From an uncultured Elusimicrobia bacterium (GTDB lineage: Bacteria; Elusimicrobiota; Elusimicrobia; F11), in the NCBI GenBank assembly GCA_964405835.1, contig CAYOPN010000004.1, forward strand, positions 4,082 through 68,081: 64,000 nucleotides of DNA. The letters are read 5' to 3'. The position numbers and the translations under genes are program-made. The notes under the pieces were generated by a model. That model saw only the letters and a list, made by a program, of their open reading frames with translations, searched no databases and had not been told where the DNA came from. This document shows positions 1-64,000 of the stretch, piece after piece (position 1 is the stretch's first letter; the number at the start of each line of letters is the position of its first letter).

Positions 1-2
1 TA

Positions 3-449
3 TTGACCAATTTCCATGCGATCGATCACAAGCGGACGTCAGAAGTTGTCGGGACCGAAGTTGAATTTAACGAGGAAATCGCGCCGGGCGTCCATTTCCG
101 CGGCACGATTGACCGGTTTGACCGCCATCCGGACGGTTCGCACGAGATTATCGAGTACAAAACCCAGCCGGCGTGGCCGGCCGAACGGATTTCCAATGAC
201 CGGCAGATGACTTTTTACGCGCTGGGCCTTCGAAAAAAAGTGGGAAAGGGACCGCTCAAACTGACCTATTATTTTCTATCGTCCGGCACCTCGGCAGCGA
301 CAACCCGCACCGAAACCCAATTGGAGGAAGCGCACGCCTTGATTCTCAACACCGCTGAAAAAATCCGGAACAAAATTTTTGTGCCCAACCACGCGTCTTG
401 CGCCAAGTGCGAGTTCGCGCGGCGGTGCGTCAATTACAAACCGCAATGA
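3..449 (+). CDS. PD-(D/E)XK nuclease of the RecB/AddB/Cas4 type with a C-terminal Cys cluster (5' end cut by the window edge)
   Basis: The ORF is open to the window start. It has a nuclease motif IDRFD...EIIEYK (D...ExK) and a C-terminal CAKCEFARRC (C-x2-C-x5-C), as in Fe-S RecB-family nucleases. Its stop overlaps the argB start (ATGA). Confidence 0.6.
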   Translation: MTNFHAIDHKRTSEVVGTEVEFNEEIAPGVHFRGTIDRFDRHPDGSHEIIEYKTQPAWPAERISNDRQMTFYALGLRKKVGKGPLKLTYYFLSSGTSAATTRTETQLEEAHALILNTAEKIRNKIFVPNHASCAKCEFARRCVNYKPQ

Positions 450-1195
450 AAAGGCCCTGGGTCATCAAAGCGGGCGGTGAATTGATGGTGGAAGGTCCCG
501 TCCGGAAAAAAGTCCTCGCCCATCTAACACGGCTTCAAAAAAATCATCCGATTGTTTTCGTGCACGGCGGCGGCCCTCAAATCGAGCAGGAGTTGTTGCG
601 GAACAAAATTCCGACGCGGTTTATTAAAGGACGGAGGTTCACGTCGCCGCAAGCGATGGTCCATGTGGAACGGGTGCTCAGCGGTCAAATCAACAAAGGC
701 ATCGCCGCCGAACTCGCCTCCAAAGGAACGGCAGCGGTGGGACTTTCGTGCCGGGACGGAAAAATCGTAACGGCCAAACCGGTTCCAGGCCTCGGCCGGG
801 CGGCGAAGCCGGTCGTCATCAATATCGATTTGCTGAAAACGCTGCTTATGGATGGTTTCTTGCCCGTGGTTTCGTCGGTTGGCTCCGATGCAACAGGACA
901 TGCGGTTAATATCAATGCTGACGACGTGGCCAGCGCGCTGGCAATAAAACTCAAAGCGGAAAATCTGATTTTCTTGACAAATATCTCCGGCGTGCTGGAC
1001 CAACAGAAAAAAAGAATTCCTCTTTTAAAAACGGGGAAAATCGACGCGTTGATCAAAAAGGCCGTTATTACCGGCGGCATGATCCCGAAAGTCCAATCGG
1101 CGCGGGCGGCCATCCGGAAAGGCGTCGGCGAAGTGGACATCGTTAACGGAAAATTCGGCATCGACTTCAAATACGGGACACGCATTTGTGAATAA
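446..1195 (+). CDS. argB: acetylglutamate kinase
   Basis: MKRPWVIKAGGE... and VFVHGGGPQI are amino-acid kinase family motifs. The ATG at 446 overlaps the upstream stop. The longer ORF start at 398 is unlikely. Confidence 0.9.
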   Translation: MKRPWVIKAGGELMVEGPVRKKVLAHLTRLQKNHPIVFVHGGGPQIEQELLRNKIPTRFIKGRRFTSPQAMVHVERVLSGQINKGIAAELASKGTAAVGLSCRDGKIVTAKPVPGLGRAAKPVVINIDLLKTLLMDGFLPVVSSVGSDATGHAVNINADDVASALAIKLKAENLIFLTNISGVLDQQKKRIPLLKTGKIDALIKKAVITGGMIPKVQSARAAIRKGVGEVDIVNGKFGIDFKYGTRICE

Positions 1196-1198
1196 CCC

Positions 1199-1288
1199 CG
1201 TCATCCCGGCGAAAGCCGGGATCCAGGCTTTAAACATGAATTTAAAGACAGGTTTGAAACCTGGGCCCCGGCTTTCGCCGGGGTGACG
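1199..1288. repeat. REP/MITE-like palindromic element, copy A (90-nt form)
   Basis: Sequence runs cgtcatcccggcgaaagccgggatccagg...cctgggccccggctttcgccggggtgacg. The termini are inverted repeats, and each arm is itself a 6-bp hairpin (cccggc-gaaa-gccggg and cccggc-tttc-gccggg). It lies in the argB-argD spacer. Confidence 0.85.
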
Positions 1289-1305
1289 GCGGGGGAACAG
1301 AATTT

Positions 1306-2493
1306 ATGGAAAATCCATTCTTAAAAACTGAACTGAAACATTTTCTGCACACGTTCAAACGGCAACCGCTCTGGCTCGTGAAAGCAAAAGGCAGTTATGT
1401 TTGGGACAAAAACGGCCGGAAATATTTGGATTTCTTCTCTGGGCTCGCGGTTTGCGGCGTTGGGCATAACAACAGCAAAGTCGTAAAAGCCGTCCAGAAA
1501 CAAGCTGCCAACCTGATCCATTCCTCTAATTTCTTCTACACCACTCCTCAAATGGAACTTGCTGAAGCGTTGACGGCGCGTTACGCCGGCTCAAAAGTGT
1601 TCTTTTCCAATTCGGGCGCCGAAGCGAACGAACTGGCCATTAAGTTGGCGCGGCTCTGGGCCACAAGAAACAACAAGGCGGGGCGGGAGATCATTACGTT
1701 TGAAAATGCTTTCCACGGCCGGACATTGGCCACCACCACCGCCAGTTGGGGACGGAGCCGGTCGAACGACGTATTTGAACCACTCCCGGAAGGTTTCGTC
1801 CAAGCGCCTTTCAATAACCTGGGAAAAACCGAATCATTGGTATCCAACAACACCATCGCAATCATGCTCGAACCAATTCAAGGCGAAGGCGGCATCAACA
1901 TTGCGTCACGCGAATTTTTGGCTGGATTGGCAGACCTTTGCAGGAAAAACAATCTCTTGCTTATCATGGACGAAGTGCAATCCGGCATGGGAAGGACCGG
2001 GAAGTTTTTTGCGTTTGAGCATTTTGGACTAAAACCCGACATCGTCACGCTTGCCAAAGGGCTGGCGGGGGGGATGCCGCTCGGCGCCACGCTCGCGCAA
2101 GAACACGTCGCCAAATGGATGGTGCCGGGCCTGCACGGCTCCACTTTCGGCGGAAACCCCGTTGCTTGCGCGGCCGCGATAGAAGTATTAAAACTCCTGC
2201 CGCCTCGGGCGCTTCGATCGATTGAAAAAACCGGCGAAGCCCTCAAGCAGACCCTTTCCCAGTTCTCAAAATTCCCATCCGTTAAGGCCATTCGCTCGTT
2301 TGGTTTGATGGTGGGCATAGAGCTCCAAGAAAACGGCGATGCCTATGTTCAGTTGGCGCGTGAAAAAGGTCTTCTTATTAATTGCACCCAGGGCAACGTG
2401 CTGCGGTTTTTGCCGCCGTATTTCATTTCGCAATCCGAGTTAAAGCAAGGTTTTAAAATTCTGCGTTCCGTTTTCGAAACGCTAAACAAGTAA
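1306..2493 (+). CDS. argD: acetylornithine aminotransferase (class III PLP aminotransferase)
   Basis: Contains SNSGAEANE and LLIMDEVQSGMGRTGKFFAFEH with a TLAKGL lysine region. It sits next to argB. Confidence 0.9.
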   Translation: MENPFLKTELKHFLHTFKRQPLWLVKAKGSYVWDKNGRKYLDFFSGLAVCGVGHNNSKVVKAVQKQAANLIHSSNFFYTTPQMELAEALTARYAGSKVFFSNSGAEANELAIKLARLWATRNNKAGREIITFENAFHGRTLATTTASWGRSRSNDVFEPLPEGFVQAPFNNLGKTESLVSNNTIAIMLEPIQGEGGINIASREFLAGLADLCRKNNLLLIMDEVQSGMGRTGKFFAFEHFGLKPDIVTLAKGLAGGMPLGATLAQEHVAKWMVPGLHGSTFGGNPVACAAAIEVLKLLPPRALRSIEKTGEALKQTLSQFSKFPSVKAIRSFGLMVGIELQENGDAYVQLAREKGLLINCTQGNVLRFLPPYFISQSELKQGFKILRSVFETLNK

Positions 2494-3858
<1,365 letters not shown>

Positions 3859-3867
3859 GGGGAAACG

Positions 3868-4143
3868 TTGGACAAAAAAAAGAAAACCTGGATCATCATC
3901 GGCGGGTGCGTTCTCGTCCTGCTGAGTTTTCTTTTAAGTGACAGCGTCCGCCACACCTTTACCCGCAAGCGCGCCATCCGCGCCGCGGAAGCGGAACTCG
4001 CGCGCCTGACCCAAGAGGCCGAAGAAGCCCGGCAGCAAATCACCAACCTTGAAACCAACCCCAAAGCCACCGAGCGGCTCGTCCGCAAGGAACTCGGCTA
4101 TCTAAAACCCGGCGAAAAAGAAGTGCGTTTCGTCAACAAATGA
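3868..4143 (+). CDS. ftsB: septum formation initiator, FtsB/DivIC family
   Basis: A 91-aa protein with one N-terminal TM helix, then a coiled coil and the RKELGYLKPGE motif. It has the classic position directly downstream of eno. The start codon is TTG. Confidence 0.65.
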   Translation: MDKKKKTWIIIGGCVLVLLSFLLSDSVRHTFTRKRAIRAAEAELARLTQEAEEARQQITNLETNPKATERLVRKELGYLKPGEKEVRFVNK

Positions 4144-4439
4144 CCGTTTACGTCAATTGCCCCTGCTGCAGCGCGATGTTGGAGGTGGACGTTGAAGACG
4201 GACGCGTGGTCAACAAATGGAACGCATCCGAGCGCAGCAAGTCCGGCGAGGACAAAATGAAGGCCGCCTTACTGAAGATGGAAGAAGACAAGAGGAAGCG
4301 GGAAAGTTTGCTCGAAAACACCAAGTCAAACTTGGAAGCAAAGAAGAAGCGGATGGACGAGGTTTTTAAGAAGGAAGTTGAGAAGATTAAAAAAGACGGA
4401 CTGGGAGAGAAACCGCTTACGCCTTTCGACCTGGATTGA
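4140..4439 (+). CDS. small hypothetical protein with an N-terminal CPCC zinc-ribbon-like motif and a K/E-rich tail
   Basis: The start overlaps the ftsB stop. I recognised no family. Confidence 0.4.
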   Translation: MTVYVNCPCCSAMLEVDVEDGRVVNKWNASERSKSGEDKMKAALLKMEEDKRKRESLLENTKSNLEAKKKRMDEVFKKEVEKIKKDGLGEKPLTPFDLD

Positions 4440-5283
4440 CTTTCTTTGAGGTCGAGAGGATGACGATGTTCGGGTTGCGAATGTATTCGCCCGGGAAGCG
4501 GATCGCGTGGTTCTTTCCGTAGCGCGGCTTCAACCGGATCGGTAAATCGACGTGTTTTCCTTTGATCGCCTGCCCAATGTCGGTCGCTTTCACTCGCAAA
4601 ATCCGGTCCTGACCGTTGATCCGGACAAGGATCAAAACTTTCGAATTGGTGGGAATGACCGTCGGATCGGTGGCGATATGCCCGTCAAAAATATCGAATA
4701 CACCCTTGTCTTTCTCAACGACGATCGGCTGCAAAAATTGTCCGTTGCGCGCGTAAGGTTTCAATCCGCGGGACGCGCGCCACAAGTTTTCCGGCGTGGT
4801 CTCAATCAAGGCGAGGTCGACGGCTTCTCTCCAGCGGGCCGGCGCGTCGCGCTGGGCAAGCCATTTGGCCAGCTCGGCGCGGTTTTTAAACGACGTTTTT
4901 GAACGTCGGATGGAGATTTGCAAGTCGATGGGGAGGAGATCAAAAGGATTTGACGCGTACCAGGTGGCCTTGAACGTGTTCGCGGAAAGGCCCAGGCGTT
5001 GCAACCACTTCGGTTCGCGGAGGATCTGGGCAAGGGATTTCCCGGTTTTGGCCTGATAAGAGAGGAGATCTTCCACGGCTTGCTGGGACAAATTCCGCAA
5101 AAGACCCACGCGGGCCAGGTCTTTAACAGTTTGGGTGCCCACGTTATCAACAATCAATTGGCGGGTGGGAACCATCGGAAGCGGGCCCACAATGGTGGCG
5201 CTGCCGAAGCTCACAATAAGAAGCCCCGCCGTAACAAAAACGGCAGAGCTACGAATGAGGTAATGGGACTTTTTCTGTTTCAT
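4417..5283 (-). CDS. membrane-anchored 3D-domain protein (MltA/RlpA-like cell-wall-binding fold)
   Basis: It has an N-terminal TM/signal anchor. The C-terminal IATDPTVIPTNSKVLI...KATDIGQAIKGKHVDLPI matches the 3D (Asp-Asp-Asp) domain pattern. Confidence 0.55.
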   Translation of the reverse strand: MKQKKSHYLIRSSAVFVTAGLLIVSFGSATIVGPLPMVPTRQLIVDNVGTQTVKDLARVGLLRNLSQQAVEDLLSYQAKTGKSLAQILREPKWLQRLGLSANTFKATWYASNPFDLLPIDLQISIRRSKTSFKNRAELAKWLAQRDAPARWREAVDLALIETTPENLWRASRGLKPYARNGQFLQPIVVEKDKGVFDIFDGHIATDPTVIPTNSKVLILVRINGQDRILRVKATDIGQAIKGKHVDLPIRLKPRYGKNHAIRFPGEYIRNPNIVILSTSKKVNPGRKA

Positions 5284-5394
5284 ACGGCACGGATTCTAAC
5301 ACGCTTTCGACGGAAGGGAAGGGGGGTTGGCAAACCTTAACCGTTTCTTAAGGCAATTTTAATGTCGGCCATATAGACTATTATCTATAACGAG

Positions 5395-7122
5395 ATGCCG
5401 ATGATTAAACGCTCGAAATCAATGCGAAAAACACTGGCAATTTTCCTTGGAATTCAGCTTTTCCTGGGCCCCTCCTCAATTTGGGCCGATTGCTTCGTAA
5501 ACTATCCTCCATTAAGCAGCTCCGGATCAGCGCAAGACAATGTCTGTTTTCCTAATCATTCCCCCAATGAATACGATACATATGTAAATCCAACAAGTGG
5601 GATTAGGGCTGGATGGTGCGTGAATCGTGATCGAATCACAATAACTCAAACCCAAACGAGCCCCAGCAGCTGCCGGTACATGGTCAAGGTCAAGATCAAC
5701 ACAAAACTTTGTGACGTTCAAAATTTACGGTTATTGTCTTACAAACACGTTTATCTCAAAGTAGTGAAGAAAGCACCAGCCGGCTCGTCTCCAACGTCTT
5801 CGGATCAATGCACCGCTTGGGCCGACAACTTATCTGACTTCGGAATTTTCAGTCGCAGCGCGAGCTTTCAAGGCATTCGTTCTTATGGTCCCGTCGTAAT
5901 CGGTCCTATACCGCTTTACCGACGGAATCCAAGTAGCCGAACTGACGATTTTGAATTTGAAACAATTTCGGGTGAAGGCGGAAGCAATAGCCCAATCGAT
6001 TTTGGCCCTTTGGACAAAAATATCTCGTATTACTTTGAAGTGCACCTTCGGAAAAGCGACATAGACGGAAGACCGGCAGAATGGACGGGAATGCAGCGAA
6101 AACAATGGATCAACCAATGCCCCCCGCCCACGTCTCCTTCTCCGACGCAAAGCCAAAGCCCCTCGCCGAGCCCGTCGCCCAGCGCTTCCGTAAGTCCATC
6201 GGCCAGTCCCTCTTCCAGTCTTCCATCAAGTCCACCACCCACTCTTCCACCCAGCCCGATAAATAGTCCCTCGGTGATCCCCAGCGCATCGCCCTCGGCG
6301 TCGGAATATCCAACCGAAATACCCACCGATACGCCGACCCCCACCTCGACGGACTTCACCACCCCCTATCCAACGGGGGACCCGACAGCCACGTTGGAGG
6401 AGCCAGTCGATGCTTGCGGGAATGTACTCCAGGCTCTCTCGTTGAACGATCGGACGGCAATCGAATCGGAAAAAAACGCCGCGAAGGAAGGGTTTTTGGC
6501 CATTGGGCCAGTTTTATCCGTTGGAGGTGGAGGGGGAAGTGACAATGTTAGTTCCCAAGACGCACTTCCAATAGAATCCTCGCTCAATTGTGAAACGATT
6601 TTCCTGTTTGATTTTGATGGTGACGGGTTAAGTGCGAAAGCCCCCAACCAACAGATCCTAAAATTGGACCTTCCGGAGGGGGCCAGCAATCCACGTGTGT
6701 TCAAACGGGTGGGCACCAACAATTGGAAACAAGACCCGAGCCAACAGGTCACCCAGGGTGCTATTGTGTTAAGCAACCCAGCGAGTGGTTTGTATCGTGT
6801 TTTCGCTACGATTGTTAATCTGCCGTTTTCCTTCGGGGAAGTGTATGTGTTCCCAAACCCCTTCCGCAGCAATGACAATCCGATACTGCACGTGGAAGTC
6901 GGAATGGCCAACTCGGTTTCGACTCGTATTTACGACCCCGCCGGCGATTTGGTCTATGAAACCCGTGTTGATAGCGCCGTCAAAGTTGTGAATGGAAAAC
7001 CCGCCTACGAAGCGCCGCTGGACATCACCCACCTCAAACCGGGCGCTTATATCGGTATCGTTACCGCCACCAAAAACGGCAGCGAATCCCTGCGTAAACG
7101 CTACCGGTTCATCAAGAAATAA
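5395..7122 (+). CDS. secreted protein with a P/S/T-rich linker and a FlgD-Ig / T9SS-CTD-like C-terminal domain
   Basis: It has a signal peptide (LAIFLGIQLFLGPSSIWA), a PSPTQSQSPSPSPSPSASVSPSASP... linker at 6118-6390, and a C-terminal VYVFPNPFRSN...YIGIVTA beta-sandwich tail at 6841-7119. Confidence 0.6.
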   Translation: MPMIKRSKSMRKTLAIFLGIQLFLGPSSIWADCFVNYPPLSSSGSAQDNVCFPNHSPNEYDTYVNPTSGIRAGWCVNRDRITITQTQTSPSSCRYMVKVKINTKLCDVQNLRLLSYKHVYLKVVKKAPAGSSPTSSDQCTAWADNLSDFGIFSRSASFQGIRSYGPVVIGPIPLYRRNPSSRTDDFEFETISGEGGSNSPIDFGPLDKNISYYFEVHLRKSDIDGRPAEWTGMQRKQWINQCPPPTSPSPTQSQSPSPSPSPSASVSPSASPSSSLPSSPPPTLPPSPINSPSVIPSASPSASEYPTEIPTDTPTPTSTDFTTPYPTGDPTATLEEPVDACGNVLQALSLNDRTAIESEKNAAKEGFLAIGPVLSVGGGGGSDNVSSQDALPIESSLNCETIFLFDFDGDGLSAKAPNQQILKLDLPEGASNPRVFKRVGTNNWKQDPSQQVTQGAIVLSNPASGLYRVFATIVNLPFSFGEVYVFPNPFRSNDNPILHVEVGMANSVSTRIYDPAGDLVYETRVDSAVKVVNGKPAYEAPLDITHLKPGAYIGIVTATKNGSESLRKRYRFIKK

Positions 7123-7188
7123 TCTTCGCTAAAACTTAATCTGAAATTAAAGCCGTCTTAATAAGCGACACGTAACATTGTTGTAACA

Positions 7189-8373
7189 ATGGGACGAGAA
7201 CTGCCGCTATATAATAAGCGCATTCGTCACCCCGGCGAATGCCGGGGGCCAGGCTTTAAACCTGTCTTAAGAAACATGTTTAAAATCTGGATTCCGGCTT
7301 TCGCCGGAATGACGATTTACCTTCTCGTACCAAATCCAATTTTCGCCGGCACCGACACGGGCGCTGATTTTCTCAAGATCCCCATTGGCGCCGAAGCCGC
7401 CGGTCTCGGCCAAGCGTACACGGCCATGGCGAGCGGAATTAACGCGTTGAACTGGAACCCCGCCGGCATTCTCCAGACCCCTTCCAGCATGGGACGCCCG
7501 ACGATGGGATTGTCCCTTTCGCATCAAGACCAACTCGAAGAAAACAAGCTCGACCATCTCGGTGTTATCGTGCCGAGCCGCGCCGGAAAAAATTCCCTGG
7601 GGTTTGATTTGATTCGTCTCTCCTACGCCGACCAGGAAGGCCGCGACGCCGAGCGCCGCCCCACGAATCAGCTTTCGGCGTCCGACATGGCGTTCGGCGC
7701 GGCCATCGCCCGGAATTTCGGAAGCTTTCAGCTTGGCACGCAAGTCAAATTGATCCGCCAGGAATTGGCCGGCAGCAAAGCCCAGGGCCTCGCGATGGAC
7801 CTGGGACTTTTGTCGGCGATGCCGAACCCGCGACTCACGCTCGGCGCATCGGTCCGCAACCTCGGCCCGCGCATGAAGTTTCTCGACGACACATTTGAAC
7901 TGCCACTTACAATGTCCATCGGCAGCGCATTTCGTGTGACGGGCCCCTTAACACTAGCCTTGGACGTTCATTACAAACCTCACCAACGCCAAACGGTCCT
8001 TTCCCTCGGAAGTCAATTCCTCGCCGGCGATAATTTCACCCTCCGCGCCGGGTATCTTTCAAAATTGGCCGAATCGGTCACGAACACGCAGGAGTCCGAA
8101 ACGAACCGCGGCAACTTTGCAAATGTCAGCGGCCTCGCCGGCGGGCTGGGTTTTATGTTTAAACAATTTAGCCTCGATTACTCCATCACGCCGTTCGGTG
8201 AACTCGGCAACACGCAGATGCTCACGCTTTCCAGTTGGTTTGGCGCGGCCGAAGAGAAGAAATCGAATTTCGAGTCCCCTGAAGAAGAAGTCGCCGCCGT
8301 GGCCGCTCAACCCACCCGCGTCATCTTGATCCTTCCCGCCGCCAATGAATCTTGGTGGGGTTCTCTCCGCTAA
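7189..8373 (+). CDS. PorV/PorQ-family-like outer-membrane beta-barrel protein
   Basis: GADFLKIPIGAEAAGLGQAYTAMASGINALNWNPAGI matches the conserved PorV/PorQ N-terminal block. The rest has alternating beta-strand-like composition. The start is ambiguous: ATG at 7189, 7276 (MFKIWIPAFAGMT, inside the REP element) or 7309. Confidence 0.6.
   Translation: MGRELPLYNKRIRHPGECRGPGFKPVLRNMFKIWIPAFAGMTIYLLVPNPIFAGTDTGADFLKIPIGAEAAGLGQAYTAMASGINALNWNPAGILQTPSSMGRPTMGLSLSHQDQLEENKLDHLGVIVPSRAGKNSLGFDLIRLSYADQEGRDAERRPTNQLSASDMAFGAAIARNFGSFQLGTQVKLIRQELAGSKAQGLAMDLGLLSAMPNPRLTLGASVRNLGPRMKFLDDTFELPLTMSIGSAFRVTGPLTLALDVHYKPHQRQTVLSLGSQFLAGDNFTLRAGYLSKLAESVTNTQESETNRGNFANVSGLAGGLGFMFKQFSLDYSITPFGELGNTQMLTLSSWFGAAEEKKSNFESPEEEVAAVAAQPTRVILILPAANESWWGSLR
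7225..7314. repeat. REP/MITE-like palindromic element, copy B (90-nt form, inverted relative to copy A)
   Basis: It is close to the reverse complement of copy A and lies inside the 5' end of the 7189..8373 ORF. Confidence 0.85.
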
Positions 8374-8394
8374 AAATTATATCGTCCCAAACCC

Positions 8395-10104
8395 ATGTTG
8401 GACGACAAGACACAGGTCCTCGAAGTCGCGATGGAGTTGGCGCTTCCCCACGCGTTCCTCGAACAAATTTCAAAACGTTTCGGCCCCGAAAAAGCGCGCG
8501 AATGCGCGATGTCGACGTCCGTCGGCGGCATCGGCCCGTTGTTGCGCGAGCGCGTGTTCGCACAAGGCGACGTCGGAATAAATGTTGTCGGCGTCAGTCT
8601 TCTGTATGACACGGTCTGGGTACAGGCCTGGCACGAATGGGGACAGATAAATCTTCAGAAGCGCAACGTTTCGAACGCGCTCAAAACGGTCCTAAAGAAA
8701 AGAGAAGACCTCGGTTTCAGCCTTACCTTCTTTGACGGAAAAACCACCGCGGTGGAAGTGTGGGAATTGGCCTACGGCAAAGCCGTTGTGTATTTCCTTT
8801 CGGCACCCGGCGTCACCGACATTGTGTATCCGGGACCCAAAGACATGCCGCAGGGCACCGGCATCAATGCGAACCAATGGTCCCACGAAATCCGTCTCAA
8901 ACACAGCTGGCTCGTCGGCCGTGGCGCATTGGCGCTCTCCAAGAGACTAAACCGCAAACCATCCATCGCCATCTTGAGCGAAACCCCGACGTTTTTTACG
9001 CACAACCGTCTCGTCAAAGACGAATTCCAAAACGACCCGTTCTTCTCGGAGACAAAATATATCTTCAACGACCACACGCCGCTCGAATACGCGCACCCGA
9101 TCTGGGACCAGCCCACGCTGGACATGATCAAACTCGACCCGTCTGTTTACCTCAACAAACCCGCTTGGAACGATTCCAAGAAAACCTTGGATGTGACGAG
9201 CCTCTTGGTCGGGGTGTGCGATGCCGTCTTTGGCGTCGCCAGAAAACACGGCGACGTGATGAAAGCCATGCCCTCCTTGCGGGAGTTTGGCCCCAAGATC
9301 CAATACATCACAAACGGCGTGCGGAAAGAAGATTGGCAGGCGCCGGAATTCGCGGACCCCTCGAAGCTTACCGATGAACAATTGTTGGCCGCCAAATTTG
9401 AACGCAAGAAAAAATTGCTCGATTGGGCCTGGCGCCATTGTCATCTGTGGCCGACGTGGGCGAAGGAATCCATCGACAAAAAAATCATTGCCTGGACGCG
9501 CCGGATCACGCCGTACAAACGCCTCGACCTGTTGGTCAAAATGCTGAAGAACCAGGAATGGCGCGCGCGCTTTCTCCAATTAAACGTGGTGATCCTGGTG
9601 GGAGGGCGCATTCATCAACAAGACAATCATGCCCAGGACATCGTGTACGACTTGCTCGATGCGCTCGATAAAGACCCGCAGCTCCAGGCCCGCATCGTCA
9701 CGATCGACAATTTCAATGTATGGGAAGCTCCGCTGCTTTATCAGGGTGTCGACGGCTCCATCATGTTGGCCGATGACACCCGCGAGGCCTCCGCCACCGG
9801 CTTTATGAAAGCCCAGATGAACGGCGGCGCCATCCTGGCCACGGCCGACGGCGCGGTACCGGAATTTGTGTTTTTCCAGGGCATCGAAAAAGACGAAAAG
9901 AAGGTCAACGGATTTCACATTCCTTATATTAAGGGCGAACCGACGGCGTTGGGCCTGCTGGAAGCGCTCGAAGCATTCGACAAGACACTGGCCAACCCGG
10001 CCTCTCAAGCGGCCATTGTGCGGGCCGCAATGGCCGTCACGGCCGATGTCGGCGTCGACCGCACCGTGGCCGACACCAAACGTCTTTATCAATCCCTGCC
10101 ATGA
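8395..10104 (+). CDS. alpha-glucan phosphorylase family protein (GT35-like)
   Basis: Contains FNDHTPLEYAHPIW, ITNGVRKEDW, WTRRITPYKRLDLL, LVGGRIHQQDNHAQ and REASATGFMKAQMNGG (PLP-lysine block). It is shorter than classical GlgP. Confidence 0.65.
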   Translation: MLDDKTQVLEVAMELALPHAFLEQISKRFGPEKARECAMSTSVGGIGPLLRERVFAQGDVGINVVGVSLLYDTVWVQAWHEWGQINLQKRNVSNALKTVLKKREDLGFSLTFFDGKTTAVEVWELAYGKAVVYFLSAPGVTDIVYPGPKDMPQGTGINANQWSHEIRLKHSWLVGRGALALSKRLNRKPSIAILSETPTFFTHNRLVKDEFQNDPFFSETKYIFNDHTPLEYAHPIWDQPTLDMIKLDPSVYLNKPAWNDSKKTLDVTSLLVGVCDAVFGVARKHGDVMKAMPSLREFGPKIQYITNGVRKEDWQAPEFADPSKLTDEQLLAAKFERKKKLLDWAWRHCHLWPTWAKESIDKKIIAWTRRITPYKRLDLLVKMLKNQEWRARFLQLNVVILVGGRIHQQDNHAQDIVYDLLDALDKDPQLQARIVTIDNFNVWEAPLLYQGVDGSIMLADDTREASATGFMKAQMNGGAILATADGAVPEFVFFQGIEKDEKKVNGFHIPYIKGEPTALGLLEALEAFDKTLANPASQAAIVRAAMAVTADVGVDRTVADTKRLYQSLP

Positions 10105-10991
10105 ACCCGCCGCTTAAAAAATACTTCGCCCGCCACGGCGGACGAATTGAAAAAGCGTTGATCCATTATCTGCCGTCCACGCAGGAGCGCCCCCGCATTA
10201 TTCACGAAGCGATGCGCTATTCGGTGCTCGCCGGAGGAAAACGCCTGCGCCCGATCCTCGTCATTGCCGGCGCGGAATTGTGCGGAGGAAAAGCCGCGGA
10301 CGTGATGCCCGCCGCTTGCGCCTTGGAATTCATTCACACGTATTCGCTGATCCACGACGACCTGCCCGCCATGGACGACGATGATCTGCGCCGTGGCAAA
10401 CCAACCAATCACAAAGTGTACGGGGAAGACATTGCGATTTTGGCCGGAGACGCATTGCTCACGCACGCGTTTAGTTTGTTGGCGGACAACGCCGACGTGG
10501 TACGGTTGGTCTCTCATGCCGCCGGCACGTTCGGCATGGTGGGGGGGCAAGTGGCCGACATCCAAGCGGACCAGGGCCGCTGGAAAAAACTTCAGGGAAC
10601 CGAATACCGCTCGCCGAAAGGCCTGCTGCAATTTATCCATCTTCGAAAAACGGCGGCGCTGATCCGCGCCAGTCTTGTGGCCGGCGCCATTTTGGCGGGC
10701 GGAAAAAAGGCCCAAATCGCCGCGCTTGATAATTATGGCGAACACATTGGCCTGCTATTTCAAGTTACCGACGATATTCTGGACCAGATCGGTGACAAGA
10801 AAAAATTGGGCAAACGCGGCAGCGACCGCGCTAACCAAAAACTCACGTTCCCAGCCATTTTTGGACTTGAACGTTCGCAAGCCATCGCGACGGCCCTGAC
10901 CAAACGGGCCCACCAAGCCCTGTCTCCCTTCGGCCAAAAAGCCGATGTCTTGCATCACCTCGCCGACTTCATCCTCTCCCGCGACCACTAG
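10101..10991 (+). CDS. ispA: polyprenyl (farnesyl/geranylgeranyl) diphosphate synthase
   Basis: Both Asp-rich motifs are present: LIHDDLPAMDDDDLRRGKPT and FQVTDDILD. The start overlaps the upstream stop (ATGA). Confidence 0.9.
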   Translation: MNPPLKKYFARHGGRIEKALIHYLPSTQERPRIIHEAMRYSVLAGGKRLRPILVIAGAELCGGKAADVMPAACALEFIHTYSLIHDDLPAMDDDDLRRGKPTNHKVYGEDIAILAGDALLTHAFSLLADNADVVRLVSHAAGTFGMVGGQVADIQADQGRWKKLQGTEYRSPKGLLQFIHLRKTAALIRASLVAGAILAGGKKAQIAALDNYGEHIGLLFQVTDDILDQIGDKKKLGKRGSDRANQKLTFPAIFGLERSQAIATALTKRAHQALSPFGQKADVLHHLADFILSRDH

Positions 10992-11058
10992 CCCCCCTAC
11001 GCCGTAAGACGGCTACGGGGGGCAGGCCCCCTCCAGCGCTGATTTTGCGCGGTTTTTT
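10992..11058 (+). terminator. possible terminator region downstream of ispA
   Basis: An imperfect G/C hairpin cccccc-tac-gccg-taaga-cggc-tac-gggggg lies at 10992-11022. A short stem cagcgc-tgatttt-gcgcgg followed by TTTTTT lies at 11034-11058. Confidence 0.35.
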
Positions 11059-11072
11059 ACCTCTCGACACTG

Positions 11073-11088
11073 TGGCACATCCATTGCA
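11073..11088 (+). promoter_or_regulatory. sigma-54 (-24/-12) promoter
   Basis: TGGCACatccaTTGCA matches TGGCAC-N5-TTGCA with correct GG/GC spacing. It lies ~124 nt upstream of the ATG at 11212. A weaker second copy, TGGCATtgagaTGGCA, is at 11113-11128. Confidence 0.5.
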
Positions 11089-11211
11089 CCCTTTTCGGTA
11101 ACAACATCCCTGTGGCATTGAGATGGCAAACGTGTGACAAAAATTACGTGGAGTAAAAATGAATCCAGGGCTACATCACTCTAAGAGAAGCAGGGAAAAA
11201 GGAGAACCAAA

Positions 11212-11538
11212 ATGAAAATTCGTTACCTCTTAAGCGCCATCCTGTTTCTCGCATTCTCCTCTCAAGTTTTCGCCCTCCAAATTTCAGGCCCTGCCGAAAT
11301 CAGCAAAAAAGAAAAAGCGGTCATCACGATCACGCTTGCCGCCAACGAAAGCAAAGACGGGCTTCACTTTCACGTCACGACGCGCGCCAACGGGACTGTC
11401 GAAGCCCCGATGATCTGGACCGGAAACAGCGGCCAGGTTGAATTGGAAGGACTGCCGACGGGCTCCGTGATTCTTTCGATCACGAGGAACGACGCGCGCA
11501 AACCCTTATGCACGAAGGGCATGAAGGTGTTGCCATGA
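11212..11538 (+). CDS. small secreted hypothetical protein
   Basis: An AAGGAG-type RBS precedes the ATG. It has a signal peptide LLSAILFLAFSSQVFA. Its stop overlaps the next start (ATGA). Confidence 0.5.
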   Translation: MKIRYLLSAILFLAFSSQVFALQISGPAEISKKEKAVITITLAANESKDGLHFHVTTRANGTVEAPMIWTGNSGQVELEGLPTGSVILSITRNDARKPLCTKGMKVLP

Positions 11539-14500
11539 ACTTCTTTAAACGCCTCGCTCTTTTCGGCTTCATTTTCAGCACCGGTTCCGCGGCTTTCGCG
11601 GCCTATACGATCACACGCACCGACGGCGGAAACAACACGTTGCTCGTCCAAGGCCGCGAATACGAATACGTGATCACGAACACCAATACTCCGATCCGCC
11701 TCGAAGACGTATTCATCGATGTCAGCTCTCCGAACCATGACATCATGGTGGCCCCCGGCGTGCAGACCGGCCCCAACAAATTCTCTGTCGACAACAACGG
11801 CCAGTTGGTCATCAGCATCCGTTTCCATAACCAAGGGTCCTATTCGTTAACGGTCCGTAACTCGCAGGACTCGAACAACCGGGGCACACTGAACAGCATT
11901 CAAGTGCAACGTTATCCGGTCACCTTTTCTATTACGCCGAGCAACCCGACCGTTAACGCCGCCCAACCTTTTACAATCAATGTGACGGCCATCGATGTTA
12001 ACGGCATTGTCGTGACCGGCTTTGAAGATTCGGTCCAGATCCGCGACAGCCAGCTATCTTCGTTGGTTGGTTTTGTGGATGGCTCGTCCTTCGTAAACGG
12101 CACCGCCACCAATGTGCCGGTGACGGTCCTGGCCGGCAATCTGGCCAACCAATTCACACTAACGCTTACCGGCGAAATCCAGTATTACAATCCGTCCTTG
12201 CCTGCGCCTCACATGAGCCCGAACCCGACTTTGGTCAGCAACATGCTCAATTTGATTCCCGGGGCGTTCCACAAATTGATCATGCTGTTCCCCGGCGAAA
12301 CGTTGAACCCCGGAAGCGGCAAATCGGGAACCGTGACCGACCAACAGTCCGGCGTTCCTGTTTCCCTGGTGACGGTCCGCCGCGTCGACCAGTGGTTCAA
12401 CCCAATCCTGACGAACCCGAACCCGGCTGTCAGCGTCCAATTCACGTCTTCTCAAGTCGGTCAGGACAACCCACCTTTCCCGTTCACGCTTTCGATGACG
12501 AGCCCTTTGCTTTCAATCACCGCGGCAATGAACCAGATTTATTTCGGCGGCAGCGGCGACCGTATCGTCAAAGCGATCCCCGATGGACAGAGCTCGCAAG
12601 AAGACTCTTCGCTGGTTCCGGCCACGCCGGGCCAAGCCGAGTCCTACACAATCGAAATCGTCGGTGTCGCGCCGAACCAGACCGTCGACACCGAGACCCT
12701 GATGCTGGTCCGCGTTCGCGCGTTTGACCAGAACGGCGACCCGCTCACCACACTTTTCGGACAAATTCCCGGCGCCGAAATGCGCGCGCTGCTTGGCAGC
12801 GGACAAGAAAGCCGCGCCTGGGTCGACACCAACGAACCGACGCTTGTTCCCGACAACGTGGTCAATTTCAGCGCCGGCGTGGCAACGATGAATTTGGTCG
12901 TCACCAAGTTCGGTTCCGATGTCCGTCTCCATTATGTGACGCCGGTCCGCGACGCGTTGTCGATCCCGTTTAACGTGGACGTCGGCGCGCCGAACAAAGT
13001 CCATTTCACGATCCGCGGTAAAGCGCCCACCCCGGCGCAAGGCGAGACCTGGACGCCCGGCACCTATCCCGGCAACGGCGGCACGCCCCCGACAGTGAAA
13101 GTGGGGGAGGAACTGGTGGTCGAAGCGCGCATTACCGATAGACGTTGGAACCTGATTTCCGGCGGCGGCGCCAGCTACACGATGCAAATCACGAACACCG
13201 CTAACCATTTTGTCGAGTCCCGCCACATGACCCTTGGGGGCCCGACATATCAGTTCCCGGCCAACGGCGAATTTGCCTTCAATAATGATCCGGCCTTTGA
13301 CCGTTCGTTCCGTGTGAAGTTCCGCACAGCCGGTCCCTCGGCCTCGCCGATTATTCCCGCGCCGCAATTCGCAGGCACCATTTCTCTCGGCACGTTTTTC
13401 AGTTCATCGAACACCGTTGTTCCCGAGGTGTACAGCAAGCTCGTGATCGCGGCCCCGGGAGAAACGCTCCGTCCCGGCACCGACACCGAACCGGACGGAA
13501 AGACGGGCACTCCGTCTTCCCAAGCCGCCGGCGTGCAGTTCAATACGATCGCCTACGCGACCGACCTCTATTTCAATCCGGTGATCAACAGTCCTTTCCC
13601 GACCGTTAATTTCACATTGACCCCCGCGCTGGCCGCGAGTTTCGTGAGCGGCACGCTGCCGGCGGCGATGCAAAGCGGCCAAAGAAATTTCACGGTCACG
13701 CTCGGCAGCGGCACAAACGTGCGTTTGTTCGACAACGCCACGCCGGCCATTTTCCAACAAGTCTCCGTTCCTATTTCCCATGGACCGTTGGACCATTTCC
13801 GTTTGACGTTGAACGCGGTGGGTGACAAAGAAGCCGGTGTTCCTTTCAATGTGACGATCCGCGCGGAAGACCAGTACAACAATCAGGTCCTTAACTTTAA
13901 CCAGGCCGTCGCCTTGACACCCAACACCGGGGCGGCCACGATGAACCCGACCTCGGTCAATTTGGTCAACGGATCGCTCACGCTTGATATGACGATGTTC
14001 GCTTCCACTCCCGCCGCGCGTATTCAGATGTCGCTCGGCAGCGTGATTTCAAACAGCCCGACGTTTGTGGTCCGCGTGAATTCGCAGGGATATCGCCGCT
14101 TGCTCTTGTTGCTGCCGGGGGAAACCTTGGCCCAAGGCACCTTGGCCGGAAAAACCGGGACACCGACGCCGGTCACGGTCGGCGTGGTCAGCATCGCCCG
14201 CGCGTTGGCTTGCGACCTTTATTTCAACCCACTTGATACGGCCGGCACAGTCAGCTTTGCGAGCAACCACTTGTCTCAATTCGGCTCCGCTCAAGGAAAC
14301 CTCGCCAATGTCGACGGACATGGCGAATATTCGACCACTCTTATTTTGAAAAACGCCACCACGCACACGATTACATTGGTGGATGTGAATAACGGGTCGG
14401 TTTCCGGCTCCACGTCGGCCATCCAAGGATTGGTTGGAACTTACAAGAAGCTTCAAGTGCTCGCGCCCGGTGAAACCGCCGACCCGGACCAAGCGAACGG

Positions 14501-17420
14501 CAAGACCGGGACGCCGCTCACCCAAAAAGTTTCGACGCCTTTCACGCTCACCATGCGCGCCGTGGACGACTTCTGGAACCTGGTCACATTCAACGGTGGC
14601 GATACCAATTTATCGGCGAGCATCGTGGCCGCGATGTTCAACCCGCCGAACAACAACGGCGGCGTAAGCCCGCGTCCTTTTACAAATGGCGTGACGACGC
14701 GTGATGCCATTATCGGTCAACAAGGCCTGGTGACACTGACCGTCCGTGACGATGCGAACCTGACCAAACCCGGTCAAAGCGTCGAAGTGCAAGTGGACCC
14801 GGGCCCAATTTATGTGTTCACAACGGCCCAGACCGCTACCGCCGGCCAAGCTTTCCCGCCGGTGACGATCAGTCTTGAAGAAAACGGCGTCCCCGTGAAC
14901 GGCTACAACCGGTCGATATTTTTGACCGCCGATCTCACTTCGGGCGGCCCGGCGTCGGGCGGATTCAACCCGGACGGCTCGCCCCGCGAATACGTGATGA
15001 CCAACGGCCAAGTTGTGATCAACGATTTGAGCTACGCGTATGTTGAAAACATCAAGATCCGTCTTTCCGATGACTTCAACCGCCTTGCTTTCTCGGACCC
15101 GATTGAAGTTATTCCAAGCGGATTAAAATACCGCGTCACGGTCCCTTCCTCCGATGTTATCGCCGGTCCGCCGTCCAACTTTCCTGTGCGCGTGGAACTG
15201 CTTGAACAGAACACCAACACGCTGGTCAAGAACCACGACCATACCGTGGACGTTGCGGTGCTTTCCGCGATCAACGCAACCACCGATGGCGCTTACAGCG
15301 TCACCACCGCCAACTTGGTCCAAGGCGTCGCCAATTTCGCGCAGTCGTACACCAAAGCGGAATCGATCATCATTACTATTACAGAGTCCGCGACCACCGG
15401 TGACCCCAACTTCGTCATTCCGTCGCAAAACAGCAACAACGTGAACGTGGTGGCCGATGGCTACAAGAAACTTTTGTTGGTGATGCCCGGTGAGACCCAC
15501 GTGCCGGGCGTGACCTCCGCCACCGGTAAGACCGGAACGCCGACGTCACGTCAGAAAGGCGTACCGTTCCTGGCCCAAGTGCGCGGCGTGGACCAATACT
15601 GGAACGTCGCTCAGTCATTCAGTGGCGGCGCCATCCGTTTTGAATCGAACGACTTACCGCCCTCCATCATGTTGACCAATCCCACAAACCAGGACGCGCC
15701 GCTCGTGAACGGTGAAAGCGCTTCCTTTATCCACATGGACAACCCGGGCAGCTGGTCGGTGACGGTAAAAGACTCGAACAATTCCTTGATCAGCGTGCAA
15801 TCGGTGTTGTTGGCCGTTGGTGGCCTCTATTACCAAGTGGACGGCATCCCGGCCCAAGTCCACGCCGGCCCACCCACGCAATTCACGATGAACGTGACGC
15901 TTTACGATTCGATAACAAACCTGCCGGTCACAAGCGCGAACCAGGCTCTCATACTGGAAGCGCGTTATGCGAACGGCACGTTGGCCGCGGGCAACCTCGG
16001 CATCACCAGCGCCCAATTGTCCAACGGCACGGTCGGCATCACAAACCAGAGTTATTCGATCGCAGAAAATATCTTCATCCACGTCCGCGACGCCATCGGC
16101 AACACGGGCTCGAGCGCCATCATTAACTTCATCCCGCGCCAAGTCCGTTATGTGTTTGAGACGCCGGCCGACGCCGACGTGAACACGCCTTTTAATGTGA
16201 CCATCCGCGCCATCGATCAGGACACCGGCAGCGAAGTGCGGAACTTGAACCGCACCAACACGCTGGCGGCGTTCGCTTCACTCACCGGCCTTCCGGTCAC
16301 CGGCAGCTTTGTTCCGGGCACCGTGAACATCGTTAATGGTACCGGCCAAGTATCGGCCACCTACAACATCGCCGAATCGATCTTCCTTCAAATGACGGAC
16401 TCGACGCCGCTTAATGGCCAAAGTCCGCCCACGCAGCCGACCTATTCTTCCAACGGCTCGATCAACATTCACCCTGGCGCGTTGTCGGATTTGACCGGCA
16501 TTGCCGACTTTGCGATGCAATCCAACGAGACCCGCAATTTCACTGTTACCGCGCTCGATGCGTTCGGCAATATCATCCCCGGCCAAAACTTGGTCTTCCG
16601 CGTGAACGCCATTGACCCGCCCGGACAGATGGCGATGAACGGCCAAGCCGACCTCTATTCGGCCGACGTCAACAGCGCCGGTCAACTGAACGTCACTTTC
16701 CGGCCCTCGGTCAACACGAATGGTCTGGTTGAAATCGTGATAGCCGATGGAACACGGCCGAACGGTTACACCAAAACGGTTTTGATCGCCATGAACGGCT
16801 GGACGCTGAACCCGGCGCGCGCGCTCGGTCTTGGCGAAAACCGTATCCCGGTGGGCACGCGTCTGAAACTCGATATCAGCCAACGACCTGGCACCGGCGG
16901 GACCGTCCGTACTTTTTATCGCGTGGACAACGGCCCGTGGCAGCTTTACGACGCGAACAACGGCGTCGCGGGTTTTGATCAAACCCGCAGTTACAACCTC
17001 GAATGGTATTCGGAAGTCTGCTACGACCTGGCTTGTACAAACCCCATCAGCGAACTTTCCATCAGCGGCGCGCCTAACTTTGCCAGCGTGACGACCTATA
17101 TCGTGACGGACAACATCAACGGCTACCCCAGTCCGTTTAACCCGAAAGCGACCGATGGGAACAATTACCTCACGATTCAATACCCGCTTCAAACGGCGAC
17201 AAGCGTGGAAATAGACATCTACGACCTCTTCGGCCAGAAAGTCTGGCACAAGGACATCAACGGAGGGGAGCAAGGCGGGGAAGCGCGGATGGACAACCGG
17301 GTGTTTTGGTTCGGTACCAACGATGAAGGCCACACTGTTGCAAATGGTGGGTATATCGTGACTGTTAAGCCCGGCGGGTCCTCGCAGACAATGAAAACAA
17401 AGGTCCTGGTTGTGAAATAA
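11535..17420 (+). CDS. giant cell-surface protein with Ig-like (Big-type) domains, a 5x repeated PGET/GKTGTP module and a FlgD-Ig/T9SS-CTD-like tail
   Basis: The ATG at 11535 gives a signal peptide MNFFKRLALFGFIFSTGSAAFA. Repeated blocks such as PFNVTIRAEDQYNN and PFNVTIRAIDQDTG resemble invasin/Big-like repeats. The C-terminal YPSPFNPKA...YIVTVKPGG tail is at 17115-17417. Confidence 0.75.
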   Translation: MNFFKRLALFGFIFSTGSAAFAAYTITRTDGGNNTLLVQGREYEYVITNTNTPIRLEDVFIDVSSPNHDIMVAPGVQTGPNKFSVDNNGQLVISIRFHNQGSYSLTVRNSQDSNNRGTLNSIQVQRYPVTFSITPSNPTVNAAQPFTINVTAIDVNGIVVTGFEDSVQIRDSQLSSLVGFVDGSSFVNGTATNVPVTVLAGNLANQFTLTLTGEIQYYNPSLPAPHMSPNPTLVSNMLNLIPGAFHKLIMLFPGETLNPGSGKSGTVTDQQSGVPVSLVTVRRVDQWFNPILTNPNPAVSVQFTSSQVGQDNPPFPFTLSMTSPLLSITAAMNQIYFGGSGDRIVKAIPDGQSSQEDSSLVPATPGQAESYTIEIVGVAPNQTVDTETLMLVRVRAFDQNGDPLTTLFGQIPGAEMRALLGSGQESRAWVDTNEPTLVPDNVVNFSAGVATMNLVVTKFGSDVRLHYVTPVRDALSIPFNVDVGAPNKVHFTIRGKAPTPAQGETWTPGTYPGNGGTPPTVKVGEELVVEARITDRRWNLISGGGASYTMQITNTANHFVESRHMTLGGPTYQFPANGEFAFNNDPAFDRSFRVKFRTAGPSASPIIPAPQFAGTISLGTFFSSSNTVVPEVYSKLVIAAPGETLRPGTDTEPDGKTGTPSSQAAGVQFNTIAYATDLYFNPVINSPFPTVNFTLTPALAASFVSGTLPAAMQSGQRNFTVTLGSGTNVRLFDNATPAIFQQVSVPISHGPLDHFRLTLNAVGDKEAGVPFNVTIRAEDQYNNQVLNFNQAVALTPNTGAATMNPTSVNLVNGSLTLDMTMFASTPAARIQMSLGSVISNSPTFVVRVNSQGYRRLLLLLPGETLAQGTLAGKTGTPTPVTVGVVSIARALACDLYFNPLDTAGTVSFASNHLSQFGSAQGNLANVDGHGEYSTTLILKNATTHTITLVDVNNGSVSGSTSAIQGLVGTYKKLQVLAPGETADPDQANGKTGTPLTQKVSTPFTLTMRAVDDFWNLVTFNGGDTNLSASIVAAMFNPPNNNGGVSPRPFTNGVTTRDAIIGQQGLVTLTVRDDANLTKPGQSVEVQVDPGPIYVFTTAQTATAGQAFPPVTISLEENGVPVNGYNRSIFLTADLTSGGPASGGFNPDGSPREYVMTNGQVVINDLSYAYVENIKIRLSDDFNRLAFSDPIEVIPSGLKYRVTVPSSDVIAGPPSNFPVRVELLEQNTNTLVKNHDHTVDVAVLSAINATTDGAYSVTTANLVQGVANFAQSYTKAESIIITITESATTGDPNFVIPSQNSNNVNVVADGYKKLLLVMPGETHVPGVTSATGKTGTPTSRQKGVPFLAQVRGVDQYWNVAQSFSGGAIRFESNDLPPSIMLTNPTNQDAPLVNGESASFIHMDNPGSWSVTVKDSNNSLISVQSVLLAVGGLYYQVDGIPAQVHAGPPTQFTMNVTLYDSITNLPVTSANQALILEARYANGTLAAGNLGITSAQLSNGTVGITNQSYSIAENIFIHVRDAIGNTGSSAIINFIPRQVRYVFETPADADVNTPFNVTIRAIDQDTGSEVRNLNRTNTLAAFASLTGLPVTGSFVPGTVNIVNGTGQVSATYNIAESIFLQMTDSTPLNGQSPPTQPTYSSNGSINIHPGALSDLTGIADFAMQSNETRNFTVTALDAFGNIIPGQNLVFRVNAIDPPGQMAMNGQADLYSADVNSAGQLNVTFRPSVNTNGLVEIVIADGTRPNGYTKTVLIAMNGWTLNPARALGLGENRIPVGTRLKLDISQRPGTGGTVRTFYRVDNGPWQLYDANNGVAGFDQTRSYNLEWYSEVCYDLACTNPISELSISGAPNFASVTTYIVTDNINGYPSPFNPKATDGNNYLTIQYPLQTATSVEIDIYDLFGQKVWHKDINGGEQGGEARMDNRVFWFGTNDEGHTVANGGYIVTVKPGGSSQTMKTKVLVVK

Positions 17421-17433
17421 AAAGGCGATCCCA

Positions 17434-18792
17434 ATGTCAAACTTAACCCTCAAATCGAATCTCAAAATCGCACTGGTTTTAACACTGGTTGCGGGCACTT
17501 TTGAGAACCAGGCCTGGGCGGCTTCCTCTTACGGCCAAGCCTCGGACCTGTTTAATGTGGGGGCGGGCGCGCGTTCCATGGCGATGGGCGGCGCTTTCAC
17601 AGGTTTAGCTGACGATGCTTCCGCTCCGTATTTCAATCCCGCCGGTTTGGCGTTCCTGGACGAACATCAGTTGATGGTGATGCACGCGCCGCTCTTTATT
17701 GATACCAGCTACAACTACATCGCTTCCGCCAACCCGCTCGGAGACCGTTTGGGTGCGCTGGCCTTGTCCGATGCCATGTTGTTGTCCGACGGCTTTCAGC
17801 TTCGCGATACCAACAACCAGTTGCTCGACGAAAATGGCTCGCTTAACAACAACGCCATCCTCGGTTCTTACGCCCGCAAGATCACACAAAAACTTGCCGT
17901 CGGTGGAAACGCCAAATTTATCCAACAGAAAGTGGCCGGTTTTTCGGACAGCACGCTCGGCATGGATGCGGGCGTCCTTTATAAACCGGCGCCGGTGATC
18001 AGCATGGGGCTCTTTTTGGGAAACTTCAATTCGCCCAGCATCAAACTTCAGACGTCCGAAGATATTTATCGCCCGATCACGCGTTTTGGCTTGGCTTCAG
18101 AGATTTTTAAAGGCCGTTTGGTCCTCACCGCGGACATGACCAAGGTCAGCCAGCAGGACAACCTGTTCGCCGCCGGCGCCGAGTTGGCCGCCAACCGCTT
18201 TTTCTCGATCCGGACTGGTTTTAACGCGAACCGGAGTTACACTCTCGGCATGGGCCTCAATATGAAAAAACTGCGCGTGGACTATGCGTTCAGCAACACG
18301 GACATCGGCCAGTTCAACAAAGTTTCTCTCACCTACGCGTGGGCGAACATTTACAAGACAGACATCGAACCTCCGATGAAAGAAGGCCGCGCGATTTACC
18401 CTCTCAGCGGGTTTGAAAACCAAGTTGTGTTCAAGACCTCGGTCCCGTCACACTCGGTCGCCAAATGGACCTTGGACATCACCGATGCGGAAGGAAAACA
18501 AGTTCGCCGCTTGGAAGGCGACCTCCACCCGCCGGCCGAAATCAACTGGGACGCCAAGAACAACATCGGCGCTCCGACGGTTGACGGCACCTACAACTAC
18601 CACTTTACGGTCAACTACAAGAACGGCAAGAGATGGGAGAACGAAGGCAACCTGAAACTCGCTCTCCCCGATCACGAACGCAAAGAAGTGATCGACATGA
18701 GCCTGGAGCTGAACGGCGCAAAAGAAGGCGAGATGACCGCCGAAACCAATTCAGAAGCCGAAGTGATGCCGCAACCGGAGGCGGCGCAGTAA
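17434..18792 (+). CDS. PorV/PorQ-family-like outer-membrane barrel with a C-terminal FlgD-Ig-like domain
   Basis: It has a signal peptide, and NVGAGARSMAMGGAFTGLADDASAPYFNPAGLAFL matches the PorV/PorQ block. A FlgD_ig-like segment (KWTLDITDAEGKQVRRLEGDL...INWDAKNNIGAPTVDGTYNYHFTV) follows the barrel. Confidence 0.65.
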   Translation: MSNLTLKSNLKIALVLTLVAGTFENQAWAASSYGQASDLFNVGAGARSMAMGGAFTGLADDASAPYFNPAGLAFLDEHQLMVMHAPLFIDTSYNYIASANPLGDRLGALALSDAMLLSDGFQLRDTNNQLLDENGSLNNNAILGSYARKITQKLAVGGNAKFIQQKVAGFSDSTLGMDAGVLYKPAPVISMGLFLGNFNSPSIKLQTSEDIYRPITRFGLASEIFKGRLVLTADMTKVSQQDNLFAAGAELAANRFFSIRTGFNANRSYTLGMGLNMKKLRVDYAFSNTDIGQFNKVSLTYAWANIYKTDIEPPMKEGRAIYPLSGFENQVVFKTSVPSHSVAKWTLDITDAEGKQVRRLEGDLHPPAEINWDAKNNIGAPTVDGTYNYHFTVNYKNGKRWENEGNLKLALPDHERKEVIDMSLELNGAKEGEMTAETNSEAEVMPQPEAAQ

Positions 18793-18835
18793 TCACGCAG
18801 TAAGAGCACGTCACACAGAAGAGGGGAACAGACAC

Positions 18836-21817
18836 ATGAATTCAATTGCTCGGAGCCTTATCTCCATGAGCTTGGTGGGACATCTCGTCGCGCCGGCGTT
18901 CGCCGTTTCCCAGGATCCCCTTCAACAATTCAAACTCGCCTCCCTCGCCTACGAAAACAAACGCCTCGACAGCGCCTCCCAGGAATACGAGGGGTTCATC
19001 AAACACTTCCCAAACCACCGCCTCGCCGCCCAGGCCCGTCTTGCGCTTGGGGAAATCAAATTTGAACTAAAGAAATATCCCGACGCCGCCGATGAATATA
19101 CGGCGGTGATCAAAAAACATCCCGGAAGTTACGAGGCGATGAACGCGGAGCTGCGCCTTGGACAGTGCGAATACAACATGAAGAAGTACCTGAACGCGAT
19201 CGACCACTTTACGGTCGTAAAAAACAAAGCGCCGAAGGTGCTGCGTTCCGAAGCGCTTTTGGGATGGGCGCTTTCGCTGGTGGCGCTGAACAGCCACGAG
19301 AAAGCGGAGAACATGCTTGTTGAGCTTTTGCAGTCCTATCCGAAATACAAAACCAACGCGGCCGCCGTTGTTCCGCTGGGGCTTCTTTATATGGAGCGCA
19401 ACCGCCTGCAAGATGCGCTGGAAACACTTTCCATGATCAAAGACGACCTGGGAGCCCGTTACTACCACGGCGTGGTGTTGCGCATGATGGACCAGACCAT
19501 CGCGGCATCACAAATGTTCAAAGATGTTTTTCAGGAAGACCCGACCGGCCCCTGGGCAGACAAAGCCCAGCTCCAAATGGCCGAGGCCTATTACAAGGTC
19601 AACGAACTCAATCTCGCCTACGACAGCTTTCGCAAAGTCTATGACAAGTTCCAACTGAGCCCATTGCGCCCGTACGCGCTTCACCGCATGGCCTGCATCC
19701 AATTCCATCTCGGCCGTTACCAGGAAGCCGGCCTCAAATGGGAACAGCTTGTCCGAACCTTTGAAGACGACGTGAACCTGCCTTACGCGATTTACATGAT
19801 GGGAGAGATGGCGCTCCGCCAAGGCGAATACGGCAAGGCCATTTCGTTCTTCAGTCAGATCACGGATGCGCACGAGCTGCGCATGGACGCGCAGTACAAA
19901 ATCACCTGGTGCCTCGCGCAACAGAAACAAGACGACACCGCGGTGGCCCGCGCCGAGAAATTCCTGAAGGAATATCCGTGGGGCGAATTGGCCGCCAAGA
20001 CACACCTGCTCAAAGGCATTTGCTTGCAGCGAATGAAGAAGTACATCGAAGCGAACGCGGAATATCAGATCGTTCTCGACCAATTTGGAAAATCAATCCA
20101 TGCGGAGAAGGCCCTCTATTTGATGGGAACGTCCTATTTCCAAAACAAACAATTGGCGGAAATCGTGACGTCGTTGAACTCCCAGCTGAAATTGGCGCCG
20201 GTGAGCCCGACGCGTTGGCAAGCGGAAAGCTATCTGTGGGTGGCCGAAGCCTATTACGCGCTGGACCAATATGACGCCGCGCAACGGACGTATCAATTGA
20301 TTGTCGACAATTACAAAGACACACCGAAACTGGCGCATGCCATGTTGGGTGTGGCGGCAGCCTTGGCCAAACAGGGCGACTATGACAACGCGGCCGTCGC
20401 GCACGAACGCGCGCTGGGAATGGCGGAAACGCTCAAGAGCAAAGAAGTCAAACGTTCGGTGCTCATGGACACGGCCCAGGTGCTTTTCACGCAGAAGAAA
20501 TACGACAAGGCCATGGGCTACTTCGACGAATTTGTGAACCGCTATCCGGATGATTCGCTGGTCCCCGAAGCGCTCTTTCAGGCCGGTGTTTGTTTCTACC
20601 GTCTTGAGTACTACACCGAAGCGATCACCCGCTGGAACAAAGTGGTCTCCGGTTATCCGACAAACGGTCTGGCTCCAAAGGCCCTGTTCGAAATGGCCAA
20701 GACCCAGTTTGGTCTCGGCAAATACGACGAAGCCGGGAAACAATTTCAATTGCTCATCGACAAATACCCGCAGGCCGACAACGTGAAAGACGCGCGCATC
20801 CAGATTGCGCAGTGTTATTACAACCAGGGCCAATTTGAACTGGCCACCAAACGCTTGCAGGAATTCCTGAACAACTATCCGAAAGACCCGAAGGCCAAAG
20901 ACGTTCTGGAACTGTTGCAGATGGCGCACTATCGCGATGCCAAGGGGAAAGGCGATATGGCGCTTCTGACCGACAAATTCCCGAAGAGCAAACTGACGGC
21001 CGACATTTACTGGCAGTCCGGCGCCGACGCGTTCAACGCCAAGCAATACAAACAGGCGTTGGAATTCTTCCGCAAACTGGTCGGAGATTTCCCTGACGCG
21101 CAGCAGGTGGGACAGGCCTATTACTATATGGCCGAATCGCACTTTGCGCTGGAGGAATACGCGAACGCCGTGACCGCGTACAAAAATTTCGTCCTGAACT
21201 TTCCAGAACACCCGAGCCGCATTCAAGCGCTGTTCCGCCTGGGCGTAAGCCACTTCCAGACGCAGAATTACCGCGAAGCCGTGATCGCGTTTAACGACAC
21301 GCTGGAAGCCGACCCGAACGGCGGCCTGGCGCGCGACGCGCTGGTCAATATTCCGCTCTGCTACAAAAAGATGGGACAGCCGGCGCAGGCCATCTCGGCC
21401 CACGAACGTTTCTTGCAGCGCTACGGCAACGACCCGCAACGCAACAAAGTTTTGTTGGAGATGGGCGCGCTCTACGAAGAAATGAAGAACTACGAAGCGG
21501 CCGTGAAGAGCTTCGAAGCCATTCCAGAGAATTCGGACGAGTCGTTTGACGCGCTGGTCGGCCTCGGCCGCCTCTACCGCCTGATGAAATTGCCCAACCA
21601 GGAACTGCTTGTGTACGAAAAACTTCGCGGTAAGGGGCCGAAATCAAACGAAGTCCGTTTGACCGGCATGGTCACTCTGGCCGAGATGTACCAGGAAATG
21701 GGCAAAGTGGACGATTCCATTTCGGTCTACGAAGACATCGCCGCCAACAGCGCCAATCCGGATTGGAAACAAGCGGCGTTGGACCGCGCAAAAACGCTTC
21801 GATCAGAAGTCAAATAG
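18836..21817 (+). CDS. large tetratricopeptide-repeat protein (YbgF/CpoB-like repeats)
   Basis: It has a signal peptide followed by many A..Y..G.Y..A...F-type TPR units over 993 aa. Confidence 0.85.
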   Translation: MNSIARSLISMSLVGHLVAPAFAVSQDPLQQFKLASLAYENKRLDSASQEYEGFIKHFPNHRLAAQARLALGEIKFELKKYPDAADEYTAVIKKHPGSYEAMNAELRLGQCEYNMKKYLNAIDHFTVVKNKAPKVLRSEALLGWALSLVALNSHEKAENMLVELLQSYPKYKTNAAAVVPLGLLYMERNRLQDALETLSMIKDDLGARYYHGVVLRMMDQTIAASQMFKDVFQEDPTGPWADKAQLQMAEAYYKVNELNLAYDSFRKVYDKFQLSPLRPYALHRMACIQFHLGRYQEAGLKWEQLVRTFEDDVNLPYAIYMMGEMALRQGEYGKAISFFSQITDAHELRMDAQYKITWCLAQQKQDDTAVARAEKFLKEYPWGELAAKTHLLKGICLQRMKKYIEANAEYQIVLDQFGKSIHAEKALYLMGTSYFQNKQLAEIVTSLNSQLKLAPVSPTRWQAESYLWVAEAYYALDQYDAAQRTYQLIVDNYKDTPKLAHAMLGVAAALAKQGDYDNAAVAHERALGMAETLKSKEVKRSVLMDTAQVLFTQKKYDKAMGYFDEFVNRYPDDSLVPEALFQAGVCFYRLEYYTEAITRWNKVVSGYPTNGLAPKALFEMAKTQFGLGKYDEAGKQFQLLIDKYPQADNVKDARIQIAQCYYNQGQFELATKRLQEFLNNYPKDPKAKDVLELLQMAHYRDAKGKGDMALLTDKFPKSKLTADIYWQSGADAFNAKQYKQALEFFRKLVGDFPDAQQVGQAYYYMAESHFALEEYANAVTAYKNFVLNFPEHPSRIQALFRLGVSHFQTQNYREAVIAFNDTLEADPNGGLARDALVNIPLCYKKMGQPAQAISAHERFLQRYGNDPQRNKVLLEMGALYEEMKNYEAAVKSFEAIPENSDESFDALVGLGRLYRLMKLPNQELLVYEKLRGKGPKSNEVRLTGMVTLAEMYQEMGKVDDSISVYEDIAANSANPDWKQAALDRAKTLRSEVK

Positions 21818-21829
21818 GAGGGAAAGATC

Positions 21830-22510
21830 ATGCTAAAGGAACTCGGATTCATAGGAATTTTTAAAGTAAACCCGGCAATCATCAGCACACTGCTGTTTTT
21901 CTCGATACTGCTGATGACGTTCTTGCTTGAACGGTTCTGGTTTTACATGAGCCGCGCGAACTGGTCTGATGAGTTCTGGCAACGGCTCAAAAGCAACGTG
22001 TCCTCGGGCCGCTTGCACGATGCGCGCTCCATATGCGCCGCGAGCCAAAACGTTTACGCCCAGACCTTCTTGACCGCGATCAGCTCGACCCATCTCTCGC
22101 GCGCCGACAACGAAGACATGGTCCAGATAGCAAAAGAAGGCCAGCTTGAACTGTTGAGAAAACGCCTCGGGCTCTTCTCGACACTTTCCTTTATATCTCC
22201 GTTGGTGGGACTCCTCGGGACCGTAACGGGCATTATGCAGGCGTTCAGCGATCTGGGCCGTTCGGGATCGGGCGGCGCCAACATCGTTGCGGCCGGTATT
22301 TCCGAGGCCCTGGTTTCGACCGCGGCGGGCATCGTGGTGGCCGTTCCGGCCGCTATGTTCTTCAACTATTTCACCATCAAGATGCGCGGCATCGGCGTCC
22401 GCATGAACAACACGGCGCACGAACTGATCATCCTAATCTACGGCGGCGAGGAAGTCGGCGACAAACCCGCGCAGCTGAAAGCGAGCGAAATGCGTGCAAA
22501 GCTCCGCTAA
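21830..22510 (+). CDS. exbB: MotA/TolQ/ExbB proton-channel protein
   Basis: Three TM segments and the SPLVGLLGTVTGIMQAF signature. Confidence 0.9.
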   Translation: MLKELGFIGIFKVNPAIISTLLFFSILLMTFLLERFWFYMSRANWSDEFWQRLKSNVSSGRLHDARSICAASQNVYAQTFLTAISSTHLSRADNEDMVQIAKEGQLELLRKRLGLFSTLSFISPLVGLLGTVTGIMQAFSDLGRSGSGGANIVAAGISEALVSTAAGIVVAVPAAMFFNYFTIKMRGIGVRMNNTAHELIILIYGGEEVGDKPAQLKASEMRAKLR

Positions 22511-22922
22511 CCAAGACAGCGAAGCCGAGATCACAGAAGTCAACGTCGTCCCGCTTGCGGACGTTACGTTGGTGCTTCTGATTATGCTCATGTTGCTCTC
22601 GCCGATGGCGATGCAGTCCATGATCCAGGTCCAGGCGGCGCAGGCGGTGGCAACACGCTCCAAGCCGACCATCTCCGAGAAACCAATCTTCGTGGACATT
22701 ACTTCGAAAGGATTTACGGTGAACAGCCAGGTGGTTGGCACCGAATACGAACTCTACCGCGTCATCCAACGCAACGTCGCCGGCAAACGCGACAAGACGG
22801 TACTGATCTCATCTCAACCTGATGTGAAGTACCAGAACGTGGTCCGCGTGTTGGATCTGGTCCGCCAAAGCGGAGCGGTGAGTCTCTCGCTTGTCCCGCG
22901 CAATGACGGGGGGAACCCATGA
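22494..22922 (+). CDS. exbD: ExbD/TolR biopolymer transport protein
   Basis: ITEVNVVPLADVTLVLLIMLMLL is the N-terminal TM signature. The GTG start overlaps the exbB end. Confidence 0.85.
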   Translation: MQSSANQDSEAEITEVNVVPLADVTLVLLIMLMLLSPMAMQSMIQVQAAQAVATRSKPTISEKPIFVDITSKGFTVNSQVVGTEYELYRVIQRNVAGKRDKTVLISSQPDVKYQNVVRVLDLVRQSGAVSLSLVPRNDGGNP

Positions 22923-23353
22923 AAAGGGCCGAAGTGACCGAAGAAGCCATTTCCGGCGTTAACATTGTGCCCGTCATCGACGTGACGCTGGTGCTGCTGG
23001 TGATCCTGCTCTTGATGAGCCCGATTTTGAACTTGCCGAGCATTCCGGTGGAACTACCGGAAGCTATGACCAAAGAAACCAAAGATCAGAACATCTCCGT
23101 AAGTCTCGGCGCCGATGGCGCCATCTCCATCGACACGGACATTGTTGAATGGAAAGACCTGCCGCGCGCGCTGAACGCAAAGCTCCGTGAACGCAAAAAC
23201 GACGTGGTTGTCATCGTCCGCGCCGATAAAAACCTGCCCTATGGAAATGTGGAAAACTTTTTGCGCACCGTTAACAAATTTGTCGGCAACCGCGCGGTCG
23301 CCATCGCAACGATGCAGCGTTCTGCAACATTAACTCCCGGAGACAAAAAATGA
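22919..23353 (+). CDS. exbD: ExbD/TolR biopolymer transport protein (second paralog)
   Basis: ISGVNIVPVIDVTLVLLVILLLM signature and an ATGA overlap. Confidence 0.85.
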   Translation: MKRAEVTEEAISGVNIVPVIDVTLVLLVILLLMSPILNLPSIPVELPEAMTKETKDQNISVSLGADGAISIDTDIVEWKDLPRALNAKLRERKNDVVVIVRADKNLPYGNVENFLRTVNKFVGNRAVAIATMQRSATLTPGDKK

Positions 23354-24666
23354 TCCGTCCAATACCGGCCGGGCCAAGCATTAAACTCGATTTCTCCAGC
23401 CGCGACGTCGCGTGTTTCTTGTTTGCTTTGAGCGTCCATTCGTTGCTCCTATTATGGAAAGGGGGCCTTCTGGTGTTGCCCGACCAAGCGGGCGGCGGAC
23501 TTGGGGACATGCTGGTGAGCGTTGATTTTCGTTCCGATGTGCCGAGCTACGAACCGGCGGGCGGTGGCTCCTCTCCGAAAGCCGAAGGTTTGTTCGCGCG
23601 CATGAAGTCCATCATCAAAGGCCCGGGTGCGGTCGGTAAAAAATCCGAGGATATTGCGATGGGCGCCCAAACCGCTCCGATTGCGCAAACACCTGACAAA
23701 CCGGCCTGGACAAAAACGGACGTGCTCACCAACAAAACATTTGCGGACAAAAAAGGATTTGAGGGAATGGTTAAAAAAGACGCGTTGGACGTGGCCACTG
23801 GCCAGACCCAGAACGTGGTGGTCAAACCCTCTGCCGGAAATTTTGAAGAGGCCCAGCCGAACCTCAAGGAAAACAAATTTAAGATCGCGCGCAAGGACGT
23901 TCCGTTCAAAATTGTCTCGCCCAAATCCGATCAACTCGCGAACGCGAATGCCATTGCCGTAAATGTCGACCAGAAAACCAGCGCCAACGTGCGTTCGTTG
24001 GATGGCGGCCCAGGCGCGGGTCCAGCCCTCCAATCAAAATCTTTTGCATCCAAAGGCGCCTCCACCAGCGGTGGTTTCGGCGGCACACCTTCCGGATTAA
24101 AAAGCGGCTCGGGTGGCGGCCTTGCAATGGGAAGCGCGTCGGTGGGTGCAGCTTCCATGGGAGGTGGTTCGACCGGTGGAACAGGGGGGGGCGGTGGTTC
24201 GGGATATGGATCGGGCGCCGGCACCGGCAGTGGTTCCGGAAGCGGCAACGGTTTTGGCTCAGGGACCGGCGGCGGCCGTTTGTACGGCGGCGGCAGCGGA
24301 TTTGGAAGCGGCGGTGGATCGGGCGGAATGGCGACACTGGCGCGCAATACCGTGTCCGACGTTTCGACTGGCGGAAAATCTGCCTACAATTCGGGATTTA
24401 ACATCACAGGCGCGTTGGCGAACCGTCCCATCATTTCAAAAGTATTGGCGCGTTATGAAATGGACTGCCGCGTGGGACTGCGTTTCCGCGTGGACTGGGC
24501 CGGCCGCGTGATCGACGGCATCATTGTGGAAATTTCATCGGGAAGCCCGACATTCGACCAGAAAGTGGTTGCGGCGCTGCAGCAATGGGTGTTCAGCAAG
24601 CTGCCGGCCGACAAGACGAACGTGATCCAGGAAGGCATGATCACGTTTGTGTTCAAAGGAGTATAG
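23350..24666 (+). CDS. TonB/TolA-like energy transducer with a Gly/Ser-rich linker
   Basis: It has an N-terminal TM helix, a long G/S tract at 24055-24330, and a C-terminal TonB-like fold block LRFRVDWAGRVIDGIIVEISSGSPTFDQKVVAALQQW. It directly follows ExbB and the two ExbD genes. Confidence 0.6.
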   Translation: MIRPIPAGPSIKLDFSSRDVACFLFALSVHSLLLLWKGGLLVLPDQAGGGLGDMLVSVDFRSDVPSYEPAGGGSSPKAEGLFARMKSIIKGPGAVGKKSEDIAMGAQTAPIAQTPDKPAWTKTDVLTNKTFADKKGFEGMVKKDALDVATGQTQNVVVKPSAGNFEEAQPNLKENKFKIARKDVPFKIVSPKSDQLANANAIAVNVDQKTSANVRSLDGGPGAGPALQSKSFASKGASTSGGFGGTPSGLKSGSGGGLAMGSASVGAASMGGGSTGGTGGGGGSGYGSGAGTGSGSGSGNGFGSGTGGGRLYGGGSGFGSGGGSGGMATLARNTVSDVSTGGKSAYNSGFNITGALANRPIISKVLARYEMDCRVGLRFRVDWAGRVIDGIIVEISSGSPTFDQKVVAALQQWVFSKLPADKTNVIQEGMITFVFKGV

Positions 24667-24668
24667 CC

Positions 24669-25562
24669 ATGAAACGCTCAATCATTTTTGCTTGCTGCCT
24701 GGCGCTCGGCCATTCCGGCTGGGTGGGACACTCCGCCGAACAGGAAATGGGCCAACAACCGCTTTCCGAAACGGTCAAAGGCACGGTCAAAGAAACGCTC
24801 GATATCCAAAAACCGGCGCCGTCAATTGAATTGGACGTGAAGGAGATCGTCGAAAGCGGCACCGCGCAGACCGACCGCGTTCTCCAGGAAGCCAAACCGA
24901 TCCCAAGCAAAGAAGATTTTGAGAATTACGGTGTGTTGAATTCCAAACAAGTTATGCGCCCGGCGTTGCCGTTGATTCCCGAGCCGCCATTGGTGACGTT
25001 CTACCCGGGTCTCTCGAAGGTCGTTTCAAAACGGTGGGAGTTTCGCGTGTCGGATGAAAACGGCGAAATGATCAAGCTGATCAAAGGCAAAGGCGTGCCG
25101 CCGCGCAACATCGAATGGAACGGGATCAATGAGCGCGGCCAATACATCACGGTCGGGACGCTTTATTCGTATCAATTTGTGACGTTCGACGAACACGAGA
25201 ACGCTTCCACGTTTCCCGGCGAACCGTTCCAACTCGACGCGCTCATGTACAGACAGAAGGGAAAACTCGTGATCGAATTCGCCAACAAAAAACTTTTCCA
25301 AGACGAACAATCCGCGTTCAAACCCGTCATGAAATCGATGTGGGAACGCGCCATCGATGTGGTGCGGGAGAATTCGAACTCGCCCATCACGATTGAAATG
25401 TACGCGGCCAGCGCCCGCTCGCCGCTTGCCGAGGACCGCCGTTCGGCCGCCGTCAACTCGATTTCCGACGCCACCAACCTGCCTGCCGTGGACATCCGCC
25501 ACAAAGTGGACAAGATCGCCGACCGCGGCGACGTGCTCCGCGTCGTAATGAACACGAAGTAA
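24669..25562 (+). CDS. secreted protein with a FlgD-Ig-like domain and a possibly degenerate OmpA-like C-terminus
   Basis: The ATG at 24669 gives a signal peptide MKRSIIFACCLALGHS. RWEFRVSDENGEMIKLIKGKG...NIEWNGINERGQYITVGTLYSYQF is FlgD_ig-like. ITIEMYAAS...LAEDRRSAAVNSI weakly resembles the OmpA_C pattern. Confidence 0.45.
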   Translation: MKRSIIFACCLALGHSGWVGHSAEQEMGQQPLSETVKGTVKETLDIQKPAPSIELDVKEIVESGTAQTDRVLQEAKPIPSKEDFENYGVLNSKQVMRPALPLIPEPPLVTFYPGLSKVVSKRWEFRVSDENGEMIKLIKGKGVPPRNIEWNGINERGQYITVGTLYSYQFVTFDEHENASTFPGEPFQLDALMYRQKGKLVIEFANKKLFQDEQSAFKPVMKSMWERAIDVVRENSNSPITIEMYAASARSPLAEDRRSAAVNSISDATNLPAVDIRHKVDKIADRGDVLRVVMNTK

Positions 25563-25613
25563 TAACCCTCGCCATCTTTGATTTCCCAATTTGTTCATGC
25601 TATCCTCTTTTAT

Positions 25614-25630
25614 ATGGCATGAATTGCCAT
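25614..25630 (+). promoter_or_regulatory. perfect inverted repeat ATGGCA-N5-TGCCAT, candidate VapB operator overlapping a TATAT -10-like box
   Basis: Read directly from the sequence, 20 nt upstream of the vapB start. TA antitoxins commonly autoregulate through such palindromes. Confidence 0.4.
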
Positions 25631-25649
25631 ACAAGAAGAAGGAGTGAAC

Positions 25650-25847
25650 ATGAAAATCACAACATACATCGATGAAAAGCTGCTAAAAAAAGCCCTGCGC
25701 GCAACGGGGGCCCATTCGCAAAGAGAAGTTATTGAGGATGCCTTGCGCAATCTTCTCTCGGATATTCAGCGGAAACGATTCGTAAAAGAGTTTGATTCAT
25801 TCCGGCTGGATCTCTCCCTAAAAACCTTGCAGCGACAACGAGCGTGA
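25650..25847 (+). CDS. vapB: type II antitoxin, VapB-like
   Basis: MKITTYIDEKLLKKALRATGAHSQREVIEDALRNLL matches the small antitoxin pattern. A GAAGGAG RBS lies 5 nt upstream of the ATG at 25650 (the ORF track starts at the GTG at 25644). The stop overlaps the vapC start (GTGA). Confidence 0.7.
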   Translation: MKITTYIDEKLLKKALRATGAHSQREVIEDALRNLLSDIQRKRFVKEFDSFRLDLSLKTLQRQRA

Positions 25848-26281
25848 GTTTTCTCACGCTCATCGATACGTCCGCCTGGATATTTGCCCTGGGCGATCGC
25901 TCAAACCGCCGCATAAAAGAACGGATTGCTTTTCTTGTCGAGCAAAATCTCGCTTGCATCACCTCCCCTATTGCTTTTGAACTTCTATCGGGTGTCAAAT
26001 CGGACTCTGAAAACCAACGTCTCAAAAGCTACCTTTCAACAATCCATCCATTTCCTTTTATGGTTGAGGAGTGGAGCGATGCTGCCGAATGGGTAACTAC
26101 CATCCGAAAAAAGGGGGTAAAAGTAAAAACCATCGACGCTCTCATTGCGTACAAAGCCGTCAAACATAAACTCACACTGCTGCACGCCGATACCGACTTG
26201 GATCGTCTCGCGAAAAAAACCAATCTGCATGTCGAAAGCTTTGTCGATGCCGCTCGGGAAGGAAGTCGCTCCTCATCATGA
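25844..26281 (+). CDS. vapC: PIN-domain ribonuclease toxin VapC
   Basis: LIDTSAWI gives the N-terminal acidic residue, ELLSG the second, and a third lies in the C-terminal half. The size (145 aa) and pairing with vapB fit. Confidence 0.8.
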   Translation: MSFLTLIDTSAWIFALGDRSNRRIKERIAFLVEQNLACITSPIAFELLSGVKSDSENQRLKSYLSTIHPFPFMVEEWSDAAEWVTTIRKKGVKVKTIDALIAYKAVKHKLTLLHADTDLDRLAKKTNLHVESFVDAAREGSRSSS

Positions 26282-27474
26282 AAAACACTTATCCCTTTGC
26301 CCGTCGGACGCAGCGCATGCGCGCGTCCATCATACGCGAAATTCTGAAAGTCTCGTCGAAACCCGGCATCATTTCGTTCGCAGGAGGATTGCCGGCACCC
26401 GAAACGTTCCCGCTGGATAAATTCGAACAGGCCATGAGCACAGCGTTGCGTCAGGACGGCGCACGGGCGCTCCAATACATGGTCACCGAAGGACTTCGCC
26501 CCTTAAAGGAATATCTCTGCGGCTGGCTCGAAAAACAGGGCATCCACGCCACGCCGGACGCCATGCTCATGACGCACGGCTCTCAACAGGCGCTCGAACT
26601 GCTCGGAAAGATCTACATCAACCCCGGCGATTCCATCCTGGTCGAAGACCCGACCTATCTCGGCGCCATCCAGTCGTTCAACACGTTCGAAACCAAATAC
26701 GTGACCGTGCCCATGGATGAATCCGGAATGCAACCGGAGGCGCTTGAGAAAGCGCTGAAAAAGCATCCGCATGTCCGTTTTATTTACGTGGTGCCCACGT
26801 TCCATAATCCGGCCGGGTCCACCATGTCGCTGGAACGTCGCCAAGCGCTTGTACGCATCGCCCACAAACATGGCGTGCCCATCCTGGAAGATGATCCCTA
26901 TGGTCTCTTGCGTTTCAAAGGAAAGGCGCTGCCGTCGCTCTACGCGCTCGCAAAAGGAAAAGGCGTCATCTACATGTCGACGTTTTCAAAGCTGCTTTCG
27001 CCGGGCATCCGGCTCGGTTTTGTCATCGGGGACAAAGACGTGATCAACCAATTGGTCCTTGCCAAGCAACCCACGGACCTTCAAACCAACTCGCTGATCC
27101 AATACGCGGTGTACCACTATTGCAAAGCGGGGCACCTGGAAACGCATTTACCGGTCATCATCAAAGACTACACGCATCGCGCTCAGGTGATGCTCGATGC
27201 CATCCGTCGTTATTTCCCGCCGGAGGTAAAGTTCATCGAACCCGAAGGCGGGATGTTCGTGTGGTGCACGCTTCCGAAAGGCATCAAATCAGCGGACGTA
27301 TTTAAAAAAGCGCTCAAGAACGGCGTGGCGTTCGTGGACGGAAGCGTTTTCTTCGCGAACGGCGGAGGGGAGAACACGTTGCGGCTTAATTTCACAAACT
27401 CGACCGATGAAATGATCCGCACCGGCATCCAAAAGCTGGGCCAAGTGATCGGGAGTTTTCTAGGTAAGAAGTAA
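26278..27474 (+). CDS. PLP-dependent aminotransferase, class I/II (2-aminoadipate/aromatic aminotransferase-like)
   Basis: Contains IISFAGGLPAPETFP, YVVPTFHNPAG and STFSKLLSPGIRLGF (PLP lysine). Confidence 0.85.
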   Translation: MKNTYPFARRTQRMRASIIREILKVSSKPGIISFAGGLPAPETFPLDKFEQAMSTALRQDGARALQYMVTEGLRPLKEYLCGWLEKQGIHATPDAMLMTHGSQQALELLGKIYINPGDSILVEDPTYLGAIQSFNTFETKYVTVPMDESGMQPEALEKALKKHPHVRFIYVVPTFHNPAGSTMSLERRQALVRIAHKHGVPILEDDPYGLLRFKGKALPSLYALAKGKGVIYMSTFSKLLSPGIRLGFVIGDKDVINQLVLAKQPTDLQTNSLIQYAVYHYCKAGHLETHLPVIIKDYTHRAQVMLDAIRRYFPPEVKFIEPEGGMFVWCTLPKGIKSADVFKKALKNGVAFVDGSVFFANGGGENTLRLNFTNSTDEMIRTGIQKLGQVIGSFLGKK

Positions 27475-27672
27475 GCGGAACTCGCCGGCCGGCGTTTTTT
27501 GGAGCCGGATGCGCGGAACGTCCTCGCCCTGCCGTTTCAAATATTCCAACCGCGGCAACACCACCTGGTCGATAAAATATTCCGGGTCTCGCATGTGCGA
27601 ATCAATTTCGCCTTTCGTCCAATGGTCAAGCAAAAACCGGCGGATGTCTTTCGGACAATCGTTTAATTCCAT
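27460..27672 (-). CDS. small hypothetical protein (70 aa)
   Basis: Internal ATG (MELNDCPKD...) of the 27460..27786 ORF. It is convergent with the aminotransferase. I recognised no family. Confidence 0.25.
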   Translation of the reverse strand: MELNDCPKDIRRFLLDHWTKGEIDSHMRDPEYFIDQVVLPRLEYLKRQGEDVPRIRLQKTPAGEFRLLLT

Positions 27673-28181
27673 TTGATGCCCGTAAACGGAATACCGATGT
27701 CTTTTTTCTGGGACTCCGACCGGAAAGAATGCCGCGCGGACAGCGCCGTCGCCAGCAACAACAGGAAGTCGCGCCCGAATGTCCACCAGGTGGCCGCCTC
27801 GCCGCCCGTCTTAAAACAACCGCAAGCGATATTGAGACCCCTTAGCAACGCCGACGCCAGCGCCGTTTGAAAGACAAGCAGCATTGCCAAAATGAGGACG
27901 TGCGCTCCCAACACAATGCGATTGGTGACGAGCGCGATCCCGCAGAACAATTGCACCCACGGAAGCACGATGGCGAGCGGATTGATCGCCCACGTCGGAA
28001 GTACTTTGTAGTTGTAAATCTGCTGCGCGAACGCGCCCGGGGAAACGATCTTGTAATAACTGGCCGCGATGAACAGGATCCCGATACCGATGCGGAGCAC
28101 GTCGTAAAGCGAGAAGGGGAGGTTCAGGTATTTAGTTTTCAATTGGAAGCCCCGCCTGCTGCCATTCCGGATAACCGCCAT
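27663..28181 (-). CDS. MauE/DoxX-family membrane protein
   Basis: It has four predicted TM helices and the LNIACGCF motif typical of MauE-like proteins. The start is uncertain (ATG at 28181 or TTG at 28142). Confidence 0.6.
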   Translation of the reverse strand: MAVIRNGSRRGFQLKTKYLNLPFSLYDVLRIGIGILFIAASYYKIVSPGAFAQQIYNYKVLPTWAINPLAIVLPWVQLFCGIALVTNRIVLGAHVLILAMLLVFQTALASALLRGLNIACGCFKTGGEAATWWTFGRDFLLLLATALSARHSFRSESQKKDIGIPFTGIKWN

Positions 28182-28722
28182 AAAAAATCCGGATGTTCGT
28201 GTAGCCGGACGTCTGCAACTCGCGTCCCAAAAAGAAACTGAGTTCACAACCGATGCCCTCGCAGTAAATAACAATGGGACTTTCGGCCGTCAGGCCTTCC
28301 AGCGCCGCTTGTTGATGGGCGTCCATTTCATAATAAGGAAGGTTGCGGCTGCCGGGAATGCGGCCCGCCTTGAATTCGTCGACGGACCGAGCGTCGAGGA
28401 TCAGCGCCGTTTTTTTCTGCTGGATCTCGATGACCTCGGCGAGCGGAACAAACCCCGGATCATCGGGTCGGGCCATCATTTTGTAGGCGTCTTCAGCGGA
28501 CGTGGAAGAGGTCGGCCAGCGGCCGTTCCATGATATGCCATGGGGCGCCAGCTGACGTAAAAACGCCGCCGGCAATGCCAGCCCGATGAGAAAGACGGAT
28601 TGGAGCGCAGCGACGCGGATGTTACTTCTCCGGCTTTTTTTCCGGGTTAGGGACCGGAGCGGGAGCCGGCGCCATGGTAGCGCGCTTGATGGGTGGCGGC
28701 GGGTTTCCCGTGCGGATGGCAA
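28132..28722 (-). CDS. membrane-anchored rhodanese-domain sulfurtransferase
   Basis: LILDARSVDEFKAGRIPGSRNLP ... VIYCEGIGCELS contains the active-site Cys loop. The only start upstream of the TM helix is the TTG at 28722, which overlaps the DUF1573 gene by 101 nt. Confidence 0.8.
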   Translation of the reverse strand: MPSARETRRHPSSALPWRRLPLRSLTRKKSRRSNIRVAALQSVFLIGLALPAAFLRQLAPHGISWNGRWPTSSTSAEDAYKMMARPDDPGFVPLAEVIEIQQKKTALILDARSVDEFKAGRIPGSRNLPYYEMDAHQQAALEGLTAESPIVIYCEGIGCELSFFLGRELQTSGYTNIRIFYGGYPEWQQAGLPIEN

Positions 28723-29389
28723 GCGTCACACGCGATGTTTCGGTTTCGCTGCGCGCTTCGAGCGTGACGGACGTGTCCTTGGTTTCGCTAAACGGCGAGT
28801 TCACGCTGATCTCCACCGGCAAGGACGCGCCCGCTTTCAAAACACCCGCGGAAAATTTAACGGAGGCCCATGCGGCCGGCGCTTGGACGATGGCCAACGT
28901 GACGTCTTTATCGCTCTTGTTCTGAATAGTGATGGTTTTCTTTTTTCCCTTTGTGTCGGGCTCAAAGCTCGCGATGCCGTCGCCATCCGGAATTATTTTT
29001 GCCGCGGGATCCAGAACATAGCCTTTCAATATCACGTCGTATTCCGCGCCGCCGGCTTCGGTCTTCACCTTCGTGGCTTTGGAAAAACCGGTCCTGGCGT
29101 ATCCACGGGTATTAAATGTGAGACCAACCTTTGTTTCTTGGTTGGAGGTCAAATTGCCCGGAGTGAATTGGGAGGCGGTGCACCCGCATGTCGGCTGGAC
29201 GCTGGTTATGGGGATCAGCTCTGTGCCGGTGTTGCGGATCGTGAATTCGGCGGTGATTTTGGAATTATCGGGGCACCAGCCGAAATCAAATTCGGTGGGC
29301 GTGATAACCAGAGACTGGGGGGAGAACGCGAAAGCGGGTACGGATAACAGCGCGACGGTCAAAATCAACATGCGACGGACAAGGGACAT
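28622..29389 (-). CDS. DUF1573-domain secreted protein
   Basis: It has a signal peptide, and FDFGWCPDNSKITAEFTIRNTGTELIPITSVQPTCGCTAS is the DUF1573 signature. Confidence 0.7.
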   Translation of the reverse strand: MSLVRRMLILTVALLSVPAFAFSPQSLVITPTEFDFGWCPDNSKITAEFTIRNTGTELIPITSVQPTCGCTASQFTPGNLTSNQETKVGLTFNTRGYARTGFSKATKVKTEAGGAEYDVILKGYVLDPAAKIIPDGDGIASFEPDTKGKKKTITIQNKSDKDVTLAIVQAPAAWASVKFSAGVLKAGASLPVEISVNSPFSETKDTSVTLEARSETETSRVTLAIRTGNPPPPIKRATMAPAPAPVPNPEKKPEK

Positions 29390-29417
29390 GTGTTTCCTCC
29401 TGAAAATAACGGCAATC

Positions 29418-30707
29418 TTAGTAAAGAATGAACGGGATAATTTGTTCCCGGAACGCGGCCAACCCCGATTCGTAATACGCGAACAGCTCTTCGGCGCTTA
29501 TTTTTCCTTCGGACGCTTCACGCAGTTTGTTGGAACCGCTCACAACGCGCACCTCGTCCCATTCGGGTTTGAAATCTTTGGGGTTCGACTTGTGAAGAAA
29601 CAAAAACGCGCGCGCAAATATCTGGAACGGGCGGATGGTCTCGCGGTCGGTGACGATCAATCGCACGCCGTGGCAAACCTCCCCCGCGTAGACGTCCTTC
29701 TCCGGCGTGAACTCGACAATTTCAAAAAGAACGCCGGGAAAATTCTGTTCGCGCAGATACGCGCACAGCGCCTTGGCGTTGATCCATGGCGCGCCGAACA
29801 GCTCAAACGGCGTCTCCGTGCCGCGGCCGACGGCCACGTTGGTGGCCTCAAACGCGCCGATGCCGGGGTATAACAACGCCGCCGTCAACGACCGGATGTT
29901 GGGAGACGGGTTGATGAAAGCGAGGCCGGTTTGGTCGTACCAGTCGGTCCGCTTCCAGCCTTTCATCCGCACCACATGCAAGTCGGCCTTCACGCCGCGG
30001 ACCTTGTTGAACCAAAGCGCCAATTCTCCGACGGTAAAACCATGGCGGACCGGGACCTCAAAATATCCGGTCATGCGCCGAATTTCCGGATCCAGGATGC
30101 CTCCTTCAATAATATCGCCCCGCACCGGATTCGGCCGGTCCAGCACAACAAACCGCAGTTTTTTCTCGGCCGCCGCTTCCATCGCCATGCCCATCGTGGT
30201 GATGTACGTGTAAAAACGCGTGCCGATGTCTTGAATATCGAAAACGATGGTGTTCACATTTTTCAGCATCTTCGCGGTGGGACGCGTCGTCGGGCCATAG
30301 AGGCTGTATATCGGCAGCTTGGTCTTCGGGTCAATCCAATCGATGACGGTCTGGCCGTGGTCCGCCTTGCCGCGAAATCCATGTTCCGGTGTGAGCACGC
30401 AGACCAGTTTCACGTTGGGCGCCGCGCGCAGAATGTCGATGGTGGAATCGCCGTCGCGATCAACGCCGGTATGGTTGGTAATCAGCGCCACGCTCCGCCC
30501 TTTTAACGGCTCAAAGTCGAGCCGCTCCAACTCGTCGATGCCCAATGAAACTTGAGCAAAAACCGGTCCAGCTAACACCATCATTCCGAAAAATATCGTC
30601 GTTCCGAAGAACATCGTCATCCCGGCGAAAGCCGGGATCCAGGTCTTAAACATCAGGCAAAGGACTGGGCCCCGGCTTTCGCCGGGGTGACGGGTGTGTT
30701 GTTTCAT
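29418..30707 (-). CDS. namZ: exo-beta-N-acetylmuramidase NamZ family (DUF1343)
   Basis: Contains LKGRSVALITNHTGVDRDG...LTPEHGFRG and IVFDIQDIGTRFYTYITTM. The start is ambiguous: ATG at 30707 (ATGA-coupled to the symporter stop), 30653 (MFKTWIPAFAGMT inside REP copy C), 30620 or 30614 (MFFGTTIFFGMMVLAGPVFA signal peptide). Confidence 0.8.
   Translation of the reverse strand: MKQHTRHPGESRGPVLCLMFKTWIPAFAGMTMFFGTTIFFGMMVLAGPVFAQVSLGIDELERLDFEPLKGRSVALITNHTGVDRDGDSTIDILRAAPNVKLVCVLTPEHGFRGKADHGQTVIDWIDPKTKLPIYSLYGPTTRPTAKMLKNVNTIVFDIQDIGTRFYTYITTMGMAMEAAAEKKLRFVVLDRPNPVRGDIIEGGILDPEIRRMTGYFEVPVRHGFTVGELALWFNKVRGVKADLHVVRMKGWKRTDWYDQTGLAFINPSPNIRSLTAALLYPGIGAFEATNVAVGRGTETPFELFGAPWINAKALCAYLREQNFPGVLFEIVEFTPEKDVYAGEVCHGVRLIVTDRETIRPFQIFARAFLFLHKSNPKDFKPEWDEVRVVSGSNKLREASEGKISAEELFAYYESGLAAFREQIIPFILY
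30615..30692. repeat. REP/MITE-like palindromic element, copy C (78-nt form)
   Basis: It differs from copy D at one position and lies within the 5' end of the longest namZ ORF. Confidence 0.9.
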
Positions 30708-32128
30708 ATTTTTTCCTTATCCATGACCGGCGCCAATAACCGCGCGAGCGCCATGGTTCCAAACGTCCCGATGAGAACGAGCCACGTCCATCCGACGTTC
30801 ACGACTTTTTTCTCGGTCAATATCAACAGCGTGAAGTTGAGGACGGCCATGAACACCATCGCCACGATGTTCGCGCGGTTGCTTTTCACTTTTGTCAAAA
30901 GCCCCAGCAGGAAAACTCCGAGCAATGAACCAAACGTAACGCCGCCGATTTTAAATGCGAGCCACAAAAAGCCGCTCAAGAAACTGAACGAATAGGCGAG
31001 GACCGCCAAAATCACGCCGAACACGAACACCATCACGCGCGCAACCTTCAAATAATGTTGGTCTGTTTCGTCTTTACGTATGAGCGGCCGGTAGAAATCG
31101 GTGACAAAGGAGGCCGTAAGGGAACCCAGCGGTGAATCGATGCTCGCCATGACAACCGCGGCAAGCACGAGCCCGCGCAACAATTCCGGCATTTGCGTGC
31201 TCGCGAAGAAGGGGAAAATATCGTCGGGTTTGGCCGGCAGCGCCGCGCCCGCGTGCTGTTGATAGAACACGAACAACCCCGCCCCGATAATTAGATGAAG
31301 CGACATCACAAATAGCCCGACGATCGGCGTGGCCAGCGTGGCCTTCTGCGATTGTTTGCGCGTTTCCAGCGTCAGCAAACGCTGCATGAGTTCATGGTCC
31401 GTTCCATAAGCGGCCATCGAACCGAAGAACCCGTTGAGGATGGCGAGCCACCAGATGTTCGCGGAGCCGGGCGTGGTGTTGATGATGTCGAGCTTGCCGG
31501 CCGCGTTCGCCGCCGAAAAAATGCCCATGAAGCCACCGTCAATCGCGCCACTCAAAAACCACAACGTGCCAAGGGCCGCTATAACGAAGGACGCGGTCTG
31601 CCAGACGCCGGTCCAGATGACGGCCTTCACACCGCCCCAACTAATGTAGAGCATCGAAGCAATCGAGAAAATAATGATGGTCGCGACGAGATTCCAGCCC
31701 ATGAGCACCGACACCGCGGTCGCGGCCACGGTGAGCCGCACGCCCGAACCCAAGAGCCGCGTCACAAAAAAGAACGCGGTGCCCGCGTATTGCGTTTCGG
31801 AGCCGAAGCGGTGCTTCAGAAATTCGTAAATGGTCGTGCAGTTGAACTTGTAGAAGGCCGGTATAAAAAAGAACGCGAGTGCGATGCGCGATGCGAACGA
31901 ACCGATGAAAAACTGCAGATACTCCCAGTTCTCTTTGTAAGCGGTGGCCGGCACCGAGATGATGGTGACCGCCGAAATTTCGGTGGCGACGAAGGACAAA
32001 CAGGCCGCCCACATGGGGATTTTTCTGTTTCCAAGAAAGAAGGACTGCGTGGAATTTTCGTCGCGACCCATCCAGAAACCGATCCCAAACAAAATTGCGA
32101 CCGAAATGCCGACCACCAAATAATTCAT
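30704..32128 (-). CDS. sodium:solute symporter (SSS) family transporter
   Basis: About 13 TM segments and the SWGGVKAVIWTGVWQT block typical of the SSF family. Confidence 0.85.
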   Translation of the reverse strand: MNYLVVGISVAILFGIGFWMGRDENSTQSFFLGNRKIPMWAACLSFVATEISAVTIISVPATAYKENWEYLQFFIGSFASRIALAFFFIPAFYKFNCTTIYEFLKHRFGSETQYAGTAFFFVTRLLGSGVRLTVAATAVSVLMGWNLVATIIIFSIASMLYISWGGVKAVIWTGVWQTASFVIAALGTLWFLSGAIDGGFMGIFSAANAAGKLDIINTTPGSANIWWLAILNGFFGSMAAYGTDHELMQRLLTLETRKQSQKATLATPIVGLFVMSLHLIIGAGLFVFYQQHAGAALPAKPDDIFPFFASTQMPELLRGLVLAAVVMASIDSPLGSLTASFVTDFYRPLIRKDETDQHYLKVARVMVFVFGVILAVLAYSFSFLSGFLWLAFKIGGVTFGSLLGVFLLGLLTKVKSNRANIVAMVFMAVLNFTLLILTEKKVVNVGWTWLVLIGTFGTMALARLLAPVMDKEKI

Positions 32129-33273
32129 GGGCGCGTGATGGACCCAAGCACGCGCGCGTGTTTGGCGCCGGTGCCGGAGGGGAGATGGTTGACTTGATGA
32201 TGCAGACAGCGCAACCCGAAGAACGCGAACGCCAGCGGCTCTTTCGCCTGGGCGGGAAGTCCGGCCTGTCCGCCGAGCAGGCGGGTTGACTCAATTGATT
32301 TGACCGGGATCGGCGCGAACAAACATTCCAATTTCTTCATGAGCGTCTTGTTGTGCACGCCGCCCCCCGACACCACGAGTTCTTCAATCGGATAATTATT
32401 GAAGATGTGGTCGCGAAAACTTTCCTGGATCGTGATGCAGGTAAAATAATTCAGTGTGGCCAACGCGTCGGCCGGGTGCGACGTGATCATCGCGCCCAGA
32501 TGTTCCCTGAGAAATTGTTCGTTGAAGATTTCGGGGCCGGTCGATTTCGGCGGCAGCTTCTTAAAAAATGGATGCGCGATCATTTTCTGAATGGCCGGCA
32601 TGTTGATCGCGCCCTGTTTCGCGAAATGGCCGTTCTTGTCGAACGATTCTTTTCCATGCGTGATCTGCCGCACCGCCATGTCCATCAAACAATTGGCGGG
32701 GCCTGTATCGAACGCAAGAGGTGACGCGATACCCTTGCCGACCACGGTCACGTTCGCGATTCCGCCCAAGTTGAGCAGCGCGCGCACCGGTCCATTTCCA
32801 TAGAAGAATTGGTCAAAAAACGGAATAAGCGGCGCGCCCTGGCCGCCGGCCGCGATGTCCCGCTGGCGGAAATGCGAAACCACGGGAATGCCCGTTCGTT
32901 CGGCAATGACGGCCGGATCGGCGAGCTGAAAAGTATTTTTCAACTCGTCATCGGGCCCGTGATAAATGGTTTGGCCGTGCGAGCCGATGCAAGCGACATT
33001 CTCCGGCTTCGTGTGCGTTTTTTTTAAAAGTTTCAGCGCGGCCGTCGCAAAAATTTCGCCGAGCTCGCGGTTCAGCAGCGACGCGTCCGCGGCTGAGAGA
33101 TCACCGCGCTGACGGATTTTTTTAAGAATGCTGTCAGGGTAATCGACGGTCACGTCGGCGATGAATTCAAACGAGTGGTTTTTAAAGGAACCGAGCGCGG
33201 CGGACACGCCGTCGGCGGAAGTGCCGGACATGAGGCCCAGCGCGAGGGTCGAGGTCATCCGACCTGATGTCAT
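32125..33273 (-). CDS. anmK: anhydro-N-acetylmuramic acid kinase
   Basis: GLMSGTSADGVSAAL at the N-terminus and the IANVT and GGGVHN blocks. Confidence 0.9.
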   Translation of the reverse strand: MTSGRMTSTLALGLMSGTSADGVSAALGSFKNHSFEFIADVTVDYPDSILKKIRQRGDLSAADASLLNRELGEIFATAALKLLKKTHTKPENVACIGSHGQTIYHGPDDELKNTFQLADPAVIAERTGIPVVSHFRQRDIAAGGQGAPLIPFFDQFFYGNGPVRALLNLGGIANVTVVGKGIASPLAFDTGPANCLMDMAVRQITHGKESFDKNGHFAKQGAINMPAIQKMIAHPFFKKLPPKSTGPEIFNEQFLREHLGAMITSHPADALATLNYFTCITIQESFRDHIFNNYPIEELVVSGGGVHNKTLMKKLECLFAPIPVKSIESTRLLGGQAGLPAQAKEPLAFAFFGLRCLHHQVNHLPSGTGAKHARVLGSITRP

Positions 33274-34181
33274 TCGGTCAAGGCCGCGTGCAAATGCCCG
33301 TTCACATCGGCCAATTGCTGGACGGCTTCAGCACGGCCAATTTTTTTCTTGGCCATCAGCACAGCGACTTTCGCGTTGCCACCGGACGCCCGCAACAGTT
33401 TCGCAGCTTTTGAAGAGGGTACGCCGGCCAATTCGGATATAAGACGCGTTGCGCGCGCGGTGAGCTTGGCCGAACGCGGCTGCAAATCCACCATGCGGTT
33501 GCCATAGACTTTACCGAGCTGGATCATCGTGCCGACCGTGAGCATGTTCAAAACGAGTTTCGTGGCGGTGCCGGCCTTAAGCCGCGTGGAACCGGAGATG
33601 ACTTCGGGCCCGGTTTTCACGGCAATGGTCACGTGCGCGGGGCTCATCAATTGCCCAGAGTGGCACGTCACCAAAACAGTTTTTGCGCCGCGCTTCCGGG
33701 CGGCCGCGAGCCCCGCTTGCACAAACGGCGTGATGCCGCTCGCCGCCACGCCAATGACAACATCTTTATCGCGGACTTTACCGCGCACAAACCGTTCAGC
33801 GTCCGCGCCGCGGTCCTCCGCGCCTTCCTTCGATCGAAACACCGAGGACTTGCCGCCGGCCATCACGGCCTGGATCAGTGAGGGCGGGGTATTAAAAGTG
33901 GGGGGGCACTCCGCCGCTTCCAACACGGCCAGGCGCCCGCTCGTGCCGGCGCCCAAAATAAAAATACGGCCTCCGGACTTGACCGCGAACAACAGAACGT
34001 GGACGGCCTTTTCAATTTGGGGGATTTGCGCGCGGACCGCGCGGGCCACGGTGGCGTCTTCGTTGTTGATGGTGCGGAGGGCTTTTCCGACGGAAAAACG
34101 GTCAATCTGGCGGGAACGGGGGTTGTTTTGCTCGGTGGGGAGCCGCGCGTAAATTGAGTGCGATTTCACGCCGGGAAACAT
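33270..34181 (-). CDS. murQ: N-acetylmuramic acid 6-phosphate etherase
   Basis: Contains LPTEQNNPRSRQIDRFS, the SIS domain block GAGTSGRLAVLEAAECPPTF, and GSTRLKAGTATKLVLN. The ATG at 34181 gives a typical ~303-aa MurQ. The ORF extends to 34307. Confidence 0.9.
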   Translation of the reverse strand: MFPGVKSHSIYARLPTEQNNPRSRQIDRFSVGKALRTINNEDATVARAVRAQIPQIEKAVHVLLFAVKSGGRIFILGAGTSGRLAVLEAAECPPTFNTPPSLIQAVMAGGKSSVFRSKEGAEDRGADAERFVRGKVRDKDVVIGVAASGITPFVQAGLAAARKRGAKTVLVTCHSGQLMSPAHVTIAVKTGPEVISGSTRLKAGTATKLVLNMLTVGTMIQLGKVYGNRMVDLQPRSAKLTARATRLISELAGVPSSKAAKLLRASGGNAKVAVLMAKKKIGRAEAVQQLADVNGHLHAALTE

Positions 34182-34247
34182 ATCAAAGTTTTTTACCGCC
34201 GCGTAAAAATCTCGAAACCTCCGCTGGACTTTGGTAGATTGTTGGTC

Positions 34248-34466
34248 ATGAAAAAAATTTGGGTCCATAAAGCCCGTTCGCTTCGTGAAGCGAATGATTT
34301 TGATCAAAAATACTATCGCAATATGTCGCCCACCGAACGATTGGATACCGTAGAGTTTCTAAGAAAAGAAGCCGATCGATTCCTACCCAACAATAATGGA
34401 AAGCACTCAAAAAGACTACGAAGAGTTATTACGATTATTAAACTGAAAAAGAAAACTTCAGAATAA
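34248..34466 (+). CDS. small basic hypothetical protein (72 aa)
   Basis: Internal ATG of ORF 34158..34466. It sits in the divergent spacer between murQ and nagZ. I recognised no family. Confidence 0.3.
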   Translation: MKKIWVHKARSLREANDFDQKYYRNMSPTERLDTVEFLRKEADRFLPNNNGKHSKRLRRVITIIKLKKKTSE

Positions 34467-34472
34467 ATTGAT

Positions 34473-35996
34473 ATGTCCCAGACACTTGAAGGTCTCGTCG
34501 GTTCCAAACTTGTCATTGGGTTTCCCGGGACCAAAATCACTCCTGAGATTGTCCAGCAATTCCGGACCACGCACGCCGGTGGCGTTATTTTTTACCGCAT
34601 CAACTTTGAATCCCCGCAGCAACTCCGCAAACTGATCTCCGATTTGGAAAACGCGCTCGGCCGCAAACTGCTTGTTACCGTCGACCAGGAAGGGGGGCGC
34701 GTTACCATGTACCGCGACGGCGTGACCATTTTCCCGGACAATTTGGCTTTCGTCCGGACCGGCAATGTCGATTACGCGAAGAAGGCCGGTGAAATTGTGG
34801 CCAAGGAACTGCGCGCGCTTGGCACCGATGTAAACTTCGCGCCGGTCGTGGACGTGCTCGAGACACCCTATTCGCCGAACATCGGCATCCGCTCGTTCGG
34901 CACCGACCCGAAATTGGTCTCGGACATGGGCGTGGCCTATATCAAAGCGCTGCAAGCGGGCGGCGTGTCGGCGACAGCAAAACATTTTCCAGGCAGCGGC
35001 CCCGCCACCATCGACGGCCACCTGAAATTGCCCACCATCCAATTCACGTGGGACGAGATGAAACCCCATCTGCAGCCGTTTATCCGCTCCATTGAGGCCG
35101 GCGTGGACGTGATCATGTCCTCGCACCCCAAATATCCGCGTCTCGACCCCAATCCCGGCAACATTGCCACCTTCTCGCGCCGCATCATGACGGACTGTCT
35201 GCGCGACGAACTGGGGTTTAAAGGTGTGATATCCAGCGACGACTTGGAAATGGGGGCCATTAAAGAGATGTGTCCGATCGATGTGGCCGCCGTGAAGACC
35301 GTCGCGGCCGGACATGATCTGGTCCTGAGCTGCCATGATTTCGAAAGCCAACTCAAATGTTATCGAGGATTGGTAGAAGCTTATAAAGGAAAGCTTTTGC
35401 CAATCAATGAGTTAGAAGAAAGCAATGACCGTATCGAAAAGTTGAAATCCAAACGTAAAAATCGGTTTGAAGGAACGCCGGCGGCGCATCCGGAAGGGGA
35501 AAAACTGGCGCTAAAGATCGCATCCGAAGGCGTAGAGGTCATTCAAGACCCGGACAAGGTCCTTCCGCTTCCCAATTCGCTTCGGCAAGACATAGGAATC
35601 ATCTTCCCGCAGCTCTCCAGTTTCGCTCCAAAGATAATGATTGAGAAAGCATTTGAAGATGAAATTGGATTTTTTCACGAAATCTTGGGCCACCTTCCAG
35701 AGAAGCATGTCACCGAGGTTTATGGCATCAATCCCAGCGATGACGACATTGAGAATTGCGCTAACTTGGCCCGCCGGTCCACCGTCACACTGTTCTTTTG
35801 TTTCGACGCCCATCTCTACCCCAAAGAGCAAGAACTCTTCGCGATGCTTCAACGCTCGTCCCGGAAGCTGGTGGTGGTCCTGCTCCGCAATCCGTACGAC
35901 AAGACCTTCGTGCGACCCAAAGACGCCTGTTTGACGGCCTTCGGCTTCCGCCGTTCTCAAATCCAAGCTGTTATCGACAAGATCTACGGAGAATAA
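34473..35996 (+). CDS. nagZ: beta-N-acetylhexosaminidase, glycoside hydrolase family 3 (NagZ-like, with an extra C-terminal domain)
   Basis: Contains VDQEGGRV, KHFPGSG and ISSDDLEMGAI. Confidence 0.85.
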   Translation: MSQTLEGLVGSKLVIGFPGTKITPEIVQQFRTTHAGGVIFYRINFESPQQLRKLISDLENALGRKLLVTVDQEGGRVTMYRDGVTIFPDNLAFVRTGNVDYAKKAGEIVAKELRALGTDVNFAPVVDVLETPYSPNIGIRSFGTDPKLVSDMGVAYIKALQAGGVSATAKHFPGSGPATIDGHLKLPTIQFTWDEMKPHLQPFIRSIEAGVDVIMSSHPKYPRLDPNPGNIATFSRRIMTDCLRDELGFKGVISSDDLEMGAIKEMCPIDVAAVKTVAAGHDLVLSCHDFESQLKCYRGLVEAYKGKLLPINELEESNDRIEKLKSKRKNRFEGTPAAHPEGEKLALKIASEGVEVIQDPDKVLPLPNSLRQDIGIIFPQLSSFAPKIMIEKAFEDEIGFFHEILGHLPEKHVTEVYGINPSDDDIENCANLARRSTVTLFFCFDAHLYPKEQELFAMLQRSSRKLVVVLLRNPYDKTFVRPKDACLTAFGFRRSQIQAVIDKIYGE

Positions 35997-35997
35997 A

Positions 35998-36657
35998 ATG
36001 GATATCTACGCCGACGTTGGAGGGACCCACGTGCGCGCTTGGGCAGAGGGAGAAGGCAAGCGCATCGAGAACCTTATTATTGGGCTCCGCGGCGTGTGGA
36101 CCAGCGCCGAAAAAACCGCCTGGAAGAAGAAATTCCGCGGCATCGCGCCCAAGATTACGGTGCTCTCCGATGTGGAACTGGCCCACCGCATCAAATTTGG
36201 CAAGGGCCCCGGTATTGTGATCAACGCCGGCACCGGCGCCATCGCTTATGGCCGCAACATCGACGGAAAAACCGCGCGCGCGGGAGGATTGGGACCGCTG
36301 GTGGGCGACGAGGGCTCGGCTTTTTGGATTGGAAAAGAATATTTACGGATGCAATACCAGATCGAACCCGATCACCGTGTCATCCGGCCCTATGTGGTGG
36401 GAGCGAACCCGGTGGCCAAAATCGCCGCGCTCGCCAAAAAAGTCGTTCAGATTGCCGAAGAAAAACCCAATTCGTTTGAGCGGCGGATTGTCAACGAGGC
36501 GTTCGTGCATCTGCGGGAGCTGCTAAAGGAAGTGCGGATGAAACTGCGGATGCCGCACCGCAGTCCGATCGGACTGACGGGCGGGTTGTTCGAAAACAAA
36601 TTCTTTAAGATGTCGTTCGCAAAGTTTTTAACGGGGAACGGCGGTTCCGGGTTTTGA
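35998..36657 (+). CDS. BadF/BadG/BcrA/BcrD-type ATPase (GlcNAc/MurNAc kinase-like), unusually short
   Basis: Contains IYADVGGTHVRAW, INAGTGAIAYG and GPLVGDEGSAFWIG. At 219 aa it is well below the ~300 aa I recall for this family. Its 3' end overlaps the convergent hpf by 53 nt. Confidence 0.55.
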   Translation: MDIYADVGGTHVRAWAEGEGKRIENLIIGLRGVWTSAEKTAWKKKFRGIAPKITVLSDVELAHRIKFGKGPGIVINAGTGAIAYGRNIDGKTARAGGLGPLVGDEGSAFWIGKEYLRMQYQIEPDHRVIRPYVVGANPVAKIAALAKKVVQIAEEKPNSFERRIVNEAFVHLRELLKEVRMKLRMPHRSPIGLTGGLFENKFFKMSFAKFLTGNGGSGF

Positions 36658-36943
36658 TGTCCTTGTAGAGTTTGTGGATCTGGGACTCGAGGACTTTGGA
36701 CGCGGCGTCGATGGCTTCCATCATGGTTTCGGCGGTTTTTTTCACGTCGATGGTCTTGCGGGGGACTTTGGCGATCACGTGACAGACTTCGGACCCTTTG
36801 CGGTGGTGATGGCTGGTTGTTAGAAAGTATTCGATGCGAATGATCCGGTCCTCAAAGCGGTCAAGCTTCGCGAGCCGGTCGTAGATATGGTCCTTCCAAC
36901 GCGCCTGCACCGTTGTCTCATGCCCTCGAATGAAAACCTGCAT
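36605..36943 (-). CDS. hpf: ribosome hibernation promoting factor / RaiA family
   Basis: MQVFIRGHETTVQARWKDHIYDRLAKLDRF...CHVIAKVPRKTIDVKKTAETMMEAIDAASKVLESQIHK matches the S30AE/HPF pattern. Confidence 0.8.
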   Translation of the reverse strand: MQVFIRGHETTVQARWKDHIYDRLAKLDRFEDRIIRIEYFLTTSHHHRKGSEVCHVIAKVPRKTIDVKKTAETMMEAIDAASKVLESQIHKLYKDIKTRNRRSPLKTLRTTS

Positions 36944-36983
36944 CGCATCCTCCTTGGAATTTTTCTAATGTCCGCGGACGATT

Positions 36984-37976
36984 ATGCAAAAAAAACGCGT
37001 CTTTTCCGGCATACAACCTTCCGGCATTGTTCATATCGGCAACTACATCGGCGCTTTGAAGAACTGGGCGCTTATGCAACAGGACCACGATTGCATCTAC
37101 TGTATCGTCGATCTGCACGCGATTACGGTGCCGCAGGATCCGAAAGACCTGCGCGAACGCATTTTGTTGACGACCGCCATCACGCTGGCCTCAGGCATCG
37201 ACCCGGAACAATCCATCCTCTTTGTTCAATCCGACGTTCCCGAACATGCCGAGCTTGCCTGGCTGCTTAATTGCATCGTCTACTACGGCGAGCTCAAACA
37301 AATGACGCAATTTAAAGACAAGTCGACCGTTCGCGGCGAAGGCACGTCGGCCGGCCTGTTCACGTATCCGGTTTTGATGGCGGCGGACATATTGCTTTAT
37401 GGAACACACGCGGTGCCCGTCGGAGACGATCAACGTCAGCATCTCGAGCTCGCGCGCCTTATCGCGCGACGACTCGAAAAAGACGTCGACAAATGGGTCG
37501 TGGTGCCGACCGCGTTCATCGGCAAAGCGGGCGCGCGCGTGATGGGGCTCGACGATCCGGCCGCGAAGATGAGCAAGTCCGCTTCCAGCGAATTCAATTA
37601 CATTTCGCTCGCCGATTCGGCCGACACGATCCGGAAAAAAATCAAGAAAGCCGTCACCGATTCCGGAACGACCATTGAATTTGACGAGGAGAAACGCCCT
37701 GCGATCGCGAACCTGCTCACAATTTACAGTTCGCTGTCGGACCGGCCGATTCCCGACATTGTGCAGCAGTACGTGGGCAAAGGGTACGGCGATTTCAAAA
37801 AAGACCTGGCCGAAGTGGTGGTGGAAGGGTTGGCGCCGATGCAAAAACGCATCCAAGATTTTTCGTCGGACCCAGCACAACTTCAGAAAATTCTCACCGA
37901 AGGGGCGGAAAAGGCATCCGCCATTGCACGTCCCCGAATGGCTGAACTCAAAAAGCTACTTGGGCTTGGGAAATGA
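36984..37976 (+). CDS. trpS: tryptophan--tRNA ligase
   Basis: FSGIQPSGIVHIGNYIGA is the HIGH region, and KMSKS is present. Confidence 0.95.
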   Translation: MQKKRVFSGIQPSGIVHIGNYIGALKNWALMQQDHDCIYCIVDLHAITVPQDPKDLRERILLTTAITLASGIDPEQSILFVQSDVPEHAELAWLLNCIVYYGELKQMTQFKDKSTVRGEGTSAGLFTYPVLMAADILLYGTHAVPVGDDQRQHLELARLIARRLEKDVDKWVVVPTAFIGKAGARVMGLDDPAAKMSKSASSEFNYISLADSADTIRKKIKKAVTDSGTTIEFDEEKRPAIANLLTIYSSLSDRPIPDIVQQYVGKGYGDFKKDLAEVVVEGLAPMQKRIQDFSSDPAQLQKILTEGAEKASAIARPRMAELKKLLGLGK

Positions 37977-37981
37977 TCAAT

Positions 37982-38059
37982 CGTCATCCCGGCGAAAGCC
38001 GGGATCCAGGTCTTAAACATCAGGTAAAGGACTGGGCCCCGGCTTTCGCCGGGGTGACG
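37982..38059. repeat. REP/MITE-like palindromic element, copy D (78-nt form)
   Basis: It fills almost the entire trpS-tldD spacer and has one mismatch to copy C. Confidence 0.9.
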
Positions 38060-38064
38060 AATTA

Positions 38065-39441
38065 ATGAAAGATCAGCTTTCCGATTTGGTCTCTCATCTT
38101 GAGAAGATCGTTCCCTACGCGGCGGCGCTTTATAAGAAGAAATCCGGTACGCGCGTTAACGTCAACCGCGTTCAGGAGAGCGTGGACCCGGAAGATCCGT
38201 CGGAAGGCCTGGTCGTTACTCTATCGAACGGACAAAACTTTTTTGAATACGCCACCAACCGTTGGACTTGGCCCGAACTTAAATCCACGCTGACTGATCT
38301 TGCCAAGGCCTCCCTCAAAGAACTCGATAAGAAATTACCCATCAAACCCGTAGATCCCGGCCAAGCCATCGACCGAGATTTCCAGACCGCATGCAAAGTG
38401 GACCCTTCCACGCGTTCCGCCAAAGAAAAACTCGACCTGGCCCGCGAGCGCATGAAAACCGCGCTCGGCGCAGGACCCAACGTCGCGAACGCGGTGTCCG
38501 TTCTTGGCGACACGACCAGCGAAGACATATTTGTGAACCGGACCAAACGCATGTCGCAGCGCATCACGCGTGTCGACGCCATCCTGGTTGTGTTCGTGGC
38601 CGACGGCGACCGGATGGGGGAAGTGCACAGCGGCGTTTCCAAAAATGGCGGGCTAGAAAAAGCGGTGATTTCCGAGGAGGAAATCAAACGCATGGTGGCC
38701 GATGCCGGTGTGCTGGCAAAAACCGAACGGTTGCAGCCGGGTCTCTACGACGTGGTGACCGATCCAGAATGGTCCGGCATTATCGCGCACGAATGTTTTG
38801 GACATGGCATGGAGACCGATCTGTACGTGCGACAACGCGCGCTCAGCCAAAGCTACATCGGCAAACCGGTAGCGTCACCGGTTGTGAACATGTTCGATGA
38901 TCCGTCATTGATTGATGAGGCCGGCGGCTTTTTCTTTGACGATGAAGGCCAGCCGAGTTCGAGCACGCACATAATCAAAGACGGAATTCTGCAGCGCGGA
39001 CTCACCGACATGGCCTCCGCCGGCGCATTGAAACTGGTCCGCTCCGCCAACGGACGCCGCGAAAGTTTCGCGCGCAAAGCCTACGCGCGCATGACCAATA
39101 CTTTTTTCGAGAATGGGCGGCATTCGCCGCAAGAGATCATTGCCTCCGTTGATAACGGGCTCTATCTGCGTCATGCCACCAATGGGATGGAAGACCCGCA
39201 AGCGTGGGGGATTCAAGTCGAAGGACTTTGGGCGGAGGAAATCAAACAGGGGAAACTGACCGGAAAAGTGTATTCGCCGGTCATCATGACCGGTTTTGTG
39301 CCGGACCTGCTCAAATCAATATCGATGGTAGGCAACGACCGCTGGATTTCTGGGCTCGGCATGTGCGGCAAGGGTCACAAAGAGTGGGTTAAAAACACCA
39401 CGGGTGGCCCGCACCTCAAGATGCGGGCACGGCTGGCATAA
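38065..39441 (+). CDS. tldD: TldD-family metalloprotease
   Basis: It has the HECFGHGME (HExxxH) motif, a conserved C-terminal GxC region (GMCGKG), and a PmbA partner downstream. Confidence 0.85.
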   Translation: MKDQLSDLVSHLEKIVPYAAALYKKKSGTRVNVNRVQESVDPEDPSEGLVVTLSNGQNFFEYATNRWTWPELKSTLTDLAKASLKELDKKLPIKPVDPGQAIDRDFQTACKVDPSTRSAKEKLDLARERMKTALGAGPNVANAVSVLGDTTSEDIFVNRTKRMSQRITRVDAILVVFVADGDRMGEVHSGVSKNGGLEKAVISEEEIKRMVADAGVLAKTERLQPGLYDVVTDPEWSGIIAHECFGHGMETDLYVRQRALSQSYIGKPVASPVVNMFDDPSLIDEAGGFFFDDEGQPSSSTHIIKDGILQRGLTDMASAGALKLVRSANGRRESFARKAYARMTNTFFENGRHSPQEIIASVDNGLYLRHATNGMEDPQAWGIQVEGLWAEEIKQGKLTGKVYSPVIMTGFVPDLLKSISMVGNDRWISGLGMCGKGHKEWVKNTTGGPHLKMRARLA

Positions 39442-39450
39442 GTACCAATC

Positions 39451-39518
39451 CTCAATCATCAAGCATCAAACTCTCAATTAATTTATTGGAATTTGATGCT
39501 TGAGAATTGATGATTGAG
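39451..39518. repeat. AT-rich long imperfect hairpin in the tldD-pmbA spacer
   Basis: ctcaatcatc+aagcatcaaa (39451-39470) pairs with tttgatgctt (39492-39501) and gatgattgag (39509-39518). That gives two 10-bp stems separated by a 7-nt bulge. Confidence 0.5.
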
Positions 39519-39535
39519 AATTAACAAGGACAAGA

Positions 39536-40837
39536 ATGCTAAAGGAAATATCAGAGAAATTAAACTCTGCTCCGCTAAGCGGATGGCAGGTGCGTTGGAC
39601 GCACAAACAATCCCACCAGTCGTTCATCGCGCTCTCGGAATTGGAATGCCGCAGGCTCGTCGACACCGAATCCTGCATCGTTTCGATTTATAAGAAGAAA
39701 CCCTCCGGCGCGCTCGGCATGGCCAGTTTCAAAATTACTCCGGCCAACCTTGATCATTGGGACAAGGAGTTTCAGCAAGCATTGTTTGCGGCCGATCTCG
39801 TAAACAACCAGGCATTCGAATTGGCCGAGCAGCCGAAGTCACTTTCCAACGTTGAAATCAAAGAAAAGGGACTTGGATCCCAAACACTGGCCTCCTGCGA
39901 GGACCGTCTGCGCGACGCCGTTGCGAAAGAAAATGGAATCCGGCTTTCCGCGGCCGAATTTTTCGTCGATCAAATCGAGACCCGGCTTCTAAATCACAAA
40001 GGCCTCGACGTGTCGCAGGAAGAAACATTTTTGCAGACCGAATTCATCTTGCTCGCGCGCGACGGCGACCGCGAAAACGAATACATCAACCGCACCACGC
40101 GCCGCTTCTCACAAGATTTTGACCTGGAGGGAGAGACCTCCCAAAGCGCCCGGTTCGCCCGCGACGCCACGCACGCCGCGCTGCCGAAGACCGGAACATT
40201 CCCAGTCCTCTTATCAGAGGAGCCGCTTGATCAGCTTTTTAACCCGCTCATCGCCCGCTCGAGCGCGCGTCTAAAATACAACAAGATGATGAACGCCGAA
40301 CTCGGCCGCAGCGTGGTCAATGAAGGCGCTGTCAAAGGGGACAAGATCACCATCTGGTCGAACGGCACCGTCGATCGCGCGGTCGGCTCCAACCGCTTCG
40401 ATTCTTATGGGACACCAATGGGTCGCGTAAATCTCATAGAGAAAAACGTGCTCAAAACGTACTTGGCCGATAAACGTTACGCCGATTATCTTTCGGTGCC
40501 CGTCACGGGGGAACTTGGAAATATTGAAGTGGAGGCCGGAAGTGTTCCTTTTAAAACGTTGAGTGACGCGGCCAGCGGGAACGGAAAACCGATTTATCAC
40601 CTGCAGGCCTTCTCCGCGTTTGAACCCAACGCGATCACCGGCGCGTTCAGCGCCGAGATTCGGGCCGGTTATGAAATCAGCAAAGACGGCGTTCGCGCCA
40701 TCAAAGGCGGCTCGGTCTCGGGCGTGCTCCAACGCGACATCCTCAATTCTTGGCTCTCCAAAGAACGAGTCCAACGCGAACGCGCGTTGGTGCCGCAGGG
40801 AATATTATTTTCCAACCTTACCATCGCCGGCGCGTAA
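39536..40837 (+). CDS. pmbA: PmbA/TldE-family protein (TldD partner)
   Basis: TldD/PmbA-fold C-terminal blocks are present (AITGAFSAEIRAGYEI...IKGGSVSG). It lacks the HExxxH, as expected for PmbA. Confidence 0.8.
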   Translation: MLKEISEKLNSAPLSGWQVRWTHKQSHQSFIALSELECRRLVDTESCIVSIYKKKPSGALGMASFKITPANLDHWDKEFQQALFAADLVNNQAFELAEQPKSLSNVEIKEKGLGSQTLASCEDRLRDAVAKENGIRLSAAEFFVDQIETRLLNHKGLDVSQEETFLQTEFILLARDGDRENEYINRTTRRFSQDFDLEGETSQSARFARDATHAALPKTGTFPVLLSEEPLDQLFNPLIARSSARLKYNKMMNAELGRSVVNEGAVKGDKITIWSNGTVDRAVGSNRFDSYGTPMGRVNLIEKNVLKTYLADKRYADYLSVPVTGELGNIEVEAGSVPFKTLSDAASGNGKPIYHLQAFSAFEPNAITGAFSAEIRAGYEISKDGVRAIKGGSVSGVLQRDILNSWLSKERVQRERALVPQGILFSNLTIAGA

Positions 40838-40840
40838 GCC

Positions 40841-42289
40841 ATGCTGTTTAACTCTTACCACTTCCTGATTTTCTTTCCGGTCGTGACCATAGGGTTTTTC
40901 CTGCTCGGTCACCGGTTCCGTTGGGCATGGCTTCTGGCGGCAAGCTGTTATTTCTACGCGGCGTTCATTCCGGTCTATATCCTTATTCTTTTCTTCACGA
41001 TCCTGGTCGATTACGCGGCAGGGATCTTGATAGAAAACAGCCAGGGAAAACGCCGCAAGATGATGCTCGTGTTAAGCCTCATCGCCAACATCGGCGTGCT
41101 GGCGTTTTTCAAGTACTACAACTTCGCGGCCGCCAACATCGACGCGCTGGCCGCCGCCATTGGTTGGAATTATTCCGTGCCACTCCTGGGAATCATCCTG
41201 CCGATCGGACTCTCGTTCCACACGTTCCAATCTATGAGCTACACCATCGAGGTCTACCGCGGAAACCAAAAAGCGGAGCGGCACCTGGGCATCTTCGCGC
41301 TTTACGTGATGTTCTATCCGCAATTGGTGGCCGGGCCCATCGAGCGCCCGCAAAACTTGTTGCATCAATTCCACGAGCCGAAATATTTCGATTACACCCA
41401 GGCCGTTTCCGGATTGCGGCTGATGGCGTGGGGCTTCTTCAAAAAAATCGTGATTGCCGATTCGTTGGCGTATTTTGTGAACATTTTTTACGGCGCGCCG
41501 CGCGACCACGCGGGCCTGCCGCTTTTGGTCGGCACCGTCTTTTTCGCCTATCAAATCTATTGTGACTTCTCGGGATATTCCGACATTGCGCGCGGTTCGG
41601 CGCGCGTAATGGGTTTTCATCTCATGAAAAATTTCGACAGCCCGTACCTCGCGCGCTCGGTGGCGGAATTCTGGTCGCGCTGGCACATCTCACTTTCCAC
41701 CTGGTTCAAAGACTACGTCTATATCCCGCTCGGCGGAAACCGCGTGGCGACGCCGCGTTTGTGTTTCAATTTGATGGTCACGTTTTTGCTGAGCGGCCTC
41801 TGGCATGGCGCTAACTGGACCTACGTGGTGTGGGGGGGATTGAACGGACTCTATCTGCTCAGCGCCGTGCTCACGACCAACTTCCGTCCGCTTGAAAAAT
41901 TTCCGCGCTTCGGCGCCGCGCTCTCCACGCTTTCGGTTTTCTGCCTTATCTCGTTCTCTTGGATTTTCTTCCGCGCAGCGTCTTTGTCCGATGCGCTGTA
42001 TATCATCAACCATCTCTTTAGCGATGCCGGGCAGTGGATCTCACAACTTTCGGACTCATCCTATCTCAAGTCCCACCTCTACATGGGCGAAGGCCGGAAA
42101 TTCCGCGTGGCGCTGATTTCCATTTTTGTGCTTCAACTCATTGAGTACATCAACCGTCGCCGCCCGCTCGCCGTGGAGTTCGCGGCGCGGCCCTTGGTGC
42201 TCCGTTGGGTCGTGTACGTGGTATTGGCGATTGTGGTCCTAAATTCGGGCGCGGTGAGCGAGCTGCCTTTCATTTATTTCCAGTTCTAA
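40841..42289 (+). CDS. MBOAT-family membrane O-acyltransferase (AlgI/DltB-like)
   Basis: Contains WHISLSTWFKDYVYIPLGGNR and the catalytic His block LLSGLWHGANW. Confidence 0.9.
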   Translation: MLFNSYHFLIFFPVVTIGFFLLGHRFRWAWLLAASCYFYAAFIPVYILILFFTILVDYAAGILIENSQGKRRKMMLVLSLIANIGVLAFFKYYNFAAANIDALAAAIGWNYSVPLLGIILPIGLSFHTFQSMSYTIEVYRGNQKAERHLGIFALYVMFYPQLVAGPIERPQNLLHQFHEPKYFDYTQAVSGLRLMAWGFFKKIVIADSLAYFVNIFYGAPRDHAGLPLLVGTVFFAYQIYCDFSGYSDIARGSARVMGFHLMKNFDSPYLARSVAEFWSRWHISLSTWFKDYVYIPLGGNRVATPRLCFNLMVTFLLSGLWHGANWTYVVWGGLNGLYLLSAVLTTNFRPLEKFPRFGAALSTLSVFCLISFSWIFFRAASLSDALYIINHLFSDAGQWISQLSDSSYLKSHLYMGEGRKFRVALISIFVLQLIEYINRRRPLAVEFAARPLVLRWVVYVVLAIVVLNSGAVSELPFIYFQF

Positions 42290-43272
42290 TGAATCCGACG
42301 AAACGCTTTCTCATCAAACTCGCCGTGCTGGCTGCGTTGATTGTGGCAATCCAGGTCTCCATGTACATGTCGAAGGGCGGGGACCGTAAGTTCTTCATGA
42401 TTGAAATCAAGGACTACCATGCGGTCATTGCGAAAAACCCCTCCGTCATTTATTTCATCGACAGCGTGAACACGGCCGTTTCACCGACGGATAAAGACAA
42501 GCGTTCCATTTCCCAGATGCTTGGGGACCTCGTCCCGGCGATCACGGTAGCGCCGCTGGACCACTCGGCCTACAACATGTTCGTGTACCGGAGCTTCCTA
42601 GAAAATATGCCGAAGCGAGGGTTTCACCCGCAAACCGTGATTGTGCATATCAACCTGCGCTCGTTCTCGACCGGTTGGTACAAAAACGCGGGCTGGCAAT
42701 TCTCCAAGTTGCGATTGACCTTGGACCACGATTTCCTTCTGTTCCGCGCGTTTTTTAAGCCGCTCGCAATATTTAAGGCCATCAACCTAAATCCTATTTC
42801 TGAGGAAGAATTCCAAAGCATGCCGGTCATGGACGGCGACCACGCGATCGGGACCATCCGGGACCTCAACGCTCTGTGGAACAACGGTTACCCGGAATCG
42901 ATGTACGCCAAAAAATTCATTCAGCATTACATGTACAGGCTGACGCCCGAGCACGAATACGTGCAATCGATGGCGGCAATGGCGCGTTTCATGAAAAGCC
43001 ACGGGATCCGCGGCATTTTTTATGTATCGCCGGTGGACGTTGAAACCGGAACCGGTTACCTAGGACCGCGCTTTCAGGAAAGAATCCGCGAAAATACGGC
43101 TGTTTTGAAAACGGCGCTGGAACAAGAAGGGACGGAACTGCTCGATTTGTCGGCCGCGGTGCCGAGCAATGGATTTAATTGGCTTTTGGACCGGGACCCG
43201 TGCGAACACGTGAACGAGCGCGGCCGAAAAATCATCGCCGGGGAGCTGGCGAAAACGCTTAATTCCCATTGA
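42289..43272 (+). CDS. membrane-anchored SGNH/DltD/AlgJ-like partner of the MBOAT (putative)
   Basis: A TAATG overlap joins it to the MBOAT gene. It has an N-terminal TM helix, a candidate block I (YFIDSV) and a block V-like DPCEHVNERGRKIIAGEL. Confidence 0.45.
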   Translation: MNPTKRFLIKLAVLAALIVAIQVSMYMSKGGDRKFFMIEIKDYHAVIAKNPSVIYFIDSVNTAVSPTDKDKRSISQMLGDLVPAITVAPLDHSAYNMFVYRSFLENMPKRGFHPQTVIVHINLRSFSTGWYKNAGWQFSKLRLTLDHDFLLFRAFFKPLAIFKAINLNPISEEEFQSMPVMDGDHAIGTIRDLNALWNNGYPESMYAKKFIQHYMYRLTPEHEYVQSMAAMARFMKSHGIRGIFYVSPVDVETGTGYLGPRFQERIRENTAVLKTALEQEGTELLDLSAAVPSNGFNWLLDRDPCEHVNERGRKIIAGELAKTLNSH

Positions 43273-43302
43273 AAACGGGGTAAAAATGGCTAACCTTAGG
43301 CC

Positions 43303-43635
43303 ATGAATTTTTTAAGAGACCTTGTCCGGTGGTTCATCAAAGGCGAGCGCCGCAAAAACACCCCGTCTTCTCAGCACGAAAATAAGGTGCCTGTCCAAAA
43401 GGTGTCCATTGAGCCTGCCGCCATCCCCGAAGTGACCGCTCCCGAAACCAATTACCAATCCCCAACTTTCGATTTTTTAAAAGAAAATTCTTCCGCCGAA
43501 TTCATGGTTGATCTGCAGTCGATCCGCCCATTGGCCGAGCAATTTGACCGGGCGCGTGAAGAACTCCTCAGAGAACTACAGCGTTTGGCCCCTCCGAAAA
43601 AGCGCATAACCGAAATCTTCCGAAAAGCCGCATGA
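43303..43635 (+). CDS. hypothetical protein
   Basis: A 110-aa ORF whose stop overlaps the PilZ gene start. I recognised no family. Confidence 0.35.
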   Translation: MNFLRDLVRWFIKGERRKNTPSSQHENKVPVQKVSIEPAAIPEVTAPETNYQSPTFDFLKENSSAEFMVDLQSIRPLAEQFDRAREELLRELQRLAPPKKRITEIFRKAA

Positions 43636-43994
43636 CCTCCAAAGACCGCCGTAAAGCGGCCCGCTACGAATCCACCCTCGACATACAGATCCGTTTTCTT
43701 CCCGATGGGACACCCATTCAAGGTCAGGGCGTCGAAATAGGGCCCAACGGCATGCGCGTGTTCACCACCATCCCTCTGGTTGAAGCGTCCTATATTCACA
43801 TCTCGTTTCAGGAAGCCTCCAACAACACCCACTGCGAAGGCCGCGTGGTCTGGACCCAGCGCAGCGCCTCTTCCGGGCGTTATGAAAGCGGCATCGATAT
43901 CCAACGCTGGGGGGGAGACGTTCCGGAAACGACCATCATGCAGATATCGCCCACCACCACCGCCAAGAAAGACCGCCGTTCCAAACCCCGCTAA
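43632..43994 (+). CDS. PilZ-domain protein (candidate c-di-GMP receptor)
   Basis: It has an N-terminal RRKAAR (RxxxR) and then a GVEIGPNGMRVFT block in the position of the D/NxSxxG motif. The size (120 aa) fits a stand-alone PilZ. Confidence 0.5.
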   Translation: MTSKDRRKAARYESTLDIQIRFLPDGTPIQGQGVEIGPNGMRVFTTIPLVEASYIHISFQEASNNTHCEGRVVWTQRSASSGRYESGIDIQRWGGDVPETTIMQISPTTTAKKDRRSKPR

Positions 43995-44068
43995 ACCCAC
44001 CATTTGTTACACAATATTTACAAGTAATTAAGACTGACTTAATCCTCCTTCCTTAGAATACCCGGCTT

Positions 44069-47000
44069 ATGAGAATGTCCTTCTCACGTCCGGTTTTTTC
44101 CCACGATACATTCACACTCCGCCGTTCTCTCGCGTTGTGGTTGTCGGTCATTTACTTTATGACCAACGTACTTTATGCGGGGGGGCCTGCCGGCCGCCCG
44201 GCCGCAGCGCCGCTGCTTCCTCCGGTAACGCGCGCGCTACCATCTTCGGGCACGAAAGATCTGTTCCGAAAAAATCCGGTCCAAACTTACGCCAATGTGA
44301 AAATGGCTGCCGCACCCGCGGGGCCGTCCCGAAAATCGGTCACGATCATTCAAGATGTTCACGCCAACGCCGACGCACAAAAGAACATCGCCAACATCAT
44401 CGGTGTCCTCGAAACGCAGACACCGCGAGTGATCGGCATCGAAGGCGCTTCCGGGTTCCTGAATTTCGGGCCCTATCGCCAATTGCCGCGCCAAGAAATC
44501 GTCCACAAAACCGGCGCAAAATATCTCGAGACAGGGAAACTTCTCGGTTCCTCCTACGCCGCATTGACCCACAGCGGCGCTCCTTCGCTGTTGTTTGGAA
44601 TTGAGAATCCCAATTTGTACCGGCGGAACGTGGAGGCGACACTGGAAGCCGATAAGGACCGCCCGGCCACGCTGCAATGGCTGGAACAAATGGGAAAGCG
44701 GAACGCGGCGGACAAGCTCACATCCTACGGTCCCGCGCTGAAAAAAATCGATCACCACATGCGCGCTTTCGCGCGCGGCGAATTGTCGCTCGGTGATTAT
44801 GTCGGACGCTTGATGGAATTCCACGATTTGCCGTCGTCGATGCCGCTATTGACGTTTCACGAGGCGGTCAAAATGGAGAAGCGACTCGACTTCGCCCTCG
44901 TGGAACGGGAACGCGCCGAAGCGCTGGAAATATTGACCCGGAAAATGCGGCCCGAAGAACTCAAAGAATTGGTCGATGCTTCGATGGCCTTTCAAAAAGG
45001 GGAGATTAGTTCCGGCGAATTTTACCGGCATTTGAAAATGCTGCTGACCAAGCATGACGTGATCAATGACAACCGGCGGACCCTTGGAGATTACTTGCAA
45101 TACGTGGCGCTGGCCGAGTCGATCAAAGCCGATGAGCTTCTGAAAGACCTGAACGCTTATGAATCCCAAATCGTAAAGGACCTTGCGACCACGTCCGAAC
45201 AGTCCCGGATCGCAGCGGAATCAAAATGGCTGTCGCTCGCGCGCAAACTCGTGAATTTCGAGCTGACGCAGGATGAGTGGATGGAATACAACGCCCTCAC
45301 CCCAGCCCTCTCCCTGAAGGGAGAGGGAGAACTTGCCTCTTTTGAGGATTTCTATCGGATCGCTGATGCTCGCAACGGCGCCATGGTTGAAAATCTACTT
45401 CGCGCGATGGGCCGGAAGAATTGCGCCGACGGCATTCTCATTGCCGGCGGGTTTCACGCCGATGGCCTTGTAGATCTATTAAATAAGCGTGGCGTGGCTG
45501 TGACAGTGTTGACGCCCAAAATTTCCAAATTGACCCAAGGATCGAAGCCGCTCGAGTATCTCACGATTTTCCAACGCGAAAAAACCCCGTTGAGCCGCCT
45601 GTTCCACGGCCAAAAACTTTTCTTGGGCGCTATCGATGGTCTGGCGCCGGGCGCGATGCTCGTCCCCGCCAAAAATATCGGCGATCAATTCCGTGACGAT
45701 TTAAAAGACGCCCTTCAAGATGCTGGCGTAGACGAGGCCCTGGTTGACCCGGTACTGGACTTTCAAAAAATAAAAGAACGCATTCGGCAGAAGTTTGGGC
45801 CGGAACCGATGGTCACTTCCCGCATCGGTCATCGAGGAAAACAAAAGGACCCGGTTGAACTGGTCGATTCCATCTACAACACGCCGCTTGAACACCCACT
45901 GACTAAAGCGCTTTCCCGGCTCCAGCAATCGAACCCCAAAAATTACGCGACACTTGTCGAAAAAATATCCATCAATGGCACATTGCAAATCTATTGGGCC
46001 AAAAACCTGCCGTCCGCGGCCGGGCTGTTTTCAATGCAAGAAGAGATTGAAGGGAAAATAATCACTCTGACAGGGCTGTTGTTGGACAACGACGCGCGCC
46101 CGGTGCTCGAAGCGGCAGCCAAAGGAAAATCCGCACTTCAAAAAAAGGCGGTGGAGGACCTTCTCTATTTGCTGTTGGTCCATGAAGCCGCCGAACTTGC
46201 CACGCGCGGCGGTGATGAAACCTTGACTCCCAATTTGGTCAACGAATGGAAAGCTACACTTGAAGAAATCCAGCACTACTATATTCCGCCGCTCAAATTC
46301 ATCAAAACAACCATTCAAACCATTCATAGAGGGCCTTTTGAAGCGCTCTTGCGAAAACTGGATCGCGTCGACCGAAAATCAAAACGCTACAGCCGAACGT
46401 TGACGCTTTACAATTTGCTTCGGGAAAGCACTATCGAGGAAATGCCAAAGGTAGTTTGGGATTACCTTATCAAAGAACCGGAATTCGCCGGACTGAAAAG
46501 GTCCGAAAAAATCTTTCCCGAAGCCCCTGCAAAAACCAAAGCGTTACCGAAAACAAAAAAACGGGTCAATCGGAAAAGGAAATTCGAGATCTCGTTTCCG
46601 CTGAAATCAAAAAAACGGACCAATCCGAAAATTCTAACCAGGATCATTTCCTCGCGCCTCGGATACAAGAGTGTGGCGCCGGAAGGCCCAGTGACACCGG
46701 TGGATATGCTGGAGATCGAGGATATTGGAGCGCATATCAAAGTTTCTCTCACACGGCTGAACCGATTCGACCCGGAATTGTACCGCGTTTTTCTTGAGCG
46801 AATCACGTTCAACGGCCATCCGCAAATGTATTGGGCCGACAACCTCCCGTCCGCGGCGGGCGTGTTCTCAATGGAGGATCCGGATAATCCCGAAGGCGCC
46901 CCAATCACTGGTTTCCTGATCGATTCGGCATTGCGGCCTTTCGTTGAGCCAATCGAAGCAGGCAATCGAGATCGCAATTTCGCGCGGATCAACCTCATGT

Positions 47001-50000
47001 TTTTGTTGCTGGTCCATGAAGCTACCGAATTATCAGTGCGCAAAGACGGCGAAACCATCACGCCGAACCTCGTCGCCGAGGTGAAAGCCATACTGAAAGA
47101 AGCGGACGCGTACCGCTACATCCTCGGCGAGGTTGAAAAAAACGATTTAAAAAAATTGCTTCGGGAAATTGCGGACACCGAAATCGGCATGCCCGACCGG
47201 TTCACGCAGGTATTGCAATTGTGGGACCGCCTCGCCGATCCCGAGCTCGCCAAAGAAATCATTTTGGGAGAGCTGGTCGAATTGATTCTCAACGCCGGCG
47301 ACGTGACGTTGAAAGGGTGGAAATCAGTCAAAGAATTTGTCGATGATTTCATGGGCCGGCCGGATCCGCTCGAACTTGGTGACGTGATCGGATTGAGTCG
47401 CGAAGGAACGTTTTCTTTTAAGAAACACCACAACCACATGAAGATTTCTCCGGATGGAAAGAATTTGTTGATTGCTGACAGGGATGGATGGACGCTATTG
47501 GTTCCGAGCGATTTCGAACCCGGCACCAGCTATGAAACCCCTTCCATTCGCGTTGGAATAAAAGTGGACGACATTGCATTCTCAGCCAACGGACGCATGG
47601 TCGCCTTTGCGCATGAAAACGGATATGTGACGTTGGGAAAAATCGGCGTTCAGACCAACCGCAGCTCCCCAATTCCAATCGAAGAGGTCACGTCATCAAA
47701 AATAAATGAAGATGGCGTTCGAAAAATACTTTTCACGCACGACGATCATTATCTGATCGTGTTTTCCAATTCCGGCTGGGTCAGCTTCCATGCGGTGATA
47801 TGGGACCAGGAAAAAACATCCATAACCGAGTTGAAAGCCCCCTCTATCTCCTATCAATTGGGTCAAAACTTCAGATGGTGGGACATGGCCGCTTCTCTGG
47901 ATGGAGAAACTCTGGTGTTCGGCGGAGAATCTCTTGTGCACGACGGCCCTCTGAACAAGGGAAAGGTTGTGGCCCTAACGCTTTTACGAGAACCCATGAA
48001 TGGAAAGATCCGATCATTTCAAGTCAAATGGTCTACCCCCATAAATGTGGCCATCCATAAAATCGCCATCTCTCCCGACAACCGGCTTTTGGCACTGAGA
48101 GGAGGCGATGAAATTTGGATCGCCGACGCCCCGCATGCCAAGAATATGCGCAAGGCCCCATTGCAAGGACAAAGAAGCCCCACGCCGATGTTCCTTTCCG
48201 ACAACCAGACACTCGTTGTGGAGAGTGATTTTGGGCATGTGGAAATTTTCCACCTTTCCCGGACTGGCCAAGATTTGAAAGAAGTAAAAAAAGTCGCCGG
48301 CCGCACCATCGGAATGCGCATTGGAGACATCGCGGTCTCACCAGATCAGTCTCATTTGTTTGTGCTCGATTACAACGATGAGGTCATCAAATTTGACTTG
48401 AAACGCGCCCACGAGCGCACCACCTCAGGGCCGGCAGGCCGGTCCAACGACGATCTTCAGGAAGAGATCCGAGACCTGCTCTTGATGCTGGAAGATTGGG
48501 AAACGCAGTTAACGCCTTACTATTTCACTGAGGATCATGGTAAAAAACCACTCTTGTCATCCATTATCGATTCCCACATCGCGACTCTGCTTGATTTGTT
48601 GGCGGTCTTTCCAAAACCCGATGCGCCAACGGACGAAGAGAAAATTCAAAAATTTCCAGAAATTTTAACGGGACTTCTCATGCCATTCGAGACCCCAACA
48701 AGGGACGCGAACGTGCAGCCCCGTCAGCGGCTTAAAGTAAAAGTTATTTTAAAAGTGATGGCCGACCTTTTATTAGAACAGGAAGAACCATGGGAAGCTG
48801 ATTTGAGCCGTATGGATGTCACTTTCATCGAGAAGGTCATGCAAATTTTTCTTCTCGAAGTCATTCGAATCATGACGGAAGAAATGAAAAATACGGACGC
48901 AAAGACATTCGAAACCCACCTCGACGAATTCATTGACCCGCTTTATCCCTATAGCATGCGAGGACCTTTGAAAAAGAAGGTCCTCAATCAATTCAATAAA
49001 CAATTTGCATCGCCCTCTCACACCCATTTGCTGACCGAGCTCCCGCCGGCTTACGGGCGCGGGCGGGCGCCGCACAGAGAAAAAGGTGGCATCAACGAGA
49101 AAATCGCGGCCGCGTTTGATCGCGGGGACGCGATCGTGATTGATAACAGTGAGCATCGACGATTGGGGCAAGCGCTGAAGGCGGCCGCGGCGCAGCAGAA
49201 AGACGCAACGCTCAAGCTTCCGGAGCTGATTGCGTTTTTCAATAAAACCCAGGTGGTGTTGGTCCAATCCCCAACCGCGATCCCCGGTCTTTATATTCGC
49301 GGCCCCGACGATTACGCGGTGGCCCATTTCGGCCACTACAAAGGCCGCAACAGCATCTTCATCGATACCGACGTCTTTAACTTCCTCAAAGAAAATCCCG
49401 CCCAACTCCCCGCGCTGCTCTTCTACGAATTGGCCAAAGTGGCCGGCCATGATCAGGGCCTGGCCGAAAAAATTGAGGCCGCCATCGCCGGCAAGGAACT
49501 GTCGGCCGCCGTCCAAGGGTTCATCGAGGAAAAAATCGAAGCGCATCCGACCCGCTCCAACGTAATTGCCTACTACGTGGCCCGCGAAATCATGATGACA
49601 GCTCTGATATCCGGCAACGCCCACGCCTACCGCCGCGCGCTCGAAGAATGCGCGGCGCAAGCGAAATTGGCGGAAGAAAAATTGGATGGGCCGGCCGAGG
49701 ATGTTTTGTCGCCCATTGTGCGGTTGCTGCGCTGGACCGACAAGTTGCTGTTCAATAATAAAGGAATCGGCGACGACCTTGAGCTGGTCCGCGTGCAAGA
49801 AGAACAACTCACAAAAGCCGAGAAAAAAATCATCGCAGAAGAAACGGACATGTTCCTCGAAGCGCTAGGGTTCGATGAAGAACTCCAAAAGGACCTGGCC
49901 CGAAAAATTAAGTTGATCACCTATCCGCTCACGATGCTCAACATGATGCCGCATTCGATCGAAGGGATCCGGTTCACTCCGGCAGCGCTTAAATCAGTGG

Positions 50001-53000
50001 CGGAGTTGTTCAATATGTTTGCGCTGTGCCAAACGAACGGCATGGGCGGCATGGTCATGTTCAGTGGCATTTTGGAAAAAGATCTCACCATTCAGCTTCT
50101 CCAAACCGGCAACCTGTCGTTTTTCAAAGCGGCATTTCTGCATGAAGTGACCCATTATTTGGCATTTCAAAACGCGCTTCCATTTGACGGCGGCCATGAA
50201 ACCATCACGCAAGCGATCTCAACCGCTGTGTTATTGGTCGACGGCGGCGTGCCAGGACTAATGGAACCGCTCGGCGATCATGCGGAATCTAAAAAAATTC
50301 AAGGTGATTTGGTCGCGTTGGCTGAGAAGAGGGCCGGAAGCGATGCCGTACCACCCAATCAGGCGGGAATCACCAACATTGTGCAGGCTTATTTGCGCAA
50401 ACATGCCCCCGACGTTCTAAAAGGAACTCCCGCGCAGGTTCAAGACCAGATACAGCGAATGAGCGGCGTTTATCTGGGCGCTTTTGCCTGGGCGCATTGG
50501 AAAAAAGACAAAGAAATCAATGTCTACAAATTGATTATTGATTATGGAAAACGCCACTTGCCGCGCGTCCGCAATGCCGATTACCGGCGGAATTTGACCT
50601 ATCGCGATAGGCTCCTTATCGATGAATTGATCCGTGAAAAACTCGCGCCCGTCGCGCAAGTGACGCTGCCCGACGCGCAAGTCCGGTTCGTTCCGCGCTC
50701 GCGCCGTGACCTTGAAAAACCCGGCAAAGGAACGTGGAATTACGAGCGATTGCCCGATCACAAGCTCCATTACATCCCCTGGGACCTGATTGAATACGGA
50801 GAAGACGCCTCGGTCGGCCTAACACTTCAGGAAATCTTCCGTTCGAAGTTTTCCAGCGAAGACGTGATCGAAGAAGATTTCAATAACCTCTATTTCCGGC
50901 TGCTTTTCGGCATTGCCGAAACCAACCGGTTTGTGGCCCACGGGCTTTCTGAAAACCCGGGCCGCGTCGAGGAAATAGAAGCGTTCTATCGCAAGAAATT
51001 GCGAATCATGGATTTGGAGATTGAGAAAGAACGCATGGCCGAGAAATCCCAGTTCGTCCAATTCCTCGACGGCCTCTTGTACGCGTTGATGATGACCAAG
51101 GACGAAAAGGAAATCGTCCACGACCCGCGCGTCACCGATACGGAAGTGAAAGCCGCGCTTGATAACGCGATCCCGATCCTTTTCGGCGCGGTGGCGATGG
51201 ATAAACAAGGTTTCTATGAGGTTGTGCGCGATGAGGTTTGGCCGGCCGTCCAGAAATTATTGGAGCAGGACCTCGAGAAACTTAAACGGTCTGAAGAGGA
51301 AAAGCAGGCCATTAACGACATGCTCGAAAAAGGCGAAATCGAAATCGCCGATCCCGATGAAGAGATGATGAAGGGGAAATCAAAACCAAAACCCGGCGAC
51401 AAAATAAAGATCTCGTTATCGTCGGACGGCGAAGGTGATTTCGACATGGACGATCTGTCCGAAAAAGCCCGGGAGAACCTGCAAAAGGCCATCGACGAAC
51501 ATTTGAAGAAAATGAGCGCAAAGGAACGCGAGGAACTTGCCAAGAAAGCCGGCGCGAAAGCCAAGCAGGAGATGGGCAAGCAAGCGCGCGAAGCGGCCGG
51601 CGGAATGTCGGACGTGACCGGCGAAAGACGCGGCAAACCATCCGGCAAAGGCAAACCGCAAGGAAGCGGAAAACCCGGAGGAAATCTCGAGCAAGACGTT
51701 AAAGACCTCCATGATCTCGCCGATCAAATTGAAAAAGAAGCCGGCGCCGTGGAGCGTGCGGCCGAAGACGCCCAAAAGAACGCGGGCAAAGCAGGAACGA
51801 AAGCCGGCGCGATTGACCGCCAAGGCGGCGGCAACAGCGCGCAAGGACAAGGCATTAACGATTCGGTCGAGGAATTGATTGAGAAATTAAAAGAATTGCG
51901 GGAAAAAGCGCGCCGTTTCCAAGACAAGGCGGAGGAAATCGGCGGCCATTCCGATGATTTGAACGATGGACTGGAAGGGGAGAAATTGTCGGACAAAGCG
52001 CAGGACTTGCGGGACAAGATGCGCGACAAATCCGACGCAATCGAACGACTTGGCCAGGAATTGAACGACAAGGCCGCCGAAGCCGACGAAATCGCGCACG
52101 AGAGCGCGGCCCAGGGCGAAAAGCTTAAAGAAATGCTCGACATGGACCCCAAGCGCGTCGACAGCATCAAGGGTCATGCGCAAGATATTCAAAAGAAAAT
52201 CAATGAAGTCCGCGAGAAGCTTAATCAAGTCCGCAAAGACGCCGAAGAGGCCGTGACGGCCTCCGAGCAGCTCAGCAGCGAGTCCGGCGAACTGCAAGAA
52301 CAAATTAAGCGCGACACACCAATCGTCAGCGAGGGAGAGGAAGACGAAAACAATCCAAACGTGGGCGACCCGGGGGGCCACATTTCAGCGCGTAAAAAGG
52401 AGCCGCGCGACAACAATGAACGCAAGCGGGTCATGGCCAAAGACAAAAAAGGAACGAGCGGCCCGAAACACTCCATGGACCCGAAAATAAACGAATTAAT
52501 TAAGGAGTATTTGGAAGACAACGAGGACATTGATTTCACATCGGCCGCAGAGCGCGACCTCGAACAAAAGCAGGCGCTCGATCAATACACCGGCCTCACA
52601 GAAGGACAGCGGGTCGCCTACAACAAGATCCGCGACATTTCCGCGGAATATGAGTCCACGCTCAGAGAAGAAATTTTAAACGCGTTGGACGCCACCGAAC
52701 GCTCCGACATGATGCGCCGTCAGCGCAAAGGCCGCATCGATCCGCGCCGCCTGTCCATCGTCGAAACCGGCATCACCGACCCGTTCCAGATCAAACGCGA
52801 AGCCAATAAAAAGAAGCTGCGGATTTCAATTTTGATCGACGTAAGCGGCAGCATGTATCATGACCCGAACAACTTGGACCTGCAAAATCCCACCAGCGCC
52901 ATGCTCGCTTCCTCGAACCGGATAAACAATGCCATTAAGGTCGTCATTCTGTTCCTCGAAGCGTTCCGCGAAGACCCGCGCGTGGAGATCGAAGTCGGGG

Positions 53001-56000
53001 CCTTCGCCTCAACGCAAAAGATATTCAAAAAGTATGAAGACCCCATCACCGATGAATTAATCTACAAACTCATTGATCAATTGCTAAATCACAATCTGGG
53101 TCAGGATAACTCCGACTTGGCGGGCCTTTCCATGATTGTTATTTCCATGCGTGAGCGCGAAGCCAAAGAAGGCCCCGCCGCCAAATTGGTCACTGTCGTT
53201 GCCGACGGCGGCATCCATCCTTCCGACCGGCCGGGAATTGAGCAAATCCTTACGGAAAATACCGACATCGCGTTCATGGCGTTCGGGATCGGGTCCCAAG
53301 CGGCCGATGTGAAAAACGCTTACGCGCCGTTTGGCAGGAGTGTTAACGCTCTCTCAAAGCTGGTGGAAGAAACGGGCGAATGGCTGAAAGAGCAAGCCGA
53401 CCGCCTGATGAGCTTCGAATTTCTTTTGCTCATCGGGACCGTCGCGCTCTTCTTCAACAGTGGGCCCTTCAAACTGGGGATGCCTCTTTTGATGATGATG
53501 TTGTTGTTCGGATCCGTATTGGGCGTTGTCGTGCCGTCGATCTCCATTACCAAGAATCTGGACACAGAAAATTTTGAAGTGGTTCCCAGTAACGGCGACC
53601 GTTATTTGCAGGTCAAAAACGGCAAATACCCGACCTTCAAAGCGAAAATCAACGGCGAGGGCATCAACATTCCCAACGAAGAAATGCTCGAGACCGAAAC
53701 CAACGTGAAAGACGTGGTCAAAATCATCAAACGCGTCCAGCGGCAATATCTGGACCGCAGCCCGCTCTACATCGAAGGAGAGGCCGGCACCGGAAAAAAC
53801 AAAAAAATCTATTACTCGGCCAAGTTGATGCGCAAATCCGTGCGGTTCATGGCGCTGCACGAAGACGTGCACGAGGATGACCTGGTGGAACGTCGCGGCG
53901 TTGGCGAAAAAGAGCATGGAAAAACCGATTGGATCTTACAGCCGCTGGTAGAAGCCATGCGAAACGGTGATTGGATTATCTTTGACGAAGTGAACAAAGC
54001 CAAACCGGAAGTGATGGCACGACTGAACCAAATCGTGCAATCGCGCCGCGTCATGTTGCACGACGGAACAGAAGTCACCGCGAAAGAAGGTTTCGCGATC
54101 ATCATGACCGGAAACCCGCCGCCCAGCGCCAACGACGCCGAGGTCTACCACGTCAACAAACAGTCCGCCGAAATGCTGGACCGCCTTCGTGGCATGCGCA
54201 TCGGATATCTGCCGGACAAAGAAGAGTTGCAGCTGTTGCTTTCCATATTGATGAAGAGACGGGGTTATACCGACGTAAAACAAATTCCCGCTGCGGACCA
54301 AAAATTCCTCAAGGAATTGATCGATGCCGCCAATTTGATCCGCGACAACTACGAGGGGCTGGACAAGGCCACCGGCCGCAGCCGCCGCGGCAAGATGATC
54401 GCGCGCCCGCTTTCAACACGCTCTCTGGTCAACATCACCAAGCGGCTGGCTGATTTTCCAGATGATCGAAAACGGCCGCGGTCGTTGGTGCGGCGGTTTT
54501 ATTCCTACGAATGGAGCAAACCGGCCCAAATCAAAGCAGTGGAAGCGGCGCTCGACAACAAACTGACCGAAAAAGATGAAGACCTGATATTCAACGACAA
54601 AGATTTGAAGGGGCCTGAATACACCGAAGAAAAAGGCGTCCGTTACCTGAAATTTAAAGGAATCAAAGTGAAAGCCGGCCCCGGAGCGCCGGCGAAATTG
54701 GCCGACATTCCGCTCGACATGCGGGTGACATGGACCGAGACCAACCTTCGGTATCTCTATGAACTAATGATGGACTTCGGGCAAGAGAACCACATGCTGC
54801 TGATCGGTGAGGCCGGCACCGGCAAGGACCTACTGGCGGAATATCTCTGTTACGCACTGCACGGACCAAAATTTGACACCTTCGGTGTAACGCGCAACGC
54901 GATGGCGGAAGATTTGGTGGCGTATCTGGGCCTTGGTGAAGGAACGAAAATGGACGAGAAAGGAATGCTGGTCGCCGCGGGGAAACACGAAACCGGGATT
55001 GTTCCGGCGTATGTGGTACGCGCCATGGAAGCCGGACGACCCATCATTCTGGACGAAATCAACAAAGGCAAACCGGAAGTGTTTGCCGTGTTGAATAACA
55101 TCCTCGAATACAAATGGATCGATCTGGCCAATGGGAGGCGCGTCCATGCCCAACCCGGATTCATGATTATCGCCACCATGAACCCTTCCAATAAAAAGGC
55201 CTATCTCGGAAACTTTGACCTCTCCGGCGAATTTTTGGACCGGTTCTCGGTCCACAAATTCGATTACTTGAAACCCGGAGAAGAAGCCACCATCCTGTCG
55301 CAATTTAACGATGACCTTATCGCTGAGGATGGGCTCCGCTTCGGAAAAATCAGAAAAGAAGTCATCAACCGGCTGGTGGCAACGACGAACGTTCTCAGAG
55401 AAAAATACCGGAACAACCGGCTTCCGCACCCGGTGTCGATGCGCGCCGAAAAGCGCATGATCGTGACGCTGGCCGAATATCCGGAAGAATACAAGGACTT
55501 AAACGAATTGCTGGAAGAGTGCTTTGTGTTCAGCGATCCGGTCCATCGCCAAGCGGTCTTGGAAGCGGCCAAAGCGGAGAAGCTCGGCGAACTCAAAGAC
55601 ATCATTGAGGTCCGGATTGGCGTGGGCGATGCCGAAATCGACGCCGTGTTGGAAAAAATAAAATCGGAAAGCGAGAAAGGACATGCACCCGATGAATGGA
55701 CACAGCAATGGATCCAGCTGTTGCGACGGTTGGATGGACTGCTGGGGAAAAAATCGGCTGCCAAAAAACTGACTCCGGAATTGCGCTCCAAGACCAAGGC
55801 CATTTTGGAACGAATGGTGGCGACACTGCTCCCGCCCCCGCTTGCAGGACGCGCGCTCTTGGGAGCGTTAATCAATCATGTCCGCTCCCGGCTGGATGGA
55901 GTGGAAGTACCGGAGCTTCCGGAAATAACGTCGGAAATGAGCCATGCCGAATGGGGGAATGTACTCCAAAATCTAACCGTGATAATCGACTTTACGCTCC

Positions 56001-59000
56001 TGCCCGAAGATTTTGAGAAAAAAACTCTCATAGAAAAATCGGCTGGTGTGATTGTGGTGCCAGACCGGAAGCCAACGGCGCGCATGGAAACGATCGGCGG
56101 CGCCACCTTCCTTGTCGTCAATGGCGTGGCCAACGCCGCATCGTTTAACGAAGCCGCCTCCTTGGCGCTTCAAGTTTACGCCAAGGCAAAAATGGGGGAG
56201 GGGAAGGGCGTTGAAAAATTCCCGTTTTATTACCGGGTTCTTAAAGCCGCTCACCGCCAAAAGCCGTCCGATGCGCGAATGCTCGGCAAAGGATTCACGG
56301 AGTCCGGCCTTCCCAAGGAATTCATCGACAACTTTATTGAACTCAATGATTCGTCATGGCGTCAGAAAAACGCGATGCTCGTGAACCGAAAACGCAACGC
56401 GTTGATGGTCCAACTGGATTCCCTGAAAATTTCCGATCAGGAGAAAAAAGCCTTGTTGATAGCCTTGAAAATCTTTTCCGCCTCTTACGATCCACTTACC
56501 AAGGACGTCGACGCGCGTTTATCTAAATTAACCGTTGTTTCCTCTCGATTAGGGTTCAAGAAAGAAAAACCGGCGGGGGCGGTCGACCCAATCGGACGCG
56601 TTGATGAAAGTTCGCTTGCCGCGGCGTTCGAGAAGGCGCTTGAACGGTTTAAGGCCCAACATGCCGATTTATACGAGGAGTTATTGCTCCGCATCACACC
56701 GCCCGGGGAAAACACCGTCCCCCAAATCTATTGGGCCAACAATCTCCCATCGGCCGCCGGCATTGTCGAAATCGAAGGCATCACGGGGTTGATGTTCGAC
56801 CCGGGAATGAAGAGCATTCTTAAAGCGGAACTGCTCTCGAAAGACAAGCTCCGCGTTATGGCGGTCGTGAATCTCTTTTATCTGCTGTTGGTGCATGAAG
56901 CGATGGAGGTGTCGGACCGCAAAGAAAACGACACGCTGCGGCCGAATTTTCTCAGCGAAATAAAAGCGGTGATCGCCGAAGCGTACGCTTTTTCCAGGTT
57001 GAGCCTTGATGAAAACCAAGCGCTCGGGCGCCTTTACGAGAAACTGGATGCCGGGAAGGGCCACCGCGGATTTGGGCTGTTATGGGATTTATTGAACAAG
57101 TTCAAAGGGGCCGCCATCGAATGCAAAGCCGGGCTGATGGCCCTAATGGACCTGCTGATGATCGACCCCGATTACGCCGGTGCCGAAAAATCCCCGGACA
57201 AGATACGGGCCGAATTAAAAGCGTCGCACGACGTAGACGAGCCCCGGAAAGTTTCGACGGGAACAGAACCTGATTTCGAAAAAATATTTCAAGACACACT
57301 CCCGGGCGGGGTGGCCGCTTTTTCATTGTCGGAGGAAACCGACGAATACGTGGTGGCCGGCCCCGATTATTTCCGGCTTTACTCAAACCACAGGAGCATC
57401 ATCGATCAAAACTTGAGGGACTCCCAATTGATGCACGAGGTCAAAGTGGGGAAAAACATCGCGGCCATTAAGCTCCAACGCGATAAGAACCAAATTCTCG
57501 TCGCTTGCAGCGATGGAACATTGTTGGGTTATCAACTCCTGGCAAACGAAGAAGGGGCCATAACCGGCATCAAAAAAATATTTAAACAGAACCAGAACCC
57601 TGGGATTTTATTCCTATTGCCTTTCTTTTCTCCGCGGCTTATCGCTACTTTCTCCCCGAACGGCGGAAGCGTGGTGTTTGCCAATCCGCGGACCGGCAAG
57701 TTCTTTATAGTGGGCATCCCGTACCCCATAAGTGGTTACCACCATACGAACATCATTTACAAGGGCCGGGCAGGGGAGGGGATCATCAAAATCGCCATTG
57801 CCCAAGATGGGCGCACCGTTGTGTTTCACAGCGCCGCCAAAAACCAGCTGGACATCCTGAGTATCAATCTAAGCCAAGAGCTACGTTTCCACAACGTGAT
57901 GGAAATGGCGACTGATGAGCTAATTTACGAACCGGTATTTTTATCTGGAAACTCCCTCGCCATACGTTTACAAACATCCTATGGAGAGTTCCTTCGAGTT
58001 TACGCGCCACTGTTTATTTTCAATAACGCATGGCATGCCAACTTCAAGGAGCACAAATTCCATGAAGATCCCACGAAGCTAAAGTTCTCTCCCGAAAACC
58101 CGAAAATCCTTCACATCACCGCGGGTGATGTTCAGTTATTTCAACTCTCACATGGAGCATACCCGCTCATGCGTCTGAGCGAAGCCCATACAACAGCGGC
58201 AGCACTCTTTCCAACCGAAGAAGCCATCTTTGTCGGCAACGACAACTCCTTCTCAATATGGCGGATCGGAAAAAAGGGGAACATCAGTGGCAAGGTGGTT
58301 TCCTCCCGCCTCGGGTTCAAGAAAGAGAAACCGGCGGGCGCGGTTGAACCGGTCGGGCGCGTTGCTGAAAGCGCGCTTGCCGCGGTGTTCGCGAAAGCGC
58401 TCGAACGGTTGAAGTCGCAGCATCCCGATTTGCACGGAGCCATGATCAAACGCATCACGCCATCAGGTGAAAATGCGGTCCCGCAAATCTACTGGGCCGA
58501 GAATCTGCCATCGGCCGCCGGTGTGATTGAAATCGACGGCCTGACCGGCGTGATGTTCGACAGTGAAATGAAACCGGTGTTGGAAGCGTTCCAGGGCAAT
58601 GCTCAAGAAGAACGTGCGATTGAAAATCTTTTCTATCTGCTGTTGGTCCACGAAGCCAAAGAAACCGCATCCCGCAAACCCAATGAAGCGATTACGCCGC
58701 ACATTCACCATGAAATGTCCGCGGTGTTGGAAGAGGTGCGAAGCTACTTGAAACTGACGATGGGTGAAGTAAAAACGCTCGACCGGTTGTTCATAAAGCT
58801 CGATGAGGGAAAACTGCACGAACCGTTCCGATCGGTTATCAGGATTTATGACCTATTCACCGCGACGACCGATCTCCTCAAAGAGGGATGGGCGAAGCTT
58901 TTGGCCCTCATCAAGCAGGACGATGAATACTCAGGACAAGAACTGTTGAAAGCCAAACCGTCGTGGTCGGCCACGGTTGCAAGCGCCATTGCCACCAACC

Positions 59001-59638
59001 TTGGACCGGCCAATTTGGATGTAAGCCGTCTCATGTGCGAGGGGAGCTTGGACAAAGCGGTATCTGTCGATGAGTACCGTGATGAAATCCAAATTTTGAC
59101 GGTCCATGATGAGAACGATCTAAAGTGGATTGGTCCGTTACTGCAACTGGTGCAGAAACACCGCTATGCCACTGGTTTTTCTTCCCGACTGCTTATTCTT
59201 AACACGTCCGGTCTGCAGCAATACGGAAGCTCCGAACATTACAACGCGTTAATTGGCCAGGCAATCGAGTTGGAATTGGCCGAATATCCGTATTGGAAAG
59301 ATTTTGCCATGGTTCTCAATAACAAGACGGATTTCACCGAGCTTCGCTATATCGCGGGCCTTCGTAATGACGTGGTGGTTCCATCTCTTGTACGGGAGAC
59401 TCTGAGAAATCGACACGGATCGAACCCTAACTCGTTCTGGGCGGGGTGGGTGAGGGGGAATAGGCCAGCGGAACGTTATTTCGTAACGGGAACTGATGTC
59501 GAATTTGAACATGACGATCTGGGTAGGGTGGGCGTGGTTTGGCTGCAGTCGGCAATGGATCAGGCCACGCCGCTCAGTCTTTCCGGCTACATGGACATGT
59601 TCCAAAAAGCGTTCTTGGCTGCCTCCAAAGCGGCGTAA
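44069..59638 (+). CDS. giant multidomain protein (5,189 aa): ChaN/Tiki-like domain, repeated novel modules, two beta-propellers, HExxH region, charged tract, vWA, TM hairpin, two AAA_5 ATPase domains
   Basis: A single uninterrupted ORF of 15,570 nt. Recognisable motifs are listed in the sub-features below. Confidence 0.9.
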   Translation: MRMSFSRPVFSHDTFTLRRSLALWLSVIYFMTNVLYAGGPAGRPAAAPLLPPVTRALPSSGTKDLFRKNPVQTYANVKMAAAPAGPSRKSVTIIQDVHANADAQKNIANIIGVLETQTPRVIGIEGASGFLNFGPYRQLPRQEIVHKTGAKYLETGKLLGSSYAALTHSGAPSLLFGIENPNLYRRNVEATLEADKDRPATLQWLEQMGKRNAADKLTSYGPALKKIDHHMRAFARGELSLGDYVGRLMEFHDLPSSMPLLTFHEAVKMEKRLDFALVERERAEALEILTRKMRPEELKELVDASMAFQKGEISSGEFYRHLKMLLTKHDVINDNRRTLGDYLQYVALAESIKADELLKDLNAYESQIVKDLATTSEQSRIAAESKWLSLARKLVNFELTQDEWMEYNALTPALSLKGEGELASFEDFYRIADARNGAMVENLLRAMGRKNCADGILIAGGFHADGLVDLLNKRGVAVTVLTPKISKLTQGSKPLEYLTIFQREKTPLSRLFHGQKLFLGAIDGLAPGAMLVPAKNIGDQFRDDLKDALQDAGVDEALVDPVLDFQKIKERIRQKFGPEPMVTSRIGHRGKQKDPVELVDSIYNTPLEHPLTKALSRLQQSNPKNYATLVEKISINGTLQIYWAKNLPSAAGLFSMQEEIEGKIITLTGLLLDNDARPVLEAAAKGKSALQKKAVEDLLYLLLVHEAAELATRGGDETLTPNLVNEWKATLEEIQHYYIPPLKFIKTTIQTIHRGPFEALLRKLDRVDRKSKRYSRTLTLYNLLRESTIEEMPKVVWDYLIKEPEFAGLKRSEKIFPEAPAKTKALPKTKKRVNRKRKFEISFPLKSKKRTNPKILTRIISSRLGYKSVAPEGPVTPVDMLEIEDIGAHIKVSLTRLNRFDPELYRVFLERITFNGHPQMYWADNLPSAAGVFSMEDPDNPEGAPITGFLIDSALRPFVEPIEAGNRDRNFARINLMFLLLVHEATELSVRKDGETITPNLVAEVKAILKEADAYRYILGEVEKNDLKKLLREIADTEIGMPDRFTQVLQLWDRLADPELAKEIILGELVELILNAGDVTLKGWKSVKEFVDDFMGRPDPLELGDVIGLSREGTFSFKKHHNHMKISPDGKNLLIADRDGWTLLVPSDFEPGTSYETPSIRVGIKVDDIAFSANGRMVAFAHENGYVTLGKIGVQTNRSSPIPIEEVTSSKINEDGVRKILFTHDDHYLIVFSNSGWVSFHAVIWDQEKTSITELKAPSISYQLGQNFRWWDMAASLDGETLVFGGESLVHDGPLNKGKVVALTLLREPMNGKIRSFQVKWSTPINVAIHKIAISPDNRLLALRGGDEIWIADAPHAKNMRKAPLQGQRSPTPMFLSDNQTLVVESDFGHVEIFHLSRTGQDLKEVKKVAGRTIGMRIGDIAVSPDQSHLFVLDYNDEVIKFDLKRAHERTTSGPAGRSNDDLQEEIRDLLLMLEDWETQLTPYYFTEDHGKKPLLSSIIDSHIATLLDLLAVFPKPDAPTDEEKIQKFPEILTGLLMPFETPTRDANVQPRQRLKVKVILKVMADLLLEQEEPWEADLSRMDVTFIEKVMQIFLLEVIRIMTEEMKNTDAKTFETHLDEFIDPLYPYSMRGPLKKKVLNQFNKQFASPSHTHLLTELPPAYGRGRAPHREKGGINEKIAAAFDRGDAIVIDNSEHRRLGQALKAAAAQQKDATLKLPELIAFFNKTQVVLVQSPTAIPGLYIRGPDDYAVAHFGHYKGRNSIFIDTDVFNFLKENPAQLPALLFYELAKVAGHDQGLAEKIEAAIAGKELSAAVQGFIEEKIEAHPTRSNVIAYYVAREIMMTALISGNAHAYRRALEECAAQAKLAEEKLDGPAEDVLSPIVRLLRWTDKLLFNNKGIGDDLELVRVQEEQLTKAEKKIIAEETDMFLEALGFDEELQKDLARKIKLITYPLTMLNMMPHSIEGIRFTPAALKSVAELFNMFALCQTNGMGGMVMFSGILEKDLTIQLLQTGNLSFFKAAFLHEVTHYLAFQNALPFDGGHETITQAISTAVLLVDGGVPGLMEPLGDHAESKKIQGDLVALAEKRAGSDAVPPNQAGITNIVQAYLRKHAPDVLKGTPAQVQDQIQRMSGVYLGAFAWAHWKKDKEINVYKLIIDYGKRHLPRVRNADYRRNLTYRDRLLIDELIREKLAPVAQVTLPDAQVRFVPRSRRDLEKPGKGTWNYERLPDHKLHYIPWDLIEYGEDASVGLTLQEIFRSKFSSEDVIEEDFNNLYFRLLFGIAETNRFVAHGLSENPGRVEEIEAFYRKKLRIMDLEIEKERMAEKSQFVQFLDGLLYALMMTKDEKEIVHDPRVTDTEVKAALDNAIPILFGAVAMDKQGFYEVVRDEVWPAVQKLLEQDLEKLKRSEEEKQAINDMLEKGEIEIADPDEEMMKGKSKPKPGDKIKISLSSDGEGDFDMDDLSEKARENLQKAIDEHLKKMSAKEREELAKKAGAKAKQEMGKQAREAAGGMSDVTGERRGKPSGKGKPQGSGKPGGNLEQDVKDLHDLADQIEKEAGAVERAAEDAQKNAGKAGTKAGAIDRQGGGNSAQGQGINDSVEELIEKLKELREKARRFQDKAEEIGGHSDDLNDGLEGEKLSDKAQDLRDKMRDKSDAIERLGQELNDKAAEADEIAHESAAQGEKLKEMLDMDPKRVDSIKGHAQDIQKKINEVREKLNQVRKDAEEAVTASEQLSSESGELQEQIKRDTPIVSEGEEDENNPNVGDPGGHISARKKEPRDNNERKRVMAKDKKGTSGPKHSMDPKINELIKEYLEDNEDIDFTSAAERDLEQKQALDQYTGLTEGQRVAYNKIRDISAEYESTLREEILNALDATERSDMMRRQRKGRIDPRRLSIVETGITDPFQIKREANKKKLRISILIDVSGSMYHDPNNLDLQNPTSAMLASSNRINNAIKVVILFLEAFREDPRVEIEVGAFASTQKIFKKYEDPITDELIYKLIDQLLNHNLGQDNSDLAGLSMIVISMREREAKEGPAAKLVTVVADGGIHPSDRPGIEQILTENTDIAFMAFGIGSQAADVKNAYAPFGRSVNALSKLVEETGEWLKEQADRLMSFEFLLLIGTVALFFNSGPFKLGMPLLMMMLLFGSVLGVVVPSISITKNLDTENFEVVPSNGDRYLQVKNGKYPTFKAKINGEGINIPNEEMLETETNVKDVVKIIKRVQRQYLDRSPLYIEGEAGTGKNKKIYYSAKLMRKSVRFMALHEDVHEDDLVERRGVGEKEHGKTDWILQPLVEAMRNGDWIIFDEVNKAKPEVMARLNQIVQSRRVMLHDGTEVTAKEGFAIIMTGNPPPSANDAEVYHVNKQSAEMLDRLRGMRIGYLPDKEELQLLLSILMKRRGYTDVKQIPAADQKFLKELIDAANLIRDNYEGLDKATGRSRRGKMIARPLSTRSLVNITKRLADFPDDRKRPRSLVRRFYSYEWSKPAQIKAVEAALDNKLTEKDEDLIFNDKDLKGPEYTEEKGVRYLKFKGIKVKAGPGAPAKLADIPLDMRVTWTETNLRYLYELMMDFGQENHMLLIGEAGTGKDLLAEYLCYALHGPKFDTFGVTRNAMAEDLVAYLGLGEGTKMDEKGMLVAAGKHETGIVPAYVVRAMEAGRPIILDEINKGKPEVFAVLNNILEYKWIDLANGRRVHAQPGFMIIATMNPSNKKAYLGNFDLSGEFLDRFSVHKFDYLKPGEEATILSQFNDDLIAEDGLRFGKIRKEVINRLVATTNVLREKYRNNRLPHPVSMRAEKRMIVTLAEYPEEYKDLNELLEECFVFSDPVHRQAVLEAAKAEKLGELKDIIEVRIGVGDAEIDAVLEKIKSESEKGHAPDEWTQQWIQLLRRLDGLLGKKSAAKKLTPELRSKTKAILERMVATLLPPPLAGRALLGALINHVRSRLDGVEVPELPEITSEMSHAEWGNVLQNLTVIIDFTLLPEDFEKKTLIEKSAGVIVVPDRKPTARMETIGGATFLVVNGVANAASFNEAASLALQVYAKAKMGEGKGVEKFPFYYRVLKAAHRQKPSDARMLGKGFTESGLPKEFIDNFIELNDSSWRQKNAMLVNRKRNALMVQLDSLKISDQEKKALLIALKIFSASYDPLTKDVDARLSKLTVVSSRLGFKKEKPAGAVDPIGRVDESSLAAAFEKALERFKAQHADLYEELLLRITPPGENTVPQIYWANNLPSAAGIVEIEGITGLMFDPGMKSILKAELLSKDKLRVMAVVNLFYLLLVHEAMEVSDRKENDTLRPNFLSEIKAVIAEAYAFSRLSLDENQALGRLYEKLDAGKGHRGFGLLWDLLNKFKGAAIECKAGLMALMDLLMIDPDYAGAEKSPDKIRAELKASHDVDEPRKVSTGTEPDFEKIFQDTLPGGVAAFSLSEETDEYVVAGPDYFRLYSNHRSIIDQNLRDSQLMHEVKVGKNIAAIKLQRDKNQILVACSDGTLLGYQLLANEEGAITGIKKIFKQNQNPGILFLLPFFSPRLIATFSPNGGSVVFANPRTGKFFIVGIPYPISGYHHTNIIYKGRAGEGIIKIAIAQDGRTVVFHSAAKNQLDILSINLSQELRFHNVMEMATDELIYEPVFLSGNSLAIRLQTSYGEFLRVYAPLFIFNNAWHANFKEHKFHEDPTKLKFSPENPKILHITAGDVQLFQLSHGAYPLMRLSEAHTTAAALFPTEEAIFVGNDNSFSIWRIGKKGNISGKVVSSRLGFKKEKPAGAVEPVGRVAESALAAVFAKALERLKSQHPDLHGAMIKRITPSGENAVPQIYWAENLPSAAGVIEIDGLTGVMFDSEMKPVLEAFQGNAQEERAIENLFYLLLVHEAKETASRKPNEAITPHIHHEMSAVLEEVRSYLKLTMGEVKTLDRLFIKLDEGKLHEPFRSVIRIYDLFTATTDLLKEGWAKLLALIKQDDEYSGQELLKAKPSWSATVASAIATNLGPANLDVSRLMCEGSLDKAVSVDEYRDEIQILTVHDENDLKWIGPLLQLVQKHRYATGFSSRLLILNTSGLQQYGSSEHYNALIGQAIELELAEYPYWKDFAMVLNNKTDFTELRYIAGLRNDVVVPSLVRETLRNRHGSNPNSFWAGWVRGNRPAERYFVTGTDVEFEHDDLGRVGVVWLQSAMDQATPLSLSGYMDMFQKAFLAASKAA
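44330..45520 (+). other. ChaN/Tiki/TraB-superfamily-like domain of the giant ORF
   Basis: The N-terminal block VTIIQDVHANADAQKNIANII and the C-terminal block ARNGAMVENLL...GILIAGGFHADGLVDLLNKRGVAV resemble the GE-H...RD/N-MA...GxxH pattern of ChaN/TraB/GumN proteins. This is from memory and has not been searched. Confidence 0.4.
45878..46300 (+). repeat. 'YWA-NLPSAAG / LLLVHEAxE' module, copy 1
   Basis: LQIYWAKNLPSAAGLFSM...LTGLLLDNDARPVLE...LLYLLLVHEAAELATRGGDETLTPNLVNEWKATLEE. Confidence 0.7.
46640..47130 (+). repeat. 'YWA-NLPSAAG / LLLVHEAxE' module, copy 2
   Basis: SSRLGYKSVAPEGPV...PQMYWADNLPSAAGVFSM...ITGFLIDSALRPFVE...LMFLLLVHEATELSVRKDGETITPNLVAEVKAILKE. Confidence 0.7.
47438..48410 (+). 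other. beta-propeller 1 (WD40/PD40-like blades)
   Basis: Recurrent blade-like units: ISPDGKNLLIADRDG, IAFSANGRMVAFAHENG, ILFTHDDHYLIVFSNSG, ASLDGETLVFGG, IAISPDNRLLALRGGD, IAVSPDQSHLFVLDYND. Confidence 0.55.
50141..50155 (+). other. HExxH motif (HEVTH) in the central helical region
   Basis: FFKAAFLHEVTHYLAF was read in frame (codon 2025). It sits at a position comparable to the HEAxE of the repeated modules. Confidence 0.4.
51262..52545 (+). other. ~430-aa D/E/K-rich, coiled-coil-like low-complexity tract
   Basis: EEEKQAINDMLEKGEIEIADPDEEMMKGK...KAQDLRDKMRDKSDAIERLGQELNDKAAEADE... It lies directly N-terminal to the vWA domain, as in CobT/NorD/midasin-type proteins. Confidence 0.7.
52808..53340 (+). 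other. von Willebrand factor A (vWA) domain with a MIDAS motif
   Basis: KKLRISILIDVSGSMYHD; the DxSGS motif is at 52838-52855. Downstream blocks VTVVADGG and IAFMAFGIG follow. Confidence 0.7.
53414..53545 (+). other. internal hydrophobic hairpin (one long or two short TM helices)
   Basis: FEFLLLIGTVALFFNSGPFKLGMPLLMMMLLFGSVLGVVVPSI. Confidence 0.6.
53705..54225 (+). other. AAA_5 (MoxR/CobS/NorQ/dynein-related) ATPase domain 1
   Basis: Walker A GEAGTGKN at 53777-53800, Walker B WIIFDEVNKAKPEVMARLNQIVQ, and FAIIMTGNP. Confidence 0.75.
54745..55285 (+). other. AAA_5 ATPase domain 2
   Basis: Walker A GEAGTGKD at 54806-54829, Walker B PIILDEINKGKPEVFAVLNNILE, and FMIIATMNP. Confidence 0.75.
56534..57010 (+). 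repeat. 'YWA-NLPSAAG / LLLVHEAxE' module, copy 3
   Basis: VVSSRLGFKKEKPAGAVDPIGRV...PQIYWANNLPSAAGIVEIEGITGLMFDPGMKSILK...LFYLLLVHEAMEVSDRKENDTLRPNFLSEIKAVIAE. Confidence 0.8.
57265..58285 (+). other. beta-propeller 2 (putative)
   Basis: Blade-like units include AAFSLSEETDEYVVAGPD, IKLQRDKNQILVACSDGTLLGY, TFSPNGGSVVFANPRTG, IAIAQDGRTVVFHS and FSPENPKILHITAGD. Confidence 0.45.
58295..58770 (+). repeat. 'YWA-NLPSAAG / LLLVHEAxE' module, copy 4
   Basis: VVSSRLGFKKEKPAGAVEPVGRV...PQIYWAENLPSAAGVIEIDGLTGVMFDSEMKPVLE...LFYLLLVHEAKETASRKPNEAITPHIHHEMSAVLEE. Its first ~130 nt are visibly similar to copy 3 at the nucleotide level. Confidence 0.8.
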
Positions 59639-59772
59639 CGCGTTACCCTCCGTCCTTTCTTTACGATTTTTTTACACTCGCCTTACATTAAGCTGACACA
59701 TCTCGATTAGAATTCCGCTCCCTTCACAATCAACCGTATCCCTTCCTTCCGGTTCACTTAAGGAGCTTCACA

Positions 59773-60111
59773 ATGAAAAACGCAGTCCTCGCATTCCTCG
59801 GTCTCGCCTGCCTCGCCATCACGCCGCTCTGCGCCGTTGAAAAAACGGCCGCCGTCAACGATCGGTTCTATGGGAAAATCACCGCTGTCGACCACAGCCA
59901 GAAAAGCGTCACGGTGCACAACAAGAAACAAGACCAAGACGCCCGTTTCCAATGGGACGATAAAACCACGGTCATCTCGGAAAAAAAATCCATCCAGCCG
60001 GCCGAATTGAAAGTCGGACAATCGTTGATGGTTTCCTACATCACCGAAAACAACCTGAACAAAGCGCAACGCATCAGCGTCCGCCGCCCGTTCAAAAAGA
60101 CCCTGCAATAA
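59773..60111 (+). CDS. small secreted hypothetical protein
   Basis: A TAAGGAG RBS precedes the start, and it has a signal peptide LAFLGLACLAITPLCA. The rest is beta-rich. I recognised no family. Confidence 0.5.
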   Translation: MKNAVLAFLGLACLAITPLCAVEKTAAVNDRFYGKITAVDHSQKSVTVHNKKQDQDARFQWDDKTTVISEKKSIQPAELKVGQSLMVSYITENNLNKAQRISVRRPFKKTLQ

Positions 60112-60138
60112 AGGAACCCACACCCCGCGCTTCGCGCT

Positions 60139-60162
60139 CCCCTCTCCCTTAAGGGAGAGGGG
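60139..60162. repeat. perfect 24-nt palindrome cccctctccctt/aagggagagggg (hairpin element, possible terminator)
   Basis: Read directly. With its flank it resembles a ~34-nt segment inside the giant ORF (45294-45327). Confidence 0.6.
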
Positions 60163-60197
60163 CAGGGGGTGAGGGTTATAGTAGGATCCCGCCCCTC

Positions 60198-61145
60198 ATG
60201 AACTCCTCCATTCCCGTCATTCTTGGGCAGACCGCCTCGGGCAAAACGTCCGTCGGCATCGCGCTCGCCAAATTATTGGACGGCGAAATCATTTCGGTCG
60301 ATTCGCGCAAAGTCTACGAGGGACTTCCTGTCGGCACCGCCACGCCGGAGGGCAAACGCGACAACAACTCGTACCTCGTCAAAGGCGTGCCGCACCATTT
60401 GATGTCGTTTCTTCCGCCCGACCAACCTTACAACGCTGGCGATTTTTCCGCGGACGCGGAACGCTTGATCGCGGAAATTATCGCGCGCGGAAAAACGCCG
60501 ATCCTGGTTGGCGGCACCGGCTTTTATTTCAAAGCGCTGGAACAAGGATTACCGCCGCTTCCGAAAGCCGACGAAACGTTTCGTCGTAAATTGGAACAGC
60601 GAATGGAAAAGGACGGCGTGGCCTCCGTTCGCGCCGAGTTGGAACGGACCGACCCCACGGCCGCGCGCGCCATCACCGACAAAGACCGGCATAAAATTAT
60701 CCGCGCGCTGGAAGTTCAACATCTCACCGGCGTTCCGTTTTCAAAATGGAAGGACCAGAAGAAACCCGGCGCGCGCCGTTACACGGTGATGGGGCTTCAA
60801 TACGCCAAACAGCTTTTGGAAGAACGCATCGAGGACCGTTCGGAGTACATGTTTCAGCATGGGATGATCGAAGAGACCGAAGCGGTCTTAAAAAAAGGCT
60901 ACGCGCCCGATTGCCACGCGCTGGCAAGTTTCGGTTACCGCGAGGCGGTCCAAGTGGTCAAAGGAACATTGCCGCGCGCCGCTTTCTTGGAACACCTGAT
61001 CAAAGGCACCAAAGCCTACGCAAAACGCCAGCAAACCTGGTTCCGCACACAGGTCAAACCCGCCTGGTTCGCGTGCGATGCCACCTCAAAGAGCGATGAA
61101 ATAGCCTTGAGGATGAAGGCCTTTTGTTATACTCGCGCGACATGA
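60198..61145 (+). CDS. miaA: tRNA dimethylallyltransferase
   Basis: P-loop ILGQTASGKTS and the IPP-transferase blocks LVGGTGFYFKAL and DRHKIIRALEV. Confidence 0.9.
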   Translation: MNSSIPVILGQTASGKTSVGIALAKLLDGEIISVDSRKVYEGLPVGTATPEGKRDNNSYLVKGVPHHLMSFLPPDQPYNAGDFSADAERLIAEIIARGKTPILVGGTGFYFKALEQGLPPLPKADETFRRKLEQRMEKDGVASVRAELERTDPTAARAITDKDRHKIIRALEVQHLTGVPFSKWKDQKKPGARRYTVMGLQYAKQLLEERIEDRSEYMFQHGMIEETEAVLKKGYAPDCHALASFGYREAVQVVKGTLPRAAFLEHLIKGTKAYAKRQQTWFRTQVKPAWFACDATSKSDEIALRMKAFCYTRAT

Positions 61146-62386
61146 TCGAGCCCGTCGCCACCGTCGGTATCCGCCAACCCAAAGACTCCACATCCCGCTT
61201 CAATTCTCTAATGGAAGAACTTCGCCGTTTGATTGAAACGGCGGGGGGAACGGTAGTCAAAGAATTCAGCCAAACACGTCCGCGCATGGACCCCGCCACA
61301 CTGATCGGCAAAGGCAAACTGGAAGAAATCCAAGCCGAAATCACCGGTACCACCATCAAGACCGTGGTTTTTGACGACGACCTTTCTCCGGCCCAACAAA
61401 AAAATATTGAGAAATTGCTCAAAGCCAAAGTCGTGGACCGTACCCGTCTCATCCTGGACATCTTTGCGATGCGCGCGCGCACGCGCGAAGGGCAATTGCA
61501 GATTGAACTTGCCCAACTCAATTATCTCGTGCCGCGCCTGACCGGCGCCTGGCGCGGTTATTCGCAACAGGCCGGCGGTATCGGAACGCGCGGTCCCGGC
61601 GAACGAAAAATCGAAGTCGAGCGCCGCTACGTGCGCGAACGGATCAAGCGCCTGAAAAAAGACATCGAAGACGTCAAACAGCACCGCGATCGCGCGCGCT
61701 TGGGCCGTCAAAGCGTACCCATCCCGCAATTGGCCTTGGTCGGTTACACGAACGTGGGGAAATCCACGCTACTGAATTCCCTCATCGGAAAAACGGGGGA
61801 GGTCTACGCGGACGACAAACTTTTCGCGACCTTGGACCCGACCACGCGCCGCGTAAAACTGCCGGCCGGCCGCACCGTGCTTTTTACCGATACCGTCGGA
61901 TTCATTCAAAAACTTCCCACCGAACTCGTCGCGGCGTTCCGCGCCACGCTGGAAGAAGTCAAAGAGGCGTCCTTGCTGATCCATGTGGTGGACGCCGCGG
62001 CGCCCGATTGGCCCGAACAACAGAAGACCGTGCTCGACATCATCAAAAGCCTCGGCGCCGAACAAATTCCCATGGTCACCGTATTCAACAAAGTGGATTT
62101 GCTTCCCGAAAAAATACGGCGCGGATTGGAACGGAAAGACAACTACGCGATCTCAGGGAAGACCGGGTTGGGCCTCACCGAGCTCTTAAAAGGAATTGAA
62201 AAGAAACTGGACGCGGGCCTTATTGAAGTCGCGTTCGACCTGCCGCACAGCAAACAGCGCTTGCTGTCCGACATTTATCGCACCGCCCACATCCTCGACC
62301 AAAAATCCACGGCCAAAGGCACGCATTTTCGCTTGCGGATCGACCCGGCGAATTGGCAAAAGATATCCCATGACGTTACCGAATAA
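61142..62386 (+). CDS. hflX: GTPase HflX
   Basis: The HflX N-domain (DRTRLILDIFAMRARTREGQLQIELAQL), G1 GYTNVGKSTL, DTVGF and NKVD. The ATG at 61142 overlaps the miaA stop. Confidence 0.9.
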   Translation: MIEPVATVGIRQPKDSTSRFNSLMEELRRLIETAGGTVVKEFSQTRPRMDPATLIGKGKLEEIQAEITGTTIKTVVFDDDLSPAQQKNIEKLLKAKVVDRTRLILDIFAMRARTREGQLQIELAQLNYLVPRLTGAWRGYSQQAGGIGTRGPGERKIEVERRYVRERIKRLKKDIEDVKQHRDRARLGRQSVPIPQLALVGYTNVGKSTLLNSLIGKTGEVYADDKLFATLDPTTRRVKLPAGRTVLFTDTVGFIQKLPTELVAAFRATLEEVKEASLLIHVVDAAAPDWPEQQKTVLDIIKSLGAEQIPMVTVFNKVDLLPEKIRRGLERKDNYAISGKTGLGLTELLKGIEKKLDAGLIEVAFDLPHSKQRLLSDIYRTAHILDQKSTAKGTHFRLRIDPANWQKISHDVTE

Positions 62387-62894
62387 GATCACCGTCGCCC
62401 GGATCATCATGGTGCCCATGATCGTGATCGGCCTTTTGGAAGGCGCGACCACGTGGGTGTACACGCTATTGGGACTGTGCATAATCTCCGATTTCCTGGA
62501 TGGGCTTTTGGCGCGCCGCCGCGGCGAGCGCACCAAGCTCGGCGCGTTCCTGGACCCGATGGCGGACAAACTTTTGCTCATTTCCGTTTTTATGACGCTG
62601 GCGTTTCTGCGGCACGTTCCGATGTGGATCTTCGTGGTGATCCTCTCGCGCGACGTGTTTATTGTTATCGGATGGTCGGTCATTTATATCCTGACCGGCT
62701 CTAATGCGGTCGAGCCGCGGCCGCTTGGAAAATTTACGACCGCGCTGCAAATGATCACGGCCCTGGCCTGCATCCTGCCGCTTTCTTTCTACACCATCAC
62801 GCGCCCCATGCTTTTTGCGTGCGTCGTCTTCACGGTGGCCTCCACCATCGACTACATCATCACCGGCGAGAAAAAATTGGGAGCGTGGATTTAA
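62370..62894 (+). CDS. pgsA: CDP-alcohol phosphatidyltransferase (PgsA-like)
   Basis: DFLDGLLARRRGERTKLGAFLDPMADK matches the D-G-x2-A-R-x8-G-x3-D-x3-D motif. The ATG at 62370 gives MTLPNKITVARI. Confidence 0.8.
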   Translation: MTLPNKITVARIIMVPMIVIGLLEGATTWVYTLLGLCIISDFLDGLLARRRGERTKLGAFLDPMADKLLLISVFMTLAFLRHVPMWIFVVILSRDVFIVIGWSVIYILTGSNAVEPRPLGKFTTALQMITALACILPLSFYTITRPMLFACVVFTVASTIDYIITGEKKLGAWI

Positions 62895-63484
62895 TGCTGG
62901 CCAAGGGACTGGTCCTGACCGGCGGGTATCTTTTGGGGGCGGTGCCCTTCGGTGTGATCATTGCCCGGGTTTTCTACAAGACCGATATCCGCCAGCACGG
63001 CTCGCGCAACACGGGCGCAACCAATGTATGGCGCGTGCTCGGAAAAAAACCCGGCATCACCACGCTGGCGCTCGATGCGGTGAAAGGCGTGGTCCCGGTC
63101 GTCGTCGCCCGCCACTGTTTCCCAAATGATGCGCTGTTGATCATGGGAGCGGGGCTCGCGGCCATCATTGGTCACAACTGGAGCATTTTCCTGATGGGCT
63201 CGGGAGGAAAAGGGGTGGCCACCTCGGCCGGCGTTTTTCTAGCCCTTATACCGGTGCAGGGGCTGATTGCGGTAGGGACATTCTTGGTGTTCTTCCTGAT
63301 TTCGCGGCGCGTGTCGGTGGGTTCCATCGCTGCCGCGATAGCGTTATTGGTCGCTACTTTTTTGGTGCATACACCGATGCCGTTCCGGATCCTGGTTTTT
63401 TTGGCGTCCACCATGGTGCTTTTTAAGCACGTGCCCAACATGAAACGTCTGGTCAAAGGGGAAGAGCCGAAGGTGAACCTATGA
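62894..63484 (+). CDS. plsY: glycerol-3-phosphate acyltransferase PlsY
   Basis: Contains GYLLGAVPFGVIIA and GSRNTGATNVWRVLG. A TAATG overlap joins it to pgsA. Confidence 0.9.
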   Translation: MLAKGLVLTGGYLLGAVPFGVIIARVFYKTDIRQHGSRNTGATNVWRVLGKKPGITTLALDAVKGVVPVVVARHCFPNDALLIMGAGLAAIIGHNWSIFLMGSGGKGVATSAGVFLALIPVQGLIAVGTFLVFFLISRRVSVGSIAAAIALLVATFLVHTPMPFRILVFLASTMVLFKHVPNMKRLVKGEEPKVNL

Positions 63485-64000
63485 TGAAAAAAGAACGCAT
63501 TGCGGTTTTGGGGGGCGGAACCTGGGGCGCGACGCTGGCCGCGCATCTGGCAAAAATGGGACATGATGTCGCGGTGTGGGAATTCGTAAAAGACGTGGCG
63601 GAATACTTGAAAATGAACCGTTCGCTGAAAACCCTTCCCGAACTAAAACTCCCGCCGGCCGTGAATATAACGAACGATCTTTCCGAAGCGCTGAAAAACC
63701 GCGATGTGATCTTGTCGGTGACGCCGTCGCACGCAGTCCGCTCAACGTTCAAAGCGGCGGTGGCCACCGGAAATTTGAGCACAGGGCCCCTGGTTATCAG
63801 CGCCAGCAAAGGAATTGAAAATGGAACGTTTTCAACCATGAGCCAGATAATTTCTGAAGTATTCCCAGGCGTGGGTGAACTTGTTATTCTCACCGGGCCC
63901 AGTCACGCCGAGGAAGTGGCGTTGGGGCAACCGGTGGCGTTGGTCTCGGCATCGAAATCGAAAGAAGCCTCAGAGCGCGTCAAGAACATGTTTTCATCGG
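63481..64000 (+). CDS. gpsA: NAD(P)H-dependent glycerol-3-phosphate dehydrogenase (3' end cut by the window edge)
   Basis: My own translation from the ATG at 63481 gives MMKKERIAVLGGGTWGATLAAHLAKMGHDVAVWEF..., a Rossmann GxGxxG. It is open to the window end, so it is absent from the ORF track. It has the classic plsY-gpsA adjacency. Confidence 0.85.
   Translation, partial: MMKKERIAVLGGGTWGATLAAHLAKMGHDVAVWEFVKDVAEYLKMNRSLKTLPELKLPPAVNITNDLSEALKNRDVILSVTPSHAVRSTFKAAVATGNLSTGPLVISASKGIENGTFSTMSQIISEVFPGVGELVILTGPSHAEEVALGQPVALVSASKSKEASERVKNMFSS

What the first reader, a model, noticed from the sequence alone, without database searches (positions are those of the whole stretch)
51262..55285. 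Cis-fused charged tract + MIDAS vWA + TM hairpin + two MoxR/CobS-type AAA_5 domains (a midasin/CobST/NorQD-like core in one polypeptide)
In known systems (CobS/CobT, NorQ/NorD, CbbQ/CbbO, MoxR/vWA) the AAA_5 ATPase and the vWA protein are separate subunits. The vWA partner typically carries an acidic region before its C-terminal vWA domain.

Here the same logic appears inside one chain:
- a D/E/K-rich tract at 51262-52545
- DxSGS MIDAS at 52838-52855
- two complete Walker A/B AAA_5 units (GEAGTGKN at 53777, GEAGTGKD at 54806)

A hydrophobic hairpin lies between the vWA and ATPase parts. A bacterial fusion with only two AAA_5 units would have to oligomerise to make a ring, which implies a very large membrane-associated assembly.
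Basis: partly seen in the sequence, partly recalled or inferred. Interest (0 to 1): 0.75.

Follow-up and report, generated by a model that had tools for sequence, protein, structure and literature searches.

The report
Giant bacterial protein with midasin-like core
The flagged stretch is the middle of one 5189-residue gene from an uncultured bacterium. It joins a metal-dependent adhesion (vWA/MIDAS) domain to two dynein/midasin-type ATPase modules, and this is the conserved core of an uncharacterised family of giant proteins.

Summary
Every motif sits at the stated coordinates, in one reading frame. However, the region is only the middle quarter of a single 15.6-kb ORF (44069-59638, +, 5189 aa).

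Domain calls:
- Two AAA_5 modules: Pfam E = 9.6e-44.
- A vWA domain with DxSGS and the distal Asp. It is sub-threshold on its own but clear from a family profile, where midasin's MIDAS domain is among the best solved matches.
- A mixed-charge, low-hydrophobicity tract.
- A two-helix hydrophobic hairpin.

The same collinear core recurs in about 20 giant proteins from Omnitrophota, Elusimicrobiota and Ratteibacteria metagenome-assembled genomes (MAGs). It reads: invariant HExxH(x14)E helical domain, charged tract, vWA, then a type-1/type-2 AAA_5 pair.

The hairpin is not conserved. In the closest relative a short hydrophilic linker replaces it.

Some relatives carry three type-1/type-2 pairs, i.e. 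six modules, in one chain. This supports the idea that the single-pair window protein trimerises into a ring.

The AlphaFold model of the pair matches consecutive dynein ring modules (Foldseek E = 5.6e-21).

Verdict: a real, uncharacterised new variant of the MoxR-vWA / midasin theme. The mechanism is inferred, not shown. Interest is moderate to high.

The parts
44069..59638 (+). Single ORF of 5189 aa (giant multidomain protein). The finding lies inside it.
   Evidence: ORF list and translation. The same sequence is in the public protein collection as P0155, from an NCBI contig of 68458 bp. Homologues are collinear at 37-57% identity.
44126..44185 (+). N-terminal hydrophobic segment (aa 20-39), preceded by four Arg. 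Possible signal anchor.
   Evidence: Kyte-Doolittle maximum is only 1.43 in the window protein. Stronger N-terminal segments occur in P0002, P0003, P0007, P0011, P0118 and P0139.
45809..47257 (+). Repeat domains R1 (aa 581-838) and R2 (aa 855-1063). Motifs: 'YWAxNLPSAAG' and 'LLLVHEAxE'.
   Evidence: Self-BLAST E down to 1e-30. HMM of copies. No Pfam match.
47366..48328 (+). Beta-propeller-like region 1 (aa ~1100-1420).
   Evidence: Weak Pfam beta-propeller hits, E = 2e-6 to 1e-5, far below gathering scores.
49538..51283 (+). Conserved helical domain with invariant HExxH(x14)E (H2025, E2026, H2029, E2044; HEVTH at nt 50141-50155). Putative gluzincin-like metallopeptidase core.
   Evidence: Invariant in 8 of 8 aligned homologues. 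AF2 model pLDDT 88, pTM 0.86, with two strands, a HExxH helix and a Glu helix. Only weak local Foldseek matches to jannalysin, Ste24/ZMPSTE24 and BlaR1. No sequence match to PDB.
51260..52546 (+). Mixed-charge, low-hydrophobicity tract (aa 2398-2826).
   Evidence: 24% D+E, 18% K+R, net -25. The position is conserved in homologues.
52811..53383 (+). vWA domain with MIDAS motif (D2924-x-S-G-S2928; N3014/S3015 at the Thr position; D3046).
53405..53554 (+). Two-helix hydrophobic hairpin (aa 3113-3162). Variable in the family.
   Evidence: Kyte-Doolittle 1.73 and 2.36. Present in P0003, L008, L011 and L012. Replaced by a short RSE[LV]R linker in P0002, L006, L007 and L010. AF2 pLDDT 27-42.
53561..54628 (+). 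AAA_5 unit 1 ('type 1'): small 3-stranded beta domain, ATPase core (GEAGTGKN, DE 3306-7, N3349, R3372) and lid (R3451).
   Evidence: Pfam AAA_5. PDB: midasin, NorQ, CbbQ, CobS. AF2 pLDDT 80-90, with beta-hairpin inserts in helix 2 and before sensor 1.
54629..55648 (+). AAA_5 unit 2 ('type 2'): small beta domain, core (GEAGTGKD, DE 3662-3, N3705, R3725) and lid (R3792).
56534..57250 (+). Repeat domain R3 (aa 4156-4394), starting with 'VVSSRLGFKKEKPAG'.
57326..58288 (+). Beta-propeller-like region 2 (aa ~4420-4740). Tentative.
   Evidence: Only faint Pfam hits, E = 0.06-0.1. The collinear region of P0003 and P0156 carries WD40/beta-propeller hits.
58295..58942 (+). Repeat domain R4 (aa 4743-4958), 62% identical to R3 over 145 aa.

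Best explanation
The region is the conserved engine of a giant (5189 aa) multidomain protein that is probably tethered to the membrane. The source is an uncultured bacterium whose nearest relatives for this gene are Omnitrophota.

Shown here:
- One chain carries, in order: an invariant HExxH...E helical domain, a roughly 430-aa mixed-charge tract, a vWA domain with a MIDAS site, a variable hydrophobic hairpin, and a pair of non-identical AAA_5 ATPase modules (type 1, then type 2). The modules belong to the MoxR/midasin/dynein clade.
- This order is conserved in about 20 giant proteins.

Inferred mechanism:
1. Three chains associate through their AAA pairs into a six-module ring of alternating type 1 and type 2. 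Relatives spell out the same ring as three pairs in a single chain.
2. ATP turnover in the ring pulls on or twists the cis-linked vWA domain and its charged linker. NorQ does this to NorD, and midasin's ring does it to its MIDAS domain.
3. The MIDAS metal site holds an acidic residue of a client protein, so the client is remodelled or extracted.
4. The client is possibly presented to the neighbouring zincin-like domain.
5. [quoted passage not shown]
6. The repeat domains and beta-propellers at both ends would supply client or partner binding.
For: Domain identities:
- AAA_5 E = 9.6e-44.
- The best solved relatives by sequence are midasin, then NorQ, CbbQ and CobS.
- The vWA family profile hits midasin MIDAS and other vWA structures. 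10 of 10 members hit Pfam vWA models.

Catalytic and MIDAS residues are invariant or nearly so across 12 homologues.

The collinear core recurs in P0002, P0003, P0156, P0007, P0011, P0008, P0079, P0118 and L004-L012.

The pair is the repeating unit. P0008 and P0122 read 1-2-1-2-1-2. Methanosalsum P0005 reads 2-1-2-1-2-1 plus a C-terminal vWA.

AF2 model of the pair: pLDDT 80-93. It aligns over about 740 columns to consecutive dynein ring modules, E = 5.6e-21. It shows the helix-2 and pre-sensor-1 beta-hairpin inserts of this AAA+ clade.

The hairpin comes and goes without any change in its flanks, as expected if both flanks lie on the same side of the membrane.

The NorQD mechanism is taken from PMC13036017. 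The general vWA co-chaperone role is taken from PMC3495828 and PMC7159879.
Against: - No oligomer was modelled and no experiment exists.
- Walker A ends in Asn (unit 1) or Asp (unit 2) instead of Ser/Thr, so Mg-ATP handling may be atypical.
- In the closest relatives the Walker B Asp of unit 2 is Ser or Thr.
- The MIDAS Thr is not clearly present in the window protein.
- Topology is unresolved. The N-terminal segment looks N-in by charge, which would put everything downstream, ATPases included, outside the cytoplasm. The hairpin was modelled with low confidence.
- The zincin assignment rests on the motif, the topology and weak local Foldseek hits only.
- Genomic neighbours are housekeeping genes and differ between homologues, so context gives no functional clue.
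Confidence: 0.5

Rival explanations
1. The gene encodes a polyprotein. The chain is cut at conserved short linker motifs, so the vWA/zincin part and the AAA pair end up as separate subunits. After processing, the system is an ordinary two-component MoxR-vWA chaperone and the cis fusion exists only at gene level.
For: - A short motif recurs at domain boundaries: 'RSELR' x6 in P0002, 'RSE[VAI]R' x10 in L004, x4 in L007 and P0156.
- The homologous 'SSRLG[FY]K' occurs x3 in the window protein.
- In P0002, L006, L007 and L010 one copy sits exactly between the vWA and AAA unit 1, where the window protein has its hairpin.
- An invariant HExxH...E domain is built in.
- Post-translational cleavage of Omnitrophota giant proteins has been proposed (10.1101/2023.11.21.568195).
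Against: - In the window protein the motif is found only at the starts of the repeat domains, not between the vWA and the AAA units. It may simply be the first strand of that domain.
- No cleavage has been shown.
- The peptidase assignment is weak.
Confidence: 0.2
2. It is a fused version of the 'vWA-MoxR ternary' conflict systems. In those systems a MoxR-vWA pair sets a threshold for releasing an effector. Here the beta-propellers would act as sensors and the zincin-like domain as effector, used in defence or in predation on host cells.
For: - Beta-propeller-containing vWA-MoxR systems have been described with a long alpha-helical N-terminal region on the vWA protein and membrane-spanning partners. 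Their MoxR has a P-loop variant GxxxTAKS (PMC7159879).
- AAA unit 1 of P0002 and L008 reads GEAGTAKN.
- Omnitrophota are reported as predatory or host-dependent (abstract of 10.1101/2023.11.21.568195).
Against: - PADLOC gives no hit.
- No effector adaptor domains, no mobile or variable gene neighbourhood, housekeeping neighbours.
- The resemblance to the described systems was not tested by sequence.
Confidence: 0.15
3. The AAA units are nucleotide-binding scaffolds without hydrolysis, or the bulk of the protein is exported and acts as a surface adhesin, with the vWA domain as the adhesive element.
For: - Non-canonical GKN/GKD P-loops.
- Ser/Thr at the Walker B Asp position of unit 2 in relatives.
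- An N-terminal signal-like segment with a positively charged N-flank.
- vWA domains are common in adhesins. The best profile hit is a mussel thread matrix protein.
Against: - Walker A Lys, Walker B Glu, sensor-1 Asn and both Arg positions are invariant or nearly so in both units across distant homologues. That is hard to explain without catalysis in an ATP-containing compartment.
- The charged flanks of the hairpin in P0003, L008 and L011 are positive.
Confidence: 0.1
4. Assembly chimera or decaying pseudogene.
For: None found. The origin in a metagenome-assembled genome is inferred only from the MAG provenance of the nearest homologues. The window's own source was not identified.
Against: - 15.6 kb of uninterrupted frame.
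- End-to-end collinearity with independent assemblies at 37-57% identity.
- Conserved catalytic residues.
Confidence: 0.02

Closest known systems
Midasin (Rea1/MDN1), eukaryotic ribosome-assembly AAA+ protein
   Same: - AAA_5 modules concatenated in one roughly 5000-aa chain, together with a charged tract and a MIDAS vWA domain in cis.
- Best solved sequence match for both AAA units.
- Among the best matches for the vWA profile.
   Different: - Two AAA modules, not six.
- Order is charged tract, vWA, then AAA, instead of AAA ring, linker, D/E-rich tract, MIDAS.
- The tract is mixed-charge.
- An extra HExxH...E domain, repeat domains, propellers and hydrophobic segments.
- Bacterial.
NorQ-NorD, CbbQ-CbbO, CobS-CobT (MoxR-type AAA_5 hexamer plus vWA adaptor)
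   Same: - Same AAA_5 class (NorQ E = 1e-9, CbbQ, CobS) working with a MIDAS vWA protein that has a long linker.
- Likely the same logic of the ring acting on the vWA partner.
   Different: - Those are separate genes, with one AAA per chain forming homohexamers, linked to their target operons.
- Here the parts are fused, there are two non-identical modules, and the neighbours are housekeeping genes.
- NCBIfam CobS and GvpN scores are far below their cut-offs.
Prokaryotic six-module AAA_5 proteins found here: Methanosalsum zhilinae WP_013897510 (P0005, 3261 aa) and an Endomicrobiia MAG protein MCL1972030 (P0008, 5936 aa)
   Same: - The same alternating type-1/type-2 AAA_5 pairs plus a vWA domain in cis.
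- P0008 also shares the HExxH domain, the charged tract and the vWA-before-AAA order.
   Different: - They carry three pairs (a whole ring) per chain. The window protein carries one pair.
- P0005 has its vWA at the C-terminus, as in midasin.
Dynein motor domain
   Same: The predicted tandem pair superposes on consecutive ring modules (Foldseek E = 5.6e-21, about 740 columns).
   Different: - No linker, stalk or microtubule-binding parts.
- Only 11-15% sequence identity.
- Dynein has no vWA domain.
Mg-chelatase D subunit (BchD/ChlD)
   Same: A cis fusion of an AAA+ module, an acidic linker and a MIDAS vWA domain in bacteria (my own knowledge, not tested here).
   Different: - Order is AAA then vWA, with a single module of the chelatase subfamily.
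- Pfam Mg_chelatase scores only 21.5 bits here, under a much stronger AAA_5 hit.
Beta-propeller-containing vWA-MoxR ternary systems (Kaur et al. 2020, PMC7159879)
   Same: MoxR + vWA with beta-propellers, helical N-terminal regions, membrane segments and an unusual P-loop variant.
   Different: - Multi-gene systems with a variable third component.
- The relationship to this family was not tested by sequence.
- No PADLOC hit.

Membership tests
AAA_5 / MoxR-midasin-dynein clade of AAA+ ATPases | Profile match above the curated threshold | tested here: met
   PF07728: 149 bits against a gathering score of 22, two stretches.
AAA_5 / MoxR-midasin-dynein clade of AAA+ ATPases | Canonical Walker A GxxGxGK[ST] | tested here: not met
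   The Lys is present (K3243, K3586), but the next residue is Asn (unit 1) or Asp (unit 2). GKN is conserved in unit 1 across the family.
AAA_5 / MoxR-midasin-dynein clade of AAA+ ATPases | Walker B hhhhDE, sensor-1 Asn, Arg finger, sensor-2 Arg | tested here: met
   - Present: D3306/E3307, D3662/E3663, N3349, N3705, R3372, R3725, R3451, R3792.
- Most are invariant or at least 90% conserved.
- Roles are assigned by position, not by structure.
- R3451 is Ala in the P0006/P0007/P0011 subgroup.
AAA_5 / MoxR-midasin-dynein clade of AAA+ ATPases | Beta-hairpin inserts in helix 2 and before sensor 1 | tested here: met
   Strand pairs at model residues 380-382/394-396 and 433-435/441-443 (unit 1), and 724-727/749-752 and 789-791/797-799 (unit 2), in the AF2 model. 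This is model-based.
vWA domain with MIDAS site | Profile match above the curated threshold | tested here: inconclusive
   The window copy scores 21.1 bits against a gathering score of 23.8. 9 of 10 relatives match VWA (best E = 6.7e-13) and 10 of 10 match VWA_2. The family profile hits solved vWA domains.
vWA domain with MIDAS site | DxSxS + Thr + Asp metal ligands | tested here: inconclusive
   DxSGS and D3046 are invariant. The Thr column reads Asn3014, followed by Ser3015, in the window protein, P0002 and P0003. It is Thr in the other seven.
Midasin (Rea1/MDN1) | Six AAA modules in one chain forming the ring | tested here: not met
   Two modules only.
Midasin (Rea1/MDN1) | Order: N-terminal AAA ring, linker, D/E-rich tract, C-terminal MIDAS | tested here: not met
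   The charged tract and vWA precede the AAA units, and 1300 further residues follow them.
Midasin (Rea1/MDN1) | MIDAS binds UBL domains of ribosome assembly factors | not testable with these tools
   There is no such partner to look for in bacteria.
Two-component MoxR-vWA chaperones (NorQD, CbbQO, CobST, RavA-ViaA) | ATPase and vWA protein encoded as separate genes, with one AAA module per chain | tested here: not met
   One ORF, two modules.
Two-component MoxR-vWA chaperones (NorQD, CbbQO, CobST, RavA-ViaA) | Linkage to a target operon | tested here: not met
   Neighbours are MurQ, a NagZ-like protein, TrpRS, TldD/PmbA, MBOAT, MiaA, HflX and PlsY. They differ in the homologues.
GvpN / CobS equivalogs (NCBIfam) | Score above the equivalog cut-off | tested here: not met
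   GvpN 61 against 266.8; CobS 37 against 558.6.
Gluzincin metallopeptidases (for the upstream domain) | HExxH plus a downstream Glu ligand on the next helix, preceded by a beta-sheet | tested here: inconclusive
   The motif is invariant and the predicted topology fits. Only weak local Foldseek hits (jannalysin probability 0.66, E = 4.3). No Pfam or PDB sequence hit.
Known anti-phage defence systems (PADLOC) | Match to any PADLOC model | tested here: not met
   No hits at E <= 0.01.

The most novel reading that the evidence does not exclude
Bacteria and archaea hold a lineage of concatenated, alternating-type AAA_5 rings with a MIDAS domain in cis. Members carry one, two or three pairs per chain. 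The published view (PMC3495828) is that six-module arrays of the dynein/midasin type arose early in eukaryotic evolution. On the novel reading that design principle is not a eukaryotic invention. The window protein would be a trimeric, membrane-tethered member that couples such a ring to a built-in zincin peptidase and self-processing linkers.
Probability: 0.3. Interest if true: 0.8.

Novelty: new variant of a known kind. Interest (0 to 1): 0.6.

Why it matters
MoxR-type ATPases and their vWA partners are widespread, and their mechanism is only now being worked out (NorQD, 2026). This family offers natural fusions in which the ring modules, the vWA adaptor, its linker and a putative peptidase are wired in a fixed order. 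It also offers relatives with one or three module pairs per chain, which is a ready-made comparative series for asking how the ring acts on the vWA domain.

The family also bears on where the concatenated rings of midasin and dynein came from.

Finally, it gives a first functional handle on one class of the giant proteins that are common in Omnitrophota and neighbouring candidate phyla and are mostly without any domain annotation.

Tried and rejected
Homology and locus searches that led nowhere:
- The word-indexed search with the region found only one relative.
- The full-length alignment was too long to submit.
- The HExxH-domain alignment returned nothing, not even the query's own protein. 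This is a limit of candidate selection, not evidence of absence.
- The search for related loci with the broad alignment had no usable conserved stretch. A narrower alignment worked.

Annotation of the rest of the protein:
- Pfam at E <= 10 on the N-terminal domain, the repeat domains, aa 1420-1823, aa 3860-4150 and the C-terminus gave nothing meaningful.
- NCBIfam gave only sub-threshold GvpN and CobS hits.
- PADLOC gave nothing.
- Rfam gave nothing in the window.

The HExxH domain:
- Foldseek had no global match.
- Its profile had no PDB sequence match.

The source organism could not be named.

Readings considered and rejected:
- Membership of GvpN, CobS or Mg-chelatase: scores are below cut-off or under a stronger AAA_5 hit.
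- Pseudogene or chimera: collinear homologues argue against it.
- A defining role for the hairpin: it is absent in the closest relative.

An untested idea from memory: the N-terminal domain (aa ~90-580; 'IIQDVHAN' and 'IAGGFHADG') resembles the ChaN/Tiki/TraB fold. It found no support in Pfam.

Full report
**What is at the coordinates.** The flagged stretch (51262-55285) lies wholly inside one open reading frame, 44069..59638 on the + strand, 5189 codons. DVSGS is at aa 2924, GEAGTGKN at aa 3237 and GEAGTGKD at aa 3580. The two most hydrophobic stretches of the whole protein lie at aa 3113-3162. The tract at aa 2398-2826 has 24% Asp+Glu, 18% Lys+Arg, net charge -25, and about half the usual share of hydrophobic residues. 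It is a mixed-charge tract rather than a purely acidic one.

**Domain identities: the AAA units.** Pfam assigns the two P-loop regions to AAA_5 at 149 bits against a threshold of 22 (E = 9.6e-44, two stretches). Weaker overlapping hits go to related AAA models. By sequence, the closest solved proteins for each unit separately are midasin, whose score sums over several of its six modules. NorQ, CbbQ and CobS follow. NCBIfam's GvpN and CobS models score far below their cut-offs. The units therefore belong to the clade but to none of those named families.

**Domain identities: the vWA domain.** It is sub-threshold in the window protein alone (17.8 to 21.1 bits against 23.8). An alignment of ten family members settles the question. 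All ten match VWA_2 and nine match VWA, best E = 6.7e-13. The family profile finds solved vWA domains, including the isolated MIDAS domain of midasin (6qt8, E = 3.2e-7) and the BatB/aerotolerance proteins.

- The P-loops are AAA_5, not an unrelated NTPase class.
- The distal MIDAS Asp (D3046) is invariant.
- The Thr position is the one soft point. Seven distant relatives read G-T-[SDE]-D (GTSD, GTDD or NTED). The window protein and its two closest relatives read D-N-[ST]-D. An Asn, or the adjacent Ser, may take the role.

**Catalytic residues.** Across twelve homologues the following are invariant or at least 90% conserved in both units: Walker A Lys, Walker B Glu, sensor-1 Asn, the Arg of the LDR[LF] motif, and an Arg in the lid. 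There are three deviations.
- Walker A ends in Asn (unit 1, conserved family-wide) or Asp (unit 2) instead of Ser/Thr.
- In the four closest relatives the Walker B Asp of unit 2 is Ser or Thr. The window protein keeps Asp.
- Unit 1 of P0002 and of L008 reads GEAGTAKN.

**The family.** An exhaustive HMMER search of 1.84 billion representatives gave 2911 hits at E <= 0.001. The top ones are not midasins but a set of giant prokaryotic proteins. BLAST mapping and motif scans show a fixed order:
1. an HExxH site;
2. about 900 residues further on, the vWA DxSGS;
3. 280-490 residues further on, Walker A of unit 1;
4. about 345 residues further on, Walker A of unit 2.

Members with source names come from Omnitrophota, Ratteibacteria and Elusimicrobiota/Endomicrobiia MAGs and are annotated only as 'AAA family ATPase'. 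A scan of one genome per species found close relatives (47-58% identity) in about nine MAGs labelled Omnitrophota, Elusimicrobia or simply uncultured bacterium. It found distant relatives in a Planctomycetales MAG and in Halodesulfurarchaeum and other Halobacteriales archaea. The window's own protein is in the public collection (P0155, NCBI, 68.5-kb contig) without a name. I could not identify the organism.

Gene neighbours in the window are housekeeping genes: MurQ, a NagZ-like glycosidase, TrpRS, TldD/PmbA and MBOAT upstream, and MiaA, HflX, a CDP-alcohol phosphatidyltransferase and PlsY downstream. The neighbours differ in the homologues. The gene therefore stands alone.

**The upstream conserved domain.** The region at aa 1824-2405 aligns across eight homologues with H2025, E2026, H2029 and E2044 invariant. 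AlphaFold2 on that alignment gave a confident model (pLDDT 88, pTM 0.86). Two strands precede the helix carrying HExxH, and the Glu opens the next helix. That is the layout of a gluzincin active site, set in a large helical scaffold. Foldseek found no global match. It gave only weak local matches to the minigluzincin jannalysin (probability 0.66, 78 columns, rmsd 3.2), Ste24/ZMPSTE24 and BlaR1. There is no sequence match to solved structures. I treat 'zincin-like peptidase' as likely but unproven.

**The hairpin is variable.** A two-segment hydrophobic insert sits between the vWA and unit 1 in the window protein, P0003, L008, L011 and L012. A single milder segment occurs in P0006, P0007 and P0011. 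In P0002 (the closest relative for this part, 57% identity), L006, L007 and L010 a short hydrophilic linker replaces it, and in L004 a much longer one of roughly 200 residues does. The linker carries the motif RSE[LV]R. An element that comes and goes while its flanks stay aligned is best read as a two-pass or re-entrant tether, which leaves both flanks on the same side of the membrane. The flanks are positively charged in P0003, L008 and L011, which hints at the cytoplasmic side. The conserved catalytic residues also point to an ATP-containing compartment. Against this, the N-terminal hydrophobic segment has the more positive N-flank, which would export what follows. The topology remains open. 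AlphaFold gave the hairpin low confidence.

**One pair is one third of a ring.** I built separate HMMs for unit 1 and unit 2 and typed the modules in relatives.
- The window protein and its near relatives read 1-2.
- Endomicrobiia P0008 and P0122 read 1-2-1-2-1-2.
- The 3261-aa protein of the cultured archaeon Methanosalsum zhilinae (P0005, WP_013897510) reads 2-1-2-1-2-1, followed by a C-terminal vWA.

The type-1/type-2 pair is therefore the evolutionary unit, and three pairs make a six-module chain. The AlphaFold model of aa 2895-3860 (pLDDT 74 overall, 80-93 in the AAA units) aligns to dynein motor domains over about 740 columns, E = 5.6e-21. This shows that the two units are placed like ring neighbours. 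The model also shows the beta-hairpin inserts in helix 2 and before sensor 1 that mark this AAA+ clade, and a small three-stranded domain before each unit.

**How it most likely works.** I infer a trimer whose six AAA_5 modules form an alternating ring at the membrane. The ring uses ATP to pull or twist the cis-linked vWA domain through its charged linker. NorQ remodels the NorD linker in this way (PMC13036017), and midasin's ring acts on its MIDAS domain. The MIDAS site would grip an acidic residue of a client. The zincin-like domain may cut the client or the chain itself. The repeat domains and propellers would bind clients or partners. Domain identities are shown. Ring formation is supported by comparison. 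Everything downstream of that is inference.

**Rival readings.**
1. A polyprotein cut at the recurrent linker motif, giving ordinary separate subunits.
2. A fused relative of the beta-propeller-type vWA-MoxR conflict systems, which share an odd TAK P-loop (PMC7159879). PADLOC finds nothing.
3. Hydrolysis-dead or exported modules. This is argued against by residue conservation.
4. An artefact. This is excluded by collinear homologues.

**Comparison with the literature.** Published work treats MoxR as the prokaryotic precursor. It places the six-module concatenation that led to midasin and dynein early in eukaryotic evolution (PMC3495828). Studies of Omnitrophota giant proteins list AAA_5 among frequent domains but do not analyse this architecture (10.1101/2023.11.21.568195; 10.64898/2026.06.07.730766). 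Searches for prokaryotic midasin-like proteins found nothing in the held library. From memory, the COG database has an 'MDN1' group with prokaryotic members, so such proteins are catalogued even if undescribed. I could not check this.

**Verdict.** This is a new variant of a known kind (MoxR-vWA / midasin-like machines). It is real, conserved and uncharacterised.

Noticed in passing
window 46649, 56540, 58301 (aa 861, 4158, 4745); degenerate copy at 45815; homologues P0002, P0156, P0079, L004, L007, L008, L012: A short linker motif recurs at domain boundaries.
- 'SSRLG[FY]K' occurs x3 in the window protein, at the starts of repeat domains R2-R4.
- The homologous 'RSELR' occurs x6 in P0002, and 'RSE[VAI]R' x10 in the L004 ORF.
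- A fixed 5-mer is expected about 0.002 times per protein.
- This is a possible processing or docking site.
   Followed up: partly
window 45809-47257, 56534-57250, 58295-58942: Four copies of a roughly 210-aa domain of unknown fold ('YWAxNLPSAAG ... LLLVHEAxE'), with no Pfam match. Copies also occur in P0002, P0003, P0118 and at the N-terminus of P0001. The His of 'HEA' is lost in the P0002 copies, so the domain is probably not catalytic.
   Followed up: partly
window 49538-51283 (HEVTH at 50141-50155, E2044 at 50198-50200): An invariant HExxH(x14)E in a confidently modelled helical domain with no global structural match. It always lies about 900 residues upstream of the vWA in this family.
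   Followed up: yes
P0005 (Methanosalsum zhilinae WP_013897510), P0008 (Endomicrobiia MCL1972030), P0122: Prokaryotic proteins with six alternating AAA_5 modules in one chain. The archaeal one has a C-terminal vWA, i.e. the midasin order.
   Followed up: partly
window 53795-53800 and 54824-54829 (aa 3243-3244, 3586-3587): The Walker A motifs end GKN and GKD rather than GK[ST]. GKN is conserved in unit 1 throughout the family. The Walker B Asp of unit 2 is Ser/Thr in P0001, P0002, P0003 and P0156 but Asp in the window protein.
   Followed up: partly
window 44186-45808 (aa 40-580): An N-terminal domain shared with P0002, P0003, P0008 and P0156. The motifs 'IIQDVHAN' and 'IAGGFHADG' recall ChaN/Tiki/TraB-type proteins (from memory). 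There is no Pfam support.
   Followed up: partly
window 11508-17420 and 17434-18792: Another large ORF (1970 aa) and its 452-aa neighbour both end in FlgD_ig / CHU_C-like domains (a type IX secretion-type C-terminal signal; the 1970-aa ORF's hits are just under Pfam's thresholds, the neighbour's FlgD_ig is just over). A 993-aa TPR protein follows at 18836-21817.
   Followed up: no
L001 1-9809 (contig JAUYMS010000017.1): In the Omnitrophota MAG that carries P0002, the gene is directly preceded by another giant gene (8777 aa, with no Pfam hit on record).
   Followed up: no
window 53561-53650 and 54617-54673 (aa ~3169-3194, 3517-3535): Each AAA unit is preceded by a small conserved three-stranded beta domain ('F.VV.E.GK.YLVV' and 'VRYLKFKGIKVKAG') in the AF2 model.
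   Followed up: no
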